IMG/VR virus record: IMGVR_UViG_3300005512_000003
Length of the DNA stretch: 64,000 nucleotides
Direction: 5' to 3' (one strand)
Origin: a virus
Lineage: Duplodnaviria; Caudoviricetes
Shown here piece after piece: positions 1 through 64,000 of this stretch. A program made the translations under genes and the position numbers. Positions within the stretch are counted from its first letter, which is position 1. Every line of letters starts with the position of its first letter. A model generated the notes under the pieces. The model was not told where the DNA came from and searched no databases. It worked only from the letters and a program-made list of their open reading frames with translations.

Positions 1-1
1 T

Positions 2-1165
2 GCAACTTTTGGTGGTTCATGGCACGGAAGTCATGTTGCTGGAACTGCTGCAGGAAATAACTTTGGTGCTGCATTTGAAGCAAACATCTGGAGTATTGCA
101 TGTGTTGATAGATCTGACTTGGGATTTGCAGATCCCGCAGATGGATTTGATTACATTAAAGTATGGCACAAAAACAAACCAATCAATCCAGAAACTGGTA
201 GAAGAAATCCAACAATCGTAAATGGTAGTTGGGGATTTAGAGAATTTGTTCAGTGGAATGGTGCAACTTATGATGCATCCTTCAGAGGAACAACATATAG
301 TTCAACAGATATAGAAGCAGATAACACATTCTTACCAGCAGTTTTCTGGATGGAAACTAGTGGTAGTTTTTATGAGTTTACATCTAGATTCTCTGCATCT
401 CAAACAACAACTGATGAGATATTTAATGACCCAGATTGTGCCGATATAACATTTGTTTTTGCTGCTGGTAACTCTGGTAGTGGTAACGGAAAACAAGATA
501 TACCTGATGGATTAGATTATGATAATGCATTTTCAAATGCTACATTTGCATTTGGAACTGGAGGATTAGCCGATCAGGGAAGAGGAGTAAGTTCTCTGAA
601 CTATAATAGATCAGGAACTCCTGCGATAACTCATCAAGGTTTACCAGATGCTCCAATCGTAGTTGGTGCAATGGATGCTGATATTGATACAACTGCAGGA
701 TTTTCTTCAGAAAGAAAAGCAAGTTTCAGTAATAATGGTCCTGCGATTGATGTATGGTCTGCTGGACAAGCGATCTTAAGTCCTTGGTCTTCTGGGAGAA
801 AAGATCCAAGAAACAATGCATTTTTCAATCAATATTTACAGGGAACCAGTATGGCATCTCCTAATGTCTGTGGAATCCTTGCTCTCTATCTACAAGCATA
901 TCCAGAAGCAGATAGAACTCAAGTTAGACATTGGTTAGAAACTCGTGGAACTGTTGGAGTTGGAACTTTCTATAGAGACACTTACACTCATGAAACAAAT
1001 GGTCCCTCTGTAGGAGCAGGAACTTCTGTTGATTATTGGAGCAATGGATTTGAACCTCGTGGTGCATCTCATGATGTTCTTTATAATCCCTTTGCAAACA
1101 ATCTCCGACCAAATGTTTCTGGTGATATCAGTATTACTGGAGACATCTCCATCAAACAACTATAA
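2..1165 (+). CDS. Subtilisin-like (S8) serine protease, 5' truncated by the window edge
   Basis: Frame is open from base 2. It contains HGSHVAG (catalytic His), AAGN (oxyanion Asn) and GTSMASP (catalytic Ser). Confidence 0.9.
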   Translation, partial: ATFGGSWHGSHVAGTAAGNNFGAAFEANIWSIACVDRSDLGFADPADGFDYIKVWHKNKPINPETGRRNPTIVNGSWGFREFVQWNGATYDASFRGTTYSSTDIEADNTFLPAVFWMETSGSFYEFTSRFSASQTTTDEIFNDPDCADITFVFAAGNSGSGNGKQDIPDGLDYDNAFSNATFAFGTGGLADQGRGVSSLNYNRSGTPAITHQGLPDAPIVVGAMDADIDTTAGFSSERKASFSNNGPAIDVWSAGQAILSPWSSGRKDPRNNAFFNQYLQGTSMASPNVCGILALYLQAYPEADRTQVRHWLETRGTVGVGTFYRDTYTHETNGPSVGAGTSVDYWSNGFEPRGASHDVLYNPFANNLRPNVSGDISITGDISIKQL

Positions 1166-1168
1166 ATA
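1161..1168 (+). promoter_or_regulatory. T4-type late promoter TATAAATA
   Basis: Exact T4 late consensus just upstream of the 1184 ATG. TAAATA cores also precede the next genes (1520, 1992, 3693, 4536). Confidence 0.75.
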
Positions 1169-1183
1169 CCTCTAAAAAGACCG

Positions 1184-1519
1184 ATGGCAGACAAGAAATT
1201 TGGTGTAAGGCAGATAGATTTAGTTGGTTCTTCTGGAGCAACCAACATTGAGTCCCCCAATACACTTAACTTAAAGTCAACTCAAGTTTCAATCAGCACC
1301 GATATGAGCATCGGTGGTAATGTTGTATCTGATTTGATTGTTGGAGCTGGTTTCTCGGTTGGAATCGGCACCACCATACCAGAGACAAAACTTGATGTCA
1401 ATGGAGGTTTGAAGGCAGGAATCAATACTTCTCATGGTGTAGTATTGACCGCTGCAAATGGAACTCAATATAGATTATTTGTTGAAAATGATGGTTCCTT
1501 GTCCACTGTTGCTATCTAA
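1184..1519 (+). CDS. Small tail-fibre-associated structural protein
   Basis: VGIGTT fibre repeat. C-terminus GVVLTAANGTQYRLFVENDGSLSTV is shared with the 2017 protein. Confidence 0.65.
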   Translation: MADKKFGVRQIDLVGSSGATNIESPNTLNLKSTQVSISTDMSIGGNVVSDLIVGAGFSVGIGTTIPETKLDVNGGLKAGINTSHGVVLTAANGTQYRLFVENDGSLSTVAI

Positions 1520-1547
1520 TAAATACTAAGAGGTTATAGTAAATAAA

Positions 1548-1979
1548 GTGCCAATATCCTTTCCCTCAAACCCTGCGAATGGTCAAAAGTTTACTGACTC
1601 CACATCGGGGAATCAGTATCAGTGGAATGGGCAGGTTTGGATTGGTTTTTCTCCACTGACAATCAGTGGTGATTTTGTTGGAATCGGGAGTACAACTCCT
1701 CAGTTCCCCTTAACAGTTGGATTCAGTACACTTGGAGTAGATGTAAATGCTGGAGCAGCAGCTACATCTCTTTATGTTCAGGGGAGTGTTACAGTAACTG
1801 ATAGATTAGCAGCAGCAAAGGTTGTTGGTGCTACCACATTTGTTGCCATGCCTGCTGGAGACTTAGGCAACTTTAGTGCTGCATCTTCTGATGCTTTTGG
1901 TATTACTCTTGCGGCAAACTACGATTTAAAAGTAGATCCTCCTGGATCATTACGCAATGATGATCTTGGTGCTCTGTGA
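1548..1979 (+). CDS. Tail-fibre-associated structural protein
   Basis: N-terminal FPSNP...YQWNGQVW module typical of cyanophage fibre proteins, plus VGIGST. Confidence 0.6.
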   Translation: MPISFPSNPANGQKFTDSTSGNQYQWNGQVWIGFSPLTISGDFVGIGSTTPQFPLTVGFSTLGVDVNAGAAATSLYVQGSVTVTDRLAAAKVVGATTFVAMPAGDLGNFSAASSDAFGITLAANYDLKVDPPGSLRNDDLGAL

Positions 1980-2016
1980 TTTTGTCCACCCTAAATAACT
2001 AGAAAGATAAAGAAAG

Positions 2017-3675
2017 ATGCCTACCGAAGTACAATTTAGAAGAGGCACTACAGCGCAAAACAACAGCTTTACTGGTGCTGCTGGTGAACTCTCAGTAAAC
2101 ACTGATAATAACTCGCTGAGAATTCACGACGGTTCTACCGCTGGTGGTTTTGAGTTAGCGAAATCAGACCTCTCTAATACAGTTGGTACTGGAGGTACGG
2201 TATTTGCGGCTAACGTTGGTATCGGAACTACCATTGTAATCTCTGGAGATTTCCAACTCAAGAATATTCAATCTCTTGACGCAACAACAACTGCAACGAT
2301 TGAAAGTGCTGTTGCTGCTGCTCCTAATGATTTTACAAGTCTTAGTATCAGCGGAATCGGAACTGTCGTTGGTGAGTTCAACGTAGGAACTGGAGGAACT
2401 GTTCTTACTGGTCTCTCTCAAGCAGGCATCAGTTCTGTTGGTATTGCAAGTGCTATTCCAACTGCAACGTTAGATGTTGTAGGAAACGCAAAAGTATCAC
2501 AAACTGTAACTGCTGTAGGTGGTAATATCACTGGTGTTCTGACTGCAGTTTCTGCTGTCATCACTGATGTTACTGGTGGTCTTAACTGCTCTGGAGTTGT
2601 AACTGCAACCACATTTGATGGAGAGGTTACAGGTGCTGCTGCAACAACTAACTCAACTGGTCTTCATGTAGTTGGTGTTGCGACGGTTCTGAATCTGAAT
2701 GCAACTAACGCAACTGCGGGTGTCATCACTGCAACCACATTTGATGGTGAACTTACAGGGGCTGCTGTTACAACAACTTCTTCTGGTCTTTTCCAGAATA
2801 CAGGAATCGCAACGATTACTCAAGTTTCTGGTAGTCTGAATGGATCTGTCAACTCAGGTCTTACAACTGTAACAGATAAGTTGAGTGTATCTGGAATCAC
2901 TACTCTTAGTGGTCCAACTGCGATTGCTGGAGTTTCTACCTTCCATTCAAACTCAAGACATTTAGATAACGTCAAGGCACTGTTTGGTCTTGGTGGAGAT
3001 TTAGAGATCTATCATGATGGATCTAACTCATTCATCGCTGATGTTGGTGGTGGTAGTCTTCAGTTAAATGCAACTCCCGATATCAGATTCCTGAATAACT
3101 CTACAGGTATTGGTACTATCGGTGCTGGTGGTCTTGATATCGCTGGTGGAATCACCTTAGGTGCTACAGGTATTGCGACTCTTTCTCAAGTTAAGATTGG
3201 TGCCGCAGTAACTGCTGGTGCTTATGGAGTAGATGTTTCTGGTGGAACTCATATCGGTGCGACAGGAATCTCAACATTCAATCAAGTTGCGGTAGGTGCT
3301 GCAGTAACTGTAAATGCATCTGGTGTTAATGTTGTTGGAGTTGTTACTGCTACAACATCTAAGATTGGTGCTGCGGTAACTATTGCATCACAGGGTATCG
3401 ATGTTTCTGGTGGCACTCATATCGGTGTTACTGGCATTGCAACAATTCAACAGACAATCGTTGGTACTGCTCAAACAATCAACGCTGGTGGATTTAACGG
3501 AACCAATGTTAGAGTTGGTGCTGCTCTCACTGTTGTTGGAGTCAGCACATTTAGCGGTCAAGTGAACGTTGGTGTTGACACCAGTGTTGGTGTTATCATG
3601 ACTGCATCAAATGGAACACGCTACAGACTGATTGTTGAGGATGACGGTTCATTGTCAACCGTTGCTCTTTCTTAA
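2017..3675 (+). CDS. Tail fibre protein with Mtd_N-like N-terminus and internal repeats
   Basis: QFRRGT...FTGAAGEL...HDGSTAGG N-terminus; G/T/V-rich body; internal repeats (TATTFDGE x2, DVSGGTHIG x2). Confidence 0.75.
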   Translation: MPTEVQFRRGTTAQNNSFTGAAGELSVNTDNNSLRIHDGSTAGGFELAKSDLSNTVGTGGTVFAANVGIGTTIVISGDFQLKNIQSLDATTTATIESAVAAAPNDFTSLSISGIGTVVGEFNVGTGGTVLTGLSQAGISSVGIASAIPTATLDVVGNAKVSQTVTAVGGNITGVLTAVSAVITDVTGGLNCSGVVTATTFDGEVTGAAATTNSTGLHVVGVATVLNLNATNATAGVITATTFDGELTGAAVTTTSSGLFQNTGIATITQVSGSLNGSVNSGLTTVTDKLSVSGITTLSGPTAIAGVSTFHSNSRHLDNVKALFGLGGDLEIYHDGSNSFIADVGGGSLQLNATPDIRFLNNSTGIGTIGAGGLDIAGGITLGATGIATLSQVKIGAAVTAGAYGVDVSGGTHIGATGISTFNQVAVGAAVTVNASGVNVVGVVTATTSKIGAAVTIASQGIDVSGGTHIGVTGIATIQQTIVGTAQTINAGGFNGTNVRVGAALTVVGVSTFSGQVNVGVDTSVGVIMTASNGTRYRLIVEDDGSLSTVALS

Positions 3676-3702
3676 TAATTAGTATAGGAACTTAAATACA
3701 AA

Positions 3703-4530
3703 ATGCCAAATCCCAGAGAGCTATCACAGTTTGGTTCGTTCGTAGAAGTAAATGATACCACAAAAAACATTGGTATCGCTACGACTGGGACCCCCTTTGT
3801 CGGAATAGGAACCCTATCTCCAGAAGAAAAACTACACGTTGTAGGTAATCTAAGAGTTGATGGTGATACAAACTTTGATAGATTAGTTGTTGGAGTTTTA
3901 ACAGCATCCTCTGTAGTCAATCCAAATCTAACTGTAGAAAATCTAACGGTAAGTAGTGCTGCAACATTTTCTAATGCTAATGCAACTCACTTTGTTGTAA
4001 GTGTAGGAGCAACCATAGGTTCTGTTCAAGTTAACTCTGGAATAATAACCTCATCTTCTGGTATTGTAACTTATTATGGTGATGCACAGTATCTCGACAA
4101 TGTTGGTCTTGCCGTTACCTACATTGATAACAATGTAACCATTGGTGGAACGATCACTGCCGACGAGTTAATTTTAACTGGTGGCGGTGGAGTTGGTGGT
4201 GGTGCTGGTATTGCTGCATCAACTCTAAACATCAGTGGTATATCAACTCTAGGTGGAGTTCAAATCTCTTCAGGCATTGTAACCGCAGGTGCTGGAACAA
4301 CCACTGTGGTTTATTATGGAGATGGATATAACCTCACAAATATTCAAGCTTCTGCACTCACAGGATTCCAAGTTGCTGTTCACAGAAGACCTGCATCTGG
4401 ACGTTGGACATTTGGACAAAATATTACAAGAATAACTGTTGCCGCAGATGATACCTTTGAAGTCACTGCACGTTCTGGAATCGTAACAGTATCAATCGGA
4501 GATGCTGCTCTTCCACCTCTGACGGTTTAG
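3703..4530 (+). CDS. Tail fibre-like structural protein
   Basis: VGIGT...LHVVG fibre repeat and YYGD x2 motifs. Confidence 0.65.
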   Translation: MPNPRELSQFGSFVEVNDTTKNIGIATTGTPFVGIGTLSPEEKLHVVGNLRVDGDTNFDRLVVGVLTASSVVNPNLTVENLTVSSAATFSNANATHFVVSVGATIGSVQVNSGIITSSSGIVTYYGDAQYLDNVGLAVTYIDNNVTIGGTITADELILTGGGGVGGGAGIAASTLNISGISTLGGVQISSGIVTAGAGTTTVVYYGDGYNLTNIQASALTGFQVAVHRRPASGRWTFGQNITRITVAADDTFEVTARSGIVTVSIGDAALPPLTV

Positions 4531-4604
4531 TAAGATAAATATCATCATAACAGAGGGATATATATTCCTCTTCCTGACGGTATATACCAGAGGTTCTATA
4601 GTAA

Positions 4605-6149
4605 GTGGCAGATCCTAAAGTTAAACTAAAACGATCAGCCGTAGGCGGTCGTATTCCTAGTCCTGATCAGGTTCCTTTAGGCGAACTTGCTCTTAACACA
4701 TGGGACGGACAACTGTATGCATCCAAGAATGTAGGACTTGGAACTACGGTTGTTGCTATCAACCCCTGGATAGTAGGCACAGGGACAGATACATATAACG
4801 CATATTTCACTGCTGGAAATATTGGTATCGGGTCAACCACCCCAACATCAGCATTACATGTAGTAGGTGATGCTTATGTTTCAGGTATTGTTACTGCTAA
4901 TGCTGGATTTAATCTAGGTATATCTTCTGCTGGATCAGTGATTACCTCTGGTCCGATTAAAACTCTTAACTTTATTGGTGCTGGTAATACATTTTTAGTC
5001 AATGGAACTACTGTAGACATCAGTATTCAAGGTGGCGGTGGAGGAGCAGAAATCGGTGTTCAGGCAAATGATTCTGTCATCGGTTATGCACAAACCACAC
5101 TAAACTTTGTTGGTTCTGGTGTTACTGGAGTTTCTATTGGCACTACAACAACGATTACCATTGAACCTGGTCTTGTAGGTGCTGCAAAGTCTGTTACGTC
5201 ATTCACTGCAACTGCTGGACAAACGGTTTTCAATGTTAACTACAGTCAGGGGCAAGAAAATGTCTTTAGAAATGGTATAAGATTATCAGAAGGTGGTGAT
5301 TATACTGCAACAAACGGATCCACCATTGTTTTATCATCCCCCGCTTCAAGCGGAGACGTTATTGATATTGTTGTTTATCTGAGAGGTTCTGATCCTAATA
5401 GAAACGTAGAAGTTACACTCCTTCCACCATTCAATGGAATCACAACTGCCTTTACAATGTATAAAGGCACAACAAGTTATTTGTTTGATCCGATTGATGA
5501 AAGACAAATCGTTGTATCTCTTGGAGGTGTGATTCAGCAACCTGGAGTCGCATATACGGTAGGTACAGGTTCTTCTATTTTCTTCTCTGCTGCACCAGGT
5601 GCAGGTGTGAGTTGTTTCATTACTGCATTATATTCTAATACCGTAGGTATTCACACTGATGCAACAAAGATTGAAACTCAAGTTTATACCCCAACAGGTG
5701 TTCAAACATCATTTACTCTTACAAGAGGATATGAACAGAACTATCTTGATGTATATGTAAACGGTGCTCGTCTTGTTAATGGTCAAGACTTTACTGCAAC
5801 AGATTCTAGCACATTTGACCTTACTTCTGCAGCAGACTCTGGGGATATAGTAGAAGCAGTTGCATTTAGAACCATCGGCATTACGTCTGCGATCACTGCG
5901 GGCATCTCAAGTAACGTTGATGGAAACTATGTAAATACTACAAGTCTAAAAGTAACTGGGATTGCAACGTTCTCTTCCACAAGTCACTTAGTTCCACCAT
6001 CAGGAACAACGGCACAGAGACCAGCAAGTCCCACAGAAGGATCTATTAGATACAATACAACTTTAAGTGGATTAGAAGTTTACTCTGGAGGAAGTTGGGT
6101 TCAACTCTTCACAGATTATGTACAAACTGGTTCAACTATTTTCGGGTAA
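4605..6149 (+). CDS. Tail fibre/baseplate-associated protein
   Basis: KLKRS...LGELALNTWDG N-terminus; ATAGQT/NG.RL repeats; GTTAQRP...IRYNT C-terminal module. Confidence 0.7.
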   Translation: MADPKVKLKRSAVGGRIPSPDQVPLGELALNTWDGQLYASKNVGLGTTVVAINPWIVGTGTDTYNAYFTAGNIGIGSTTPTSALHVVGDAYVSGIVTANAGFNLGISSAGSVITSGPIKTLNFIGAGNTFLVNGTTVDISIQGGGGGAEIGVQANDSVIGYAQTTLNFVGSGVTGVSIGTTTTITIEPGLVGAAKSVTSFTATAGQTVFNVNYSQGQENVFRNGIRLSEGGDYTATNGSTIVLSSPASSGDVIDIVVYLRGSDPNRNVEVTLLPPFNGITTAFTMYKGTTSYLFDPIDERQIVVSLGGVIQQPGVAYTVGTGSSIFFSAAPGAGVSCFITALYSNTVGIHTDATKIETQVYTPTGVQTSFTLTRGYEQNYLDVYVNGARLVNGQDFTATDSSTFDLTSAADSGDIVEAVAFRTIGITSAITAGISSNVDGNYVNTTSLKVTGIATFSSTSHLVPPSGTTAQRPASPTEGSIRYNTTLSGLEVYSGGSWVQLFTDYVQTGSTIFG

Positions 6150-6155
6150 TATAAC

Positions 6156-9100
6156 ATGTCATACTTAGAAAGATCTTTATACCACTCTGGAAACCGAAAG
6201 ACTTGGACTTGGAGTGCTTGGGTTAGAAAAGATAGCGTTGATTCGTCTGTAAGACAAAGACTGTTTGTGTCATCAGATAATGCAGCTAATGCATTTTACT
6301 ATATGATTGAGTTTGATCTCAATAGCACTACTAGAGTACTTGCTGCTACTGAAGGCGGTAGTGCTGATGTTGCGGTAGAAACTGCTAATGAAATGATTGA
6401 TCCCTCAACGTGGTTTCATTTTATGGTTGTTTTTGACTCAACACGAGTAACTTCAACTGAAAGAGTGAGATTGTTTATAAATGGAGCGATTAACGATGAT
6501 ATTGCTTTTACGACTTATCCATCTCAAAACTATTTGAGTGCAGTATCAAAGCAAGGACAGTTTCATTATATTGGTTATGATGGAAGTTCACTTGGTTCAA
6601 CACAAGCTTCTGTTCAGATGACAGATGTTTATCTCGTAGATGGTCAGGCACTTCCACCAGATGTATTCGGATACTATAAAGTTGGAACTGGTAGAGGATA
6701 TGTTTCCGCAGGTTCTTCATTCTCCACTAGACAAATAGACGGGCAATGGTTCCCTAAGTCACCACAGTCAATCAAAAAGGTAGTGAATGCTTATGGTGGA
6801 TTTGGAACAAATGGTTTTTACTTACCACTAAATGATTCAACTTTCGTTGGAGTAGACTTTCATACAACTCCAAACACAATCATCAGAATGGATGAAGATC
6901 TTCAGCAACCAAAACCATCCATTGCATCTACAACAACAGCAGGTCTTGGGTTTACTGATGTCTTAAGGGATGATCCATATGCATCTAATCTCGTTCTTGC
7001 TCTTCCTCTTGTAAGTTCTGGATTATGTACAAATGGAACAAACTCTGGTATTAATACTGGATTTGGTGATTACTCTTCAATTATTAGAGGTTCAGGAACC
7101 CATAAAGTTCCTGTGAGTATTGCTGGTTCAGTGTCTATTGCCTCAAGTGTAGCACAGTATGGTTTCGCTGGATTTTTCAATGGAGTATCTGAAAATAATT
7201 ATATTGAGTATTCTCCTGAAGCAGATTTCAGATTAGGATCTGATGCAACAGAGGATTTTACAGTTGAAATCTGGGCAAACCCAATGAATTCGGTCAACAC
7301 TGGCGGAATAGTTGGAGTTTATAATGTTTCAGATAGTCGTAGAACATGGTTATTGTATAGGGATAATAGTAATTATTGGAGGTTTTTAGCATACTCTGAC
7401 GGGTCAACTAGTCTTGTAAGCTTACAAAGTCAAGTAACTGCAAAAGAAGGACAATGGGCACATCTTGCAGTAGAAAAAAATAAAACAACCTATACATTAT
7501 ATGTTGATGGAAAAGCATCTTCCATTCAAACGGGAATAGGAACAGCGATTTATAATAATACCAGTGATGGATTAAAGGTAGGAAACTATACCTCTTCTAA
7601 TACTAATACTGGTTTCGATGGTTATCTTCAGGATCTTAGAATCTATAAAGGTGTTGCAAAATATAAAGGCAACTTTGATGTCAACTCACATTTTAAATCC
7701 GTATCTTTGGATAGTTGGAGAACAACTGAAGAGAATGTAACCACAAACACCTTTGCAACTCCCAATCCATTGATGATTGGACCAAGAAATAACTCTACAG
7801 AAAGTTCTTTCCAATATAGTGAGGGTAACTTACATCTTCAACCAAATGGAACTGCAGATGATACATCACCAACAATAGGTATTACAACAGGAAAATGGTA
7901 TTATGAAGTTCACTATACCACCGCTGATAGACATGCCGTTGGTTGGACTCACTTAGACAACTATTACAATAATAGATGGACTCCTTCTAACTATGGTATT
8001 GCAAATAAATATGGATACGTCGGAACTACATACGTCAATGTATCTGGTGTTGATAGAGTTGTAAACTTTAGTAGTGATGCAGTTGATGGAAATGACAGTC
8101 AGGGATTTGGTGATGATGATGTTTTAGGATATGCACTAGACTTAGATAACCTTCAAGCAAGATTCTATAAAAATGGCGTAGGCATCGTAACAACTGGCAT
8201 TGCTAACACCAATGGAGTTGGATATGGTTATACAGTTGGTTCTCACAGAGAGTGGGTCGCACTATTTTCAGATGTGTCATCTACCGATCCAGTATATACA
8301 GTTAACATGGGACAAAATCCAACCTTTGGTGGGAGAACAACTGGTTTAGGAACTTATGCAGATGCTAATGGAATTGGTCAGTTTGCATACGAACCACCTG
8401 CAGGGCATTTAGCATTATGCACTCAGAATCTTCCAGAACCAACCATAAAAAATCCAGGAGATTACTTCAAACCGTTATTATACGATGGAAATGGATCATA
8501 TAAATCTGTTGTTGGAGCTGGTTTTACTCCAGATCTAGTTTGGTTTGGATGTAGAGGTACAAATAGATCACACCACGTTTATGATAGTGTTCGTGGCATT
8601 GATCATTCTTTTAGCACTGATGCCGCCAGTTCTGAGGATTATCGAGAGGAACAAGGTCTTGTTTCCTTTGATCCAGATGGATTTACAGTTGGTTCCTTAA
8701 ATGAACTAAACTCAAATGGCAGTGAGTATGCTGCATATTGTTGGCGAGCAGGAGCTGGAGTTACGAATAGCAATAGTGATGGATCAATCACATCTGTGAT
8801 TTCTACAAGTCAAGAAGCAGGTTTTAGTATCGTTACTTATACTGGAACTGGTTCTGCAGCAACAGTGGGTCATGGACTAACTGTAGCTCCAGATTGTATG
8901 ATAGTTAAAAATAGAGATCAGGCTGATAACTGGGCAGTTTATTATGGAGATCCTGATAACTTTGTTCAGTTGGACACTGATGGTGCAGAATCTGGATCAG
9001 GAGATATTTTTGGTGCTTCTTATCCAACTACTTCAGTTTTTAGTGTTGGAACAAATCATAAGTCTAACGCATCATCAGAGCGTTATGTTGCATATTGTTG

Positions 9101-9443
9101 GCACGAAGTTCCAGGATTTAGTAAGTTTGCACGATATTCTGGATCTGGTTTAACTACAGGTTTATTCATACACTGTGGGTTCAAACCAGCATTTGTGATG
9201 TTGAAAGAACTTGATGATGTTGGAGCATGGGTTCTTATGGATAGTGCCAGAGGACCAAGAAACCCAGTGAATCTTTTCTTTGGGATGAACAGTGCTGGAA
9301 AGGATGATACTGGAGCAAAGGTTGATTTTGTTTCTAATGGATTCAATATTAGATTATCCTCTTCAAACTTTAATACTGCAGGAAGTTCTTATTTCTTTAT
9401 GGCATTTGCAGAGACGCCATTTAAGTATGCCAATGCTAAATAA
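6156..9443 (+). CDS. Large virion adhesin with ConA/LamG-like and SPRY-like domains
   Basis: TWTWSAWV; DFTVEIW...WAHLAV...LYVDG...GYLQDLRIYKG (LamG-like); GKWYYEV...GYALDLDN (SPRY-like); AFAETPFKYANA C-terminus. Confidence 0.75.
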   Translation: MSYLERSLYHSGNRKTWTWSAWVRKDSVDSSVRQRLFVSSDNAANAFYYMIEFDLNSTTRVLAATEGGSADVAVETANEMIDPSTWFHFMVVFDSTRVTSTERVRLFINGAINDDIAFTTYPSQNYLSAVSKQGQFHYIGYDGSSLGSTQASVQMTDVYLVDGQALPPDVFGYYKVGTGRGYVSAGSSFSTRQIDGQWFPKSPQSIKKVVNAYGGFGTNGFYLPLNDSTFVGVDFHTTPNTIIRMDEDLQQPKPSIASTTTAGLGFTDVLRDDPYASNLVLALPLVSSGLCTNGTNSGINTGFGDYSSIIRGSGTHKVPVSIAGSVSIASSVAQYGFAGFFNGVSENNYIEYSPEADFRLGSDATEDFTVEIWANPMNSVNTGGIVGVYNVSDSRRTWLLYRDNSNYWRFLAYSDGSTSLVSLQSQVTAKEGQWAHLAVEKNKTTYTLYVDGKASSIQTGIGTAIYNNTSDGLKVGNYTSSNTNTGFDGYLQDLRIYKGVAKYKGNFDVNSHFKSVSLDSWRTTEENVTTNTFATPNPLMIGPRNNSTESSFQYSEGNLHLQPNGTADDTSPTIGITTGKWYYEVHYTTADRHAVGWTHLDNYYNNRWTPSNYGIANKYGYVGTTYVNVSGVDRVVNFSSDAVDGNDSQGFGDDDVLGYALDLDNLQARFYKNGVGIVTTGIANTNGVGYGYTVGSHREWVALFSDVSSTDPVYTVNMGQNPTFGGRTTGLGTYADANGIGQFAYEPPAGHLALCTQNLPEPTIKNPGDYFKPLLYDGNGSYKSVVGAGFTPDLVWFGCRGTNRSHHVYDSVRGIDHSFSTDAASSEDYREEQGLVSFDPDGFTVGSLNELNSNGSEYAAYCWRAGAGVTNSNSDGSITSVISTSQEAGFSIVTYTGTGSAATVGHGLTVAPDCMIVKNRDQADNWAVYYGDPDNFVQLDTDGAESGSGDIFGASYPTTSVFSVGTNHKSNASSERYVAYCWHEVPGFSKFARYSGSGLTTGLFIHCGFKPAFVMLKELDDVGAWVLMDSARGPRNPVNLFFGMNSAGKDDTGAKVDFVSNGFNIRLSSSNFNTAGSSYFFMAFAETPFKYANAK

Positions 9444-9455
9444 CTAAAAAACATT

Positions 9456-9923
9456 ATGATCATAACTTCAAATACTATTACTCATACATATAGTATTCCA
9501 AAACTTTCTTTGGTTGGAGAAGTTGATGGATTTGAAAAAGTTGCATACAAAGCTGAAGTCATTCTGAGTTCTTCTTTTGAATATGATTACACTTTTGCAG
9601 CACCGACTGGCGATGTCATGGCTGGATTGACTACAAACATCAAAGAAAAACGAGTCAAGTCTGTTGATGTTGAGTATACAGTAGATTTACCGACTGTTGG
9701 TATTGCCACAACTTCTTTTACATCATGGGATGATCTTGAAGAAGATCAAGTTATTCAATGGACATTTGATGTAAATCCAGAATTAACTTCTGCAATGAGA
9801 TTAGAGAATGAGAACAAAGCACTTACAGAAAAAGACAAGGTAAATAACCCAAGAAAATATTTTTATGACACCCCTCCAACTCCATGGGGTGTTCGTGCAA
9901 ATCAAGAATCTATAGGAGAATAA
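9456..9923 (+). CDS. Hypothetical protein, possible fibre assembly chaperone
   Basis: ORF with F..WDDL.E.QVI.W and a C-terminal PW, located next to a fibre gene. Confidence 0.5.
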   Translation: MIITSNTITHTYSIPKLSLVGEVDGFEKVAYKAEVILSSSFEYDYTFAAPTGDVMAGLTTNIKEKRVKSVDVEYTVDLPTVGIATTSFTSWDDLEEDQVIQWTFDVNPELTSAMRLENENKALTEKDKVNNPRKYFYDTPPTPWGVRANQESIGE

Positions 9924-9930
9924 GAGATAA

Positions 9931-10920
9931 ATGACAAAAGCAAGAGATACTGCATCACTGGTTTCATCACAAACAGGAATCGCCGTTACAATCAGTGGCG
10001 ATCCAGTTGTTCTTGGTATTGGCGATACTGAAAGACTTAGAATAAGAGGCACTGGTGATATTGGCATTGGAAAAACTGATCCCCAACAAAAGGTTGATAT
10101 TCTTGGAAACTTGGGAGTTGATGGTGATGTTGGTATCGGAACATCAGCAGTAAAGTCTGGTGCGTTTTCTATCTATAGTAAGAATATTGAACTTGAAGGT
10201 GACACTGCCACTGCTCCAAATTTTAACATTATAAATCATCGTTCGGTAAGCCCCATGGGTATCAATTTTATAAATGATGCTGGTTCTAACCAACTTGGTA
10301 TCAGAGGTGCTGGAACTTCTAGAACAAATCCAGGCGCTGCACTAGGAATGCCACAAATATTTACATATGTTGGATTTGATCTGTATATAGGAGCCGATTC
10401 ATCAGATTCAGTATTCTTCACAACAAATAGAAGTGACAGAATGGAAATCAGATCTGATGGTGGAGTTGTAATGAATAATGTTTATAGTGATGCTATTGCA
10501 AGTGGTAGAGATCTTTATATAAGTTCTGGTGGAAGACTTGGGTATATTTCTTCGATTGGTATTGCAAAAACAAATGTTTCATCTCTAACAAATATTGATT
10601 GGATTGATCAACTTAGAATTGTGAACTTCAACTATAAAAAGTTCACGGAGACTACAACTGGTATTGGATCAACGGAACAAACAGTCATAAATTATCTTGA
10701 TTCTTATCATGAAGAGACTGAATATGGATTGATTGCTGAAGAAGTAGTTGGTATCAATACCGATTTAGTTTTTTATAATGAAAATGCTGAAGGATCTAAA
10801 AGTCTTGCTGGCATTCACTACAAGAAGTTAATACCTATCTTAGTAAAAGGACTTCAAGATGCACGGAGTGAGATAAATATACTGAAGACGCGATTAGATC
10901 AAGCAGGCATTGCAACATAG
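9931..10920 (+). CDS. Tail fibre with C-terminal peptidase S74 intramolecular chaperone
   Basis: ERLRI..GDIGIG repeats; SS...KTNV; GLIAEEV; YKKLIPILVKGLQD followed by a coiled coil. Confidence 0.8.
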   Translation: MTKARDTASLVSSQTGIAVTISGDPVVLGIGDTERLRIRGTGDIGIGKTDPQQKVDILGNLGVDGDVGIGTSAVKSGAFSIYSKNIELEGDTATAPNFNIINHRSVSPMGINFINDAGSNQLGIRGAGTSRTNPGAALGMPQIFTYVGFDLYIGADSSDSVFFTTNRSDRMEIRSDGGVVMNNVYSDAIASGRDLYISSGGRLGYISSIGIAKTNVSSLTNIDWIDQLRIVNFNYKKFTETTTGIGSTEQTVINYLDSYHEETEYGLIAEEVVGINTDLVFYNENAEGSKSLAGIHYKKLIPILVKGLQDARSEINILKTRLDQAGIAT

Positions 10921-10970
10921 AGTCTGCATGTAAATCGTATAAATAACTAGAAACAAAGTTAAAGGGAAAA

Positions 10971-12710
10971 ATGGCAGATCGTTATCCGCTTATTGTAGAT
11001 AGTAGCACTAATACAGTTAAAGAACTCCCTTCTGGAGATAAACTGAATCTGGAAGGTGCTGGACTTGCAAACGCTGGTGTTTCTACTTTCACTGGTGATT
11101 TGTTTATTGAGGGCAACCTTCGTGTTGGAACTGGTGCCACTACCTCTTATATTATTAATGGTACGACTGGCATTACCTCCTCTACTGATACTGGTGTAAA
11201 ACTTATTTCAGTTGATACTTCTTATAGTATCACAGGTGCATCTTCTGAAGCAAGAGGTGCAGCACTGAGAGATAGAATCAGAAAACTTTCACAAACAAGA
11301 GTATCTGGTGGTTCAACAAACACTACTGGTATTGTTGTTACTTTAAACTTAGAAGCAGGAGTATATCACTTACCAGAACCAATCGTAATCGACTTTGCTC
11401 CTAACTACACCATCAAGGTTGTTGGTGCAAGTGGTATCGGAACGATTCCAGGTACAGATGGAAGACATTATTATAACCAAGCAGGATTTAAGTCTGGGGA
11501 TACTCCAGGTATCAGTACCGTCAACGCAGGATATGCAGCAACATTCTTTGCAGATTTGACTGCTTCTCCAAACGCATATCCAGATCCAATCCCAGCATCT
11601 GTTGGAACAAGTAATACGATTAGTCGCCCTTATGATAGAGCGATTGTAGAGGGTTATTATCAAACTAAAGTATTTACAGAGTCTAATATTGGTTTCTACT
11701 GCAATAGAAGTAACGTAAGATTCTATAATATTGGATTTATTAATAACCTCAAAGATCCAACTGGTGTTGGCACAACTTTAACAGTTGGCACTACTTACAA
11801 TAATGATGGGTCTCATGCAGTTTGGGGTATTAATGGTGCTGATGTCTATCTCGATAATGTTGGTATTCATGATTTTAATTGGGGATTTAGATTGGATGGA
11901 TCTGCTGGAAGAATGGATCATACTTTCGTTACATCTGCAAGAAATGCCATCCGCATATTAACTGGATCATCTTGTGGTATTGGAAGCACTTCTGGTTCAA
12001 TCAGCGGTTATTACAACTGCGTTGTTGATAACGGTAGTTCACTCAACTTCCAAAGAGATCTAGATGAATTTAGAGGTCATAGATCTTTCTTCACTAATGG
12101 CGTCACTCTTGGCGGAATCTCACTTCTTAATGGATCTTCGATGGGGCAGGTTTCTCAAGCATCTGCTGCTATTTGTATAGGAAATAACGCTGCTGCTGGA
12201 CTCTATCTTAATGATGGAAGCACTGCATCATTATACAATGACTTCTCAACTCATGGTAATGGTAGTGAAGGTATTGTAGCCAATAATGGTTCATCCGTAC
12301 AATACAGAGCATCATCTAATGCTTATAGCGAGTCTCCTCTTAAGATGGGATTCATGTGCATTGACAATGATTCTAGAGGAGTTGCAGCATCATATAACTC
12401 CTCAATGTTCATCTATGGAGGACTTGGAGGTTTCCCATCTGGAAAGATTATTGGAAACGGTGGTTATGGATCTTTGGTTCAAAACCAATCAGAAGCATAT
12501 CTGAGAACTGTTACTCCATATAATAATAATGGTTCAACAGCAGGTGAAGGAACTGCAGTAACTTCTATTCAGATTGCATCTCATTTGATGTCACACACTC
12601 AGATTGTTTCAATCAATGGTGATTATGCTTCTGCAACAGGTTTATCACCAGACTCAGATACTGAAGGGAACCAAAACTCCTTCACTTCTTCCTCAACTAC
12701 TATTACTTGA
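10971..12710 (+). CDS. Tailspike-like protein, probable right-handed beta-helix
   Basis: MADRYPL N-terminal module; LNLEAGVY; repeated N/G/S-rich NNGS/GNG rungs. Paralogue of the 19728 protein. Confidence 0.65.
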   Translation: MADRYPLIVDSSTNTVKELPSGDKLNLEGAGLANAGVSTFTGDLFIEGNLRVGTGATTSYIINGTTGITSSTDTGVKLISVDTSYSITGASSEARGAALRDRIRKLSQTRVSGGSTNTTGIVVTLNLEAGVYHLPEPIVIDFAPNYTIKVVGASGIGTIPGTDGRHYYNQAGFKSGDTPGISTVNAGYAATFFADLTASPNAYPDPIPASVGTSNTISRPYDRAIVEGYYQTKVFTESNIGFYCNRSNVRFYNIGFINNLKDPTGVGTTLTVGTTYNNDGSHAVWGINGADVYLDNVGIHDFNWGFRLDGSAGRMDHTFVTSARNAIRILTGSSCGIGSTSGSISGYYNCVVDNGSSLNFQRDLDEFRGHRSFFTNGVTLGGISLLNGSSMGQVSQASAAICIGNNAAAGLYLNDGSTASLYNDFSTHGNGSEGIVANNGSSVQYRASSNAYSESPLKMGFMCIDNDSRGVAASYNSSMFIYGGLGGFPSGKIIGNGGYGSLVQNQSEAYLRTVTPYNNNGSTAGEGTAVTSIQIASHLMSHTQIVSINGDYASATGLSPDSDTEGNQNSFTSSSTTIT

Positions 12711-12967
12711 TAACTATGTACGCCGTTTATTCTTCTGGAAAACCAGTAGCTTCATATAGTGTGTCAGCATGGTTAAATGTTGACACAACTAGATACTTTG
12801 TAGAGGGATTCAAAGTTTATAAACTTCCGAATCAATACAAGGGTTTAATTCTCTTATCACAACCAGGAAAATGGGATATTGATGATGAAGATTGGTTGAT
12901 TCCACCTACAGATGAGATTACTGAAGATCAGATTCTTGCTTTGGATGGTGTAGAAGTTATCTATTGA
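12707..12967 (+). CDS. Hypothetical protein
   Basis: ORF overlapping the stop of the upstream gene (true start may be the ATG at 12716). Confidence 0.5.
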   Translation: MITMYAVYSSGKPVASYSVSAWLNVDTTRYFVEGFKVYKLPNQYKGLILLSQPGKWDIDDEDWLIPPTDEITEDQILALDGVEVIY

Positions 12968-13057
12968 TAATACCTTCATCATATCCTCTTGACAATACCC
13001 CTTGATTCTGTGTAAAATACCTTTGTTAGGGTTGATGGGGAAGCTTTAAGACTCTAA

Positions 13058-13114
13058 GGGACACTTGAATAACTGTCACAGGGACCCCGCGGGGTCCCTT
13101 TGTCATGCTATAAT
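13058..13114 (+). promoter_or_regulatory. Early promoter: dyad box, stem-loop and TATAAT
   Basis: GGGACA-N10-TGTCAC (13058-13079), GC hairpin at 13080-13099, TG-C-TATAAT at 13109-13114. Confidence 0.7.
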
Positions 13115-13138
13115 ACATTCATGTTCAAAGGCACCTCT

Positions 13139-13198
13139 GTGATTCAACTTCGTCCTCATCAGATAGCAAGGGTTTCTAAAAAACTGCTAGGGGAATGA
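13139..13198 (+). pseudogene. Orphan duplicate of the helicase N-terminus
   Basis: GTG-IQLRPHQ followed by unrelated sequence and a stop. Matches MLTLRPHQ at 13901. Confidence 0.6.
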
Positions 13199-13202
13199 GA
13201 GA

Positions 13203-13263
13203 TAAATAATAGTGCTTTTATGTGTGGTAACTAAAAGCATAAGGGGCACTTTGCCCCTTTTTT
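13203..13263 (+). ncRNA. Putative small antisense RNA (late promoter core, hairpin, terminator)
   Basis: TAAATA 13203-08; stem TGCTTTTA/TAAAAGCA with an 11-nt loop; terminator AAGGGGCA-CTT-TGCCCCTT-TTTT. 13213-29 is complementary to 13289-13306. Confidence 0.55.
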
Positions 13264-13307
13264 ACTGTCTAAGTCTTATAAATATTACTACCACACATAA
13301 AAAGCAG

Positions 13308-13856
13308 ATGGAATACTACACTTACGCATATTTGCGTGAAGATGGAACACCCTATTATATTGGTAAAGGAAAATACCACAAAGGGTATAAGTATCATAGG
13401 ATGTCGCAGAAACACACTTGCGGTGTTCCTCCACAAAATAGAAGAATAGTGCTAAAAGATTATCTATCCTTAGAAGATTCTATAAAACACGAAGAATATA
13501 TGATAGACTTATATGGATTGATATGTGATGGGACGGGGATACTAAGAAACTTTGTAAGAGATAGTCGTGGTGGTAGTAGAAAAGGCAGAAAACTTTCAGA
13601 AGAAACTAAACAAAGAATGTCCCTTGCGATGAAAAAGCGGTGGGAAAAAGGATGCTATGATAATGAAGAATATAGAAACAAAATATCAGAAAGTAATAGG
13701 AATAGTCCAAGAGTTGTGAAACATAGTGAGGAAACAAAGACTAAGATAAGTAAGTCTGCTAAGGGAAGACAACAAAGTGAAGAGACAAGACGAAAAAGGT
13801 CTGAAAGTGTAAAGAGGTCTTGGACGCTTCGCAAAGCGGCACAGACCCTTGACTGA
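13308..13856 (+). CDS. GIY-YIG-family homing endonuclease with NUMOD3 repeats
   Basis: YYTYAYLREDGTPYYIGKG; conserved R, E (HEEYMI) and N (GILRN); three SEET(K/R) repeats; late promoter TATAAATA at 13277. Confidence 0.8.
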   Translation: MEYYTYAYLREDGTPYYIGKGKYHKGYKYHRMSQKHTCGVPPQNRRIVLKDYLSLEDSIKHEEYMIDLYGLICDGTGILRNFVRDSRGGSRKGRKLSEETKQRMSLAMKKRWEKGCYDNEEYRNKISESNRNSPRVVKHSEETKTKISKSAKGRQQSEETRRKRSESVKRSWTLRKAAQTLD

Positions 13857-13877
13857 GTGCCCTGAGGATGCTATAAT
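13821..13877 (+). promoter_or_regulatory. Early/sigma70-type promoter of the helicase, partly inside the endonuclease 3' end
   Basis: TGGACG-N10-CGGCAC box; TTGACT (13849)-17 nt-TATAAT (13872). Confidence 0.75.
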
Positions 13878-13900
13878 ACTTGTATTGATACGGAGACCTC

Positions 13901-15070
13901 TTGCTTACTCTTCGCCCGCACCAGCAGGACGCTACGGACGCTATGCTGGAGCATAAGAAAGGCACTATTGTTATTCCGACTGGTGGTGGAAAAACAATGT
14001 GTATGATTAAGTATTCGCTTGATTATTTTGACACTTATGACGCTGGCGTTATTGTAGTGGTCGCCCCCCGTCTGTTGCTGGCCGACCAACTCTGTGCTGA
14101 GTTTATGGAGTTTCACACAGATGTTGCGGTATTCCACGCACATAGTGGAGATACCAAGTATTCTAGCAGCACTCGCCCTGCTATTATTCACAACTGGAGT
14201 CAGCAAGCATATCGCAAACAACTTATTTTTACCACCTATCATTCTCTTCCTCGTTTGATGGAAGCAGAACTTGATGTTGATGTAATCCTGTTTGATGAAG
14301 CACATAACTCTGTGCAGAGAAACTTTTTCCCTGCTACGGAACACTTTGCTGCTGATTCTGATCGTTGCTATTTTTTCACTGCAACTCGCCGCACTTCTGC
14401 AACTATCTCCAAGCCTGGGATGAATGATGTTGCCGTTTATGGTGATGTTATTTACCGTGTTCCTGCTCCTAAACTGGTAAATGAGGGATATATCCTTCCT
14501 CCAGTCATTAAAGCGAAAAAGTTTGAGGTTCTTAAGGCAAATGAGATTTCTGCCGACCGTGACTGTAACAATATTATAGAAACTCTACAAGAAAACAGCA
14601 CCAGCAAAGTTCTTGTTTGCGTTAAGAGTGCTCGCCAACTTATCAACTTGATGTCTCAAACTGATTTTGCTACTCAACTGAATGATATGGGGTATTCTTA
14701 TCTTTATATCACCAGCAAGACGGGTGCAATCATTGATGGACAAAAAGTCAATCGTGAGGTTTTCTTTGATACTCTTAATGCTTGGGGCAAAGACCCTTCC
14801 AAGAAGTTTGTTTGTCTCCATCGCTCTATTTTGAGTGAAGGTATTTCTGTTAATGGTCTTGAGTCGGTTATTTTTCTTCGTAATATGGATGTGATTGAGA
14901 TGACCCAAACTATCGGAAGAGTTCTTCGCACCGCTCCTGATAAAACTTATGGTCTTTGTGTGGTGCCAGTGTATTCTCAAGTTGGTATTGCTACGGAGAA
15001 GCGTATGCAGAATGTTGTTGATACTGTTTTCGGTCGTGGTGAGATGCTTGATAGTGTAGTCAAGCGATAG
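13901..15070 (+). CDS. Superfamily 2 DEAD/DEAH-like helicase
   Basis: LRPHQ (Q motif), PTGGGKT, DEAH, TAT, SEGIS, QTIGRVLR. Confidence 0.9.
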   Translation: MLTLRPHQQDATDAMLEHKKGTIVIPTGGGKTMCMIKYSLDYFDTYDAGVIVVVAPRLLLADQLCAEFMEFHTDVAVFHAHSGDTKYSSSTRPAIIHNWSQQAYRKQLIFTTYHSLPRLMEAELDVDVILFDEAHNSVQRNFFPATEHFAADSDRCYFFTATRRTSATISKPGMNDVAVYGDVIYRVPAPKLVNEGYILPPVIKAKKFEVLKANEISADRDCNNIIETLQENSTSKVLVCVKSARQLINLMSQTDFATQLNDMGYSYLYITSKTGAIIDGQKVNREVFFDTLNAWGKDPSKKFVCLHRSILSEGISVNGLESVIFLRNMDVIEMTQTIGRVLRTAPDKTYGLCVVPVYSQVGIATEKRMQNVVDTVFGRGEMLDSVVKR

Positions 15071-15166
15071 ATATATGTGGGCAGCAACAGAAGTCTGGGG
15101 AGATAGATGTTGCGTAAGTCCCACACTTATGTTATACTAAATAGTAATAGTCATCCCCAGACTTCA

Positions 15167-15652
15167 ATGAAAGAATACTACACTTACGCATATTTGCGTG
15201 AAGACGGAACTCCCTACTATGTTGGTAAGGGTAAAGAAGATAGAGTATATAAAAAACATCGAGGACACACAGTTCCATCTAAAGATAGGATACTATTTCT
15301 AAAGAAAAATCTTACTGAAGAAGAAGCATATAAGCACGAAGTTTATATGATTGCAATACTTGGTAGGAAAGATATAAAGACTGGTATCTTACACAATAAA
15401 ACTGATGGTGGTTCTGGTGGAGATACTGGGTATCTTGGTTCTGAAGAACATAAAGAACTTATGAGAAAAAGGACAGGTGATAAGAATAGTTTTTACGGTC
15501 GCAAACACACTCCAGAGGCGCTAGAGCGTATCAGTAACGCTCTTAAGGGTAGAACCGCTTGGAACAAGGATAAGTGCCTTCCTGACGCGCAGGTGAGCGC
15601 ACACGCACTCTATATGAGAGAGTGGCGGATGAAGAACCGTCACAGGGGCTAG
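15167..15652 (+). CDS. GIY-YIG-family homing endonuclease with a NUMOD3 motif
   Basis: YYTYAYLREDGTPYYVGKG; HEVYMI; GILHNKTDGG; FYGRKHTPEALERIS. TAAATA at 15138. Confidence 0.8.
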   Translation: MKEYYTYAYLREDGTPYYVGKGKEDRVYKKHRGHTVPSKDRILFLKKNLTEEEAYKHEVYMIAILGRKDIKTGILHNKTDGGSGGDTGYLGSEEHKELMRKRTGDKNSFYGRKHTPEALERISNALKGRTAWNKDKCLPDAQVSAHALYMREWRMKNRHRG

Positions 15653-15700
15653 CATCTGCTGTTCCTTTCACTGTATAATACATTCATGACAAAGACACCA

Positions 15701-15910
15701 ATGCCTGCCATCAAAGCAAAAACCAAGTTTATTTGCGTTTCTCCCATCTCTCGCAAGGCTAAGAATCGTTTTGCTAATGAGATGTCAAACCTACATAGTT
15801 GCAAGGTAGAACAAGAAACAGAAGATATGTTTTTTCTGTCTTCTATTTCTGGTTGCTACTTTTTCTGGGTGCCTAAAACTGGTAACGAACACTGGAGGAT
15901 CGAAAAATGA
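15701..15910 (+). CDS. Hypothetical early protein
   Basis: Follows an early promoter (box 15622-15643, TATAAT 15674). Confidence 0.6.
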   Translation: MPAIKAKTKFICVSPISRKAKNRFANEMSNLHSCKVEQETEDMFFLSSISGCYFFWVPKTGNEHWRIEK

Positions 15911-16104
15911 AGGACCAAAACACAATTGCTGATGGAGAGTCCAAGAAAGACAAATGGAATCGAGGACTTGATATCTTTATTGAGTCCGTCATTGAACCCG
16001 ATCCTGCATTAAGAGCTTGCGCTCACAATCAAAAGTGTTATCATGAACTTATGGATGTGAGGGAAAATGTACTTCAGTATCTCAAAACTCTAAGGTGGAA
16101 CTGA
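15907..16104 (+). CDS. Hypothetical cyanophage protein
   Basis: ATGA-coupled ORF. Confidence 0.6.
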   Translation: MKDQNTIADGESKKDKWNRGLDIFIESVIEPDPALRACAHNQKCYHELMDVRENVLQYLKTLRWN

Positions 16105-16138
16105 GATAATTAATAAGGAACTATTCACATAACTTGAC

Positions 16139-16303
16139 ATGAATCCCGACGAAATTAGTCTCAGCACTACAAGTAGGCAGTTCACTTATGAAAAGTTGTC
16201 TCGTGAAGTAGAGAACTTGAATCTTGAACAAATCCGAGATATGTGCAAGTGCTACATTAAACTCTACCTGAAACAACAGGAATCAATCATGGGTTCTGTA
16301 TGA
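16139..16303 (+). CDS. nblA: NblA-like phycobilisome degradation adaptor (54 aa, not in the ORF track)
   Basis: MNPDEISLSTTSRQFTYEKLSREVENLNLEQIRDMCKCYIKLYLKQQESIMGSV fits the NblA pattern L..QF-x8-V.N[LM]..[ED]Q.[KR]D without gaps. Confidence 0.6.
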   Translation: MNPDEISLSTTSRQFTYEKLSREVENLNLEQIRDMCKCYIKLYLKQQESIMGSV

Positions 16304-16434
16304 AATCCAACCTCACCCCTGTGTTAATGTTTCTGGGTGTTATCTTTGCCACTCTTTGTGTTATTGTCGCAGGGTATTTTCATGGTAATATGGATGTTAC
16401 CAAAGTCTATCACTCTCTCCACAACTTTACATGA
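16300..16434 (+). CDS. Small single-TM membrane peptide (44 aa)
   Basis: MKSNLTPVLMFLGVIFATLCVIVAGYFHGNM...; ATGA-coupled at both ends. Confidence 0.6.
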   Translation: MKSNLTPVLMFLGVIFATLCVIVAGYFHGNMDVTKVYHSLHNFT

Positions 16435-16589
16435 ACCTTTCCCTGCAAGAAGTAGATCATATTCTGAAAGCACTTGAAACAATGTCATCCCATGATATTG
16501 CTCGCGCAAGAGAACATGTTGTCAATGGGGTGTCAGATCACCCAGAACTGATTCAAAAACTTAAGGACTATCGTCTTCGCCTGACTTGA
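16431..16589 (+). CDS. Small helical hypothetical protein (52 aa)
   Basis: MNLSLQEVDHILKALET...; coupled to the upstream stop. Confidence 0.55.
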   Translation: MNLSLQEVDHILKALETMSSHDIARAREHVVNGVSDHPELIQKLKDYRLRLT

Positions 16590-16869
16590 CATATGTGAAA
16601 GGATGGAAGTGTATCTACCTGTGAGGAAGATTGCCTCACGAATGTAAAAGCAAAAGCAGCACAGATTTTCAAGGTTGTAAGAGATAAGGCAGCTTACGAC
16701 CCTAAATATCAACAGATGAGAAAAACTTGGAGGGCATCCAAATGAGCACCCAACCATATAAACAGTCCGTCAAAACTGACTCAAGAGGTCACAAAGAAAT
16801 TTGGGAATGGCAGGAGACTCCTGAACTCCGAGAGTTCAGGGAAAAACAAGAAGCATTAAACAAAAAGTC

Positions 16870-17196
16870 GTGAGAATCGAAAAGTATTGGGGTTGGTATG
16901 AGATTCTGAATGAGGACCCACATTTAGTCGTAAAGAAGGTATTCCTCAATCCAGACTCCATATCACCCCTACAATATGAAACTCGTGTTACTAAGTACTG
17001 GACTCTGATCGAAGGATCAGGGTCTGTTTGTTTGGGGAAACCTGATAAGTCTACGTGGCAGACTATAGCAGGATCAACGTGGAAAGTTCACGATAAGATG
17101 ATGCATCAAATATCAGCATCCAAAGATGGTTTGTTGTATATTGAGATCATCTGTGGTAATATTGCTGATAACAATACAGTCGTATATGAGGTATAA
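16870..17196 (+). CDS. Cupin, mannose-6-phosphate isomerase type II C-terminal-like
   Basis: KYWGWYEIL...SPLQY...YWTLIEGSG...HQI...IEI pattern; some metal-binding His residues appear substituted. Confidence 0.6.
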   Translation: MRIEKYWGWYEILNEDPHLVVKKVFLNPDSISPLQYETRVTKYWTLIEGSGSVCLGKPDKSTWQTIAGSTWKVHDKMMHQISASKDGLLYIEIICGNIADNNTVVYEV

Positions 17197-17198
17197 TC

Positions 17199-17387
17199 AT
17201 GGGATATACTGATTGGAATGAGTTTGAAAGATCTCTAATGCACTTTGGTACTCGCATTGATGTGATTATGGCAATGCAAATGGCTGATAAGATTTCTGAA
17301 GAAGAGGCATATCAGCAAGTCAAATCAATGTATAAAGAGTTAAAGAAAGCACACAAAAAGTTTGACAAAGATCAAGACAACAGTTAA
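17199..17387 (+). CDS. Conserved cyanobacteria/cyanophage small protein
   Basis: F..R.D.I.AM....KIS.EEAYQQ.K..YKELK pattern. Confidence 0.55.
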   Translation: MGYTDWNEFERSLMHFGTRIDVIMAMQMADKISEEEAYQQVKSMYKELKKAHKKFDKDQDNS

Positions 17388-17414
17388 TATATAAGTGAAG
17401 ATATACCAACATCA

Positions 17415-18068
17415 ATGAAAATCTTTCTTGACACAGCAGATTTTGATGCTATTGCGACACGATATAGTACTGGACTGATTGATGGCGTCACGACAAATCC
17501 AACTCTGATTAAGAAGAGTGGTCGTGATCCTGTAGAAGTTATCAAAGAGATCTCCGAGGCATTCCCTAAAATGGAATCAATCTCTGCAGAGGTTGTTGCT
17601 GATAATGCCGCAGATATGATTGCTCAAGCAAAGGCATTTGAGGATATGGAGAATGTGACTATCAAAGTTCCGTGTACGATTGATGGTCTGCTTGCATGTC
17701 GTGATCTGTCACTGATCTATGATAAGACTGTGAATGTGACACTGATATTCTCTCCTGCTCAAGCGATTCTTGCATCAAAAGCAGGTGCAACTTATGTGTC
17801 TCCTTTTGTAGGTCGTGTGGATGATAACTCCTTCAATGGTGTTGGTCTGGTGAGAGATATTGCACAGATCTATCGTGAGCACATGGTTCGCACTCAAACA
17901 CTGGCTGCATCGATTCGTAGTGTGAATCAAGTTGCTGAGTGTTTTGCTGTGGGTGCAGAAGTTGTAACCATGCCACCAGCAATCTTTGATAAGATGTATC
18001 ATCACATTCTGACTGATAAAGGTCTGGAACTCTTTCAGAAAGACTGGGATGCAGTCACAAAGGGATAA
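17415..18068 (+). CDS. talC: Transaldolase TalC (auxiliary metabolic gene)
   Basis: MKIFLDTA, GVTTNPTLI, IKVP (Schiff-base Lys), NVTLIFS, YVSPFVGR, LAASIR, HILTDKGL. Confidence 0.95.
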   Translation: MKIFLDTADFDAIATRYSTGLIDGVTTNPTLIKKSGRDPVEVIKEISEAFPKMESISAEVVADNAADMIAQAKAFEDMENVTIKVPCTIDGLLACRDLSLIYDKTVNVTLIFSPAQAILASKAGATYVSPFVGRVDDNSFNGVGLVRDIAQIYREHMVRTQTLAASIRSVNQVAECFAVGAEVVTMPPAIFDKMYHHILTDKGLELFQKDWDAVTKG

Positions 18069-18110
18069 ATAGTCTTACCATAAATCTGTTTCAACTGGAG
18101 GTTGATCCTA

Positions 18111-18386
18111 ATGGCATTCACAGAAAGACACGAACACAAACTAGAAATCATTCCACCATACAATACTATTCAATGTCGTAGAGCAGATATTATTGAAAAA
18201 GATGGTAAAGAAGTTGGTAGAACATATCACCGTCATGTTAGAGTTCCTGGTAGTGATGTCTCAGAAGATTGTGCAGAACTTCAAGCAGTCGCAGCAGCAT
18301 TGTGGACTGAAGAAGTGATTGCAGCATATCAAGCATCTGTTGCAGAACAAAATCCTGCTAGCCCTGTTGGTATTGCATCGACTTAA
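18111..18386 (+). CDS. Probable tail fibre assembly chaperone
   Basis: IQCRRA.IIEKDG.E..RTYHRH...D...AVAAALWT motif; GGAGG RBS; adjacent to a YEEGTWTP fibre gene. Confidence 0.6.
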   Translation: MAFTERHEHKLEIIPPYNTIQCRRADIIEKDGKEVGRTYHRHVRVPGSDVSEDCAELQAVAAALWTEEVIAAYQASVAEQNPASPVGIAST

Positions 18387-18420
18387 TAAATAGTCTTACT
18401 GATTCATAGTAAGACTATAA

Positions 18421-19692
18421 ATGGCGCTGACAAAAGTTGATGGTAACCAAATTAAAACGCCGATAGGTATTGGAACTCAGAGTCCATCTACAACAATACA
18501 TTTAGTTGATAGTGTTCCTACCATTAGATTTGAAGATACTGAACAGGGACCAACTGTTTATGGGTCAGTTGGTGGTAATGGTGGAAATGTTATTTTAAAA
18601 GCAGATGAAGAAAATGCATCTGGTTCTACCAGGATTGCATTTGAAATCGATGGAAGTGAAAAACTTCGTGTAGATTCCGATGGTAATGTCGCCATCGGAA
18701 CTGATACAACTACATATGCTTTAGAAGTATATAAACAACAAAATGCAGGAACAACAGTTGAAATAAACAATCAAAATACTCAAGCAAGCGCACATTGCAG
18801 ATTAGGACTGGATGCTGATGTTGCATCACTAAATTTGTATTCTCATGGATCTGGAAGATCTTTAACAAGATATGAAACTGTTTTAAATGAATGGTCTGAG
18901 ATATCAAACACTGCTGGAAATGGTATTGTAATAGGAACACAAAGCCAAGTTCCTATTGTGTTTGGAACTAATGATAACTTGAGAGTTGTTATCAACGGAG
19001 ATAATGGATATGTTGGAGTTGGTACAACAAATGCAGATTCTCCAGTTCACTTAGAAAATACTGGTCCTGCAATAACTTTTGTTGATACAGATGACGCAAC
19101 AAAATCAAGATTAAGATATAATACTCCAAATCTTATCCTTGAAGCAGATATTAATAATGGTGCAGCAGATAGTAGAATATCATTTAGAATTGATGATGCC
19201 ACCACTTCTGGAGAAGTATTTGCAGTTGACTCTGCTGGAGTTTATTTTAATGAGAGCACTAGTGCCTTTCAATCTTATGAAGAAGGTACATGGACTCCAG
19301 TACCCTCTGATGCAAATTCTGGGGGAAACACTGCGTCTGGAACTTTTAATGGTTACTATATCCGAATAGGAGACATGGTATACATTAGTTGTGATCTTAC
19401 TAATATTGATACAACTGGAATGACGGGTGGAAACAACTTTTTTATTCAAGGATTGCCATTTAGTGGTGCAGTATCACAAACTGGAAGTATAAGGCATACT
19501 GGAATGGTTGATGCAACATTTATAACATACACTGGATCTTATCTTGCGGCATCGGCTCAAGATAATACTGATTATATTAGGATATTCGTGCAGGATAATA
19601 CTGGAGGAAACTCTAATGTAATGGATGTCAATGCAATCACTACCAGCGGATCATCAGATATTCGACTTAGTTTGTGGTATCAAACTGATTAG
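18421..19692 (+). CDS. Tail fibre protein
   Basis: GIGT/EKLRVDSDGNVAIGT repeats; YEEGTWTP...YIRIGDMV...GLPF C-terminal domain. Confidence 0.75.
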   Translation: MALTKVDGNQIKTPIGIGTQSPSTTIHLVDSVPTIRFEDTEQGPTVYGSVGGNGGNVILKADEENASGSTRIAFEIDGSEKLRVDSDGNVAIGTDTTTYALEVYKQQNAGTTVEINNQNTQASAHCRLGLDADVASLNLYSHGSGRSLTRYETVLNEWSEISNTAGNGIVIGTQSQVPIVFGTNDNLRVVINGDNGYVGVGTTNADSPVHLENTGPAITFVDTDDATKSRLRYNTPNLILEADINNGAADSRISFRIDDATTSGEVFAVDSAGVYFNESTSAFQSYEEGTWTPVPSDANSGGNTASGTFNGYYIRIGDMVYISCDLTNIDTTGMTGGNNFFIQGLPFSGAVSQTGSIRHTGMVDATFITYTGSYLAASAQDNTDYIRIFVQDNTGGNSNVMDVNAITTSGSSDIRLSLWYQTD

Positions 19693-19727
19693 ATAAATAA
19701 ATAAAACAAAGACTTAGAAGGAACAAA

Positions 19728-21428
19728 ATGGCTGATCGTTATCCATTAGTAGTTGCATCTGGAGTTCTACAAGAGATTCCAAGTGGTGATAATATAAATC
19801 TGACAGGTGCTGGTCTTACAAACGCTGTTTCTATTGCTACAACAACACTCACTGTTGCTGATGTAGATATCACTCCTATTACTGGTGTTACTACTTATTA
19901 TGTAACTACTGCAGGAAATGATAGAACTGGAGATGGATCTGCCTCAAACCCATGGGCAACTCCACATAAAGCTATCCAAAATTTAAGAAACAGAAAAATA
20001 TCACTTAGCGGTTCATACGGTAAAGTAACTGTCGATGTTGGTGTTGGTACATATAGATTTGGTTTAAATCAAACTGCTGCTGGAACTGACTATGAAAACA
20101 AAACATATCTTTTAAGCGGTGGGTCTGGAACGGGTGCAGTTGTTGCTATTACAACCACTACGAGTGGTGCTGTAGTTCAGGCAAAACTTCTTGATGGGGG
20201 AACAGGATATCTTGCTTCTGACACTTTAGGAATCACAACAACCATTGGTTCTGGTGCTCAGTTTGGTATTTTCCATGTTGGAGACTCTGGAGAAATTTTA
20301 GGGGAACTTAGAGTTGATCACCCAGATGGAGATGCTATTCTTATAACTGGTGGTGCAGTAACTGGAACGAAACCAGGACTACGAGGTAATCATTTCTATA
20401 ATCAATGTGGTGTAGGTATTGGATCTGATCCTGCAGGAACAGGTACATCATTTGAATGGTCAAGTCTTTATGATTCAACATCCCCAGCTGGTGCATATCC
20501 AAATCCAATGGTAGATGGTGTTGGTAACTCTGAAACATCTGAAGTTTATAATAGAGGAATCTTAGAAGCATACTATGGTTCTAGATTATATTTTCACGGA
20601 TGTAATGGATTTGCAAGTAATGGAGTTCCTGCAAAACTAGATAAACTTCTTGCTGTTGGGTTTAGAGCAGATGGAAAGATGTTGAACTCTGCTGGAGCAG
20701 CAACAACTGTTGTTACTGCATATTATGGAGCAGCAAATCGTATTGAATCTGACGCATCTATTGAAGATGATGCAACAGTTGAAGAAAACAATCTTTCATC
20801 AGACTCTTACAGTACTCAAGGATCATTTAACTTTGGTCCTGATATTTCTATTCATGGATTTTATAGATCTGTGATTATGGATGGTGGAATCTTGGATGGA
20901 GCATATACTACATTTACAAACGCTAACTATATTGGTGTAGCAGGTAATGTTGGATCACATATAAAAATTGGTCGTGGGAGAATATTGAACTGTAGATCAA
21001 ACTTGATTAATGCATCTACAGCAAGAGTTTCTGCTCAATCCTGTTTTATAAGCAACTCTGCTGTTAATGGAGTAGCAGGATCTTATAATGGATTTGTAAA
21101 CTTACAATCTACTCTGGAAGAAACACTTGTATCTTATGGTGCTTCAACTGTTATTGCAAACAATAGAAACCATGGAGTTGTTATGAGATATGGTGCAACT
21201 GCAAGAGTTGTTGCAACTTCACTTTCTGATAACATATATGTTTATGGTAATGGAAGTTCTGTGGATCGCGCTCAGTTAGAGGTTGCAAATATGGCATCTA
21301 TTCATGTCACTAATCCCGAAAAAGTCATAGTTGCAACTTCTTCTGGAGCTGGCGCAACTACAAGTCCTGGATATGGTGTCACTGGTAACTTTAACTCTAT
21401 TATTACATCTTATACTGCTGGTGCGTGA
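19728..21428 (+). CDS. Tailspike-like beta-helix protein
   Basis: MADRYPL module; YYVTTAGND.TGDGS..NPWAT..KA (pectate-lyase-like N-cap). Paralogue of the 10971 protein. Confidence 0.7.
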   Translation: MADRYPLVVASGVLQEIPSGDNINLTGAGLTNAVSIATTTLTVADVDITPITGVTTYYVTTAGNDRTGDGSASNPWATPHKAIQNLRNRKISLSGSYGKVTVDVGVGTYRFGLNQTAAGTDYENKTYLLSGGSGTGAVVAITTTTSGAVVQAKLLDGGTGYLASDTLGITTTIGSGAQFGIFHVGDSGEILGELRVDHPDGDAILITGGAVTGTKPGLRGNHFYNQCGVGIGSDPAGTGTSFEWSSLYDSTSPAGAYPNPMVDGVGNSETSEVYNRGILEAYYGSRLYFHGCNGFASNGVPAKLDKLLAVGFRADGKMLNSAGAATTVVTAYYGAANRIESDASIEDDATVEENNLSSDSYSTQGSFNFGPDISIHGFYRSVIMDGGILDGAYTTFTNANYIGVAGNVGSHIKIGRGRILNCRSNLINASTARVSAQSCFISNSAVNGVAGSYNGFVNLQSTLEETLVSYGASTVIANNRNHGVVMRYGATARVVATSLSDNIYVYGNGSSVDRAQLEVANMASIHVTNPEKVIVATSSGAGATTSPGYGVTGNFNSIITSYTAGA

Positions 21429-21439
21429 TATAAAATCTC

Positions 21440-21468
21440 AAAAGACCCTCTACCGAGGGTCTTTTTTT
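21440..21468 (+). terminator. Rho-independent terminator
   Basis: AAAAGACCCTC-TACC-GAGGGTCTTTTTTT. Confidence 0.85.
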
Positions 21469-21510
21469 ATGCCTAAATACCCATGAATCCTGAATACATG
21501 AATAGGAACA

Positions 21511-21723
21511 ATGACTGAACAACAACAGCATCTTCAACAAGTTCTTGAACAGCAACAACAACTCGCAGCAGAGTTTGAAGAACTTCAAAGACAAATGACT
21601 TCAAAGAGAGAACTTTTTATCAAACTTCAAGGGATTGCAGAGTATCTTCAGCAGACTGGTGTAACTCTTCCTACTGAAGAAGAAGTTGCAACTCCAGAAG
21701 TAGAAGTTCAGACTGCTGAGTGA
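21511..21723 (+). CDS. Small Q/E-rich coiled-coil protein
   Basis: Late promoter core at 21474; KLQGIAEYL motif. Confidence 0.65.
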   Translation: MTEQQQHLQQVLEQQQQLAAEFEELQRQMTSKRELFIKLQGIAEYLQQTGVTLPTEEEVATPEVEVQTAE

Positions 21724-21755
21724 CATAAATTATTAAATAAGACTTGGTAAAATAA

Positions 21756-23900
21756 ATGGCAATCACCAGAGCGACAAACCTTGCAGGATTGGGAACAGTT
21801 TTTGATGCTCTCACTGATGGTGGAGGTTTGTCGATCTCTGGATTGTCAACTTTTTCAGCACCATTTCATGTTGGTTTTGGTGGAACTGTTATAACAACTA
21901 CTGATGCTGGTTTGGTTGGTATTGGAAGCACAATTCCCACGAGACCATTAGATATTCTTAAAGAAGATGAGATACTTTTAAATCTAGCAAGAACAACATC
22001 TTCAAGTGGAGTCCAAGCAAATCTTGAGATTAAAGCTATAACTAGTGCCTCTATTACTGAAAGAACAGAATCTTTTGGTCCTTCTATTATTGGTAGATAT
22101 ACCGACTCTTCTAATACGGGTCGGAATCTTGGATCTATTATCTTTAAAAGAGAGGAAAGTGGAGTTAATGGTGAAATACTTTTAAGAACTTATGCCAATA
22201 CAGCAACAAGTGAAGTAAGTATTGATTCTACAGGAGCAGTTGGAATAGGATCATCTTCAACTGGAGCAAGATTGTTTGCTATAGATGATGGTAGTAGTCC
22301 AATCGCTGCACCAATAGCAAATTTTGAAAGAGTAAACAATCATATTCCTTCTACTAACCTAGATCCTAATCTTTCTACTTTAAGACTTAAAGATCATAGT
22401 GACAATGTGATCATTCATGCAACTAATCAGACTATCAAACCATTATTTACTTTAAATGGTCAGGGACAAGTTGGTGTAGGAACAACTAGCCCATTTAAAG
22501 GTACAATGGCCAATTTAACTGGATTGGATTGTCATGGAGAACTATGGATAGGGGGTGCTCCAGATTTACCATCAGTACCTCAATATTCTACTCTAAGATT
22601 TAGAAACGCTACAGTTGGGCAAGAATATGCAACTATTAGAATAGGTAGTGACGAGAGATTGTATACTGAAGTTTCTGGTCAAGAAAGATTATCAATAGAT
22701 ACAACTGGAAATATAATTGCAAATACTGGAAATGGTAATGTCGGAATCGCAACTACGCTTTCAAAAATATCATCTTTTACAAGACTTAATATAAAAGGTG
22801 GACTTGAAATATCTCAAGATACTTCATCTAGTTTCTTATTGTCAAGAGAAAGTGGCGGACAAATGACATGTGAACATGTATTTGCTTCCAGTTCTAACTC
22901 TCCAAACTATACTTTTGGTCAAAACTTATTATGGACTGGAGAACTAGCAGGAGTAACAGTAAGAGATGGTAACCCTTATTATGAAAACTATGCACCAGTA
23001 TCTGGAAAAAAAGAGTTTGGATTTATATCTGCAGCAACAAAAGATACCTCATTTACTTCAGGTAATCTCATTAAAGTTTTAGTATTAACTGATGATAATA
23101 GAATCGGAGTTAAGCATGATGATCCAAACTCTGCTATTGACTTGGCAGGAACTGATGATGAAATAAGATGGTATAGAGATGACCGAGCTCGGTATGGTGG
23201 CATCAGATATAATGGAAGTAACTTTATTATAAAACAACCATTTGGAGATAACTTACAAGTTACTGACAGTTCAGACTCTATGATTTTTCAGATTAGTAGC
23301 ACTGGTATTATTAACACCTTACCAACTGCAAATGATACAACAGCAAATGCAGCAAATGTTTTTATCAGCTCAGTTAATGGACAATTAAGTAGATCTACAT
23401 CTTCTATTAGATATAAAACTCAAGTTGAAGATTTAGAATCATCAAGATCTGATGCAATATTAGGATTAAGACCTGTTTGGTATCGATCTACGACTTCTAA
23501 TGATAATCAAAACTGGTCTTGGTATGGATTGATTGCAGAGGAGGTTGCAGAAATCGAACCAAGATTAGTATTTTGGGGACATCATGATTCAGACTATGAA
23601 GAGGTTTTAGAACAGACAGTTGATTCTGATGGAGTTCCTCAGTTCAAGGTTGAAAATGTAAAAATTATTGGTATTGGAACAACTGGGGAAACAGTTGTTG
23701 GTATTGGAACAACATTAGTTCCTGTAATGTCAAAAGTTAAAAAAGTTAAGGAAGGTGTGGAAGAAAGTCCTCAAGGTGTTCAATATGATAGATTGACTGT
23801 TTTACTTCTTGATGTCATAAAAAGACAAAAAATAGAACTAGATGATTTAAAATCAAAAGTGCAAGTTATTGCAACCCAAGTTGGTATTGCGTCAACTTAA
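21756..23900 (+). CDS. Tail fibre with C-terminal S74 chaperone
   Basis: VGIG repeats; STSSIRYK; LRPVWY; GLIAEEVAEIEPRLV; VQYDRLTVLL. Confidence 0.85.
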   Translation: MAITRATNLAGLGTVFDALTDGGGLSISGLSTFSAPFHVGFGGTVITTTDAGLVGIGSTIPTRPLDILKEDEILLNLARTTSSSGVQANLEIKAITSASITERTESFGPSIIGRYTDSSNTGRNLGSIIFKREESGVNGEILLRTYANTATSEVSIDSTGAVGIGSSSTGARLFAIDDGSSPIAAPIANFERVNNHIPSTNLDPNLSTLRLKDHSDNVIIHATNQTIKPLFTLNGQGQVGVGTTSPFKGTMANLTGLDCHGELWIGGAPDLPSVPQYSTLRFRNATVGQEYATIRIGSDERLYTEVSGQERLSIDTTGNIIANTGNGNVGIATTLSKISSFTRLNIKGGLEISQDTSSSFLLSRESGGQMTCEHVFASSSNSPNYTFGQNLLWTGELAGVTVRDGNPYYENYAPVSGKKEFGFISAATKDTSFTSGNLIKVLVLTDDNRIGVKHDDPNSAIDLAGTDDEIRWYRDDRARYGGIRYNGSNFIIKQPFGDNLQVTDSSDSMIFQISSTGIINTLPTANDTTANAANVFISSVNGQLSRSTSSIRYKTQVEDLESSRSDAILGLRPVWYRSTTSNDNQNWSWYGLIAEEVAEIEPRLVFWGHHDSDYEEVLEQTVDSDGVPQFKVENVKIIGIGTTGETVVGIGTTLVPVMSKVKKVKEGVEESPQGVQYDRLTVLLLDVIKRQKIELDDLKSKVQVIATQVGIAST

Positions 23901-23943
23901 GATTAAAACTTATAAATAACTAGAAACAAAGTAACAGAGAAAA

Positions 23944-25224
23944 ATGGCGGATCGTTATCCATTAGTTGTAGATTCATCTAACTTTAGAATCGAAGAACTA
24001 CCAGCAGGAGATAGTTTAGATTTTTCTGGTGCATCTATCAAGAGTGCTTCTATCACTGGTCCTTGCACAGTTACAGGATCTACATCAGATTTTGAGTCTC
24101 CTCTTCTTAGAATTACTCAAACTGGTAATGGACATGCTCTTTTAGTTGAGGATGACACGCATCCAGATACAACACCAGGTCTTGTTATTTCTGGTGTTGG
24201 ATCTTGTGGTATCGGAACAACGATTCCTTCTGCTAGATTTGATGTTAGATTGCAATCCAATGCAGGATTTGCATATACCACCAATCCTGTTGGACAAAAT
24301 GTAAATGATAGAATCACTGCTGCTATATTCGGTAATCTTGGTACTTTAGGAAATGATAATAATATAGAAACCCAAATAGGTATAGCTGCTGGTAGAACAG
24401 GTCAGGCAGTATATACTCTTGGCGTTAAAAAGACCGATGGAAATATTGGCAATTTTAACATGAGAAGATCCATTGGAAGTGGATCTACGGATTTCATGAC
24501 TGTTGTTGGAACTGCCACCAGCGCACAAATTGGTATTGGAACCACTCAACCAAAAGGAGTTATTGATATTTTCTGTAATCCAGGTGACACTGCAATCACA
24601 TTAAGTGGTAGTGGACTTGAAAATGATAGATTTGGTCAAATTAAGTTTGACTCACAAGCAATGACTCTTATAGCACCATCTGATGGTGATAACATTCGAC
24701 TCATTGCTCAAAATAATGTAGGTAGAGTCGAACTTTGGACAGCAGAAACACAAGTTTCTGCGGCTGCTTCTGTTAGAGTTGCAATTAGCACTGTAGGTAT
24801 TGTTACTTTCTTCCAAACGTATAACTATACAACTGCTTCTGCAGCAAATATGGTTATTGAGTCAAATGGAGAGATTAAGAGATCTACCTCATCGGCAAGA
24901 TACAAAACAAATATCAATAATGTTACAGATGAAGAATCAAAATCTGTTCTGAGTTTCAGACCAGTAACATATCAATCAAAAGATAATGCTGATGATTTGG
25001 ATGCGACTTGGTTTGGTTTGATTGCAGAAGAGGTTGCAGAAATCGAACCAAGACTTGTTAGTTATGGGTATAGCGAAGATGCTTGGGATCTTATAGACGG
25101 AAGAAAAGTTCTCAAAGAAGGTGCAGAAAAAGTTCCACAGGGTGTAATGTATGATAAGATCGTAGTTCTGTTGATTGATAGAATCAAAAAGTTAGAAGCA
25201 AGATTAGAGTCTGCTGGTCTCTGA
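23944..25224 (+). CDS. Tail fibre with MADRYPL N-terminus and C-terminal S74 chaperone
   Basis: STSSARYK; FRPVTY; GLIAEEVAEIEPRLV; YDKIVVLL. Confidence 0.85.
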   Translation: MADRYPLVVDSSNFRIEELPAGDSLDFSGASIKSASITGPCTVTGSTSDFESPLLRITQTGNGHALLVEDDTHPDTTPGLVISGVGSCGIGTTIPSARFDVRLQSNAGFAYTTNPVGQNVNDRITAAIFGNLGTLGNDNNIETQIGIAAGRTGQAVYTLGVKKTDGNIGNFNMRRSIGSGSTDFMTVVGTATSAQIGIGTTQPKGVIDIFCNPGDTAITLSGSGLENDRFGQIKFDSQAMTLIAPSDGDNIRLIAQNNVGRVELWTAETQVSAAASVRVAISTVGIVTFFQTYNYTTASAANMVIESNGEIKRSTSSARYKTNINNVTDEESKSVLSFRPVTYQSKDNADDLDATWFGLIAEEVAEIEPRLVSYGYSEDAWDLIDGRKVLKEGAEKVPQGVMYDKIVVLLIDRIKKLEARLESAGL

Positions 25225-25225
25225 T

Positions 25226-25284
25226 CAGACACTCTAAGAACTGTCACACTGGGGTCTTCGGACCCCTTTTTCATGCCCTATAAT
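25226..25284 (+). promoter_or_regulatory. Early promoter with an embedded terminator hairpin
   Basis: CAGACA-N10-TGTCAC; GGGGTC-TTCG-GACCCC-TTTTT; TATAAT at 25279. Confidence 0.75.
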
Positions 25285-25310
25285 ACAGAGGTAATCAAGG
25301 GAAGGACCCC

Positions 25311-25766
25311 GTGACCGTCACTGCAACCCGCCAAGAGTTCAGCGAGTTCTGTGCTCAGCGTGATGCTCAGAACACCATTCAACTGAATGTTGTGAAATAT
25401 TGCTGGATGCTGTGTGATGCTCTGCGTCAGAACTACATTGAGTACAGCATCAAATCTCATGAGCGTTCTATTCTCAATGAGATCAACTCCGATTATCATC
25501 AGGCATGTATTGAAGATCTCAAGAATGGTCATTCCGATTATGACTTTACCTTTGAGTCTGGTCGTAAGTATCACAAGATCATCATGAACGCTAATGGTTC
25601 CCGTTCGGTTCATGCTTTCGTTGACAAGAAGACTGGTTCCGTGTATAAACCAGCCTCATTTAAAACTCCTGCCAAAGGTGTTCGCTTCAACCTCAACATT
25701 ATCAGTGAGCGTGAGTGGTTGTTTGAAAATGCAGACTGGGCAGGTGGATATCTTTACAAGCGTTGA
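25311..25766 (+). CDS. Conserved phage early protein
   Basis: GRKYHKI...SVHAFVDKKTG.VYKPASFKTPAKGVR motif. Confidence 0.7.
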   Translation: MTVTATRQEFSEFCAQRDAQNTIQLNVVKYCWMLCDALRQNYIEYSIKSHERSILNEINSDYHQACIEDLKNGHSDYDFTFESGRKYHKIIMNANGSRSVHAFVDKKTGSVYKPASFKTPAKGVRFNLNIISEREWLFENADWAGGYLYKR

Positions 25767-25818
25767 GAGACGCCTCTGAGGCGCTCTCAGGAGCGTCTCT
25801 GACCCTTTCTATGTGATT

Positions 25819-26145
25819 ATGGCAACCTATCGTTTTCGTGTCTGGCAGAGTGGCAGTGCTCCCTATGAGGTCACTGGTAATGGAATGTCATGGGGATATG
25901 CAAGAGAGAATGTTGCTCGTAGAGAAGGAGTGGATGTTTCGGATGTAATGCCCATAAATGGTAATGCTCCGATTGATGATGATTCATCCAGTTCTGGTGG
26001 AAGTAGTGGATTTGATGCTATGGGAAGTATAATGCTGATAGGAGTAATCCTATTGTTTGGATTGATCATCACATACTGGAAATGGATACTGATTGGTGGT
26101 ATAATAGTAGGAATACTTTGGTGGTGGTGTAAGGACGAACTATGA
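25819..26145 (+). CDS. Hypothetical membrane protein
   Basis: C-terminal hydrophobic helices after an S/G linker. Confidence 0.55.
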   Translation: MATYRFRVWQSGSAPYEVTGNGMSWGYARENVARREGVDVSDVMPINGNAPIDDDSSSSGGSSGFDAMGSIMLIGVILLFGLIITYWKWILIGGIIVGILWWWCKDEL

Positions 26146-26621
26146 AAGAGCATCCAAAATATAAAGGTATTTTTGTATGTCCTGATGGTAGGATCTTTAG
26201 TAACAAAAGAGGAAATCTACGACAGTTGAAACCACAAAAAACTGGATCTAATAAGAAATATAATAATGTTTATCTTTCCATATACGTTCAGTCAAGACCA
26301 AATAGAAAGTCTGTAAAAATACATAGATTAGTTGCGGAAACCTATATACCAAATCCAAACAATCTTCCAGTGGTTCATCATATCGATGAAAATAAGTTGA
26401 ATAATGATGTATCAAACTTGGAATGGGTTACACAACAACAAAATTGTGAACATACTAGATGTAAAAATAAATATTCGCTTATTGACACAAAAACTAATCT
26501 AGTGTATGAAATAACTAACATATCAAAGTTTGCTAAGGAAAATAATCTTGATATTTCTTCTTTGACGAAAGTTATAAGGGGGGAAAGAAAAATCTGTAAG
26601 GGGTTTGTATTAAATGTTTAA
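26142..26621 (+). CDS. HNH homing endonuclease (NUMOD4-HNH type)
   Basis: HRLVAETYIPNP...VHHIDENKLNN.VSNLEW; C-terminal NUMOD1-like HTH. Confidence 0.85.
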   Translation: MKEHPKYKGIFVCPDGRIFSNKRGNLRQLKPQKTGSNKKYNNVYLSIYVQSRPNRKSVKIHRLVAETYIPNPNNLPVVHHIDENKLNNDVSNLEWVTQQQNCEHTRCKNKYSLIDTKTNLVYEITNISKFAKENNLDISSLTKVIRGERKICKGFVLNV

Positions 26622-27480
26622 ACCGTTGCCGCTCTTCATCTGGGCAGGTGGTAAAAATAAGATGCTGAAGCACTATCTTCCTCTGATGCCCACAGAGGTT
26701 GATAGTTATTGCGAACCATTCTTTGGCGGTGGTGCAATGTTCATTCATGTTGTCAAGACATACAATCCATCACGATTGGTCATTAATGACATCAACGATG
26801 ATGTGATGAACATTTATCGTTCGATTGCACATGATTATGATGTATTCAAAGAGAGACTGAATGCTCTAGAGGACCATTATATTCCTCTGAAGAAAGAAGA
26901 TCGAAAGAAGTATTACTTTGAAGTGCGTCATGAACATGCATACGATTATGAGAAGTGGTCTAAACCAGTAGAAGCAGCAACTTTATACTTTTTGATGAAG
27001 ACGGGGTTCAACGGTATCTACCAGTTGAATCAAAACACAAATGGTAGGTATGGAACTCCGTCAGGACTTCTGAATCAAAAAGATGTCATTTATGATCGAA
27101 ATGTGTTAGACTGGTGGCATCAAGTTCTGCAGAAAACAGAGATTCTCTCTGGTGACTACAATAATGCAGTTCAAGATATAAAGACCTTTCACTTCTTCGA
27201 TCCACCATATCGTGACAGTTTTGCTGATTATGGAAATGGATTTGGTGATGATCAACTGTTGCGTCTGATTGCAATCTCAGATTTGCGTGAGAATGTATTT
27301 CTGTGCAATCGTGACAGTGGAGATGGATGGTTTGATGATAACAAAGGCGATCTAAATATCGCACGGTTTCCTGTAACTTATACAGCAGGAAGACGAAAGA
27401 AAACCGATGCAGGATTTGTAGCAAAACCAGCAACAGAAGTTCTGCTCTATCGTACACAACAACACAACCACTTTGATTGA
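26614..27480 (+). CDS. Dam-like N6-adenine DNA methyltransferase
   Basis: WAGGK, EPFFGGG, INDIN, DPPY. Target sequence is unknown. Confidence 0.9.
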   Translation: MFKPLPLFIWAGGKNKMLKHYLPLMPTEVDSYCEPFFGGGAMFIHVVKTYNPSRLVINDINDDVMNIYRSIAHDYDVFKERLNALEDHYIPLKKEDRKKYYFEVRHEHAYDYEKWSKPVEAATLYFLMKTGFNGIYQLNQNTNGRYGTPSGLLNQKDVIYDRNVLDWWHQVLQKTEILSGDYNNAVQDIKTFHFFDPPYRDSFADYGNGFGDDQLLRLIAISDLRENVFLCNRDSGDGWFDDNKGDLNIARFPVTYTAGRRKKTDAGFVAKPATEVLLYRTQQHNHFD

Positions 27481-27907
27481 CATGTTTATTCCTGAAGAAG
27501 AATACCGAGACATCTTGAAAATCATGCCTGTTTTCTGCATGGATTTTCTGATCCGATGCAAAGGAGAGTTTCTATTGATTAAAAGAACTCAAGAACCTGT
27601 AAAAGGTGTCTATTGGGTGATTGGTGGAAGAATGAGGCATCAAGAGACTATGGAAGATCTTGCGATGAGAGTACAAACCAGAGAAGTTGGTCGTTATCTG
27701 GGTCTTGGAAAGACCATTGGGTTTTCTAACTATTTCTTCCCTGAGGTTGAAGGTGCTAGAGCTACTCATACTCCTACATTGCTTCAACTGATTGATGTAA
27801 CGGAAAAATTTGATCCTAAACTTGATGACACCAGTGCAGACTTCATCTGGAGTGATAAACTACCTGAAGAACTGGAGAAGCAGACTCTGTGGTTGTGCCA
27901 GTGGTAA
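27473..27907 (+). CDS. Nudix hydrolase, GDP-mannose mannosyl hydrolase-like
   Basis: FLLIKR..EP.KG.YW.IGGR....ET...A.R...REVG (degenerate Nudix box) and TH. Confidence 0.7.
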   Translation: MIDMFIPEEEYRDILKIMPVFCMDFLIRCKGEFLLIKRTQEPVKGVYWVIGGRMRHQETMEDLAMRVQTREVGRYLGLGKTIGFSNYFFPEVEGARATHTPTLLQLIDVTEKFDPKLDDTSADFIWSDKLPEELEKQTLWLCQW

Positions 27908-27938
27908 TATCTAAATAATTTGAAAGAAACATAGACCA

Positions 27939-28142
27939 ATGAAAACCTTTGGGCACTTTCAAGAAGATATCCAACAACGTAGAGCGGCGATTGCTAAACA
28001 AAGAATGAAAGCAAATGCATCGGATACAGCAAACGCTGCTGAAGCAGAACGCCAAAGGGAAACTAATCGCAATGTCAACGCGATGAGTAAAAGAATCAAA
28101 GACCAAGCAAAAGATGAGTTGAAGAAAGAGTTGGGATTTTAG
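27939..28142 (+). CDS. Small late hypothetical protein
   Basis: TAAATA at 27912; MKTF..F.E N-terminus typical of T4-like internal/head proteins. Confidence 0.55.
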   Translation: MKTFGHFQEDIQQRRAAIAKQRMKANASDTANAAEAERQRETNRNVNAMSKRIKDQAKDELKKELGF

Positions 28143-28165
28143 TGATTATTGGGCAGCATAAGTGA

Positions 28166-28226
28166 TAAATACTGATGCTTATGTTTGGCGACTAGGCAGA
28201 GAGAGGGGCAGAAATGTCCCTCTCTT
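28166..28226 (+). ncRNA. Putative small antisense RNA, same architecture as 13203-13263
   Basis: TAAATA 28166-71; stem TGCTTA/TAGGCA with an 11-nt loop; second hairpin AGAGAGGGGCA-GAAA-TGTCCCTCTCT. 28176-89 is complementary to 28242-56. Confidence 0.55.
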
Positions 28227-28257
28227 GTATAAATAACATCAGCCAAACATAAAGCAG

Positions 28258-28653
28258 ATGGAAGATGTATTTGCATCCTTAAGGGATGTTGTAGTTGATG
28301 AGAGCCGTTTTGTGCCAATTGAGGATGGATGGTCAGGTGATTGGATGTATTTTCAACCAGGTCATACGATAAACTTGGGAAGACCAACATCAGAACCACA
28401 AAAACAAAAAGCAAGAGAAAATGCACTCAAACGCAACGTAAATCAAAAGGGTGCTAATAATAGAAACGCAAAGACTTGGCGTGTTGTTTATATTGATGGG
28501 AGAGAGATTATCATAAAATCTATTCACGATTGGGCACAGAGGAATGGATACAGCAAGTCAGGCATTTACAATCTTAAAAACGGTTTATGGAAAAAGTACA
28601 AGGACCTTGTGGCAGTTGAGGAAGTGGCACAGGAGGCACCCACAGCACCCTGA
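28258..28653 (+). CDS. Homing-endonuclease-type DNA-binding protein (NUMOD-like), no recognisable nuclease domain
   Basis: GRPTSEPQKQK, KGANNRNAK, SIHDWAQRNGYSKSGIYNL (HTH-like). TATAAATA at 28228. Confidence 0.6.
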   Translation: MEDVFASLRDVVVDESRFVPIEDGWSGDWMYFQPGHTINLGRPTSEPQKQKARENALKRNVNQKGANNRNAKTWRVVYIDGREIIIKSIHDWAQRNGYSKSGIYNLKNGLWKKYKDLVAVEEVAQEAPTAP

Positions 28654-28694
28654 AACCGTGTATATTAAGAGGGTCAAAGAAACACACCACACAA

Positions 28695-29123
28695 ATGGGA
28701 ACAAGGTCAAGAATCGGAATGGAACTTTCTGATGGCAGTATTCTCTCAATCTACTCACACTGGGACGGATATCCCTCTTGGTTGGGTCGGATTCTTGAAA
28801 CGCACTACAATACAAAGGAGAAAGTAGTAGACCTCATTGATGGCGGCGACATCTCTTGCGCTTGGTCAGATACTGACTGGAGTGGTAATGAGTGGAGTGA
28901 CTGCAAGTATAAGGCACTCACTTATGAACAACGCGGTGAAGATTGTCCTCCTCGTCTTGATGATTCTCTCAAGGATTATGCCAACAAAGACGCAGGTGAA
29001 GAGTATCACTATGTGTACCGTAAGGTTGCTGGTGAGTATACTTGGGTCTGCATTGACATGCATAGTTTTGAGGATAAGGATCCCGAGACCGTTAGTATCC
29101 CCAGTGGAGCACTTGCCTGCTGA
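28695..29123 (+). CDS. Conserved phage early protein (HWDGYP motif)
   Basis: MGTRSRIG...IYSHWDGYP...LG.IL..HY. Preceded by an early box at 28609-28666. Confidence 0.7.
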   Translation: MGTRSRIGMELSDGSILSIYSHWDGYPSWLGRILETHYNTKEKVVDLIDGGDISCAWSDTDWSGNEWSDCKYKALTYEQRGEDCPPRLDDSLKDYANKDAGEEYHYVYRKVAGEYTWVCIDMHSFEDKDPETVSIPSGALAC

Positions 29124-29198
29124 TGACTACTTTTATTGTCTGGGCATGTATTTGTGCTCTTCTCTTCATTTTTCTCAAAAACATTGCTACTTTCTGAA

Positions 29199-29447
29199 AT
29201 GACTCCTGAATTCTCTGGTGTGTTCCTGACTGTTAAAAATCACGGTGGGATGTATACGGTTTGCACTGAAGGTGAACTGTTTTATGCTCCAATGTATCGT
29301 GATGGAAGTGTAAACCTGGAAGAGTTTGACATTGTTGACTTCTGGGATTCTGAGGTTGATGCTGAAGAACTGGAGGGGATTCAGTCGGCACTGATTGATA
29401 TGATGCAACGTGCTGGTCTTTATTTCAAACAACCCCTGACAGTGTGA
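29199..29447 (+). CDS. Acidic hypothetical protein
   Basis: ATG at 29199 within the listed ORF. Confidence 0.5.
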   Translation: MTPEFSGVFLTVKNHGGMYTVCTEGELFYAPMYRDGSVNLEEFDIVDFWDSEVDAEELEGIQSALIDMMQRAGLYFKQPLTV

Positions 29448-29590
29448 TGATACCATTTACTAAAGAACAACTATTACTCATTGCTGAAGCAGTTGAGGAT
29501 TATGGTGTGTTGGTGGACGAAGACTCTGCTGACGAATGTGGTGAGATTCTTGATACTATTGAAGCATATCTTACAAACTATGAAGATTAG
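29447..29590 (+). CDS. Small acidic protein, paralogue of 31088
   Basis: MIPFTKEQLLLIAEAVEDYGVLVDEDSADECGEILDTIEAY. Confidence 0.65.
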   Translation: MIPFTKEQLLLIAEAVEDYGVLVDEDSADECGEILDTIEAYLTNYED

Positions 29591-29966
29591 TGTGATATAA
29601 TGATAGAATCTCTTAACTTTCAGGGCAATGTTACCACCTTCATTGGCTTTGTTGGCGTGGGTGCCACGATTATTACTCTTGTGGTTGCTTTCCGTCGCTT
29701 TTTCCGCTACAGTTACAGCATTGACAGGATAACCAAAGATGAATGAGATTGAAGTAAATCTGACTGCTGGAGAACTGAGGTATCTCATTGACATTATGTG
29801 GGCAACAACCAGACATGAATCTCAAGCATATGCTGTTCGGCATAACGTCAATGATGTAGAACTTGAGAAGAAACTTCAAATATCTCTGGGAATACTGTTG
29901 GCGGATGAATAGTAAAGAAAAACTCATCTTTATCACTTCTTTTGTTTGGTTTTTACATTGGGGCAC

Positions 29967-30443
29967 ATGTCTGAGTTCTCTCATCATGGATACGGTTATT
30001 CTAAAGAACTCTGTGAGGATGCTACCTCTTGGTTTTTGAGTACCTTTTTTCCGCGACACAAAATTGATCTTGTAATCATTCATCGTGGACTCAGACGTGA
30101 AAAAGTATGGGGATATTGTGACGTGGTTGATGAACGTAAACTGCCACGTCAGTTTATTATAGAGTTGTGTACTTATATGGATGAGGAGTTGTATATAAAA
30201 ACTCTTTTGCATGAACTGACCCATCTGGCACAATGGGTACGTGGTTCGCTGCGAGTTCGTTATGGAAAAATGTGTTATTCTAAAGAACCAGTGGAAAAGT
30301 GGGACTATTGGCATCAACCACATGAGATTGAGGCAAGAGAGGAAGAAGAAAGACTATATGAATGGTATCTGATTGATAAACAAGGTGTACCAGCTGGTAA
30401 GGTGTCCACTGGTCTACCCAACCGCCTCTGCGGTGCTGTATGA
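29967..30443 (+). CDS. Zn metallopeptidase-like protein (HEXXH)
   Basis: TLLHELTHLAQ and PHEIEA. Confidence 0.75.
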   Translation: MSEFSHHGYGYSKELCEDATSWFLSTFFPRHKIDLVIIHRGLRREKVWGYCDVVDERKLPRQFIIELCTYMDEELYIKTLLHELTHLAQWVRGSLRVRYGKMCYSKEPVEKWDYWHQPHEIEAREEEERLYEWYLIDKQGVPAGKVSTGLPNRLCGAV

Positions 30444-30470
30444 TTACAAAGTAATCGAGGGGCACCACCC

Positions 30471-30722
30471 ATGACCGTCCAAACCGTGAAGCACTCCTTC
30501 TACAAGATCGAGATCGACACCGTGGACGCTCCCCAGCACCCCATCGTATACTTCCGCAAGTGTGGCAAGTGTGCCACTGCTAAGGGCATGGATCGCCAGC
30601 ACAATCGCATCGTGAACGAGACTGTGGAGGCATGGCGTCAGTTTGAGGGTCAGATCCGTCGCTACACTGTCTCTCGTGTACCAGCTGACGTAGTGGTCGG
30701 TGGTGAGATCCGCAACGCCTGA
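30471..30722 (+). CDS. Early hypothetical protein
   Basis: Follows an early box at 30387-30444; host-like codon usage. Confidence 0.6.
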   Translation: MTVQTVKHSFYKIEIDTVDAPQHPIVYFRKCGKCATAKGMDRQHNRIVNETVEAWRQFEGQIRRYTVSRVPADVVVGGEIRNA

Positions 30723-31087
30723 TCCACCCTATACTAAACACATCAGCAAACGACCCATGACCATCACCGAACGGAACCAACGACTCTACGAACTGCGTCA
30801 CAAGCTGTTAATGAAACGTGCCGAGGTTGAGATGGTTGAGCGTGAAATCTACGCTGTCCGTCAACAATACAAAGATGCACAGATGGGCGACCTTTACACT
30901 GCAATGTTTGGAGAATGATGATGATTACCAACAAAGCATACATGATCCGCATCATGAAAAATTGTGAGTATGCAGACACACTCACAAGAGAGGAAAAGTT
31001 TCAAGTATTCTGCAATGTGTGTGACAACATGCTCAAGGAAGGTAGAATGACCAAAGCAACTCACAAGCGTTTCACGGAGATCTGGTA

Positions 31088-31228
31088 ATGTTTACTGAAC
31101 AACAAATAATGCTGATTGCTGATGCTGTAGAGGATTATGGTGTGCTGGTAGATGAAGAAACCTACGAAAAATGTGATGAGATTCTTGCCATCATCGATGC
31201 TTACATTCTAAACAAAAACAACCAATGA
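31088..31228 (+). CDS. Small acidic protein, paralogue of 29447
   Basis: MFTEQQIMLIADAVEDYGVLVDEETYEKCDEILAIIDAY. Confidence 0.65.
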   Translation: MFTEQQIMLIADAVEDYGVLVDEETYEKCDEILAIIDAYILNKNNQ

Positions 31229-33875
31229 CCATGCAAATTTCTCAAGAACAACACGACCAACTGATCGAACTGATTGAAGACTCCGTTGAGTATTTTTGTG
31301 ATGAGAATATGCTCTCTGGGGAACTTGTTTATACCATCCTGGAGTGCCATGCACGCGCTAAGGTGTATGAGATGCAAGGAATCGTAACAGAGGACTCCTG
31401 GATGGACGCCTGAGGGACTGTCCACTCTGCCCCCGAGTCTGCCCCACTCTGCCCTATACTATAGAAGTCGTCAAGGGAACAGCACATGCGAATGGTTCAC
31501 ACCGATCCCAAGGTTGAGATGATTGTTGACTTCAACTGGTGTCAGGACAGCGACCGTTTCATTCACAAAACTGTCCGTCTTGGTAGTGTTGAATCGCATT
31601 CTACTATCTCACGTTGGGATTGGGATCGTGAGATGACTCAACGTCTGGCAAGTGGTTGGAAAGTTGAGTTCTGGGATATGATTCAAACTAACCGTAATCC
31701 TATGTCTGGTGCTTGTTGATGTTATCTGAAGTCACAAATGATGATTGGATGAACTTCTGGGAAGGTCCAACTCCTCAAGATTTACCTACGATTCGCAAAC
31801 CACAAATGATTGAAGTTGAACAAGAATACATTGATGGAATGATCAAGCGTCTTGAAGATGCGATTGATGTGTGTTATACTGCACCTGAGAATCAAAAGGA
31901 GCAAGGTTATCCTTATGCCACAGGTTATTCCCGCTCTTGTATGATTGCTATTATGGAAATGCTCCAGGAGTTAAAAAAATGACGATTGAAGGACGCCCTT
32001 ATGTCGGACCAGACACAACCTATGCAGAGCAGCGTAAGCAACGATTGCAGGATTGTGTTGATGACTATCTGCAAGACGATGAAGTTTCACCTTTGACTTT
32101 TTACAATGAACTGAAGGATTGTGTGAGTGATGTGAGTGAGTATCACAAAAAGCAAATGGAAAGAGCAAGTGGATTGATGAAACTGATTAGTCCGATTCAG
32201 TTTCAACAGGAGATACATATTGAAGAAAATCAATGTTAAATGGATGAACAGACTAAGTTGATTCTGGCACTATATCAAGTGGAAGGAATCACTAAACTCA
32301 CACAAAACAACGAGTATAAGCAATACATTTACAATCACCTCAATCCCATTTACTATGAACTTCAGCGACAACTCTCTAATCTCCAACATGGACAAGAAAC
32401 TGGCAGAAATGGACACGGACGAACTGATGATGTTTCTGGAGGAAGCGGAGAAGAAAGCATCTGAACTTGAGATCACAGTTGATTATTATATTGCAGAGTT
32501 CTGCGGAATCTGATAAAATAGTAAGGTAATCTACAGAGACACATGAAACGCATTGTTGTTGATTTTTCGGAAGAAGAGTTTGAACTGACGATCGACGCGC
32601 TTGAAGCGATTGCTCAAAGTGACGATTATGCTTCAGACATTTGTAATGACATCATTGACAAACTGTACGATGGCGCAAAAGAACTCTCCTGAGGTTTATC
32701 ATGAACTCCCCCAAAGTTTTCCACACACTGCGCCAGAAGGGTACAGATACGAGGCAGTTTGCTTTAAACGCAATGTTATTGCAGTGTGGACTGTATATGA
32801 TCGTGGGTTTGTCTACAGTGATTATGCTCCAGTTCGTTGTATCTGGGGATTCTTCAACACAAAGACAGGAACCTATTCAGCGCCTATTAACTCCACCAAG
32901 TGTGGAGATCCAGTAGACATTAAGGATACAACTCCTTATTCAGCAATGCAACTCAATCTCAATCCATTAGAGAGAGCATTTCTATGACTGCCACATTCTA
33001 CACACCAAAGGTTAATGATTATGTAAAATGGGACAAGGTTGAAGGTTGGATCTATTGGATTGATGAGCAATCAACATATCTTACGATTGAGATTGCAGTC
33101 AAACCCAAAGATGATGAAAACATTCATCATAGTCCACTTCACCGCAAGGTTCATTGTTTGGTCGTTTGTTATTCACATGACTGGCCAAAACTTGTTTATG
33201 TCAAATCGCGAAAATCAGTTCATGACGATGAAGTTCAAAGTTGAGTATCTGTTTCCTAAGAAGAAGGGATATTCCAAGCAATCTGCAGTCTTTTATGATG
33301 TCAGAGATGCAATGATGTGGGAGCGTCATGTAAAAGAGAAAGGTTGTATTGACACTGAAGTATTGCCAGTATTCTAATGGAAAGTAACTATGACAAGTTG
33401 AAGAGTTATCTGAATGCCAAGTATGAGTATTTGGCTGCAATGGGAAAGCACAATCTTTCTGAAAGAGAAGGAGCAGAGTGTGAGTATCAATGGCGAATGA
33501 TGATTGACATTATGGAATATGTTGATAAACTGGATGAGATGGATGCATTGATCGAAAGTCTACCTACAGGAAACATCACACTGATTACAAATGCCAAGAG
33601 TCAAAACCAGTGATAAGTTATCTTCAAATCTGAAGGAACTTACAACCACAAAACCAAAGACCAACCCAAGCGCCAAGAGAAAGAAAAAGGAAGAGATCAA
33701 ATGCACTCGATCGCGAGACAAAGAGTTATTCCCTCATAATGCATTTCCATTTCGCTTAGATCATAAGAATGAAAAGCGAGTTTGTTGGTTTGAGTGTTAT
33801 GAACATGCAGAGAAATACATCACTCGATACTCATTAACATCAAAAGATTACACATTAAAGAAACCCTGGAGTTAA
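31225..33875 (+). other. Run of coupled small hypothetical early ORFs (e.g. 31225, 31486, 31713, 32240, 32543, 32670, 32984, 33377, 33591)
   Basis: Tightly packed + strand ORFs with overlapping start/stop codons; early box at 31403-31460. Confidence 0.6.
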
Positions 33876-34185
33876 GAAATCATGACCTGGACACTGAAGA
33901 ACAATGCTGCTGTTTCCCGCCGATTGGAGAAGGTTGGAGATGTCAATCTTGACACTCATGAAGGACGAAGTGCAGTTGGATATTGCTATATGGAATATGT
34001 TTCCGAACCACAGATGATTACATATGAAGAGGAGGAGGAAGAATGATTCTGAAGCAATGTAAGTCAAACTGGTATTATGTCTTCTGGGGCATTTGTACTG
34101 TTACGGTATTAGCAGGGCAAGTGTATATTGGTACTGGTTATCATCGTTTTGCTAATTCTATCAACGCTTATATCACACAGACTCA

Positions 34186-34758
34186 ATGAAACCATTAACA
34201 CTGTCACAACTGAATCGAGTCAGTGCATTAAATCCAATGCAATCTGATCCTTCATTTCTACCATTGGTGAATGATTATGTCCAACGATGGAGTTCACTCT
34301 CTGAAGAAGGATTGGATCATGTTGCACTGATTCGGTGTATTGAATGTACCAATGGTTGTGTACAGTATGCCTTTCGCGACAATAGCGACAAAGCATTGTC
34401 TGTTGAACAAACGCGAGAAGCAATGAAGACTAGCATGTCTTTTATTAAGACAAAGAGTCTCACATTGCCTAATCATCAAACAATCAATGCACTCCCTGAA
34501 ATACACTCCCTCATGGATGAAACAAGGACTCTTTATGTTGAAGGATTCAAGAAAGGTAATCCAGAGATGACAAAAGAGTTCTTTGCTTCTTCTGTCGCCC
34601 AGTTGTATGTGTGTGGAAAAGAAAGGATTGTCAAACAAATGAAGTTTGTGAAGGAACACTTTACTGATACATTTACAGAGTTTTGGTTAACAATGGGATT
34701 ATCATATATGATGCAGTTTCTATTACCATTAGAAGACTATACACATACTAAACCTTAA
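34186..34758 (+). CDS. Hypothetical protein (190 aa)
   Basis: Long ORF with IRCIECTNGC; converges on the HNH gene with overlapping stops. Confidence 0.65.
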   Translation: MKPLTLSQLNRVSALNPMQSDPSFLPLVNDYVQRWSSLSEEGLDHVALIRCIECTNGCVQYAFRDNSDKALSVEQTREAMKTSMSFIKTKSLTLPNHQTINALPEIHSLMDETRTLYVEGFKKGNPEMTKEFFASSVAQLYVCGKERIVKQMKFVKEHFTDTFTEFWLTMGLSYMMQFLLPLEDYTHTKP

Positions 34759-35204
34759 ACATTATTGTATCTGACATTATTCACTAAGATTTTAATATAT
34801 TTCTGCATTCTATCCCATTCTGTTGTAGGCATGATTGTTATACCATTATCAAGGTGAACTATCTCATCAGTATAGGAATGAGGTATCTCTACTGTTTTAT
34901 TCTTATGACGATATATCCATTCTAAGTTAGATGCATTGTTATTGAGTTTATTACCATCTTTGTGTATAATGATCATACCATCTTCATATCCTTCACAGAA
35001 AGCAAATCCAACTAATCTGTGTACATAGAAAGGACGAGCATATTTCTTATCTTTATCATATACACTTACCATATAGAGAGATGCACCGTTTCTTTCTTTT
35101 AGGTATTGTTTAAGTTTCTTACCTGTCTTCTTATTGTATACCTCACCCTCTTCTGATACAATGGTATTGTCAAGAGAAGGATGTAGTTCAGAGAGATCGT
35201 ACAT
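34755..35204 (-). CDS. HNH endonuclease (NUMOD4-HNH type); the only convincing minus-strand gene
   Basis: VHRLVGFAFC...IIHKDGNKLNNNASNLEW. Confidence 0.85.
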   Translation of the reverse strand: MYDLSELHPSLDNTIVSEEGEVYNKKTGKKLKQYLKERNGASLYMVSVYDKDKKYARPFYVHRLVGFAFCEGYEDGMIIIHKDGNKLNNNASNLEWIYRHKNKTVEIPHSYTDEIVHLDNGITIMPTTEWDRMQKYIKILVNNVRYNNV

Positions 35205-35457
35205 ACTGATAATATAGAGGGAAGGTGAAGGTTGTGCTCTATATTTTATGTATAGTGCATAGGTTAATCATAGGTTCTAGGTTTAATAAATGGTTAAAAA
35301 AATAGTATAGAGTAATGTATATGGATTGTGTTCTATAGAATCTAGACGAGAATGTGTGTATCATCATATAATCATCATATAAGTCTCGTCTAGAATCATC
35401 ATATATGTCTCATAAAGTCTCGTCTAAATGTGTGATCTTATAGTCAGCTTAGCCCGC

Positions 35458-35515
35458 AGTCTATCAGATCTCGACGAGAATGTCAAGCACACGCGCCCAG
35501 ATTTCGCAGTGGCAC
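35458..35515 (-). promoter_or_regulatory. Leftward early promoter
   Basis: Minus strand TTGACA (35486-81)-17 nt-TAGACT (35463-58), with the dyad box at 35494-35515 lying 30 nt from the -10. Confidence 0.65.
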
Positions 35516-35544
35516 ACAGTCTCATAAGTCTCGACGAGATACAC

Positions 35545-35573
35545 TTGACATCCGCAGTCACATACAGTATCAT
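35545..35573 (+). promoter_or_regulatory. Rightward sigma70-type promoter inside the array
   Basis: TTGACA-17 nt-TATCAT. Confidence 0.6.
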
Positions 35574-36104
35574 ATAAACATCTCGACGAGATGTGCAGAG
35601 GTACGCAGTACACCACAGCGTACATATCTCGACGAGATACACATAAATCCACACATATCACATACAGTCATATACTGCGTACACATAATCTCGACGAGAT
35701 ATGTACATAATTACACATCACATCTAGTACACATATAGAGCACATATACTGCGTGTGTTCTAGTATAGAGCACACAGTGTACCATTGCACTATATTACGT
35801 GCATATATAATTACTGTGCGATGCATTAATGCGTAGCACATGTTGACGAGCACGGACATATCTGTTAGTATACTAATGTATCGCAGGTCGCTCCAATGAT
35901 TTCTTACGCTCAAAAACAAAAGTATCGAATCACCCTGGAAGTTGAGGTTCTAGATGACCCTGACTTCGCATTTGATCCTTTCCAGATTAACTGGTCTGAT
36001 GTTTTGTGTTTAGAACCTGCAGAGGATTGCACTGCATACGTAGAAGATCTATCACGAGATCTTCAGGAAGTATGGTAGGAATAAGACAGTTTTTATAGTG
36101 TCAC

Positions 36105-36131
36105 AAGACCCCTTGCGAGGGGTCTTTTTTT
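36105..36131 (+). terminator. Terminator hairpin inside an early promoter
   Basis: AGACCCCT-TGCG-AGGGGTCT-TTTTTT. Confidence 0.8.
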
Positions 36132-37416
36132 GTGCAATAGTACTATCACGTTCAAAGATTCGTGATGTCTGACCTTCTGGAAATGTTGTCTGCTCGTGAA
36201 CAGTTGATGGAGGACATTGATGCTATTATTGAAGGTTTTTACTTTGATAATCCAGTTCAGAACTGCTGCGGCGCTGACCGTCTCCAACTAACTGCCACTG
36301 ATCGTGATGAACTCACTCGCATCTTATGTGATGCTGTCTGCCGTAACTTTCCTGCTCAATGATAACAATGTGTGCCAATAGTTTTAGTGGCACAATAAAT
36401 GAGCACAGTGCTCAAAATCGTGTATTGTATTCTCAAGTTCAAAAACAAAGCAAAATGATTCTCTCTGGCGCTGATGTTCGGATGGCATTAGTTTCCCGTC
36501 GTGGTGAACTGATTCGTTGTTCATCTATCACCAAAGATGATACTTTTGATCAACAGATTGCTGCTCTCGATGTTGCTATTGAAAAACTTTGGGATGCAAA
36601 GCAAATCGAACTCAACATCGTTAACTGAACATCAATGAAAAACTTTCGTGTTCGTGTTGAAACTTACGACGGATGTGTGACCATTTGGCATGAGAAATCA
36701 AAGGCAAAAACGGCTGATAAATTGATTCTCAATCGTGTCTACAATCAACTCTGTGGACTGAACATTAAAGAAGTTTCTGTTACTCCATCTGTTTGATCAT
36801 GAACAAATCCGAACTGACTGCAGCAATCTATCAAGGTCTGGAGAATCTCATCGATAGCAATCAAATGCTCCATGATTACTGGGTTTCAGAGTTGTTTACT
36901 GATGAGGGAGATGTTATTTGTGAGGCATGGAATGGTGATACTCTGGCACTGATAGAAAAGGACGTTATGTATCAACAACTCATGTGACGGTCGGGGAACT
37001 GTCCACCATTCTCCCCATTGCCCCCAAAATCCTGTAATTTAAAAGAGTCAAACGAATTCGACCGAATGCGTCTCATCGAACGCCAAATGAACGCCGCCAT
37101 TCTTAACAAGAAAGATTGGCAGAAAGATAACACTATGGTGACACATTCTCACGATGGTGTGAATGCTCCCGTGTCTCATGTGTTTCTTTTCGGTAACAAG
37201 ATTGCCGAGGTTGGTGATAACTTCATTCGTCTTTTTGATGGCGGTTGGCAAACTACCACCACAAAATCCCGTCTGAATGCAATTTTGCAAGCGCACGGTG
37301 AGCAGGGTGATTGTGTCTTTCAGAAGAAGTTTGAGTGGTTCGTGACACTTAACACGAAACAAGGTCTCACCACTGTTCCTTTCTTCTCTTCAATGCGTCT
37401 GGGTTGATTAACACTT

Positions 37417-37444
37417 AAGGGGGACATTCGTGCCCCCCTTTCTT
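37417..37444 (+). terminator. Terminator-like hairpin
   Basis: AAGGGGGACA-TTCG-TGCCCCCCTT-TCTT. Confidence 0.65.
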
Positions 37445-38934
37445 TGTACCTTTCTCCTCTTCAAAATGAACTACACTCTCAAACAACTTCAAAAACTTGT
37501 CAACAACATGGTTAAGATTCAAGGTGAAAATGCACCTTGTGCGGCATGGATTTACACTGCCGAGGATTGTATGATTCGTGATGAAAATGACGAACCGACT
37601 TATCCTTGTGACAAACATCCTGAACTCGCTGAAAGAATCTTCAATGATGTTGGCAACATTGATTACATCTATCAAGTGATTCAGGAGTGCGTAGATGAAG
37701 TTACGGAAGAACAGTTTATGTCACTTCAGCAAGAATTAGTCTGAGTTATTATGTCTTTCGTGTCCAACTTTTCTTCTTCAAGTGTTATGAACCAAGACCA
37801 ACTTGATCAGGTAAAAGAAAACTATGCCAACCTAATCGTGGATGGTATGGATATGAAAACTCTTTGCACATTTGCTATTGATACTATCATGCACAACATG
37901 GAATCGTGGGATGAGCAAGATTTAAAGGAAGAAGTTTTGGACCTTTATGATCAAGAAATCTGGGACGATTTGATCGCTTAAGTGATACCGCGAAGCGGCC
38001 GCCCGACCAGTTGGATAAGTGGCACACAAAATGGGCACTGCCCCCAAAATCTGGTAATTTAGATTCATGGAAAACAACGCAACCGACATGACCATCACTC
38101 CCGCATTCACTGATGCAATCGAATCGATGCAATCGTTCTTTTATGAGATGAACCCTGACATCGACATGTGCTACGATTGGGTGTGTGAAATGGCACAAGT
38201 TTCCACCTTCGTTCACAACAACGATGCGTGGGATATGTTCTACGATGCATGGGAAACTGTCTCTGCCTGATTAACAACAACTCTTTCGCCCTTAACTAAC
38301 AACAACATGCAAGAGACTAAGTTTATTCTTCACGGACAATTCCACCGCGCTAATGGTTGGATTATGAATGACAGTTTGGGTTACATCAAAGCAACAAAAG
38401 AGGAAGCGATTGAAACATGTAACCGCCTCAATCCTAACTTTGTGATTCAATCTATCACTATCGAAGAATGATGTACACTGACCCCTGCACTTTCGCTCTT
38501 CAAACTGACAACAACATTATGCAAAACGTTTACACTGATTACATCGAAAGCAAAGGTTACACCGTGAAAGAGTGTTACCGTCCCGCTAAAAAAGAGGTTC
38601 CTGCTTCACTTCGTGATCGCTATTCTTCCTATGAAGAGTATCAGGAAGCAATGGCAGATTTCCTTAACGGAATGTGATTTTTTCCCTCTAATCGTCCCTT
38701 CGTTATTCACAACATGTTTGATGAACTTTGGTCTGAGATTAATGACATGCCAGGTGAAATCTTCGATATTCCTGAGATGAAAGATCTGCAGGAAGATGAT
38801 AACAAATCCCTGGAAGATTTCCTGAAAAGTAACAACGACTTCTAAGGGGTGGACAATCGGAGAGGTGGCACACACTTTCCCACAAGCGCCCCAAAATCCT
38901 GTAATTTAAAAGAGTCAAACAAATCACTTCACAC

Positions 38935-39369
38935 ATGCCCATCACTTTGACCGCTAACTACAAAGAAACCCTCTCTGCAGTTACTGTCGAAAAGATCGAA
39001 GAATTCCTGGAAGATTGTTATGATCTTCCTGCAATCCTTGAGTTCATTGATGAGAACTCCGAAGAGGATTTCGTTAACTACTACGAAGAATATGTTCGTT
39101 GTGGTGAACAGATTGGTTATGAGGCAGTTGATGCTTTGATCGAAGAATCGGGCATTGATGCTATCAATGAGTGTGACGAACGTTATCAGGGTCACTATCA
39201 ATCAACCGCTGATTTTGCAGAGGAGTTCTTTACAGAAATGGGTGAGCATATTCCCGATGCAATTGTTGTAGATTGGGAGGCAACTTGGGATCGTAATCTT
39301 TACTATGATTTCACCGCATGTAACGATGGTTCCGTATACTGCCCCATCCACATCTTTCGTGATCACTGA
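38935..39369 (+). CDS. ardA: ArdA-like antirestriction DNA-mimic protein
   Basis: Very acidic; YQGHYQSTADFAEEF...IPD...VDWEATW.R.L.YDF resembles the ArdA C-terminal domain. Own early promoter at 38850-38907. Confidence 0.65.
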   Translation: MPITLTANYKETLSAVTVEKIEEFLEDCYDLPAILEFIDENSEEDFVNYYEEYVRCGEQIGYEAVDALIEESGIDAINECDERYQGHYQSTADFAEEFFTEMGEHIPDAIVVDWEATWDRNLYYDFTACNDGSVYCPIHIFRDH

Positions 39370-39424
39370 TAACATGGGGGACTCATCTCCCCCCTTTTTA
39401 TTGACCCTTCCTCATCACAATCTC

Positions 39425-39973
39425 ATGGCGCATTACAACAAGTTCAAAGGCGGAATTCAGAAGGGCACTGTTGCTTTCGATGAGCAATCGAAGGCAATGG
39501 ATGATAACGCTAAGTCTGCAATGAACCTTGCATTCGTGTTACTTTCTGCCAAATATCCGATGCTCTCCGTTGAGAAAAAACTGCAGCAATCTGACATCCC
39601 TGGGGGTATTGGTTCGTGTGCTCCTGACGGTGGAGTTTGGTATTACGACGGCGAACTGATTGCATGTTTTGAGAGTAAGAAACAAGGTGATAAAGGCAAC
39701 GCTATCGAACGTTGGTTTAAAAACAATTTCATTGTTCGTGCTATCAATCCCGAAGCAACTTATGTCACGTTTGCATCAGGTGCTGGCGTGATTGCAGGTA
39801 ATCCGATTCATCGTATCCTGCACATTGCACACTGTGGAGAGTATGGAACGATGAACGAAGTTGCCGCTGGCGTTAACAATCTCCACTGTAAGATTGAAGG
39901 GTTTACAGTAGAAGAAATGGTTGCTATTATGGTGGAGACCGTTGATACTATTATGGCAGAGATTTACCCCTGA
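39425..39973 (+). CDS. EcoRI-family PD-(D/E)XK restriction endonuclease-like protein
   Basis: PDGG...ESKKQG...GNAIERWFKN...YVTF, co-linear with EcoRI PDGG/EAKHQG/GNAIERSHKN/YVLF. Confidence 0.75.
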   Translation: MAHYNKFKGGIQKGTVAFDEQSKAMDDNAKSAMNLAFVLLSAKYPMLSVEKKLQQSDIPGGIGSCAPDGGVWYYDGELIACFESKKQGDKGNAIERWFKNNFIVRAINPEATYVTFASGAGVIAGNPIHRILHIAHCGEYGTMNEVAAGVNNLHCKIEGFTVEEMVAIMVETVDTIMAEIYP

Positions 39974-39975
39974 GA

Positions 39976-40110
39976 GTAACACCGAAGGCACGAATATTCG
40001 TTAACCACGGATATTCGTGTTTGGACAGTATTAGGGGGTTTATGTGTTACGCCGTGGGCGGCGTTGCGGTTATAAAAATCGCTAACTACCCTAACCTACA
40101 CTGTATGTCT
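39976..40110 (+). ncRNA. Putative structured non-coding element
   Basis: 14-bp hairpin 39988-40020, two short hairpins, and long-range pairs 39976-82/40044-50 and 40031-36/40089-94. Confidence 0.4.
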
Positions 40111-40151
40111 TTTTCGAGCTCTATTTCACGATCATAAAAAAATTTTCTGGT

Positions 40152-40754
40152 ATGAAAATTCTACCCACAAGGTTTCCACGTTATTCAGTGTCTGATACTG
40201 GACAAGTCTTTAGGGACGGCAAGCCCTTGAAGAGTCATAACAGGGGAGTGTCTACGAGTAATGGCACAAGGTATCAGGCAGTGAATATATCAATCTATGA
40301 TGATAGCGGAAAGTTTGCGAGGCAAATAAAGTATTATGTGCATCGCTTGGTTGCCGAGACATTCATAGAAAACCCAGAGAATCTATCAGAGATTGATCAC
40401 ATCGATGAGAATAAAGAGAACAATAATGTAAGTAATCTCCGATGGTATTCAAGAGCGGCAAACGCTGCTCGGAATGGTTTCCCTGAAGGAACGATTATAG
40501 AAAGGAAGAAGAGTGAGAAATCAAGGAATCCCTCAAAGTACATCAAGAAAGATGGGGAGTGGGTTTTGATTCCGAGTGAGAGATCGCCGTGGAACAAAGG
40601 ATTAAAAGGATCATCATGGAATACTGGAATGAAATCTGGAGAACCCGATGGGACGATCCGAAAGAGGGCGAATGGTCATTATTACATCAAAGAGGAGGGT
40701 AAATGGAATCACGTTAAGAAGAAAGATTATGGAAAATATGGACTCATTCCATAG
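40152..40754 (+). CDS. HNH homing endonuclease
   Basis: YSVSDTG.V; YYVHRLVAETFIENP...IDHIDENKENNNVSNLRW; PWNKG and PEGTI/PDGTI repeats. Confidence 0.85.
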   Translation: MKILPTRFPRYSVSDTGQVFRDGKPLKSHNRGVSTSNGTRYQAVNISIYDDSGKFARQIKYYVHRLVAETFIENPENLSEIDHIDENKENNNVSNLRWYSRAANAARNGFPEGTIIERKKSEKSRNPSKYIKKDGEWVLIPSERSPWNKGLKGSSWNTGMKSGEPDGTIRKRANGHYYIKEEGKWNHVKKKDYGKYGLIP

Positions 40755-41063
40755 AAAAAAATCGCCCAGAAAATTTTGACCCCAAAAGAGTTTATACATA
40801 AAGTAACCGAGAGAGGTCACCGTGGAGCACACAGTGTATCATGTCTACGGAAGAAAGAGGAACCAGTATGGTTCCTCAGAAGTCATTGCTCATAGTTTGT
40901 CAGATGATGAGTTACGTGAAAGGATTCTGAAAAAAGAAGTTCAGTTAGATATTCACGAGATTCTCCCAGTTACGACAGGGATTGCGCGGGGAACCGAACA
41001 ATCTTATTAACTTGACAGTGACTACATAAGTACGTTAAACTTGAACTGAAGTCAATCACAGTT

Positions 41064-41858
41064 ATGGCAAAAGGATTTAAAGTAAAGACTGCGACTGCAC
41101 CGCAGCAACAGGGTCCTGAATGGGACTACACAGCAATCAAAGAGCGTATGAGGGGCAAGAGCATTGTGTTCTGTCTTCCTGGTCGAGGATGCTCATATAT
41201 TTTTCTGAAGAACTTTGTACAGCTGTGCTTTGATATGGTACAGAACGGTATGAGTATTCAGATCAGTCAAGACTATTCATCGATGGTGAACTTTGCACGT
41301 TGTAAGTGTTTGGGTGCGAATGTTCTTCGTGGTCCCAACCAGATTCCCTGGGATGGTAAGTTGAAGTATGATTATCAGTTGTGGATTGATAATGATATTG
41401 TTTTCAACACTGAGAAGTTCTGGCAACTGTGTGATCTCGCAGTACCTGGACCTGACAAAGACGGCAATCCTCAAGAAGAGCGAGAGATCGCAGCAGGTTG
41501 GTATGCCACCGAGGACGGTCATACGACCAGCGTTGCTCACTGGTTGGATGAGGAAGACTTCCGTAAGAACGGTGGTGTGATGAATCACGAGACCTGTGAG
41601 ACCATGCAGAAGCGTCGTAAGCCGTTCACTGTAGACTACACTGGTTTTGGATGGGTCCTGATCAAGAACGGTGTCTTTGAGAATCCTGAGATGACTTATC
41701 CTTGGTTCGCTCCTCAGATGCAAACCTTTGAAGATGGTAAGGTTCAGGATATGTGTGGAGAGGACGTATCGTTCTGTCTGGATGCAAAGGCAGCAGGTAT
41801 TGTGACCTGGTGTGATCCTCGTATTCGCGTGGGTCACGAAAAGACTCGTGTGATCTGA
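41064..41858 (+). CDS. GT-A fold glycosyltransferase-like protein
   Basis: YDYQLWIDNDIVF (DxD), TGFGWVLIK..VF, GEDVSFC, VGHEK. TTGACA-18-TAAACT promoter at 41012-41041. Confidence 0.7.
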   Translation: MAKGFKVKTATAPQQQGPEWDYTAIKERMRGKSIVFCLPGRGCSYIFLKNFVQLCFDMVQNGMSIQISQDYSSMVNFARCKCLGANVLRGPNQIPWDGKLKYDYQLWIDNDIVFNTEKFWQLCDLAVPGPDKDGNPQEEREIAAGWYATEDGHTTSVAHWLDEEDFRKNGGVMNHETCETMQKRRKPFTVDYTGFGWVLIKNGVFENPEMTYPWFAPQMQTFEDGKVQDMCGEDVSFCLDAKAAGIVTWCDPRIRVGHEKTRVI

Positions 41859-41878
41859 GTCGGAGACAGAGCGTAGCG

Positions 41879-42037
41879 ATGTCTGAATCCCATGTTGTTT
41901 GTGGGAAATGTGGTGGCAAGGGTTGTGACTTTTGCCACCAGGGTTGGGAATGTGATGGTCCCAACTGTAAAAAATGTAAAATCTTCGGAGAACTAAAGTA
42001 TGGCAAAGAGATCATTGAGCGGCGGAACTCACATTGA
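41879..42037 (+). CDS. Cys-rich putative zinc-binding peptide (52 aa)
   Basis: CGKCGGKGCDFC...C...C..C; GGAG upstream. Confidence 0.5.
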   Translation: MSESHVVCGKCGGKGCDFCHQGWECDGPNCKKCKIFGELKYGKEIIERRNSH

Positions 42038-42140
42038 GTCGAAACCCAAAAAATCTCGTCAGGGGTCAGGACAACATACGAAGTATGCCGCGACTTCTCG
42101 GAATTCTGCTCGTAAAAGGTATCGTGGTCAAGGGCGTTAA
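42000..42140 (+). CDS. Small basic peptide (46 aa)
   Basis: MAKRSLSGG...PKKSRQG.G..TKY..TSRN..RKRYRGQGR. Confidence 0.65.
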   Translation: MAKRSLSGGTHIESKPKKSRQGSGQHTKYAATSRNSARKRYRGQGR

Positions 42141-42165
42141 ATAGATAAAGAAATGCGTATCTATC

Positions 42166-42882
42166 ATGCCTTGTTTGATTGCGAACTTACCTTCACAGGA
42201 AGTATGGGTTAGAAAAGAATATCTTACTGATCATCAAAGTGGATGGGGTGAGTTTGTAAAGGGCGTCTGGGTGTCGTGTAAATCGATACCTGGGCGTGCT
42301 TTTTATTTTGAGACATACTTACCAGAGTATGCTGCAATGTATGATAAGTTACCGATTAGTGCCTTTGTAAGTAAACCAAAGACACCTGATCCTGATATGA
42401 ATCTTCCAAATCTACAGTTTTGGAACTGTATGGACTATGGAGTAGTAACGATTGACAAGAAATTCATTGGTTCAATGGATTATGAGTGCTATACTCGTGA
42501 TTTTGGCATTCAAAAGGGTACTTATGTGTGTACTATTGACAACTATCATCAAGATCCTGATGGAGTTGACTGGGCAACAAGTGAAAATCCAGCAGAACAC
42601 AAGTCTCATAACCTAATTGAGCTGGATAATGGGCAGTACGCACTATATCCAAACAACAGATTGCGTATTTTTGACAATAGTTTGACTCCTGTTGAACCAA
42701 AAATGCCTGATTTTAAGGTTTCGACCGAGTGGTATCAGGTTGAAAACGGTTTTGACCGCCTTGGAATGGGTCGTGAGGATGAATATTTTTGGAAAACTGC
42801 AAAAGAACGGGATAGCAACCCCGAAAAAAGTTCTGATTTACCCGAATCAGAGGAAAACAGCAATGGAGAACTCCACTACTGA
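42166..42882 (+). CDS. Conserved hypothetical cyanophage protein
   Basis: 238-aa ORF after TAAATA at 42138; EHKSH...YPNNR. Confidence 0.7.
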   Translation: MPCLIANLPSQEVWVRKEYLTDHQSGWGEFVKGVWVSCKSIPGRAFYFETYLPEYAAMYDKLPISAFVSKPKTPDPDMNLPNLQFWNCMDYGVVTIDKKFIGSMDYECYTRDFGIQKGTYVCTIDNYHQDPDGVDWATSENPAEHKSHNLIELDNGQYALYPNNRLRIFDNSLTPVEPKMPDFKVSTEWYQVENGFDRLGMGREDEYFWKTAKERDSNPEKSSDLPESEENSNGELHY

Positions 42883-43023
42883 TAAAAAACCAGAGAATAA
42901 GGTACAAAAAACCGAAAAAAAGTACGAAATTCCTGAAGATAGACTCTCTCGTCCTTGTGGAGGAGCAGGTGGGTTTGATGATTATGTAGAGCGTTGGCAC
43001 TAAAACACTAAAAGGAGGCAAAA

Positions 43024-43209
43024 ATGGGACATCCAAAGCATCTAGACGGTTCAGTTGACAAAGGAAATGACTTTATTGAGTCTGGAATGACTCTTATCAC
43101 TGAAGTTGAGAGTGAAAAATACTTGAAAATGGCAGAAAACCGCAAAAAAGCGAAAAAACAACAAACTGACGAAGGATTCTTTGATACTACAGAGACTTTC
43201 ATCGACTAA
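43024..43209 (+). CDS. Hypothetical protein
   Basis: Strong AGGAGG RBS upstream. Confidence 0.65.
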   Translation: MGHPKHLDGSVDKGNDFIESGMTLITEVESEKYLKMAENRKKAKKQQTDEGFFDTTETFID

Positions 43210-43259
43210 ACCTTAAAAAACCGCGTCTAAATAAGACAGAATCATAGTATTTTGTCTCA

Positions 43260-43661
43260 ATGCCTCTAGAGGGAGTCAGTCGCGGTTTTAAAGACATTAG
43301 TTTTTCGTTTGGAAAGCATCCAATCAGCAATGATTTGGTTACATTATCAAATGAAAGTGCAATATCTCGTGCTGTTCGCAATTTAGTGCTGACGAAGATC
43401 GCTGAGAGACCCTTTAATAGAGATCTTGGTACAAAAGTAAAGGATGCACTGTTTGAAAACTTTGATGCGATCACCGCTAACATCATTGAGGATGAAATTC
43501 GTTTCATATTGAATCGTTATGAGGAACGAATCACTCTCAGAGAGGTTAGTGTTCAACATGACAATGATTCAAGTATCGTTGAGTGTAAAATACAATACGA
43601 AATCGTAGGTAGACCAGAAACACTTCAGGAACTCACATTTGCATTAGAGTCGGTTCGATAA
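43260..43661 (+). CDS. gp25: Baseplate wedge subunit gp25
   Basis: FKDIS.SF..HP; AI..AVRNLVLT...ERPF; YE.RI. Confidence 0.9.
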   Translation: MPLEGVSRGFKDISFSFGKHPISNDLVTLSNESAISRAVRNLVLTKIAERPFNRDLGTKVKDALFENFDAITANIIEDEIRFILNRYEERITLREVSVQHDNDSSIVECKIQYEIVGRPETLQELTFALESVR

Positions 43662-45569
43662 ATGGCACTAGTAAACTTTACAAATCTGGATTTTGACCAG
43701 ATAAAAACACAAATCAAAGATTATTTGAGATCAAACTCAAATTTTACTGATTTTGACTATGAGGGATCTAACTTATCGATCCTGATTGATACTCTTGCTT
43801 ATAATACTTACATTAGTGCTTACAATGCTAACATGGTTAGCAATGAAGTGTTTATTGATAGCGCGACATTAAGAGAAAACGTTGTTGCTCTTGCACGAAA
43901 CATTGGATATGTTCCCAGATCAGAGACTGGAGCAAAAGCAAGGATTACCTTTACTCTAAGCACTGCAAATCTATCGACAAACCCTGTACAGATCACTCTT
44001 AAGAGGGGCGTAGTTGCCACTACAAGGGCACTTAACCAGATTTCCTATACATATACTATCCCAGCAGACATTACGGTCCCTGTAGAGGGTGATCTTGCCA
44101 CATTTACGAATATTGAGATTTTTGAGGGTACTTACTTAACGCAGACTTATACAGTAAGTGCATCAAACCCAAATCAACGATTTATTCTTGATAACTCAAA
44201 TATTGATACTTCTTCTATTCGCGTATCCGTCGATGAAGATGGAACAGGACCACTTCAAGCAGTAACATATACTTTAGCAAATAGTCTCTCTGATGTAACT
44301 GATAAATCAAGAGTCTTCTTTATCCAAGAAATCGAAGATGAGCGTTATGAACTGATTTTTGGTGATGGTGTCTTTGGCAGAAAGTTAGAAGCACCTGCTA
44401 CTATTACGGTTAACTATAATATAACTCATGGAGAATCTGCTAATGGAGCATCTTCATTTAAGTTTAGTGGTAGATTGGTAGATAATGACGGAAATGTTGT
44501 TAATGCAGCAACATCTCTGATTAAAACTGAGCAGGAAGCAATAGGTGGTTCTAGTATTGAATCGATTGCTTCGATTAAAAAGTATGCACCGAAGATTTAC
44601 TCTTCTCAGAACCGTGCAGTGACTGCAAATGATTATGAGGCACTTATTCCTCAGATCTATCCAGAAGCTGAATCTGTATCTGTCTTTGGAGGTGAGGAAC
44701 TTACCCCACCAAAGTATGGAAAGGTCTTCATTACCATCAAACCATCTTTTGGTCCATTTGTTCCAGAAGGAGTCAAGCAGAATCTCAGAAAAGAGTTAAG
44801 AAAATACAGTGTTGCTGGTATTGTTCCAGAAATCACTGATCTTAAGTATCTGTATTTGGAGTTAGACACTTCTGTCTACTATAATCCAAATCAGGCACCA
44901 AGTGCCAACTATGTTCTCGCTATTGTCAAAGAAAATATCCAAGCATATGCGGATTCTACTGAATTAAATAGATATGGAGCAAGACTGAAATATAGTAAGT
45001 TAGGTGGATTGATTGACAACTCTCATGAGTCGATTACATCAAATATTTCTACCATTGAAATGCGTAGAGATCTTCGTGCAAGACTCAATGAGTCCTCTGA
45101 ATATGAAATTTGTTATGGTAACCCAATCAGAGTAAATAGAAAAACAGGATATAATATTCGTTCCTCTGGATTCCACGTTGCAGGCATTAGTGATACTGTA
45201 TATTTGTCTGACATCCCAAATGCAGACGAAAAGACAGGAACTATATTCTTCTTTAGATTACTTGCGGATGATCAAGTCAAAATCGTAAGAAAATCTGCTG
45301 GTATTATTGATTATGTAAAAGGTGAGGTTCTTTTGAACCCAGTAAATATAGTAGGTACTTCTGTGCTGAGAGGCGCAGAACTCATAGAAATCTCTGCACC
45401 ACCAGTCTCTAATGACGTTATTGGTCTGCAAGATCTCTATCTGCAACTTGATATAACTAATACATCAGTTGATATGGTTTCTGATGAGATTTCATCTGGA
45501 ACTCATCCTGCAGGATCAAATTATGTCATAACCCCAAGCTACTCCACTAGAGGCTTAGTTAGAAAGTAG
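43662..45569 (+). CDS. gp6: Baseplate wedge subunit gp6
   Basis: LDFDQIK...FTDFDYEGS; F.DSATLRENVV; ESI.SIK..AP; QNRAVT..DY. Confidence 0.92.
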   Translation: MALVNFTNLDFDQIKTQIKDYLRSNSNFTDFDYEGSNLSILIDTLAYNTYISAYNANMVSNEVFIDSATLRENVVALARNIGYVPRSETGAKARITFTLSTANLSTNPVQITLKRGVVATTRALNQISYTYTIPADITVPVEGDLATFTNIEIFEGTYLTQTYTVSASNPNQRFILDNSNIDTSSIRVSVDEDGTGPLQAVTYTLANSLSDVTDKSRVFFIQEIEDERYELIFGDGVFGRKLEAPATITVNYNITHGESANGASSFKFSGRLVDNDGNVVNAATSLIKTEQEAIGGSSIESIASIKKYAPKIYSSQNRAVTANDYEALIPQIYPEAESVSVFGGEELTPPKYGKVFITIKPSFGPFVPEGVKQNLRKELRKYSVAGIVPEITDLKYLYLELDTSVYYNPNQAPSANYVLAIVKENIQAYADSTELNRYGARLKYSKLGGLIDNSHESITSNISTIEMRRDLRARLNESSEYEICYGNPIRVNRKTGYNIRSSGFHVAGISDTVYLSDIPNADEKTGTIFFFRLLADDQVKIVRKSAGIIDYVKGEVLLNPVNIVGTSVLRGAELIEISAPPVSNDVIGLQDLYLQLDITNTSVDMVSDEISSGTHPAGSNYVITPSYSTRGLVRK

Positions 45570-45575
45570 AATACG

Positions 45576-48500
45576 ATGGTAAAAAGAGTTAAAATCAGTT
45601 CCGTAATCGAGAGCCAACTCCCTGCATTTGTAAGGGAAGATTTTCCTCGTGTAGCAGAGTTTTTACAAGAATATTATAGATCTCTTGACAGTCAAAGTGG
45701 AACATTAGACCTTCTTCACAATATTGACAAATATGTCAAGGTTGAGGAGATGACAAACCTCAATCATGAGACGACATTGACATCTAATGTCTCAAGATTT
45801 GATAATACCATTGAAGTTGCTGATACAACTGATTTTCCTGAGACTTATGGTCTGATTCAGATTAACTCAGAAGTTATTACATACACTGGAAAAACATCTA
45901 CGTCGTTCACTGGGTGTGTTCGTGGTTTTTCTGGTATTACATCGTATAGAAGTCAAAATAAACCAGACTCTTTGGTTTTTTCTGACACTGCTATTGGTAA
46001 ACATTCTAGCGGTGCAACAGTTAAGAACCTTAGCACTTTATTCTTCAAAGAGTTTTTAAGAAAAACAAAAAATCAAGTAACTCCAGGATTTGAAGACCGA
46101 GAGTTATATTCTGGTATTAATCAAAACCTTTTCATAAAGCAGTCAAGGGATTTTTACGAATCAAAAGGTACTGATCAATCCTTTGAGATTCTTTTCCGCG
46201 CTTTGTATGGAAAGGATGTAGAAATACTGAAACCTAGGGATAATCTCTTTCAACCATCTGATGCTCAATACAGCGTTACTCAAGATTTAGTTGTAGAGGC
46301 AGTTACTGGGGACCCACTAAATCTTCAGAATAAAACTCTGTTTCAAGACGCTGGTTCTGGGTTTGAAGAAGCAAGAGGATCTGTAACCAAGTCTGAACAA
46401 TTCGTAAAAGATGGAAAGACTTACTACAAGTTAAGTCTTGACTACGACTTTGACAAAGATATTAACGTATTTGGATCTCTTTTTGGTGAATTTCAAGTTC
46501 ATCCAAAAACCAGAGTCATTACAGCAGTATCTGCTGGTGCTACTATTCTTGATGTTGATTCAACGGTAGGTTTTGGAACTAATGGAACTTTAGTTATTGA
46601 TAGTTCTGCTGGAACTGCTACTGAAGTCACATACACTTCAAAAACATTAAATCAGTTCTTTGGTTGTGCAAATGTCCCTGATGTTTTATCAGAAACTGAA
46701 GCAAGAACTAATGTTACTGCATATGGATATCAAGGTCCTGGTGCGACTAATCCTATTACTGTCAGAGTTGGTGCAGTTTTATCTGATATTGAGTTTGATC
46801 CCACTACAAATGGTCTTAAAGATAAAGATTCGCTAAAAATTGATTCTCTTGGAAAAAGAGCACTTGATAGCAAGTCAAACAACTGGATATTTAATATTCC
46901 TGCAGTTTATGATATAAAATCAGTAACTCTTGTTGATAGTTCAGACTTTACTTACAGATTCCAAACATTTGATGCTTTAACATTATATGATGGTGATTCT
47001 ATTGATGTATTGACTCAAACGGGTGTTAGAATCACGAGTCAAATAACTTCTATTGAAAATGAGAATACTTTTCAGGTAAGAGTTGGGCAGCAACTTATTG
47101 AAACCCAAAAACACACTATTTTTAAAAACCTGACAAAGGTAAACGCCACTAACTTTCCTCAAACAAACGACAATAACGCAAACGTTCAAAACGCATATCT
47201 TGATGGTAATGATGACCTTTATATTGCATCTCCATCACTTCCTGCATATTTCAGACAGGAGTTAAAGGTAAAGGATCGTTCCATTAGTTTTAGTGGAACG
47301 TATACCGATGCAGAAGTTATTGATATTGGGTTCCATGGACTATACACTGGGGACTCTGTTGTTTATATTCCAGGATCTGGAACAAATAAACTCAATATTG
47401 ATGCTGGAACTTATTTTGTAAAGAGAGTTTCTTCAAACGAAGTATCTCTGTATAGAAGTAGAGCAAATATCTTTAACAATGTCTTTATTGCCATTACTGG
47501 AACGGTAACTGATAACAAGTTTGAGTTGTTTAGACTTTCTGGTCAAACTTTAGAATCTCAAAAGTTAATCAGAAAGTTTCCACCACCAGAAGATAGTCAG
47601 TTTATCAACAAGACTACTGCTGGTCAAATTGGTATGTTGGTAAATGGTGTTGAGATTTTAAACTATAAGTCTCCAGACTCCATTTTCTATGGACCTATCG
47701 AAAATATTATTGTAACTTCTCCTGGTTCTGGTTATGATGTTGTAAATCCTCCAATATTGGGTATTACTGATCCTGTTGGTACTGCAGCGACAGGTTTGAT
47801 CGCGGTAGAGGGATCCTTTGAAGAAATACGAGTAGTTGATGGTGGATTTGACTATATTGGTACACCCGTAATCACAGTAACTGGTGGTGGGGGAAGAGGT
47901 GCTACGGCAGAAGCAGATATGCTCACTGTTAAGCACGTAAATAACTTCAATGCATTTGGAGATTCTGGTCGAGTTGACCTTAGCAATAATACGATTGGTT
48001 TCTCATCATTCCATAAGTTCAGAAATGGCGAGGCAGTAATATATTCTACTGGCGGTGCATCCAATGTTGGTGGAATCTCAACAGATTCTGAATATTTTGT
48101 ATCCACACTTGAGAGTGATACTTATATAAAACTTCACTATACTGAGTCAGATGCAATCGCTGGCATTAATACGGTTAATTTGACTTCATATGGTGAAGGA
48201 ACTCATTCTTTCACCGCAGTTAAGAGAAAGAGAGTTATCAACAGCATTAAAGTAACCAATGCTGGTTCTGGATATAAAAATAGAGCGATTCAAGTAAGTT
48301 CTAGCAATATTAACACATATTCTGATACCATCTTCTCAAAAAATCACGGATATTCTGATGGAGATCTTCTTGTTTATTCTTCGACTGGTATTTCCGCTGA
48401 TGGATTAGATGAGGGATCAAAATATTATGTGACTAGAGTTGATGGTGATAGTTTTAGATTGTCTCCTGTTGGAGTTGGTACTACAGTAGCAAAAGATTTT

Positions 48501-51500
48501 TATTTTACAACCAAACAACATATTAATATTACGGGTCAGGGAACTGGTACTCACTCATTTAACTATGAACCCATTGAAGTTAAAGTAGATGGTGTTATTG
48601 GTATTACAACATTCTCTGGTCAAGATTTTGATGCAAAACTGCAACCTATTGTAAGGGGTGAAATAACTGGGGTATCTTTGTCAAATAATGGTATTGGTTA
48701 TGGTAGCAGTGAAATCATTGGAGACAATAGACAACCATTATTTACTTTTAACAGAGGATCTGGTGCAATATTAGAACCAGTAGTTATTAATGGAACTATT
48801 ATTGAAGTTGTTATCAAATCTGGAGGATCTGGATATAACTCACCACCTTCTCTCACTGTTTTGGGTGATGGAGAAGGTGCCGAGTTAGTTCCAGTTATTA
48901 CTAATGGTGCAATCACCGACGTAGAGATTGCAAACAGTGGTTACAACTATACAAATAGTAAGACCAGTATTAGCATAACACCAGCTGGATCTGGTGCAGC
49001 ACTTCAGGCATCCATTAAGAACTGGGTAATCAACTTATTTGAAAGATCCCTGCAAGTTCCAAACATTACTGATGATGATGGATTTATCGCAGAAGGATTG
49101 AACCCAGAGTATGGTTTGCAATATTGCCACATTTATGCGCCAAGAAAGTTCAGACAAAATGTCTATAGAGAGGTTACTAGACTTGATAAGCAAGTTTTCG
49201 TTCCTGACCTTATCATTGATAGCACAACTTCTTCTGAAATAGCATCTAAAAATCACTCACCAATCATTGGATGGGCGTATGATGGTAATCCAATCTACGG
49301 ACCATATGGATATGATAAAGCAACTGGTGGAGTTGTCAGAGCAATGGTCTCTGGTTATGAAAGAGTAACACCTGATAATCGTCCCCCTGTAGGAAAGTTT
49401 CCAAAGGGATTCTTGATTGATGACTATACCTTCACTGGTAGTGGTGATCTTGACAAGTACAATGGCAGATTCTGCGTAACTCCAGAATATCCAAATGGTA
49501 CATATGCATATTTTGCCACCATTTCTAATGGTGCAGTGGAATCTGTTGGACCATTTAGAGGATACAAACTTCCTCAGTTCCCATATTTCATTGGTGATGA
49601 GTTTAGATCATCTCCGATAGATTTTAACTTTAAAAAGAATTCAAATCAAGATGACTTTGATGTCATTTCCAACAAACTTGTAAGAAATACAACTCCATAT
49701 AACACAAAGTCATCTACCCAAAGGTATCCATATTATCTTGATCCAACAACCATTCAAGAGCACAATAGTGTTATTGATGATGTCAAGGCAGGAAAGGTTG
49801 AGTCTGTTAAAGTTAAAAAAGAAGGTCTTGATTATAAAGTAGATGATATAGTTAGATTTGATAACTCTGGAACTAGTGGAAGACAAGCAGCTGCTAAAGT
49901 TTCAAGAATTAAAGGTGTAACTGTAACTGGAGTTGCAGTTTCCACAAAACAAATCACTGATATTGAGTTTAGTCAATCTGGAAGAACTGGAGTTCTTGTC
50001 GGTTATGCTACTCAACCACATGATTTTAAAAATAATGACGAAGTAACGATCAGTGGTCTTTCAACAACCAACACAGGTCTTCAAAGGTTTTTCTCCATTG
50101 AAGTTCCAAGAAATAGTCTTGTATTGAGGTCTGGCATCGGAACCACTGGTGCAACGGGCATGGTGACCTTTGTAAGCGTCTCTGGTGACCTTTCTGCTAT
50201 CGCTAGTGATGACGTTTATGTGCTTGGTGATGAGAAAGTTCGGGTCCTAAACGTTGACTCCAAGAGTTCTCGTTTGAGAGTTGAAAGAAAATATGGAGGC
50301 ACAACAGGTGCTGCACATACAGCAACAACATTTGTCACCGAAGATCCAAGAAGACTTTTTGTTAATGTTGGATATTCCGAAAAACTTGATCTGTTCCCAA
50401 ATGTCAAGCTGTATTTTGATCCAAAAGAAACGTTTGCACAACAATCTGTAGGAGTTGCATCAACTAACATTGTTTCAGTTTCTTTTGCAAATCCAGGTTC
50501 TGGTGCAACATCTGTCTCTTTAACTGCATCACAACTTTACATTCCAAATCACGGATTGAGAACTAACAGTAAGTTACTCTATAATGCAAATGGTTCAGAT
50601 GGAATCAGAGTTTCACTTGCTCTCACATCTCAGTTTGGAACTGGATTTAACGTTGGATTCAATACATTTACTCTTGCAGATAACTCCATAGTATATGCTG
50701 CAAGATTCTCTAATGATATTATTGGCATCGCTACAAATCCTATTGTTACAAATAATGCTGGAGGATTTGTTGGAATCGGATCCACAACACAAGGATTATT
50801 ATTCTTTGAGGGTTATGGGTCAGGAGATAAGCATAGTTTAGTAACCGATTATTCCAATACACTTTCTGGACTGATTAATAGAAATGTTGTAACTGTTTCT
50901 ACAGCATCAACTCATAACTTGGTTGCAAATGAAACTGTAAAACTTGACGTTTTCCCAGGAATAACAACAACTATCAAGTTGTCTTATAATGAAGTAGCAA
51001 GAAGAGTCGTTGGAAACAGACTTAACTTTGTTAAAACTGCGGTTGATTTGCTTGAGAATACAATAACGATTGAAAATCATGGATTTGTAACAGGACAAAA
51101 AGTAATATATCAATCTGCACTTTCATCTGCAGATAGAATTATTGATTCAGATACTACTGTTGATGTACCTACCGTTTTCCCATCTCCTCTTGAGGTAGAA
51201 AAACCATTTACTCTTAGGGCAACATTAAATGGTGTTATTATTGTTGACGCTGATGCTATTCCTAGCAACAGCATCTTCTACGTTGTTGTTGAAGACTACA
51301 ATACGATTAAACTTGCATCTACTTATTACAATGCAGTAAAGAGCAATCCAGAAATTGTTGATATGATCTCCAATACTTTTGGTGATCTTGCTCCTATCAA
51401 TCCTCCTGTCGCACTTATTAGAAATCAAACTGTAGAGTTTGATCTTTCAGATTCTTCATTGTCTTACAGAAGAGGATCTATTGATTATCCTGCATTTGAG

Positions 51501-54500
51501 TTTAACCTTTTCACAGATTCAAACTTTAAAAATAAGTTCTTCTCAAGTACTGCTACATCAAACTTTGAAGTAACGTCTACAGGAAAAATTGGAACATCTG
51601 GTGCTAAAGTTTCTGTATTAGTATCAGATAATCTGCCTAAGAATCTTTATTATAAGTTGGATCCTGTTGATGTAATAAACACTCCAGAATCTAAACAGCA
51701 AATATTAGTTGATGATGAGAATGTACCCAATAACAATGCCATCATTATTACAACTAGTATATTCAGTGGTAATCATAGAGTCACTGGAGTCGGTACAACT
51801 TCTATTCAGTATAATGTTCTACTAAGACCTGAAAAAGAAAGTTATAATAGATCTGAAGCAGTCATGACATATGATACTGCTTCAAGAAGAGCTATTGGAC
51901 CTATCAGTGAGGTTTCTGTAAGAAGTGGAGGCAGGGGATATGAAGTTCTTCCTGCAATCACAAGTATTGGATCTACATGGGGAAGAAATGCAATATTAGA
52001 ACCAACATCAGATTCTATTGGTAGAGTCAAATCTTATTGCATTAATGACATTGGATTTGATTATCCATCTGATCCAACTTTAAGACCAACTCTAAACATT
52101 CCTCAGGTTCTAAAACTGGAACCTCTAACCACTATTGAGAGAATTGGAATAACCTCAGTTGGAGTTGGATACGGAATCGCTCCAGACTTAGTTTTCATTG
52201 ATGGTAATACTGGAAAAGTTGTAGACGTTGATCTATCTTATAATATTGGAGATCGTTTCGTAACTATTCGCAAGAATAGCACCGAAATATACAATACAAC
52301 TCCAGCGATTATTCCCATCAATAATACAAATGGTGTTGGTATTAGTTCTATATTCTATGATAGTGGATTAAAAACTGTTGAGATAATCTTAGATACAGTT
52401 GGTTATAGCACCTCCAGTGCATTCCCATTTGATGTTGGGGACAAAGTTTTTATTGAAAATGTAAGTGTTGGTGTTGGTAGTACTGGAAAAGGATTCAACT
52501 CTGTAAACTATGAGTATAAGTTGTTCACTGTTACATCAACCGATCCAAACATAGGTGGAGCAGAACCAAGAGTTAAGTATAGTCTTGATGGCGACTTAAC
52601 TGATGGAAAAGTACCTGGATTGTTTGATGCTGCCAACTCTGCTGGTAGAATCATTCCAGAAAAATATTTCCCCATCTTTAATGTAACTCTTAGAAAAAAC
52701 ACCTTTATTGAAGGTGAAACGATAAAGAGTGGATCAAAAGAAGGTATTGTTGAAAGTTGGAACTTTAGAGGAGATGACCTGAACGTAAGAGTTACCTCTG
52801 ATGATTTCTTTGAAGTTAATGATACTGTAAGAGGAACTACAAGTGGTTCTGTTGCAGCGATATCATCTAATAAGATGTATAAGGCGAACTATACAACAAA
52901 AGCAACAAGTATCGTCGAAAATGGATTCAATCAAGATACTGGAGTCCTGAACCTTGATTTACAAAGACTTCACGATAATGATTATTATCAGTATTTCTCA
53001 TACTCTGTAAAATCAGAAGTAGATCTTGAAGATTGGGACAATGCTGTAAGTGCTCTCGATCACACTGCTGGATTTAAGAAGTTTAGTGATCTTCAACTGG
53101 TATCTGCAGGTGCAACTGATAGAGATGGAAACTCTGGTATTAGAACAGACCAAAATGATGGTGACTTCTTAGGAATTGCCAACATTGATCAAGAGATTGA
53201 TCTTAACTGTGTCAATGATTTTGATTTGGCGACAGAGAATAACATCTTTATTGATGGTCAAGTTCGTTCCGATGAAATAATTCTAAACTCTAGAGAGATT
53301 CAAGATTACTTTGAATCTGTTGGAAACAGAGTTCTGATGATTGACGACATCAGTGATCAGTTCAATGACAGACCAAGACCTACAAGATACTCAGTTATTG
53401 ATGAGTTCCCCATTGTTGGCGACAACGTAATCAGAGCAAGGAAGTATCTCCTCTTCATTCGCGACAGAAGATTTACTGAAACTAGAGAAAACATCTTTGT
53501 TTCTATTCTTCACGACAATACTTTTGGATATCTTAACCAGTATGGTCGAGTTGAAACTGTCGAAGATATGGGTTACTTCGACTTTGATATTGTCAATGGA
53601 AATGGAAGACTTTTGTTCTACCCTGAAAAGTTCAGAGTAAACAACTTTGATATTACATTTACCGCATATGGTGTTAAAGATGGAATTCTTGGTGTCGGCG
53701 CAACAGCACTTGGTGATGTAGCTGAAATCAGAACAACTCAGGTTGGTGTTGAAACTGGAAAAGTAACTCCTATTGTTTCTATTGCAAACACTTATAGGGC
53801 GTCTAAACTCCTGATTGAGATTACTACTGATGATCAACGTTATGAATTTGATGAGTTCACTCTCATCCACGATGGAAATAACAACTGCGGTGAGATTGAA
53901 GCAGTAGAATATGCTCAGTTAACCACTCACTCTCGCGATGATGCAAGTAGTGTTGGTCTTGGAACTTACAGTCTTGTATGTGGTGCAGGAAACACTCAAT
54001 CTTATGATGTTGGTTTAAGCACAGCATTGTTTGCTACTCTGACTGGTTTCTCCACTGCTGTTAGCGGAACTGGTATTGGAACTGATGGCGGATTCTCAAT
54101 CGGACAGCACCTCAAAATCACAGGAACAACTGGCATAGGAACTTCGGCAAGAGTTGCTATATCAACCGCCTTGGATCTTCAAACAGTAGACACATTTGTG
54201 TTAACTGGTGTTGCTGGTAATGATAACAATGGTGGTTCACGACCAATGACCGCTATTGGTAGAAATGAATCTTTGAAACTTCAATATAGCACTAATGGAG
54301 GAACAACTTTTGTCGGTCTTGGTACGATTATTGGATCAACAGATGTTTCTGCTCCTCTCAGGACATATGAGATTTCACTTCCAACTGAAGCAAGAACATC
54401 TTCAACCATTATTAGACTTGAGCAACCAACTTCAAATGGTGGCACTGATGATGAGTTTGGTATTACTCATATTGGATTTACCAATACAACCATTGAACAA

Positions 54501-57500
54501 AATGATATTGTAGTTAACTTCCACCCATATGCTGGAGTTGCTTGCACGGTTGATGTTTTAAGAGTATCCATTGCTGACACCACAGCAACTGGTATTGGTA
54601 CAACCACTCTTAATACTGCTATTATTGATTCTCACTATACATCCATTGCATCTACTGACTCTCCTGTAGCAAATGTCGTTGCAACCTATGATGCTACTGT
54701 CTACAACGGTGGTTACTACATTGTAACTGTTGAAGACCTTACAAATGGATGGTCTCAGGTTTCTGAGTTGATGGTTGCAAACAACGAAGAGTTCAACAAT
54801 ATCACCGAGTTTGGTGAGATTATCACTATGGTAACTCTTGGTGAGTTTGGTGTACAAAGGACCGCAGACACCGTTCAGGTGACCTTTGAACCCAATCCAG
54901 ACGCTGATATGGAGGTCAGAGTCTTCCAGAACGCAATGCGCCTTGTAGATCCTCTGAACGGGGTTACAACGATTGATCTGAATCAGGGTACAGTTCAAAC
55001 AGGAGCAGCAGAATACTTCGGAACTGAAAATGATATTAAGCGTTCCTTTGAGTTAACTCATCAGTCACGCCCAATCTTTAGAAGAGTAATTAATCCAACT
55101 GCTGCAGGTATTGTAAGTATAACTGATAATACTATCAGAATACCCCAAAACTTCTTCGTAACTGGTGAGGAGGTAGAGTACACTGCAGCTGATAGGTTCA
55201 TTCAACCAGATCCTATCGGAATTGCCACAACCACTATTGCTGGCGTATCTACGGATAAGTTGCCATCTACTCTTTATATTGTAAAGGTTGATGAGTTAAA
55301 TGTTCAGGTTGCTGCTAGTGCTTCAGAGGCATTATCAGTTCCTCCATCAGTATTAGACATCACTTCTGTTGGTGTTGGAACGATTCATAGATTTGATGCT
55401 AAGAAGCAAAAAACGAAAGGTCTGATTGCTCTTGACAATATGATTCAGTCTCCTATTGCAGACACTAGTGTCTCAGTGGGTCTTGTCACAACAGTTCGAC
55501 CAACTACCGACAGAATCACTCTTTCTGGAATCACTTCAATCTTTGCTGGCGATCTACTACAGATAAATGATGAGATTATGAGAGTTGCCACGGTTGGCGT
55601 GGGAACAACAAATGTACTGATTGTTAACAGACCTTGGATGGGTACTGGACTTGGTACTCACCAGAGTGGTGACACCGTTACGAAGATTATTGGTAACTAT
55701 AACATTCAGGATAACCAACTTCACTTTGCTGCAGCACCTTACGGAGCATATCCTCTCAGCACGACTAGTGGATCCGTAGATGAAAGAGATTGGACAGGAG
55801 TTACTACACATACCACCTTTAGTGGAAGAATCTTCACTAGAACTTCTCAAGAAGGATCTGATCTTGAACCATATACTTACAACACAATTTTTGATGATAT
55901 CTCAGAAGAGTTCAATGGTATCACAACATCATTTGTTCTCACCTCTGGTAAAAACAACGTAACAAACGTTGCTGAAGATAATGGCATTGTTCTCATTAGA
56001 GACATCTATCAAGGTCCAAGAAGAGCAGATGATATTGTTGTTATTGGTGGAGATTATGAACTAACTGAAGGATCTGGTATTACCACTGCAATATTCCAAG
56101 AACAAGATCTTGGAGTTAAGTATGATAATAACACAAACAAGATACCCCGTGGTGGTCTGATTGTTTCTGTTGGTTCAACACAAAGTCGTGGTTATCAACC
56201 TCTGATTGGTGCAGGAGCAACTGCTACTGTATCTGGTGGGGCAATCACTACTATTTCTATTGGAAACACTGGTTCTGGTTACAGAGAATGGTATGGAACT
56301 GAAACTTTAGTTCGTGCATATAATCCAGTTACTGGAACTTCTTCAACTGTTGGTGTAGCAACAGTATTTGATGGACATATTACTGGAGTAAGATTAGATT
56401 CTCCAGGAACTGGATATTCATCAGCAGATCTCCCAACTATTTCAATTGATCCCCCAGCAGGATATGCAAGTATCCCAATGGTATACTCCAATGATTATCC
56501 AAATAATAGTGGAGTTGGAACTGGTTTAGTTGTTGATATAACGGTCGGACAAGGTTCAACTGTCATTGATTTTGATATTGTAAACTATGGATTTGGATAT
56601 AGGCAGGGAGACATTCTCACTATTCCTAGAACTGGTATTGGAAGTATACCTCTGGACAGTGGCATTGGACATATTGAGTTTACTCTTACTGTACAAAAAA
56701 CTTATAAGGATGAGTTTAGTGGGTGGGCTCTTGGAAACTTCCAAAGGTTTGATGATATTTCGGACCTCTTTAACGGGTTTAGAACAGAGTTCCCAATCAA
56801 GATTAATGGAGTAAGAACTTCTATCCGTGCAAGAACTGGTTCTCAACTAGACGTTCAGGCATCACTGCTTGTTTTCATTAATGATATTTTACAAGTTCCT
56901 GGTGAAGGTTACATCTTTAATGGTGGTTCTACTATCACCTTTACAGAAGCTCCTATGGGATATGACGCAAGTGCTCCATATAATGGAGATACTGTCAAGA
57001 TTATATTCTACAGAGGCACAAAAGATGTTGACGTTGTTTTCGTAGACATCCTTGAGACTATTAAAGTAGGTGATACTGTTGAACTTTATGATGACTATCC
57101 CGTCTATGATGAGGATCCAAGACTTGTTGTTGATATCACTGCAACAGATACATTAGAAACCAATGTATATCCTGGTCCTGGAATATCAACAGATCTCTCA
57201 TATAAGAGAGCACTGCAATGGTGCAGACAAACTGAAGATTTGATTATTAATGATCAACCTGTTGCTAAAGATAGAGAAATCTACAAGGCACTTGTAAACC
57301 CAGCAGCTGCTATTCTTCAGGATGTTGGTGTTGGTGATACAACAATCTATGTTGAGAACGTTAAGACTTTCTTTGATAGCACCAAAGAAAATGCACAAAA
57401 CCTTATTGAGAACACTATTGAGATTATTGACCAAGACGCAGTATGTGCTGCCGCTGCTACCGCTGTAGTATCTGCTGCTGGAACCATCTCTTCCATCGTT

Positions 57501-58571
57501 CTTACAGATCCAGTAACTGGACTTGGAACCACTGGTGCTGGTGGTGCTGGATATCTTGCTGCACCAGATGTATCAATATCCCTTCCAACAGGAATCGGTA
57601 CAACTGGAAGAGCGGAAGCAACTGCTAATATCAGTAATGGTATTGTAACTAGCTTTACGATTACAAATCCAGGTTATGGGTATACATTTACCAATGTTCC
57701 TTTAGTAATGATATCCGAACCAGAATCTCACAAAGAGACTGTTCTTGGTAAAGGGTATAGTGGTGATTTTGGTGTTATTGTTGGTATTGCAACTACAACA
57801 ATCGTTGGAACTGCAACTACTGGCGTCAAAGGTTTGGTTCTCAATCTTGACATTGAAGATGACTCATTCTTGCGTGATCCAGATTACGTTGGAACTGCAA
57901 TCAGTGAGACTAGAATAGAGGTTGGAGACTACTTCGCTATCAGTAACTCCAACTTGGGACTTGGATTGACTGCACTTAGATATGGCGATGGTTCTGTTAT
58001 CAGTTATGGATCTACATTCTTTGATGGAATCTATCAGGTTGCTAATGTTGCGTATGGATCTTCTTTAGCAGGAACTCTTATTGAAGAAACTCGTTATGTA
58101 ACCATTGATCCAGAAATATTTGATAGTCCTGTTGTGGTTGGTCCAAATGACCCAGATGGAACTCTAATAACAGCACCACTATATACCTTTAGCATAACAG
58201 AAACCATTGACAGTCCAGTAGAAATTGACACTTCTTCCACTGCAAGAGTCTTGAATGGAGTAACAATCACTATTGATGATATTGCTAGAACATCTCTGAT
58301 TCTCACAGAGACTGGAAGAGCAATTATTGGTGATAGAGTTCCTTCAAGAATCACAGTTCGTGTTGAAGACTTTAATGGAGTTGAAACTCAATATCATCCA
58401 GGAAGTTACAAGGGTAGATTCTACGGTGATTATAGTTGGGGTAAGATTGACATTCCTACAAGGACTTCTACAAGAGACTTTGTTGGATATGCAACCGAAG
58501 GTTATGTCGGACTTTCCTCTTCACCATTCGTAAGAAGAAAGAATCCACTTAAGACTATCAACTATCTTTGA
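45576..58571 (+). CDS. gp7: Giant baseplate wedge initiator gp7-like protein (4331 aa)
   Basis: Position between gp6 and gp8; QLPAFV...FL.EYY; FY.SKGT..SF..LFR.LYG; YYQYFSY...HTAG. Confidence 0.85.
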   Translation: MVKRVKISSVIESQLPAFVREDFPRVAEFLQEYYRSLDSQSGTLDLLHNIDKYVKVEEMTNLNHETTLTSNVSRFDNTIEVADTTDFPETYGLIQINSEVITYTGKTSTSFTGCVRGFSGITSYRSQNKPDSLVFSDTAIGKHSSGATVKNLSTLFFKEFLRKTKNQVTPGFEDRELYSGINQNLFIKQSRDFYESKGTDQSFEILFRALYGKDVEILKPRDNLFQPSDAQYSVTQDLVVEAVTGDPLNLQNKTLFQDAGSGFEEARGSVTKSEQFVKDGKTYYKLSLDYDFDKDINVFGSLFGEFQVHPKTRVITAVSAGATILDVDSTVGFGTNGTLVIDSSAGTATEVTYTSKTLNQFFGCANVPDVLSETEARTNVTAYGYQGPGATNPITVRVGAVLSDIEFDPTTNGLKDKDSLKIDSLGKRALDSKSNNWIFNIPAVYDIKSVTLVDSSDFTYRFQTFDALTLYDGDSIDVLTQTGVRITSQITSIENENTFQVRVGQQLIETQKHTIFKNLTKVNATNFPQTNDNNANVQNAYLDGNDDLYIASPSLPAYFRQELKVKDRSISFSGTYTDAEVIDIGFHGLYTGDSVVYIPGSGTNKLNIDAGTYFVKRVSSNEVSLYRSRANIFNNVFIAITGTVTDNKFELFRLSGQTLESQKLIRKFPPPEDSQFINKTTAGQIGMLVNGVEILNYKSPDSIFYGPIENIIVTSPGSGYDVVNPPILGITDPVGTAATGLIAVEGSFEEIRVVDGGFDYIGTPVITVTGGGGRGATAEADMLTVKHVNNFNAFGDSGRVDLSNNTIGFSSFHKFRNGEAVIYSTGGASNVGGISTDSEYFVSTLESDTYIKLHYTESDAIAGINTVNLTSYGEGTHSFTAVKRKRVINSIKVTNAGSGYKNRAIQVSSSNINTYSDTIFSKNHGYSDGDLLVYSSTGISADGLDEGSKYYVTRVDGDSFRLSPVGVGTTVAKDFYFTTKQHINITGQGTGTHSFNYEPIEVKVDGVIGITTFSGQDFDAKLQPIVRGEITGVSLSNNGIGYGSSEIIGDNRQPLFTFNRGSGAILEPVVINGTIIEVVIKSGGSGYNSPPSLTVLGDGEGAELVPVITNGAITDVEIANSGYNYTNSKTSISITPAGSGAALQASIKNWVINLFERSLQVPNITDDDGFIAEGLNPEYGLQYCHIYAPRKFRQNVYREVTRLDKQVFVPDLIIDSTTSSEIASKNHSPIIGWAYDGNPIYGPYGYDKATGGVVRAMVSGYERVTPDNRPPVGKFPKGFLIDDYTFTGSGDLDKYNGRFCVTPEYPNGTYAYFATISNGAVESVGPFRGYKLPQFPYFIGDEFRSSPIDFNFKKNSNQDDFDVISNKLVRNTTPYNTKSSTQRYPYYLDPTTIQEHNSVIDDVKAGKVESVKVKKEGLDYKVDDIVRFDNSGTSGRQAAAKVSRIKGVTVTGVAVSTKQITDIEFSQSGRTGVLVGYATQPHDFKNNDEVTISGLSTTNTGLQRFFSIEVPRNSLVLRSGIGTTGATGMVTFVSVSGDLSAIASDDVYVLGDEKVRVLNVDSKSSRLRVERKYGGTTGAAHTATTFVTEDPRRLFVNVGYSEKLDLFPNVKLYFDPKETFAQQSVGVASTNIVSVSFANPGSGATSVSLTASQLYIPNHGLRTNSKLLYNANGSDGIRVSLALTSQFGTGFNVGFNTFTLADNSIVYAARFSNDIIGIATNPIVTNNAGGFVGIGSTTQGLLFFEGYGSGDKHSLVTDYSNTLSGLINRNVVTVSTASTHNLVANETVKLDVFPGITTTIKLSYNEVARRVVGNRLNFVKTAVDLLENTITIENHGFVTGQKVIYQSALSSADRIIDSDTTVDVPTVFPSPLEVEKPFTLRATLNGVIIVDADAIPSNSIFYVVVEDYNTIKLASTYYNAVKSNPEIVDMISNTFGDLAPINPPVALIRNQTVEFDLSDSSLSYRRGSIDYPAFEFNLFTDSNFKNKFFSSTATSNFEVTSTGKIGTSGAKVSVLVSDNLPKNLYYKLDPVDVINTPESKQQILVDDENVPNNNAIIITTSIFSGNHRVTGVGTTSIQYNVLLRPEKESYNRSEAVMTYDTASRRAIGPISEVSVRSGGRGYEVLPAITSIGSTWGRNAILEPTSDSIGRVKSYCINDIGFDYPSDPTLRPTLNIPQVLKLEPLTTIERIGITSVGVGYGIAPDLVFIDGNTGKVVDVDLSYNIGDRFVTIRKNSTEIYNTTPAIIPINNTNGVGISSIFYDSGLKTVEIILDTVGYSTSSAFPFDVGDKVFIENVSVGVGSTGKGFNSVNYEYKLFTVTSTDPNIGGAEPRVKYSLDGDLTDGKVPGLFDAANSAGRIIPEKYFPIFNVTLRKNTFIEGETIKSGSKEGIVESWNFRGDDLNVRVTSDDFFEVNDTVRGTTSGSVAAISSNKMYKANYTTKATSIVENGFNQDTGVLNLDLQRLHDNDYYQYFSYSVKSEVDLEDWDNAVSALDHTAGFKKFSDLQLVSAGATDRDGNSGIRTDQNDGDFLGIANIDQEIDLNCVNDFDLATENNIFIDGQVRSDEIILNSREIQDYFESVGNRVLMIDDISDQFNDRPRPTRYSVIDEFPIVGDNVIRARKYLLFIRDRRFTETRENIFVSILHDNTFGYLNQYGRVETVEDMGYFDFDIVNGNGRLLFYPEKFRVNNFDITFTAYGVKDGILGVGATALGDVAEIRTTQVGVETGKVTPIVSIANTYRASKLLIEITTDDQRYEFDEFTLIHDGNNNCGEIEAVEYAQLTTHSRDDASSVGLGTYSLVCGAGNTQSYDVGLSTALFATLTGFSTAVSGTGIGTDGGFSIGQHLKITGTTGIGTSARVAISTALDLQTVDTFVLTGVAGNDNNGGSRPMTAIGRNESLKLQYSTNGGTTFVGLGTIIGSTDVSAPLRTYEISLPTEARTSSTIIRLEQPTSNGGTDDEFGITHIGFTNTTIEQNDIVVNFHPYAGVACTVDVLRVSIADTTATGIGTTTLNTAIIDSHYTSIASTDSPVANVVATYDATVYNGGYYIVTVEDLTNGWSQVSELMVANNEEFNNITEFGEIITMVTLGEFGVQRTADTVQVTFEPNPDADMEVRVFQNAMRLVDPLNGVTTIDLNQGTVQTGAAEYFGTENDIKRSFELTHQSRPIFRRVINPTAAGIVSITDNTIRIPQNFFVTGEEVEYTAADRFIQPDPIGIATTTIAGVSTDKLPSTLYIVKVDELNVQVAASASEALSVPPSVLDITSVGVGTIHRFDAKKQKTKGLIALDNMIQSPIADTSVSVGLVTTVRPTTDRITLSGITSIFAGDLLQINDEIMRVATVGVGTTNVLIVNRPWMGTGLGTHQSGDTVTKIIGNYNIQDNQLHFAAAPYGAYPLSTTSGSVDERDWTGVTTHTTFSGRIFTRTSQEGSDLEPYTYNTIFDDISEEFNGITTSFVLTSGKNNVTNVAEDNGIVLIRDIYQGPRRADDIVVIGGDYELTEGSGITTAIFQEQDLGVKYDNNTNKIPRGGLIVSVGSTQSRGYQPLIGAGATATVSGGAITTISIGNTGSGYREWYGTETLVRAYNPVTGTSSTVGVATVFDGHITGVRLDSPGTGYSSADLPTISIDPPAGYASIPMVYSNDYPNNSGVGTGLVVDITVGQGSTVIDFDIVNYGFGYRQGDILTIPRTGIGSIPLDSGIGHIEFTLTVQKTYKDEFSGWALGNFQRFDDISDLFNGFRTEFPIKINGVRTSIRARTGSQLDVQASLLVFINDILQVPGEGYIFNGGSTITFTEAPMGYDASAPYNGDTVKIIFYRGTKDVDVVFVDILETIKVGDTVELYDDYPVYDEDPRLVVDITATDTLETNVYPGPGISTDLSYKRALQWCRQTEDLIINDQPVAKDREIYKALVNPAAAILQDVGVGDTTIYVENVKTFFDSTKENAQNLIENTIEIIDQDAVCAAAATAVVSAAGTISSIVLTDPVTGLGTTGAGGAGYLAAPDVSISLPTGIGTTGRAEATANISNGIVTSFTITNPGYGYTFTNVPLVMISEPESHKETVLGKGYSGDFGVIVGIATTTIVGTATTGVKGLVLNLDIEDDSFLRDPDYVGTAISETRIEVGDYFAISNSNLGLGLTALRYGDGSVISYGSTFFDGIYQVANVAYGSSLAGTLIEETRYVTIDPEIFDSPVVVGPNDPDGTLITAPLYTFSITETIDSPVEIDTSSTARVLNGVTITIDDIARTSLILTETGRAIIGDRVPSRITVRVEDFNGVETQYHPGSYKGRFYGDYSWGKIDIPTRTSTRDFVGYATEGYVGLSSSPFVRRKNPLKTINYL

Positions 58572-58596
58572 TAAATAAGTAAAAAACTCATAAGAA

Positions 58597-60192
58597 ATGG
58601 CTGCCATTATAACTGATCAACTCAGGATTTTGAACGCCAAGAACTTTGTGTCCTTGGCGTCTTCTGACAAAAACTCATATTATGCTTTTGTTGGTCTTCC
58701 CAATCCAACAGAATATTATTCTGATTGGGATACTACTCCTCCAGCACCTAAGGATTCTTTTGATCAGGAGAATTCTTATTGGGACACAATGATTGCATTG
58801 AAAAAGATCATTCCTGGTGATGTCAGGCAAGTAGTCAGAAAGATTGAGTGGACATCTGGTACAACTTATGATATGTACCGTCACGATGTTACTAGAGATC
58901 GTCCATCAAAACCATCTCAATCTCTAAGCATTTATTCTGCGAACTACTATGTTGTAAACAGCGATTTTAGAGTTTATATCTGTTTGCAAAATGGCACCAA
59001 TCCTGAGAATCCTAATGGTAGACCATCTCTGGATGAACCAACATTTACTGATTTAGAACCCAGAGCAGCAGGTTCTAGTGGCGATGGATATATTTGGAAG
59101 TATCTCTATACCATCAAACCAAGTGATATCGCTAAGTTTGATACGATTAATTTTATGCCTGTTCCAAAGAACTGGGATACTGAAACCTCTACTGATGCGT
59201 GTGGAAATAACGTAGCGTCTGTAAGAGAAAACGCTGCTTCAAGTGGACAGATTAAAATATGCACAATCACAAATCGTGGAGTTGGTATCGGAACTGCTAA
59301 CACAACATATACAAAAGTCCCCATCAAGGGGGATGGTAGTGGAGCAGAATGCACCATCGTTGTCAACAATGATTCTAAAGTAGAGTCTGTTACAGTATCC
59401 AATGGCGGTTCTGGATATTCCTTTGGAACTGTAGACACTGTTGCTGGAGGTCTTCCTACAGGAACAACTGCACCCGTTTTTGATGTAATCATTCCCCCAC
59501 AAGGGGGTCACGGTGCAGATATCTATAGAGAACTTGGGGCATTTAGAGTTCTGGTTTATTCAAGAATTGAAAACGATAACCAAGATCCTGACTTCATTAC
59601 TGGTAATCAAATCTCTAGAATAGGACTGGTTGAAAATCCAAATGCATATGGAACTTCAACGGTTTTAACAAAGTCAAAGGCAAGTGCTGTTGGTGCGGTA
59701 CGTCTTGGCATTGGATATAGCACTGCAACTTATCCAGCAGATTCGGTCATTTATCAGACTATTGGAACTGGATCAACTGCTGTTGCAAGAGTTGTTTCTT
59801 ATGATAAGACTACAGGTGTCTTAAAGTATTGGCAAGATAGAACTCTGATTGGTTTTAGCACAAACACAACAGATCTTCTTGAGTATGATAAGAACACCAC
59901 TCCTAAATATGGATTTGAACAAAAAGCATTTACTGCTACACCATCAAGCGGTGGAAATGTTCAGATTGTGAGAGAGGGTTCTACCTCAGGAGTTGGTATT
60001 GACACTGCGTTTACTGGTTCTACACTGTCACTAAATAATAAAACATACAACTTGGGTCAAGAGTTTACAAGTGGTCTGGCGAATCCAGAGGTTCAAAAGC
60101 ACACTGGAAACATTCTTTATGTAGACCATAGACCTGCGATTACGAGATCTCAAAATCAAAGAGAAGACATAAAAATAGTATTGCAATTCTAA
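58597..60192 (+). CDS. gp8: Baseplate wedge subunit gp8
   Basis: MAAIITDQLRI.NA; W.SG..YD.Y; VYICL.N; DGY.WKYLY; GHG.D...ELGA; Q.EDIKIVLQF. Confidence 0.9.
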   Translation: MAAIITDQLRILNAKNFVSLASSDKNSYYAFVGLPNPTEYYSDWDTTPPAPKDSFDQENSYWDTMIALKKIIPGDVRQVVRKIEWTSGTTYDMYRHDVTRDRPSKPSQSLSIYSANYYVVNSDFRVYICLQNGTNPENPNGRPSLDEPTFTDLEPRAAGSSGDGYIWKYLYTIKPSDIAKFDTINFMPVPKNWDTETSTDACGNNVASVRENAASSGQIKICTITNRGVGIGTANTTYTKVPIKGDGSGAECTIVVNNDSKVESVTVSNGGSGYSFGTVDTVAGGLPTGTTAPVFDVIIPPQGGHGADIYRELGAFRVLVYSRIENDNQDPDFITGNQISRIGLVENPNAYGTSTVLTKSKASAVGAVRLGIGYSTATYPADSVIYQTIGTGSTAVARVVSYDKTTGVLKYWQDRTLIGFSTNTTDLLEYDKNTTPKYGFEQKAFTATPSSGGNVQIVREGSTSGVGIDTAFTGSTLSLNNKTYNLGQEFTSGLANPEVQKHTGNILYVDHRPAITRSQNQREDIKIVLQF

Positions 60193-60198
60193 CGAATT

Positions 60199-63100
60199 AT
60201 GCCACAGGAACTCAACCTCAACGTATCGCCATACTTTGACGATTTCGATAAAGACAAAGATTATTACAAGGTTTTATTTAAGCCTGGGTATCCTGTTCAG
60301 GCGAGGGAGCTGACTGGATTACAGTCGATTTTACAAAATCAGATAGAACAGTTTGGAAATCATATTTTCAAAGAAGGTTCTGTTGTAATCCCTGGACAAG
60401 TAAGTTATATTGATAACTATTATGCTGTAGAGATTCAATCTGAATATCTGGGCATTAATATTTTAGCATATTTGAATAAACTGGTAGGTAAAACTATCAG
60501 AGGTGAAAACACAGGTGTTCGTGCTTCTATTGTTGCAGTATTACCATCTGCAGATTCTGATAGAGGAAATAATACTCTTTATGTCAACTTTTTAGATTCT
60601 GACTATCTTACTGGAACGTATCAATCTTTTGCAAATGATGAGGTTCTTCTTCTTGAAGAAGGTCTGTTTGGAGAAAATGAGATTTCTGCTGGCAAATCGG
60701 TTATTGTACAACCAGGTTCTGGATGTGCTGTAACTATTCCTCTGAACGCAAATTCTGTCGGATCGGCAGTATATCTGAGTGAAGGTGTATACTTCTTAAG
60801 GGGTTATTTTGTAACTGTTCCTGAACAAACTCTCATTCTTGACCAATACGGTAATACCTCTAGTTATAGAGTCGGTCTTCAAGTTACAGAGGAGATCATA
60901 GACTCTGACGAAGATGAAACTCTGGTTGATAATGCCAAAGGATTTAATAACTTTGCCGCTCCTGGTGCAGATCGTTTAAAAATAACGGCAGAACTAGTTA
61001 AGGTTGAACTAGGAACGAATGATGTTGATAACTTTGTAGAACTCTTAGAAGTAAGAAATGGTATTTTAAGATCAGTTGTTGAGAATCCTGACTATAATCT
61101 GATCAAAGATGAACTTGCAAGAAGAACATATAATGAGTCTGGAGATTATTATATCAATCAACCAACTGTCATTCCAAAAGAATCTCTCAATGATTTAAAA
61201 GGAAATGGTGGCATTTTTAACACTGCTGAGACAACTTATAATAATAATACCCCGAGTGATGACTTGGGCATATATCAAGTAACTCCCACAAAAGCAGTTG
61301 TAAAGGGATATGATGTAGAAACAATCAGTTCTACCTTTGTAGATTTTCCAAAACCAAGAACTACTAAAACGGTTACAAATCAAAGAACAAATTACGTAAC
61401 TGGTCCAACATACGTTCTCAATAGAGTTCATGGTGCTCCTACTATTGGTGTCGGCACCGACTTTGTTGTTCATTTGATGGATTCTCGTAAGGGAGTATCT
61501 GGTATTGCATCTGCAGGAAAAGAAATCGGACTTGCAAGAGTATATGATTTTGTTCTTGAAAGTGGATCATATGACACTACTGTACCAGATCTGAATGAAT
61601 ATGACATTTCTCTGTATGATATTCAAACTTACACAGAAGTAACGCTAAATCAGGCAACAACACTGACTGTTCCAACTCACGTAAGAGGAAAATCTAGCGG
61701 AGCAACAGGTTTTCTTAGATATGATGTTTCTAGTGGCACTCTTCTTACACTTTATAATACCAAAGGCAAGTTTAAGGATGGAGAGTCCTTTATCTTTGAT
61801 GGGATTGATGACACCAGAATATCAGTTGCAACAACATCATATGGCACTGAAAAAGTAAAATCAATTTTTGCAAGGGTTGGCACAGCAGGAACTTTTAATG
61901 CTGATGTTAAACCATCAACGCTTGCTAACGTTGGTTTTGTTAGTATTACTGCTGCATCTGGTGGAATAAGCACTGTTACTACAACAGACTTCAACTTTAT
62001 TGGTATTGCAACTGAAGGAAGCACAGTTTCTTTTACTAATGCAGGTCTTTCAACTGCAAGTTTTGCTAGAGTTAGTACAGTTTCTAAACACTCTCTGACG
62101 ATTGCTGGAGTGACTACAGTCATAGGTATTAATGAAGGTGGTCTCCCTGGAACTGCAATCCAACCAGCGGACTTCAAAGTTTTATATTCTCCATTCCAGT
62201 CTTCTACTGACAATACATTATATACTGTTCTTCCAAAGAAGAATATTTCTAAAGTTGACATCAACAGCTCTTCTTTGATTATTAGAAAAAAGTTCTCAGT
62301 GACTGTTGTAAGCAATGAAACAAATACTATCCAAGCACCTAGCGGAGAAACTTTCCTGCCATTTGACGAGGAAAGATATTTGTTTATGAGGGATGATGGT
62401 AGTGTAGAAGAGTTGACAGCAGATAAGTTTATTTTTAATCCAACAAATACTACATTAAAAATTGAAGGTTTGTCAAACGCTACTGGTGGGGCACAACTTT
62501 TTGCAACTCTCACCAAAGCGCAACCATCATCAAAAACTAAGATTAGAAAGAAAGTTAATGTCTTAAATGTTAATCTTTCATCTAGTGCTAGTAGTGGTAT
62601 TGGAACAACTACATTCGATGATGGGTTAACATTTGGTACATATCCATACGGAACAAGAGTTCAAGATAAGGACATTTGTCTTTTAAAAGCAGATGTAACT
62701 AAACTTTGGGGAGTATTTGAGTCTGATAACACTGCAAATGCAGATTTGCCCAACATTGCACTTACAGTTATCAGTGGCACCAATGCCAAAACAAGTGACT
62801 TATTGATTGGTGAAGAGTTTGAAGGTCAAACTAGTGGAGCACTTGGCATTTATTGTGAAAAACTCTCAGATAGTAAGATAAGTTATATTCGTCTGAATCA
62901 GGAGAGATTCCAAGAAGGGGAAACCATCAAGTTTAAAGATACTGGAGTAACTGCAACCGCTGAGATTCTTGGCAGAGGCGATAACAACATTACTCAAAAC
63001 TATGTTCTTGATAATGGTCAGAGATCTACCATTTATGACTTTGGTAGAATAACAAGAAAGGACCTTAAACTTGCTCCATCAAAGAGACTGAAAATTGTTT

Positions 63101-64000
63101 TTGAAACTGCTGAGTTTGAATCTTCTGATCGTGGGGATATTATAACAGTCAATAGTTACAATGCATTTGACTATAAAAACATTCCAAGAGTAAATGGAGT
63201 TCCAAACTCTGATATTTTAGATATTAGACCTAGATCAACTTCTGTAGGAGTAGTCACTACTGGAGACTTATCACCATTTGAATTTAGAGGAAGATCAATC
63301 AATGCTACTGGAAACTCTGTTCCAAACATTCTTGCTAGTGATGAGCAAATCCTTATCGATTATTCATACTACTTACCAAGAATAGACAGAATCTTCTTAA
63401 CAAAAGATGGAGTATTCCAGTTAAATCAAGGAACTCCAGCAGAAACTCCACAGTTACCAGATTCCATTGATGATGGTATTGAAGTTGCAAGAGCATCCTT
63501 GCCTGCATATCTTTATGATATCAATGATGTAGACATCAATATCTTTGACTATAAAAGATACAAGATGTCCGATATCAATAAACTTGATAAGAGACTGAGC
63601 AATCTTGAACTGTTTACAGCACTTTCTCTGCTGGAAGTAGATACTGCAAATCTTCCAATCAAAGATAATGATGGACTGATTAGATTTAAATCTGGATTCT
63701 TTGTTGATGATTTCTCTTCTACAAAAGCACAGAGAAAAGAAACTCTTGTAAAGAACAGTATTGATGTTATCAATAGTGAACTGAGACCTGCACCATACAC
63801 AACCGAGATAGATCTTCTTTTGGGAAGTGAGTCATCGATTGGAATCAATGGACCAGCTGATCCATTTGTAGATACAGAGTTTGTTTCTGATCTACTCGGA
63901 TCGAATATTAAGAAAACTGGTCAGTTAGTAACACTGGATTATACAGAAGTTACTGAGATTGAGCAACCCTATGCTACCAGACAAGAAAAAGTTTCTCCAG
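60199..64000 (+). CDS. VrlC-like/DUF4815 large virion structural protein, 3' truncated (not in the ORF track)
   Basis: MPQELNLNVSPYFDDFD..KDYYKVLFKPG.PVQARELT.LQS.LQNQI; APGADRLK; YYLPRIDR; RFKSGFFVD.F. Confidence 0.85.
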   Translation, partial: MPQELNLNVSPYFDDFDKDKDYYKVLFKPGYPVQARELTGLQSILQNQIEQFGNHIFKEGSVVIPGQVSYIDNYYAVEIQSEYLGINILAYLNKLVGKTIRGENTGVRASIVAVLPSADSDRGNNTLYVNFLDSDYLTGTYQSFANDEVLLLEEGLFGENEISAGKSVIVQPGSGCAVTIPLNANSVGSAVYLSEGVYFLRGYFVTVPEQTLILDQYGNTSSYRVGLQVTEEIIDSDEDETLVDNAKGFNNFAAPGADRLKITAELVKVELGTNDVDNFVELLEVRNGILRSVVENPDYNLIKDELARRTYNESGDYYINQPTVIPKESLNDLKGNGGIFNTAETTYNNNTPSDDLGIYQVTPTKAVVKGYDVETISSTFVDFPKPRTTKTVTNQRTNYVTGPTYVLNRVHGAPTIGVGTDFVVHLMDSRKGVSGIASAGKEIGLARVYDFVLESGSYDTTVPDLNEYDISLYDIQTYTEVTLNQATTLTVPTHVRGKSSGATGFLRYDVSSGTLLTLYNTKGKFKDGESFIFDGIDDTRISVATTSYGTEKVKSIFARVGTAGTFNADVKPSTLANVGFVSITAASGGISTVTTTDFNFIGIATEGSTVSFTNAGLSTASFARVSTVSKHSLTIAGVTTVIGINEGGLPGTAIQPADFKVLYSPFQSSTDNTLYTVLPKKNISKVDINSSSLIIRKKFSVTVVSNETNTIQAPSGETFLPFDEERYLFMRDDGSVEELTADKFIFNPTNTTLKIEGLSNATGGAQLFATLTKAQPSSKTKIRKKVNVLNVNLSSSASSGIGTTTFDDGLTFGTYPYGTRVQDKDICLLKADVTKLWGVFESDNTANADLPNIALTVISGTNAKTSDLLIGEEFEGQTSGALGIYCEKLSDSKISYIRLNQERFQEGETIKFKDTGVTATAEILGRGDNNITQNYVLDNGQRSTIYDFGRITRKDLKLAPSKRLKIVFETAEFESSDRGDIITVNSYNAFDYKNIPRVNGVPNSDILDIRPRSTSVGVVTTGDLSPFEFRGRSINATGNSVPNILASDEQILIDYSYYLPRIDRIFLTKDGVFQLNQGTPAETPQLPDSIDDGIEVARASLPAYLYDINDVDINIFDYKRYKMSDINKLDKRLSNLELFTALSLLEVDTANLPIKDNDGLIRFKSGFFVDDFSSTKAQRKETLVKNSIDVINSELRPAPYTTEIDLLLGSESSIGINGPADPFVDTEFVSDLLGSNIKKTGQLVTLDYTEVTEIEQPYATRQEKVSP

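What the first reader, a model, noticed from the sequence alone, without database searches (positions are those of the whole stretch)
13203..13310. Candidate sRNA-controlled endonuclease cassette, copy 1: antisense RNA gene directly upstream of its target
Seen: TAAATA (13203), a hairpin (8-bp stem, 11-nt loop TGTGTGGTAAC), a GC terminator with U-tract (13241-63), a second late promoter TATAAATA (13277), a leader and the ATG (13308). The 5' arm plus loop (TGCTTTTATGTGTGGTA) is complementary, with one bulge, to TACCACACATAAAAAGCA just before the start codon. Established: T4 I-TevI-type endonucleases are silenced by a cis hairpin over the RBS that late transcripts lack. Difference here: the antisense segment has its own promoter core, fold and terminator. 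Inference: a separate ~50-nt trans-acting antisense RNA, antitoxin-like with a loop-exposed seed, that limits nuclease translation. Best candidate for an undescribed system in this window.
Basis: partly seen in the sequence, partly recalled or inferred. Interest (0 to 1): 0.85.

Follow-up and report, generated by a model that had tools for sequence, protein, structure and literature searches.

The report
Two-promoter RNA control module of cyanophage endonucleases
A conserved control region in front of a cyanophage homing-endonuclease gene carries a segment complementary to the gene's own leader; it can silence the gene by folding back on it, and it also has every sequence mark of a separate ~50-base antisense RNA, a kind of control not yet described for such genes.

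Summary
It is not chance. The same layout occurs in 43 distinct cassettes from T4-like cyanophage contigs, behind about 30 different upstream flanks.

The order is: late-promoter-like octamer P1, exactly 4 nt, hairpin 1, intrinsic terminator, TATAAATA (P2), leader, ATG.

- The 5' arm has two mutually exclusive partners, and both covary. One is the leader (20 of 23 modelled pairs show double changes). The other is a local 3' strand that forms hairpin 1 (6 of 6).
- Any transcript that reads through the terminator folds into the long-range, start-blocking form. This is the minimum-energy fold in 43 of 43 cassettes, by 12.6 kcal/mol on average. That part is the known T4 I-TevI/segB/mobE logic.
- The cis model does not explain three things: an invariant P1 hexamer at fixed spacing, a covarying hairpin 1, and a terminator. 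Together these look like a gene for a ~50-nt late RNA (13214-13263). Its loop and 5' stem strand are complementary to the first ~17 nt of the P2 mRNA.

No RNA data exist for any phage carrying the module, so action in trans is inferred, not shown. My reading is cis silencing plus a real trans-acting small RNA, at about 0.5; cis only is about 0.35. It is a new variant of a known kind. First readers of this scan noted the same layout in this genome and in one other genome.

The parts
13201..13208 (+). P1: late-promoter-like octamer GATAAATA. Predicted +1 at 13214 if the T4 rule holds (octamer at -13 to -6).
   Evidence: the TAAATA is present in all 43 cassettes (for L042b), with variable bases on both sides and a fixed 4-nt spacer. 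The same octamer types lie 13-39 nt upstream of tail and baseplate genes in this window. T4 rule from PMC2988020.
13213..13239 (+). Hairpin 1: 8-bp stem (13213-13220 with 13232-13239) and 11-nt loop (13221-13231). The 5' stem strand plus 9 loop nt (13213-13229) form the anti-leader.
   Evidence: Covariation in alignment A6: 95.7% of cells paired, 6 of 6 pairs with double changes, many G-U pairs valid only on this strand.
13241..13265 (+). Intrinsic terminator (8-bp G+C-rich stem, 3-nt loop, T run).
   Evidence: The helix covaries in the family (helix 5, helix 2). It forms in both conformers.
13214..13263 (+). Predicted ~50-nt late RNA (hairpin 1 plus terminator hairpin). Inferred, not observed.
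   Evidence: Fold -20.3 kcal/mol, z -4.3. All 41 family members tested fold the same way.
13277..13284 (+). P2: consensus late promoter TATAAATA inside the long-range loop. Predicted +1 at 13290.
   Evidence: near-invariant across the family.
13289..13306 (+). Leader / 3' arm. It is complementary to 13213-13229 with one bulged A and ends 1 nt before the ATG.
   Evidence: On its own the P2 mRNA has an unpaired leader and start.
13308..13856 (+). Endonuclease gene (182 aa). It has a GIY-YIG-type N-terminal motif and NUMOD3 repeats.
   Evidence: Pfam NUMOD3 E 3.5e-9. PHROG 314 and 655 'homing endonuclease'. 174 relatives in IMG/VR. The Pfam GIY-YIG model itself was not matched.
28164..28260 (+). 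Copy 3 of the same module (P1, hairpin 1, terminator with a weak T run, P2, leader) with different arm sequences. It sits in front of ORF 28258-28653.
   Evidence: (75.5 bits). The ORF lacks the nuclease N-terminus and matches no family.
15090..15169 (+). Copy 2: the plain T4-type version. Arms are 15090-15101 and 15154-15165, around ACTAAATA at 15136-15143; ATG at 15167. It has no P1, no terminator and no local partner strand.
   Evidence: -31.3 kcal/mol, z -4.2. A homologous arrangement occurs in phage Sf-CH5.

Best explanation
This is the regulatory head of a mobile homing-endonuclease cassette of T4-like cyanophages. It controls the nuclease at three levels with one anti-leader segment (13213-13229).

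1. The terminator (13241-13265) stops most transcripts that enter from upstream.
2. On transcripts that read through, the anti-leader folds back on the leader (13289-13306). This buries the region from -1 to -18 and blocks initiation. P2 lies inside that loop, so late P2 transcripts lack the anti-leader and can be translated. This is the T4 I-TevI/segB/mobE principle.
3. P1, hairpin 1 and the terminator form a transcription unit of their own for a ~50-nt late RNA. Its loop exposes about 9 nt complementary to the extreme 5' end of the P2 mRNA. Pairing would start there and spread into the 5' stem strand by displacing the local partner. The resulting duplex of about 17 bp ends 1 nt before the ATG and throttles nuclease translation in trans. 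The 3' ends of terminated upstream mRNAs carry the same element.

Shown: the sequence elements, both alternative helices with covariation, and the energetics. Inferred: that P1 fires, that the short RNA accumulates, and that it acts in trans.
For: Spread and association
- The architecture is present in 43 distinct cassettes behind about 30 different upstream flanks.
- One arm class alone gives 112 IMG/VR stretches. Of the 80 fetched as loci, 77 were analysable and 76 of those continue into P2, a matching leader and an ORF.

Anti-leader and leader
- 96.2% of cells are paired, against 70% in shuffles and 40-55% when partners are slid. 20 of 23 pairs show double changes.
- RNAalifold finds the same helix on an unfitted MAFFT alignment, with 9 of 10 pairs compensated.
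- The long-range fold is the minimum-energy structure in 43 of 43 read-through RNAs, 12.6 kcal/mol better on average.
- The P2 mRNA alone has a free leader.

For a separate RNA
- The P1 TAAATA is present in all 43 cassettes, while the two bases before it and the 4-nt spacer vary. There is no indel in the spacer.
- P1 octamer types equal those in front of baseplate and tail genes in this window and fit T4 and Aeh1 late-promoter variants (PMC2988020).
- Hairpin 1 covaries independently of the leader, with G-U pairs.
- Both arms begin at the fifth nt after their octamer, that is at the predicted +1 give or take 1 nt.
- A median of 10 duplex pairs fall in the hairpin-1 loop.
- Cognate duplexes average -21.3 kcal/mol against -11.5 for non-cognate, and co-resident cassettes are orthogonal.
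- Plain cassettes that have only the arms lack P1, the terminator and the local strand together.
- P1 arrived with the inserted DNA: homology with the uninterrupted S-SRM01 helicase gene ends at 13162/13163, 38 nt left of P1.
Against: - No RNA evidence of any kind. No Rfam family matches, and I found no transcriptome or small-RNA report for a phage carrying the module.
- The cis mechanism alone explains the arm/leader covariation.
- In 24 of 43 cassettes one of the two TAA triplets of TAAATAA is the stop codon of the upstream ORF. So part of P1's conservation could serve translation termination, or could mark a recombination junction at resident late promoters.
- A sister group (L017, L033, L034, L038) has P1, a terminator and P2 but no anti-leader. 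P1 plus terminator can therefore exist without an antisense role.
- The pair counts for both helices were made on alignments fitted to the tested structures.
- The sequences are related, so shuffle controls overstate significance.
Confidence: 0.5

Rival explanations
1. Cis only. The module is a T4-type translational silencer strengthened by a terminator. The anti-leader works only within read-through transcripts. P1 is kept because it supplies stop codons, or because it is the footprint of insertion at late-promoter microhomology. Hairpin 1 merely helps folding, termination or 3'-end stability of upstream mRNAs. Any short P1 RNA is a by-product.
For: - This is the known mechanism for I-TevI, I-TevII, I-TevIII, segB and Aeh1 mobE (PMC2988022), and similar hairpins with TATAAATA were reported for marine endonuclease genes (PMC2677866).
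- The long-range fold is the minimum-energy structure in 43 of 43.
- P1 overlaps the upstream stop codon in 24 of 43.
- The first two octamer positions vary with the flank, as expected for a junction inside TAAATA.
- The L017 group keeps P1 and the terminator without an anti-leader.
Against: - It does not explain why hairpin 1's 3' strand covaries with the arm (6 of 6 pairs, G-U variants). That strand competes with the silencing fold.
- It does not explain why all six bases of TAAATA are invariant when only three serve as a stop, and in 16 of 43 none does.
- It does not explain the spacer of exactly 4 nt without indels, while the rest of the module is full of indels.
- In this window P1 came in with the insert rather than being resident.
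Confidence: 0.35
2. P1 and hairpin 1 serve another function. Options are a small RNA with other targets (host or phage), a DNA-level operator for autorepression by the endonuclease (as I-TevI binds its own late promoter), or a recombination site that moves the cassette.
For: - I-TevI autorepression at an operator overlapping its late promoter is established (PMC2988022).
- P1 and P2 regions share the TAAATA core plus an A/T-rich spacer.
- The cassette sits in about 30 contexts with its left edge at the octamer.
Against: - G-U pairs in hairpin 1 and in the long-range helix point to selection on the + strand RNA, not on DNA.
- The only good match to the anti-leader in the window is its own leader.
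- Own leaders are the best or tied-best target for 31 of 43 modules.
- Solo modules without the gene are rare: 1 remnant in 77.
Confidence: 0.1
3. Chance inverted repeat in A+T-rich intergenic DNA, with no function.
For: A+T-rich phage spacers hold many short repeats. Promoter and terminator scans are consensus matches only.
Against: - z -4.5 to -6.3 against dinucleotide shuffles.
- Conservation with compensatory changes in 43 cassettes.
Confidence: 0.01

Closest known systems
T4-type translational control of homing endonuclease genes (I-TevI, I-TevII, I-TevIII, segB, Aeh1 mobE; review PMC2988022)
   Same: - An inverted repeat whose 3' arm covers the translation start.
- A late promoter between the arms, so that only late transcripts can be translated.
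- The gene is a homing endonuclease of a T4-like phage.
- Copy 2 of this window (15090-15169) is exactly this plain form.
   Different: - A strong terminator lies inside the loop.
- A second, upstream late-promoter octamer sits at a fixed 4-nt distance from the 5' arm.
- The 5' arm has a second, local, covarying partner (hairpin 1).
- There is no Shine-Dalgarno sequence; the duplex covers an A-rich leader from its predicted 5' end to -2.
Hairpins with TATAAATA upstream of marine GIY-YIG and Vsr-like endonuclease genes in 'fractured genes' (Dassa et al. 2009, PMC2677866)
   Same: Same ecological source (marine metagenomes, phage-like loci), same gene class, and a hairpin enclosing a T4-like late promoter with two complementary conserved motifs.
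   Different: That paper describes a single cis hairpin. Its text has no occurrence of 'terminator', and none of the passages read mentions an upstream second promoter, an alternative local helix or a separate RNA.
IS10/Tn10 RNA-OUT and RNA-IN antisense control of transposase (my own knowledge, not checked here)
   Same: A stem-loop RNA whose loop pairs with the extreme 5' end of the mRNA of a mobile-element gene. Pairing then spreads into the stem and covers the start region.
   Different: RNA-OUT is encoded on the opposite strand overlapping its target. Here the antisense segment is an upstream inverted repeat on the same strand with its own tandem promoter, so it can also act in cis on read-through RNA.
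CfrI antisense RNA of cyanophage S-PM2 (Millard et al. 2010, as summarised in PMC12197685)
   Same: A non-coding RNA of a T4-like cyanophage associated with a homing endonuclease gene.
   Different: CfrI is about 225 nt and is listed as a cis-type antisense RNA encoded between psbA and the F-CphI gene. It has no sequence or architectural likeness to this module.

Membership tests
T4-type RBS-sequestering hairpin of homing endonuclease genes | Inverted repeat whose 3' arm covers the translation initiation region | tested here: met
   The duplex 13213-13229 with 13289-13306 ends 1 nt before the ATG. It is conserved with covariation.
T4-type RBS-sequestering hairpin of homing endonuclease genes | Late promoter lies between the arms, so late transcripts lack the 5' arm | tested here: met
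   TATAAATA at 13277-13284 lies inside the loop and is near-invariant in the family. Met by sequence only; promoter activity is not shown.
T4-type RBS-sequestering hairpin of homing endonuclease genes | Repression acts in cis on early or middle read-through transcripts | not testable with these tools
   Only the energetics are available: the long-range fold is the minimum-energy structure in 43 of 43.
T4-type RBS-sequestering hairpin of homing endonuclease genes | A Shine-Dalgarno sequence is the sequestered element | tested here: not met
   There is no GGAG-like element in 13289-13307. The leader is A-rich.
Antisense small RNA regulator (discrete transcript) | Own promoter and own terminator flank a short non-coding unit | tested here: inconclusive
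   The P1 motif and the terminator are conserved at fixed geometry. No RNA data are available.
Antisense small RNA regulator (discrete transcript) | Stable stem-loop that exposes target-complementary bases in the loop | tested here: met
   Hairpin 1 is present in 41 of 41 folded units. A median of 10 duplex pairs fall in the loop. The stem covaries.
Antisense small RNA regulator (discrete transcript) | Acts in trans on a separate mRNA molecule | not testable with these tools
   This needs a reporter with compensatory mutations.
Cis-encoded antisense RNA (IS10 RNA-OUT, CfrI type) | Encoded on the strand opposite to its target | tested here: not met
   The antisense segment lies upstream on the same strand. 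G-U pairs fit the + strand only.
Transcription attenuator / riboswitch-like terminator switch | The alternative pairing includes or disrupts the terminator helix | tested here: not met
   The terminator helix is intact in both conformers.
Any Rfam family | Match at gathering score | tested here: not met
   0 matches in the whole window.

The most novel reading that the evidence does not exclude
T4-like cyanophages carry a large family of same-strand, tandem-late-promoter small RNAs (about 50 nt). Each is specific for the leader of its own homing-endonuclease mRNA and throttles nuclease translation in trans.

The many arm 'alleles' would then be specificity classes. They would keep several cassettes in one genome independent, and could let a resident cassette silence the matching nuclease of a co-infecting phage.
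Probability: 0.45. Interest if true: 0.78.

Novelty: new variant of a known kind. Interest (0 to 1): 0.62.

Why it matters
Homing endonucleases are the main mobile genes of T4-like phages, and how they are kept harmless is a standing question. The known answer is a cis hairpin plus late promoter.

This module adds a terminator and what looks like a dedicated antisense RNA, and it is common: more than 100 hits for one arm class alone in IMG/VR. If the short RNA is real, it would be:
- the first small-RNA control of a homing endonuclease;
- a rare case of an antisense regulator encoded as a same-strand upstream repeat;
- a natural set of orthogonal RNA/leader pairs.

It can be tested directly in culturable phages (B3/B23, S-B68).

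Tried and rejected
- **Rfam:** scan of the whole window, no family.
- **Own genome:** not held, so other copies outside the window could not be searched.
- **Literature:** searches for cyanophage transcription start sites, small RNAs, or endonuclease hairpins with a terminator found no description of this module. The isolates that carry relatives are S-SRM01, B3/B23, S-B68, Sf-CH5, ACG-2014f, S-N03, RN05-S and MC09. None of them turned up in those searches with a transcript map.
- **Solo modules:** I looked for modules without an endonuclease gene, which would have suggested an anti-homing immunity element. Only one truncated remnant (L123) appeared among 77 analysable hits, so that idea has no support.
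- **Attenuator model:** rejected, because the terminator helix is untouched by the alternative pairing.
- **Coding reading:** the GTG at 13212 opens a frame into the nuclease ORF. I rejected it because, on my reading of the aligned sequences, the frame is not kept in relatives, and because the region evolves by RNA-type compensatory changes.
- **Stop-codon-only explanation of P1:** rejected as sufficient, because 16 of 43 cassettes have the upstream stop elsewhere.
- **Protein identity:** the Pfam GIY-YIG models were not reached (best LEM-3 GIY-YIG E 0.006, on copy 2 only). PDB sequence search gave only a non-significant match to the I-TevI DNA-binding domain (E 0.31). The nuclease fold therefore rests on the N-terminal motif plus PHROG and NUMOD3 hits.
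- **L017 group:** tested for an anti-leader, none found.

Full report
**What is in the sequence**

The window comes from a T4-like cyanophage. DNA hits are weak and go only to Synechococcus myoviruses of the Kyanoviridae. Neighbouring ORFs are tail-fibre and baseplate genes.

- GATAAATA at 13201-13208;
- an 8-bp hairpin (13213-13220 with 13232-13239) with an 11-nt loop;
- a G+C-rich terminator at 13241-13265;
- TATAAATA at 13277-13284;
- an 18-nt leader at 13289-13306;
- the ATG at 13308.

The ORF is 182 aa. It has NUMOD3 repeats and matches PHROG homing-endonuclease families.

The 5' stem strand plus nine loop bases (13213-13229) are complementary to the leader, with one bulged A. Folding the whole region gives the long-range pairing, not the local hairpin, as the minimum-energy structure (-33.2 kcal/mol, z -4.5; -41 kcal/mol, z -6.3 for 13214-13340). 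The piece from 13214 to the terminator folds on its own as two hairpins (-20.3, z -4.3). The RNA predicted from the second promoter has a fully unpaired leader and start.

**The three copies in the window**

- Copy 3 (28164-28260) has the same layout with different arm sequences. Its ORF lacks the nuclease N-terminus.
- Copy 2 (15090-15169, in front of a 43%-identical paralogue) is the plain T4 form: two arms around ACTAAATA, with no upstream octamer, no terminator and no local partner strand.

**The family**

A search of IMG/VR with the endonuclease gave 174 relatives. Among the 80 fetched loci plus phages B3 and S-B68 and secondary hits, I collected 43 distinct modules with one architecture. 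The order is: an octamer NATAAATA or NCTAAATA (P1), exactly 4 nt, a 5' arm that usually starts TGC, a loop, a local 3' strand (hairpin 1), a terminator, TATAAATA (P2), about 4 nt, the leader, ATG.

They sit behind about 30 unrelated upstream flanks. A pattern for just one arm class finds 112 stretches in IMG/VR. Of the 80 fetched as loci, 77 were analysable, and 76 of those continue into P2, a matching leader and an ORF. The module is therefore part of a mobile endonuclease cassette, not a feature of this locus.

In this window it arrived with the insert. The uninterrupted helicase gene of phage S-SRM01 matches the window up to 13162, and the window then diverges, 38 nt left of P1.

**Two mutually exclusive helices, both under selection**

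A covariance model with the long-range helix and the terminator aligned 43 modules. 96.2% of cells are paired, against 70% in column shuffles and 40-55% with slid partners. 20 of 23 pairs show changes on both sides. RNAalifold on the unfitted MAFFT alignment recovers the same helix, with 9 of 10 pairs compensated.

A second model with hairpin 1 and the terminator gives 95.7% paired cells for hairpin 1. All six modelled pairs have double changes, and many are U-G or G-U variants that work only on the + strand RNA.

Caveats: both alignments were fitted to the tested structure, and the sequences are related, so the shuffle counts are not probabilities. The slid-partner control and the unfitted alignment agree with the result, though.

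In every one of the 43 modules the read-through RNA prefers the long-range form, by 12.6 kcal/mol on average. Cognate anti-leader/leader duplexes average -21.3 kcal/mol against -11.5 for non-cognate pairs. Modules that share a genome are orthogonal, including copies 1 and 3 here.

**The upstream octamer**

In the structural alignment the TAAATA of P1 is present in all 43 modules. The one apparent exception was a misaligned row; its octamer is at L042:2952-2959. The two bases before the hexamer and the four after it vary, and the spacer has no indel, although the rest of the module is rich in indels.

The octamer types used (GATAAATA, AATAAATA, NCTAAATA) are the same ones that lie 13-39 nt upstream of baseplate and tail genes in this window. 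They fit the tolerated T4 variants (A at -13) and the Aeh1 consensus (a/g then C at -13/-12) (PMC2988020).

By the T4 rule (octamer at -13 to -6), P1 would start an RNA at 13214, the second base of hairpin 1. P2 would start the mRNA at 13290, the second base of the leader arm. Both arms begin at the fifth base after their octamer across the family. The predicted short RNA is thus complementary from its 5' end to the mRNA from its 5' end. A median of 10 duplex pairs lie in the hairpin-1 loop, and the duplex ends 1 nt before the ATG.

**What argues for caution**

- In 24 of 43 modules the upstream ORF stops in one of the two TAA triplets of TAAATAA. Part of the conservation could therefore serve termination of translation, or could mark a junction at resident late promoters. 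The first two octamer bases do change with the flank.
- A sister group (L017, L033, L034, L038) has P1, a long terminator and P2 but no anti-leader.
- No Rfam family matches.
- I found no transcriptome or small-RNA report for any phage with the module.
- Nothing here can show that P1 fires, that the RNA accumulates, or that it acts in trans.

**Mechanism**

The cis part is the established logic of I-TevI, I-TevII, I-TevIII, segB and Aeh1 mobE (PMC2988022). It was already noted, as a single hairpin with TATAAATA, for marine endonuclease genes (PMC2677866). That logic needs only two arms and P2, as in copy 2. It does not need an invariant upstream late-promoter octamer at fixed spacing, a covarying local partner that competes with the silencing fold, or a terminator. 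These three features occur together, and together they are absent from the plain cassettes.

The simplest reading is that they make a ~50-nt late RNA, and that terminated upstream mRNAs end in the same element. Its loop seeds pairing with the 5' end of the P2 mRNA. This works like IS10 RNA-OUT on RNA-IN, but the antisense segment is encoded on the same strand, so the one segment serves in cis and in trans.

I put this dual reading at about 0.5, cis only at about 0.35, another role for P1 and hairpin 1 at about 0.1, and chance at about 0.01.

**Novelty and verdict**

Gene class, late promoter and RBS-blocking hairpin are known. The two-promoter, two-hairpin module with alternative covarying helices is not described in the papers I could read, and it is widespread. 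It is a new variant of a known kind.

First readers of this scan noted the same layout in this genome and in one other genome. Those notes were unchecked and gave no added evidence.

Noticed in passing
window 13105-13199 and 13846-13960: The cassette split off an orphan 5' end of the DEAD/ResIII helicase gene: a promoter-like TGCTATAATAC plus a short ORF ending at 13199. A recoded second copy of the promoter and gene start follows the nuclease gene (TTGACT-17-TATAAT at 13849-13877, partly inside the nuclease 3' end). Phage S-SRM01 has the uninterrupted gene; homology breaks at 13162/13163.
   Followed up: partly
window 28258-28653: The ORF behind module copy 3 shares only the first residues (ME) with the nucleases. 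It lacks the nuclease N-terminal motif and matches no Pfam or PHROG family. It is possibly a degenerate endonuclease that kept only the DNA-binding part, still behind an intact control module.
   Followed up: partly
L004, L005, L008 (IMG/VR loci), about 60 nt before the start codon: The closest protein relatives of the window's nuclease (72-75% identity) carry the plain hairpin type without P1 or a terminator. The window's control module is shared with nucleases that are only 40-48% identical. Control head and ORF therefore appear to be exchanged as separate modules.
   Followed up: no
L017, L033, L034, L038 (about 110 nt before the start codon): A sister cassette type with P1, a long compound terminator and P2 but no complementarity to the leader. 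The T run of the terminator instead pairs with the first bases after P2.
   Followed up: partly
L042:2952-3066: A second cassette on the same contig, in front of a different GIY-YIG subfamily. Only the hairpin-1 loop (15 nt) is complementary to the leader, not the stem strand, and the duplex ends about 8 nt before the ATG.
   Followed up: no
L123:2789-2850: A remnant with P1 and hairpin 1 only, running into unrelated sequence. This was the single solo case among 77 analysable hits. L085, L101 and L160 have intact modules in front of truncated nuclease ORFs.
   Followed up: no
window 45576-58571: A single 4331-aa ORF lies between baseplate genes, followed directly by TGATAAATA and a baseplate wedge gene. 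Stop codons overlapping late-promoter octamers are a recurrent syntax in this window (18066, 19694, 58572).
   Followed up: no

Follow-up and report, generated by a model that had tools for sequence, protein, structure and literature searches.

A portable promoter-and-hairpin cassette, probably a control element of homing-endonuclease genes, precedes a putative nuclease-less DNA-binding protein in a marine T4-like phage

A homing endonuclease cuts DNA and has to be restrained by its phage. In the 64-kb window studied here (the whole stretch of 64,000 nucleotides that was analysed), a compact unit of two hairpins and a late promoter stands directly before an ORF of 131 codons, which raises the question of what the unit controls and by which RNA. 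A sequence-only reading had taken it for the third copy of a small-RNA gene whose product pairs with the leader of the gene downstream.

All long ORFs of the window lie on the + strand, and T4-type baseplate wedge proteins are among their products. Among database entries, myoviruses of Synechococcus and Pelagibacter come closest, and the 45 metagenomic homologues of the 131-aa protein come from marine metagenomes. Taken together, these features place the window in a marine T4-like myovirus, for which a cyanophage is the most likely identity. A megablast search with positions 26000-30000 against cultured phages returned no match, a tRNA scan found none, and the whole 64-kb window gave no Rfam family match at gathering thresholds. 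The box NNTAAATA is found 19-37 nt 5' of many structural-gene starts in the window and shows a clear strand bias (37 on the + strand, 9 on the - strand). The neighbours of the unit are genes with sigma-70-like promoters, so read-through RNA that needs silencing is to be expected at this place.

The unit, subsequently referred to as the cassette, spans positions 28164-28260 and leads into the ORF as follows:

28164-28171, + strand: P1, a late-promoter-like box GATAAATA; its TAAATA starts at 28166, and a 4-nt gap (CTGA) follows
28176-28198, + strand: hairpin 1 (hp1), a 6-bp stem with the 11-nt loop TGTTTGGCGAC (28182-28192)
28176-28189, + strand: 5' arm of a long-range helix, consisting of the 5' half of hp1 and eight loop bases
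28199-28226, + strand: hairpin 2 (hp2), GC-rich, GAAA-capped and terminator-like, 12 pairs
28228-28235, + strand: P2, a perfect consensus T4-type late promoter TATAAATA between the two arms
28242-28257, + strand: leader and 3' arm, GCCAAACATAAAGCA-G, in which GCCAAACATAAAGCA (28242-28256) covers positions -16 to -2 before the start codon
28258-28653, + strand: the 131-aa ORF, a putative endonuclease-type DNA-binding module without nuclease domain and with a new 38-aa N-terminus

The stem of hp1 joins TGCTTA (28176-28181) to TAGGCA (28193-28198) and includes one G.U pair. The leader GCCAAACATAAAGCA is complementary to the 5' half and the loop of this same hairpin, and the ATG at 28258 follows after a single G. 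For the 5' arm and 28242-28256, duplex prediction gives -19.6 kcal/mol with 14 pairs and one bulged A. The leader ends in ...CATAAAGCAG-ATG, with no GGAG-type site and no clear Shine-Dalgarno sequence, and only a broken U-run (CUCUCUUG) is found 3' of hp2. The elements described earlier for this copy were recovered base for base; only the implied coordinates of the leader were off by one base.

Folded as one RNA, the segment 28150-28275 reaches -46.2 kcal/mol (z = -6.1), which none of 200 shuffled sequences matched. Its minimum-energy structure is not a pair of separate hairpins. Instead, hp2 and the promoter lie within the span of a long-range helix (28180-28189 with 28243-28252), which leaves the AUG unpaired. 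Folded by itself, the upstream half (28174-28236) forms hp1 and hp2 (-26.8 kcal/mol, z = -5.3). In an RNA begun after P2 (28242-28300), the leader is unstructured (z = -0.2).

It had been proposed that the pairing between arm and leader is under selection, and the alignments bear this out: 13 of 16 pairs show compensatory changes in each of two separately fetched sets. Pairing in the two helix segments amounts to 98% and 92% in the first set (31 distinct rows) and to 99% and 94% in the second, independently fetched one (38 distinct rows); these alignments were fitted to a covariance model and so favour structure, and controls with slid partners as well as the raw sequences agree with them. The covariation score of the first set was 0.586, compared with 0.09-0.17 when the partners were slid by 1-3 columns, and none of 500 shuffles reached 0.586. 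The z-scores and the covariation together rule out a chance palindrome. In each cassette, the cognate arm-leader duplex has 14-18 bp and an energy of -22.1 +/- 1.4 kcal/mol, and non-cognate pairs reach -11.7 +/- 4.2 kcal/mol. We also compared 68 pairs of a TAAATA box and a gene, taken from the window and the related loci. All 33 endonuclease-family members had leader-to-upstream duplexes of -19 kcal/mol or stronger, while the duplexes of the 35 ordinary late genes were all at -16 kcal/mol or weaker. The complementarity is restricted to endonuclease-type genes.

Selection on such an inverted repeat could also act on the DNA. For I-TevI, autorepression of the late promoter through an overlapping operator is known (PMC2988022), the cargo of copy 3 appears to be a DNA-binding module, and the variable cores of the cassette flank a promoter; the repeat might thus be an operator for the DNA-binding domain of its own product, or a recombination or homing signal. 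The mismatches point the other way. G.U outnumbers A.C by 22 to 6 in the long-range helix and by 69 to 11 in hp2, an asymmetry that argues for selection on the + strand RNA and led us to reject a DNA-only palindrome. Moreover, a conserved one-base bulge is present in the 3' arm only, and the same core is found before proteins with different N-terminal domains. A further observation concerns hp1, whose local stem covaries as well, with double changes at 3 of 5 pairs and 82.6% of the cells paired (variants include GCTTA/TAAGC, CCTGA/TCAGG and CTCTAA/TTAGAG). This stem was tested on the covariance-model alignment, because MAFFT with RNAalifold recovered hp2 alone and not hp1. Since the two halves of hp1 covary with each other, the 5' arm has two mutually exclusive selected partners, and a two-arm operator has no place for the 3' half of hp1 as a third covarying element. 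We therefore regard a function of the repeat as DNA as very improbable.

Two further copies in the same window help to separate essential from accessory parts:

13201-13310, + strand: copy 1, the same cassette before a GIY-YIG gene (13308-13856), 71.1 bits with the covariance model
15090-15169, + strand: copy 2, simpler and from a different sequence family, ending at the ATG (15167) of the second GIY-YIG gene

Copy 3 has the geometry of copy 1 (13201-13310), as had been noted, and the changes in the loop are indeed mirrored in the leader between the two copies. The terminator scan flagged hp2 of copy 1 as terminator-like and did not flag hp2 of copy 3. The TAAATA box of copy 1 lies inside inserted DNA, two bases past the stop codon of an orphaned helicase 5' end (MFKGTSVIQLRPHQ...), from which we conclude that this box is borne by the cassette. 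Copy 2 has neither an upstream box nor a terminator hairpin. It consists of two arms of 12 nt each, GAAGTCTGGGGA (15090-15101) and TCCCCAGACTTC (15154-15165), with the box ACTAAATA (15136-15143) between them, and folds with -31.3 kcal/mol (z = -4.8). A relative of copy 2 on another contig (L030:421-509) keeps the conserved flanks and has different arms that are again complementary, hence covarying. This plain two-arm design indicates that the upstream box, the 3' half of hp1 and the terminator are not required for masking.

The cassette recurs in marine viral DNA. Relatives of the 131-aa protein are encoded on 35 viral contigs, nearly all of which carry a cassette directly upstream. A covariance model built from the long-range helix and hp2 recognized 39 cassettes in the window and the loci of these relatives. 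A DNA pattern scan of viral contigs yielded at least 118 stretches, and the model, run on 80 of these loci, detected 47 cassettes. Both sets of marine viral contigs together hold at least 65 distinct versions. Hits to the pattern TATAAATA-N12-22-AAAGCAGATG in viral contigs have to be read with care, since 32 of 66 distinct ones were chance matches in coding DNA with weak duplexes. Among cultured phages, Synechococcus phage B3 (also B23, Kyanoviridae) carries the cassette, at about 41444-41545 of its record, before gp45, a GIY-YIG gene that bears the annotation 'translation initiation factor 2'. The families downstream of the covariance-model matches comprise several GIY-YIG subfamilies, an HNH protein, other endonuclease-like proteins and several nuclease-less proteins, in line with the portability that had been claimed for the module. 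Marine cyanophages would thus hold this restraint in one compact movable unit, with at least 65 sequence variants and many gene types. The borders of the cassette are unreadable at the downstream gene (phrog_1987), because an empty-site comparison through this gene met a different upstream context in every contig. Only one free-standing half resembling a small-RNA gene was found (L018:1578-1637). We rejected it as an orphan RNA gene and read it as a deletion scar, since its second hairpin is broken and no cognate leader is nearby.

What, then, does the selected pairing do? We consider it probable that the cassette is a portable expression control that travels with the free-standing homing-endonuclease genes of T4-like cyanophages and acts by masking the leader in cis. 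Transcripts entering from upstream, either from the early-type neighbours or from the box at 28164, would carry the 5' arm (28176-28189), and the GC hairpin hp2 would stop most of them. In the RNA that reads through, the 5' arm would fold onto the leader (28242-28256), bury positions -16 to -2 and block the start of the ribosome. A late RNA from TATAAATA, starting about 6 nt after the box, would carry the 3' arm only, so that its leader would be open and translated. The gene would then be silent early and in read-through RNA, and its product would be confined to the late phase and to a limited amount. We infer from the arrangement of the elements that both boxes fire, where their transcripts start, that hp2 terminates and how translation responds.

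There is ample precedent for such a device. Structures that hide the ribosome-binding site, together with a late RNA that lacks the inhibitory arm, have been described for I-TevI, I-TevII, I-TevIII, segB and mobE of Aeh1, and among other T4 genes e and soc, for example, rely on this combination of late promoter and hairpin (PMC2988022). The cassette shares with this T-even endonuclease control (PMC2988022) a helix over the translation start, a late promoter that frees the late RNA, and homing endonucleases as targets. It differs in that its helix spans a long range, with a terminator-like hairpin inside, in that a second late-type box and the self-folding hp1 precede it, and in the lack of a clear Shine-Dalgarno sequence. 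Copy 3 also has a cargo with no nuclease, whereas copies 1 and 2 serve GIY-YIG genes. An even closer relative is known from the ocean. Dassa et al. 2009 (PMC2677866) examined cyanophage-like loci in ocean metagenomes and described such hairpins in the 5' UTRs of 15 of 16 free-standing endonuclease genes; TATAAATA lies within ten of these hairpins, and two conserved motifs pair on the stem. These 'fractured gene' loci resemble the cassette in their marine cyanophage-like DNA, GIY-YIG genes, embedded late promoter and pairing motifs, and the cassette very probably belongs to the same family. The upstream box, the independent hp1, the terminator, the covariation statistics and the nuclease-less cargo go beyond what the text of that paper describes. 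The PeSL cassettes of T4-like phages (PMC2839356, PMC4122927) are likewise short conserved units of a stem-loop and a promoter that recur between the genes of variable regions and mark module borders; they differ from our cassette in carrying early promoters and in having no complementarity to the downstream leader.

The masking helix itself is therefore textbook T4 biology that has already been noted in ocean metagenomes, and if it acts in cis, copy 3 adds little. Several observations count against the cis model. The leader has no clear Shine-Dalgarno sequence to hide, and the helix leaves the AUG unpaired. The P1 box, the 3' half of hp1 and the terminator are conserved although masking does not need them, and with an efficient terminator between the arms few RNAs would contain both.

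A local hairpin and a long-range helix that both covary behind a promoter-like box are what a tandem small-RNA regulator would be expected to look like. P1 may direct the synthesis of an RNA of about 55 nt (hp1 and hp2) whose loop and 5' stem half in hp1 pair in trans with the leader transcribed from P2. Such an RNA would limit or delay translation, may act together with cis masking, and would owe its lack of cross-talk to the divergent cores. We consider this reading rather unlikely. Several features of the cassettes speak for it. The TAAATA box of P1 is invariant in every intact cassette and always lies 4-5 nt before hp1; the only mutated box among the 34 cassettes of the pattern set (L111) precedes an endonuclease gene that has been cut to 5 codons. 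In copy 1, the box is part of the inserted DNA after the orphaned helicase 5' end. P1 looks like an ordinary late promoter, because NNTAAATA is the usual box before the structural genes of this phage and the published late promoter of cyanomyoviruses is NATAAATA (PMC2984593), while P2 is always the full consensus (TATAAATA is invariant in all cassettes, 3-6 nt 5' of the 3' arm). The covariation of hp1 is independent, hp2 is followed by a T-run of at least 4 in 57 of the 65 cassettes found, and the free RNA has a stable predicted fold (z = -5.3 and -4.1). The computed gain on forming the complex is -11.7 kcal/mol for copy 3 and -14.6 kcal/mol for copy 1 with the cognate leader, but only -4.8 and -4.9 kcal/mol for the cross pairs. 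Finally, cassettes that share a contig all have different cores.

Each of these arguments has its limits. The covariation is the same under the cis model and cannot separate the two, since the same bases pair in both. The earlier claim that each RNA is specific for its own gene holds only as a calculation of cognate and cross complexes. The T-run of copy 3 is the shortest of the 65 (a run of 2), its U-run is the weakest, and the terminator scan did not flag it; an RNA from P1 of copy 3, if made, would therefore mostly read through and act in cis. The difference between cores on one contig is not significant (about 8 pairs, with about 1 identical pair expected by our own estimate) and would also follow from selection against repeats. 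The gene upstream often has its stop codon in or next to the P1 box, and in 10 of 31 cassettes the two coincide exactly. Three Logan contigs, considered as candidate ends of transcripts, each continued into upstream genes and showed no such end. We rank cis masking first, above a small RNA in trans, on the strength of the published precedent, the minimum-energy fold, the expected read-through RNA and the plain design of copy 2.

Antisense RNAs of type I toxin-antitoxin systems, such as IstR-1/tisB, are encoded in trans and are complementary to a translation start. The candidate RNA would share with them its short length, a putative promoter and terminator of its own, and complementarity to the start of a neighbouring, potentially harmful gene. 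It would differ in standing in tandem on the same strand, directly 5' of its target, and the cargo of copy 3 shows no sign of toxicity. Within the literature compared here, no tandem small-RNA regulator of this design has been described for T4-like phages. We tentatively entertain the idea of a two-promoter unit, in which a small-RNA gene is fused head-to-tail to its own target and moves with homing endonucleases as their governor. Diverged cores would let several such cassettes coexist, and the unit would be kept for nuclease-less DNA-binding proteins that derive from endonucleases and have a conserved short N-terminal peptide in common, perhaps with a new role in site protection or repression.

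Returning to cis masking as the favoured mechanism, we examined what copy 3 would control. The 131-aa product had been described as lacking a GIY-YIG or HNH domain, and this is correct, as Pfam and PHROGs showed no nuclease family and indeed no meaningful family match for it. The Pfam families NUMOD1, NUMOD3 and I-HmuI_NUMOD-like gave no match to the protein at E <= 0.1, BLASTP against the two GIY-YIG proteins of the window returned nothing, and a profile search of PDB sequences yielded hits with E = 0.5-0.6 only. Its homologues are more informative. Residues 39-131 align with the C-terminal half of GIY-YIG proteins of about 190 aa (47-54% identity, codons 98-193). For example, P0039 and the products of L009, L011 and L017 start with the GIY-YIG motif MEYYTYAYLREDGTPYY.GKG and align to residues 39-131, and longer homologues contain NUMOD3 or HNH domains. 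The AlphaFold model has a mean pLDDT of 70.7, with about 85 in the C-terminal beta-beta-alpha-alpha-beta part. In a Foldseek search with this model, I-HmuI (1u3e, E = 0.026, TM 0.37) ranked first and I-TevI (1i3j) ranked 27th, both of them weak matches, and the nearest protein Atlas clusters are NUMOD families, which we take as a lead only.

A fair description of the product, as judged from these alignments, would be the NUMOD-type DNA-binding half of a GIY-YIG endonuclease that has lost its nuclease. It resembles the NUMOD-type modules of I-TevI and I-HmuI in the homology of residues 39-131, with I-HmuI as the best, though weak, structural match. Unlike endonucleases with NUMOD modules, it has no catalytic domain and carries a conserved N-terminus of 38 aa instead. 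As to the earlier suggestion of a DNA-binding regulator or toxin, the homology to the DNA-binding half of an endonuclease supports DNA binding, and nothing points to a toxin. The first 38 residues are conserved among the homologues in the family alignment. The first 143 nt of the ORF have no nucleotide similarity to the GIY-YIG genes, and we therefore rejected the possibility that the N-terminus is a frameshifted GIY-YIG remnant. By our tally, about 18 of the 65 cassettes found, roughly a quarter, drive short proteins of this kind, in which a conserved new N-terminal peptide stands before the DNA-binding half of an endonuclease, and similar short N-terminal peptides (MEDxFxxL..., MKEFLEGL...) occur on other nuclease-less cargo with different C-terminal parts.

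Several proteins encoded behind the cassette could be characterized further by their N-termini. In Synechococcus phage B3 (MN695334.1), a cassette precedes the gene for gp45 (L055:2596-3219), which starts with MNYYTYAYL...YYIGKG. Contrary to its annotation as "translation initiation factor 2", gp45 is a GIY-YIG homing endonuclease. In other marine viral loci, the following short proteins share an N-terminal peptide:

L082:6448-6786, short protein behind a cassette
L103:2512-2991, short protein behind a cassette
L104:9479-9736, short protein behind a cassette
L102:10871-11380, short protein behind a cassette

This peptide reads M-E/K-E/D-x-F/W-L...P.PSEF or ...EDGW. Because the N-terminus is common to these proteins while their C-terminal parts differ, the comparison suggests that the peptide is an independent module.

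In the window, the endonuclease cassette of copy 1 is situated within the 5'-terminal part of a helicase gene (13071-13930). An orphan helicase start of 25 codons (13121-13198, ...IQLRPHQ...) terminates at a stop 2 bases upstream of the cassette. On the 3' side of the endonuclease gene, we found another promoter-like motif, again TGCTATAAT, around position 13870, as well as a recoded helicase start (...LTLRPHQ...) that leads into an intact helicase (about 13901-15070).

We could also observe incomplete and degenerate cassettes. L018:1578-1637 is a half cassette that consists of the box, the first hairpin and the 5' half of the second hairpin, directly followed by a Dam-type methylase gene; the second promoter and the cognate leader are both absent from this 6.3-kb locus. 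To us, the half cassette has the appearance of a scar that an endonuclease gene left behind when it was lost. The upstream box is mutated only in the L111:4340-4437 cassette (TAATAT instead of TAAATA), whose endonuclease ORF runs into a stop after 5 codons (MEYYT).

The simpler cassette type of copy 2, which represents a second family, is common to window 15077-15169 and L030:421-509, in the order GTGGGCAGCAACA, variable arm, GTAAGTCCCAC, late box, complementary arm and ATG. Complementarity of the arms is kept in both loci, although the arm sequences differ between them. An alternative local stem could arise through pairing of GTGGG with CCCAC.

Downstream of copy 3, the motif GTATATTA-AGAG-GTCAAAG-AACAC (28655-28694) lies just 5' of a 142-aa gene, and it recurs upstream of the phrog_1987 gene in L042, L043, L044 and L053. 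In some contigs it is preceded by a GC hairpin with a T-run, an arrangement similar to that of the PeSL (promoter-terminator) units known from T4-like phages.

Other inverted repeats occur in the window. A block without genes (35340-35900) contains several near-perfect ones, for example 35620-35638 with 35688-35706 (95% complementary). A 37-nt imperfect inverted repeat (21745-21860) spans the start of a 714-aa ORF (21756-23900); of all upstream-to-start duplexes in the window scan, the one formed by this repeat (-28.4 kcal/mol) was the strongest.

Over its first ~50 residues, a 552-aa protein (2017-3675) shares 62% identity with the N-terminal part of Mtd, the tail protein of Bordetella phage BPP-1, and 72% with a baseplate protein of Pelagibacter phage HTVC008M; beyond these residues, it displays no likeness to either. 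A single 4331-codon ORF, flanked by baseplate wedge genes, occupies 45576-58571.

Follow-up and report, generated by a model that had tools for sequence, protein, structure and literature searches.

A conserved palindrome array over divergent promoters of T4-like cyanophages, a putative multi-site operator

At OR and OL of phage lambda, which are bound by CI and Cro, and in the Arc/Mnt system of phage P22, short palindromes or pseudopalindromes at a single genomic position lie over the spacer and the start of early promoters that are strong and partly divergent. In phi29, proteins p4 and p6 act at promoters A2c, A2b and A3 to form the early/late switch (PMC3100819). In iteron origins such as P1 oriR/incC/incA, pSC101, F and RK2, a promoter is embedded among sites that share an orientation, next to an AT-rich meltable tract. 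In T4-type phages, PeSL cassettes pair strong sigma-70 promoters with stem-loops that often lie between the -35 and -10 elements, and cassette shuffling has been proposed for them (Arbiol et al. 2010, PMC2839356). Here we describe a dyad array in a cyanophage that resembles each of these in part. It is a real and conserved element, and neither the dyad word nor the array was described in the literature that we searched; the sole literature match for the word, in a list of terminators of phage DLP6, is a coincidence.

The array was found in a 64,000-nucleotide stretch of viral DNA (IMG/VR record IMGVR_UViG_3300005512_000003), referred to below as the window. Its large ORFs match T4-type baseplate wedge proteins, gp8, tail fibres, a helicase and the cyanophage 'ferredoxin' family, and by DNA similarity it comes closest to Synechococcus myoviruses (72-79% identity); we therefore assign it to a T4-like cyanomyovirus (Kyanoviridae), of whose genome it is a part. 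N4-like hairpin promoters, suspected because of a 4331-aa ORF, were dropped, since this ORF is a baseplate or structural giant rather than an RNA polymerase and the phage is T4-like. The array locus lies within a 16-kb run of small early-type genes, with the tail-fibre module on one side and the baseplate module on the other. A sequence-only reading of the window had reported a gene-free block of about 690 bp, and the ORF list bears this out: a control region of 691 bp (35205-35895) separates an HNH homing-endonuclease gene on the minus strand (34755-35204) from a small acidic early gene on the plus strand (35896-36078), and holds no credible gene, only short ORFs that cross the repeats. The array region had no match to known phages by direct DNA similarity. 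The purine-pyrimidine alternation ascribed to the block is the strongest in the window, reaching 0.72-0.78 over the tract 35551-35850 and 0.77 at 35600-35850, about 6.8 sd above the average of 0.483 for the window (sd 0.043); alternation is common to the related arrays (median 0.605) and is a compositional feature. The HNH gene is one of three paralogues (phrog_959/phrog_59) that the window holds within 15 kb, at 26142-26621, 34755-35204 and 40152-40754.

The dyad TCTCGACGAGA is present in five exact copies, all on the plus strand (starting at 35469, 35529, 35581, 35627 and 35689), and in three variants, making eight copies. The variant TCTAGACGAGA, with one mismatch, is found at 35341-35351 on the plus strand and again at 35384-35394 on the minus strand, the latter within a 35-bp tandem duplication (35360-35426); the degenerate form TCTCGTCTAAA, with two mismatches, lies in the second copy of that duplication (35418-35428, minus strand). 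All copies fall inside 35341-35699 and none elsewhere in the 64 kb. The window holds 12 dyad hits counted over both strands, where shuffled sequences gave an expectation of 0.59 and none of 100 shuffles reached 12. Five of the units follow a common plan of CAGT, 8-14 bases and dyad, and dyad arrays grow by local duplication, of which the 35-bp tandem duplication is an example. Spacings between dyads in the window range from 43 to 62 bp without helical phasing. The further repeats that had been reported are also present in the array region, TCACATACAGT twice at a distance of 100 bp and CATATACTGCGT twice.

A promoter scan upheld the earlier proposal that the motifs overlie divergent promoters. 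The leftward sigma-70-type promoter PL (35458-35486, minus strand) reads TTGACA-17-TAGACT, with a TG before the -10 element and 10 of 12 consensus matches, and the rightward promoter PR1 (35545-35573, plus strand) reads TTGACA-17-TATCAT with 11 of 12. A second rightward promoter, PR2 (35843-35871, plus strand; TTGACG-17-TAGTAT, with TG), carries no dyad. The first exact dyad (35469-35479) sits inside the 17-bp spacer of PL. The next two flank PR1: one (35529-35539) ends 5 bp upstream of its -35 hexamer and the other (35581-35591) covers its predicted start site. The last two (35627-35637 and 35689-35699) lie in the PR1 leader, and the fifth, together with the fourth and their flanks, forms a 19-nt inverted repeat.

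From this arrangement we propose, with middling confidence, that the dyads are a multi-site operator for a putative DNA-binding protein that would regulate a few immediate-early promoters. Most likely one dimer would occupy each site, with contacts between neighbouring sites, and the sites would thereby coat a conserved divergent immediate-early promoter region: one would fill the PL spacer, two would bracket PR1 at about -46 and +1, and two would lie in the PR1 leader. Occupancy would block RNA polymerase at PL and PR1 and leave PR2 free, so that expression of the HNH gene and of the small acidic early gene (35896-36078) would be reduced or stopped. Among the four options offered by the sequence-only reading, a multi-operator switch is the best supported, with dyads in a promoter spacer and at +1 that are kept in relatives. 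As in operator arrays of the lambda/P22 type, the sites are repeated palindromes or pseudopalindromes of one consensus that overlap core promoters. The array differs from them in having 5-8 or more sites over 250-400 bp where theirs are three and adjacent, in lacking an adjacent repressor gene, in belonging to a lytic T4-like phage, and in a word that is partly asymmetric and mostly in one orientation. With phi29 (PMC3100819) it would share a lytic phage and back-to-back early promoters under a multi-site nucleoprotein complex; in phi29 the proteins and their sites are known and the sequences are unrelated, whereas here the protein is putative.

The second motif of the window fared differently from the dyad. 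CGCAGT occurs at 35455, 35505, 35553 and 35604 and as its complement at 35674 and 35748, and a check against the 64-kb sequence found every coordinate given earlier for the dyad and for CGCAGT to hold; six of the 21 copies in the window fall within 300 bp. Two or more copies were found in only one of 71 related arrays, that of the window itself, and the CGCAGT copies of relatives fall mostly within the spacer of PL. We therefore dropped it as a conserved partner motif: it is a product of local duplication and a part of the conserved leftward promoter. Of the alternating two-motif array that had been described, the presence and order of both motifs stand, but their regular alternation is peculiar to this phage.

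The dyad itself is conserved well beyond the window. Scanning IMG/VR for two exact dyads 30-60 bp apart returned at least 120 contigs, where we estimate a chance expectation for two exact 11-mers of less than 1, a figure that contig composition and repeats could raise; the model phage P-SSM2 also carries an array. The same kind of scan of 596 Gb of prokaryote genomes gave 65 scattered matches, none of them cyanobacterial. Many of the array-bearing viral contigs share neighbouring genes with the window, and comparison of gene order, which had been proposed as a check, showed the dyads to be conserved in relatives at one locus per genome, mostly before the same small acidic gene. In P-SSM2 (252 kb) and in contigs 111-172 kb long, all dyads fall in one cluster, or in two about 1.7 kb apart. 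At 33 loci a second or third small cluster lies in a neighbouring intergenic gap, which fits a regulator with few targets. The array is absent from nine isolates, S-PM2, Syn9, S-SZBM1, S-CAM22, P-TIM68, S-SM2, Bellamy, S-SCSM1 and S-B05. A packaging or entry site, another of the earlier options, has no support: many close relatives keep the same locus without the array.

In P-SSM2 (NC_006883) the array occupies 65995-66169, between PSSM2_097 and PSSM2_099, and there too a dyad lies inside the 17-bp spacer between TTGACA and TATAAT. The P-SSM2 array is like that of the window in its word, in the dyad within a consensus-promoter spacer, in the long gene-free gap and in its purine-pyrimidine-rich flanks; it differs in having more CTAG half-site variants and in lacking the small acidic gene downstream. 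PSSM2_098 (66124-66279), annotated as a 51-aa ORF across the array, is probably not a gene, and ORFs like it cluster together only because the repeated word is translated. Other palindromes, separate from the dyad, are associated with promoters in relatives: ATTCTCAAT-N10-ATTGAGAAT precedes early genes in one related contig (L064, 3700-3760 and 5770-5830), and TGTGCCA-N10-TGGCACA precedes an early gene in P-SSM2 (L126, 5590-5620).

When related arrays were aligned, dyad columns differed by 6.1% and the remaining columns by 17.3%, with gaps at 3.6% and 12.6% respectively, figures that come from non-independent array pairs and from alignments partly anchored by the dyads themselves. The dyads thus evolve about three times more slowly than the DNA between them and are under purifying selection. 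A consensus logo places the conservation in the dyad word, its flanks carrying no information. Two designs recur among 71 unique arrays: in the first a dyad lies in a 17-bp spacer of a near-consensus promoter with dyads on both sides, and in the second a run of dyads begins directly after a promoter. Placement in the spacer is seen in about 20 of the 71, and in others a dyad stands at +1. Counted from the predicted start, the centres of the dyads are most frequent at -25, between -5 and +15, and at -50, and both hexamers are avoided; the sites as a whole span about -150 to +240 relative to the promoter. Site spacings in relatives peak at 24, 32, 42 and 67 bp, the 32- and 42-bp peaks being three and four helical turns. 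The sites are therefore real, conserved, restricted to a single locus and set in register with the hexamers of the promoters. From these features we infer that a protein, probably encoded by the phage, would bind them and repress by binding.

Variation within the word bears on how it might be recognized. Its core, CTCG-W-CGAG, extends to RATCTCGACGAGA. Variants mostly carry a single half-site change (CTAG for CGAG) or have lost the last A, and symmetric double half-site changes are about six times commoner than independence predicts; these single and symmetric double variants fit recognition of half-sites on DNA, as by a dimer. With arrays oriented by the downstream gene, the central base on the sense strand is A in 199 and T in 31 of 230 copies (86%). 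The bias is 97:27 upstream of promoters and 123:16 downstream, and the share of A is 92% and 88% in two transcribed position classes. The left flank (R-A-T) is well conserved and its right mirror is not, and the left arm is better kept than the right. The word thus has a polarity beyond that of a plain homodimer operator, and part of this polarity may be inherited through local duplication of array units.

Such polarity is also what an RNA-level element would be expected to display, namely small hairpins with a 5-bp stem and a GAC loop in the PL and PR1 leaders that could bind a protein, stabilise or direct processing of the transcript, or form a noncoding RNA. Besides the sense-strand bias, three dyads lie in the 316-nt untranslated leader of the window, which folds better than shuffled sequences (z = -2.75); that fold, however, consists of dyads pairing with each other, as any repeated palindrome would. 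About a quarter of the copies have lost the outer base pair of the stem without a compensating change, and an RNA hairpin is disfavoured by this frequent loss. Compensation that keeps the stem, as expected of a nut/boxB-like hairpin, is thus not seen, although the sense bias is. In addition, the conserved 5′ flank (RA) has no pairing partner, the hairpin stems would reach no more than 3-5 bp, the bias is still there in the many copies that are located within a promoter or upstream of it, and Rfam returned no match for the region. We consider an RNA-level role highly improbable. The related suggestion of a processed repeat RNA array tied to the HNH gene is not supported, in view of the same Rfam result, of the hairpin not being preserved, and of most relatives' arrays lacking HNH.

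Because dyad arrays grow by local duplication and homing-endonuclease genes adjoin them repeatedly, we also weighed a recombination or mobility module, in which the palindromes would be joints for cassette shuffling, or targets or landing pads of homing endonucleases. The slot filled by HNH in the window is occupied by a GIY-YIG gene downstream of PL in 23-26 relatives (for example L042 1035-1844 and L089 1692-2501, with about 20 more loci), and PL could read into the gene. The HNH gene, which looks like a homing-endonuclease insertion, is therefore a passenger that does not belong with the array, and the slot has the look of a hot spot at which such genes insert and borrow PL. Most related arrays lack an adjacent endonuclease gene and most lack any HNH gene, which argues against the module, as does the selection that keeps many exact copies of the word, unneeded by a recombination joint. 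PeSL cassettes provide the precedent: like the array, they lie in the hyperplastic early region of a T4-type phage and combine a strong sigma-70-like promoter (here PR1, 11/12, and PL, 10/12) with a dyad often placed between -35 and -10 (PMC2839356). In PeSLs, however, each small gene has a single stem-loop, a GC-rich terminator, and dozens of gene boundaries carry one (PMC2839356), whereas the array repeats one word at a single locus per genome. The dyads have 5-bp arms and no T run and are unable to act as terminators, and a terminator scan of 35205-35895 found no terminator-grade stem. A recombination or mobility module is accordingly very unlikely.

The promoters appear to be older than the array. 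About 50 of 74 related regions have a counterpart of PL that is conserved in sequence, among them those of P-SSM2 (L126, about 4920-4960) and of the array-less S-SM2 (L128, about 2820-2860) and Bellamy (L129, about 2840-2870). Since PL is kept even in phages without an array, the locus is an old conserved divergent-promoter region to which some lineages have added the dyads. Nucleotide conservation at PL spans the spacer and the first 25 or so transcribed bases, and nearly all genes of these phages run rightward; PL may serve a short conserved leftward RNA or replication priming. On the other side of the array, a gene of phrog_12516 encoding an acidic protein of about 50 aa (60 aa in the window) follows in 98 of the 121 loci listed, at a median distance of 135 bp. 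It is also present in array-less phages and is missing from P-SSM2. An intrinsic terminator (36105-36126, plus strand) lies directly 3′ of it in the window, making it a single-gene transcription unit; the unit 35896-36126 has up to two strong promoters and its own terminator. The AlphaFold model of the protein (pLDDT 84) is almost without regular secondary structure and shows no DNA-binding fold, and a Foldseek search against the PDB gave no structural match.

Other features of the locus recall an origin of replication. In such an iteron-like origin, or combined origin and control region as in P1 oriR or pSC101, the dyads would be initiator sites with an embedded promoter and an adjacent meltable tract, and, as at oriF and oriG of T4, opening or priming of the DNA would be aided by transcripts started at PL or PR. 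The array stands at one locus per genome, with strong divergent promoters, and the 86% of dyad copies in one orientation are the one iteron-like trait of the sites themselves. It adjoins an AT-rich tract downstream of PL (35240-35340) that is the least stable 100-bp duplex of the window, with a nearest-neighbour stability of -1.086 per step where the window averages -1.282 (sd 0.059); PL reads into this tract about 110-210 nt downstream, and any AT-rich intergenic DNA could look alike. The second dyad cluster, 1.5-1.7 kb downstream in the 33 loci mentioned above, recalls P1 incA. Of 71 relatives, 12 have between two and five perfect copies of the cyanobacterial DnaA-box consensus TTTTCCACA (PMC4674748), often 21 bp apart, at 160-280 bp to the left of their arrays, and the array-less S-SM2 has DnaA boxes at the equivalent place (NC_015279, 58064 and 58085). 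In these 12 regions (among them L082, L078, L065, L036, L068 and L022) and in S-SM2 the box clusters are mostly on one strand, between the upstream terminator and the counterpart of PL. Closely spaced inverted pairs of perfect boxes were also seen in array-less Syn9 (NC_008296, 52565/52589) and P-TIM68 (NC_028955, 58194/58208). We found no paper on DnaA boxes in cyanophages.

Against this, the window has no DnaA box in 35150-35950 even at two mismatches, and no initiator (Rep) gene lies near the array, the downstream acidic protein having no fold match. Iteron origins consist of 17-22-bp direct repeats with a Rep gene, and the dyads are 11-13-bp palindromes at irregular spacing; the points of likeness include the DnaA boxes of some relatives and the further cluster of sites downstream. 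Close relatives can do without the array: it is missing from Bellamy, S-SM2 and P-TIM68, which keep the same promoters, and so it is not the essential origin of the group. Cumulative GC skew was monotonic in P-SSM2 and in a 172-kb contig and gave no signal. No site-specific initiator is known to be needed by T4-type phages. The iteron-type origin proposed in the sequence-only reading thus keeps its unique locus, the adjoining unstable DNA and the DnaA boxes of some relatives, but lacks the box, the initiator gene and iteron-like sites in the window itself. We regard an iteron-like origin, alone or combined with a control region, as a tentative possibility. It is somewhat more doubtful that the locus is, in general, an origin and control region of T4-like cyanophages made of divergent promoters and a meltable tract, with DnaA boxes, the palindrome array, or both according to lineage; if it were, origin firing would be coupled to immediate-early transcription, as in iteron plasmids.

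For the operator that we favour, the search for a cognate protein gave no candidate. No cognate repressor gene, neighbouring or co-occurring, was conserved within the sensitivity of tblastn and with the window being part of a genome, and no divergent regulator gene was found adjoining the arrays. A phyletic profile set P-SSM2 and the 172-kb array contig against S-SM2, Syn9, Bellamy and part of P-TIM68; no gene was common to these two and the window yet absent from the four array-less phages, a comparison in which a short protein that evolves quickly, or a gene beyond the ends of the window, could have been overlooked. Nine weak candidates from the profile were discarded, none being in the window and none having a known domain; the best, phrog_5643, occurs in only about 40% of the loci covering its position. 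In neighbourhood clustering of 6423 ORFs around the 121 arrays listed, the small acidic gene was the sole near-universal neighbour, and its presence in array-less phages and absence from P-SSM2 led us to reject it as the binder. It was also rejected as a ribbon-helix-helix autoregulator, no such fold being present in the AlphaFold model or retrieved by Foldseek. Pfam scans of the small early ORFs of the window revealed no DNA-binding domain. The C-terminal third of a 131-aa ORF (28258-28653) resembles the helix-turn-helix of homing endonucleases, its sole match being a weak winged-helix hit (E = 0.02); this ORF has no homologue in P-SSM2 or the array loci and is an unlikely binder.

That no phage-encoded binder was found would suit a different arrangement, in which the dyads would be bound by a host protein, whether a regulator hijacked by the phage or one titrated by a decoy. 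DnaA boxes in some relatives indicate that the locus can carry sites for host factors. However, the 13-mer form of the word occurs in 44 of 401 Cyanobacteriota genomes, about as often as a reversed control, is almost absent from some 190 genomes of 1.5-2.3 Mb, the size typical of picocyanobacteria, and no cyanobacterial genome holds an array. At control frequency and with no cyanobacterial array, the word gives no sign of a host regulon that uses it, and docking of a host protein is the least probable of the readings weighed here. The points that count against the operator are the want of a binder candidate, the partly asymmetric word, the unphased spacings in the window and a spread of sites wider than simple repression needs.

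T4-like cyanophages kill a large share of the Prochlorococcus and Synechococcus of the ocean, and they are not known to have the T4 factors MotA and AsiA. The word could be used as bait for the putative binding protein, a regulator or initiator that would be new, and cyanobacterial genetics might gain a switch in the module of promoter and sites. Being perfectly conserved and placed at one locus per genome in more than a hundred phages, among them the culturable P-SSM2, the word offers a handle on the timing of early genes and the start of replication in these phages.
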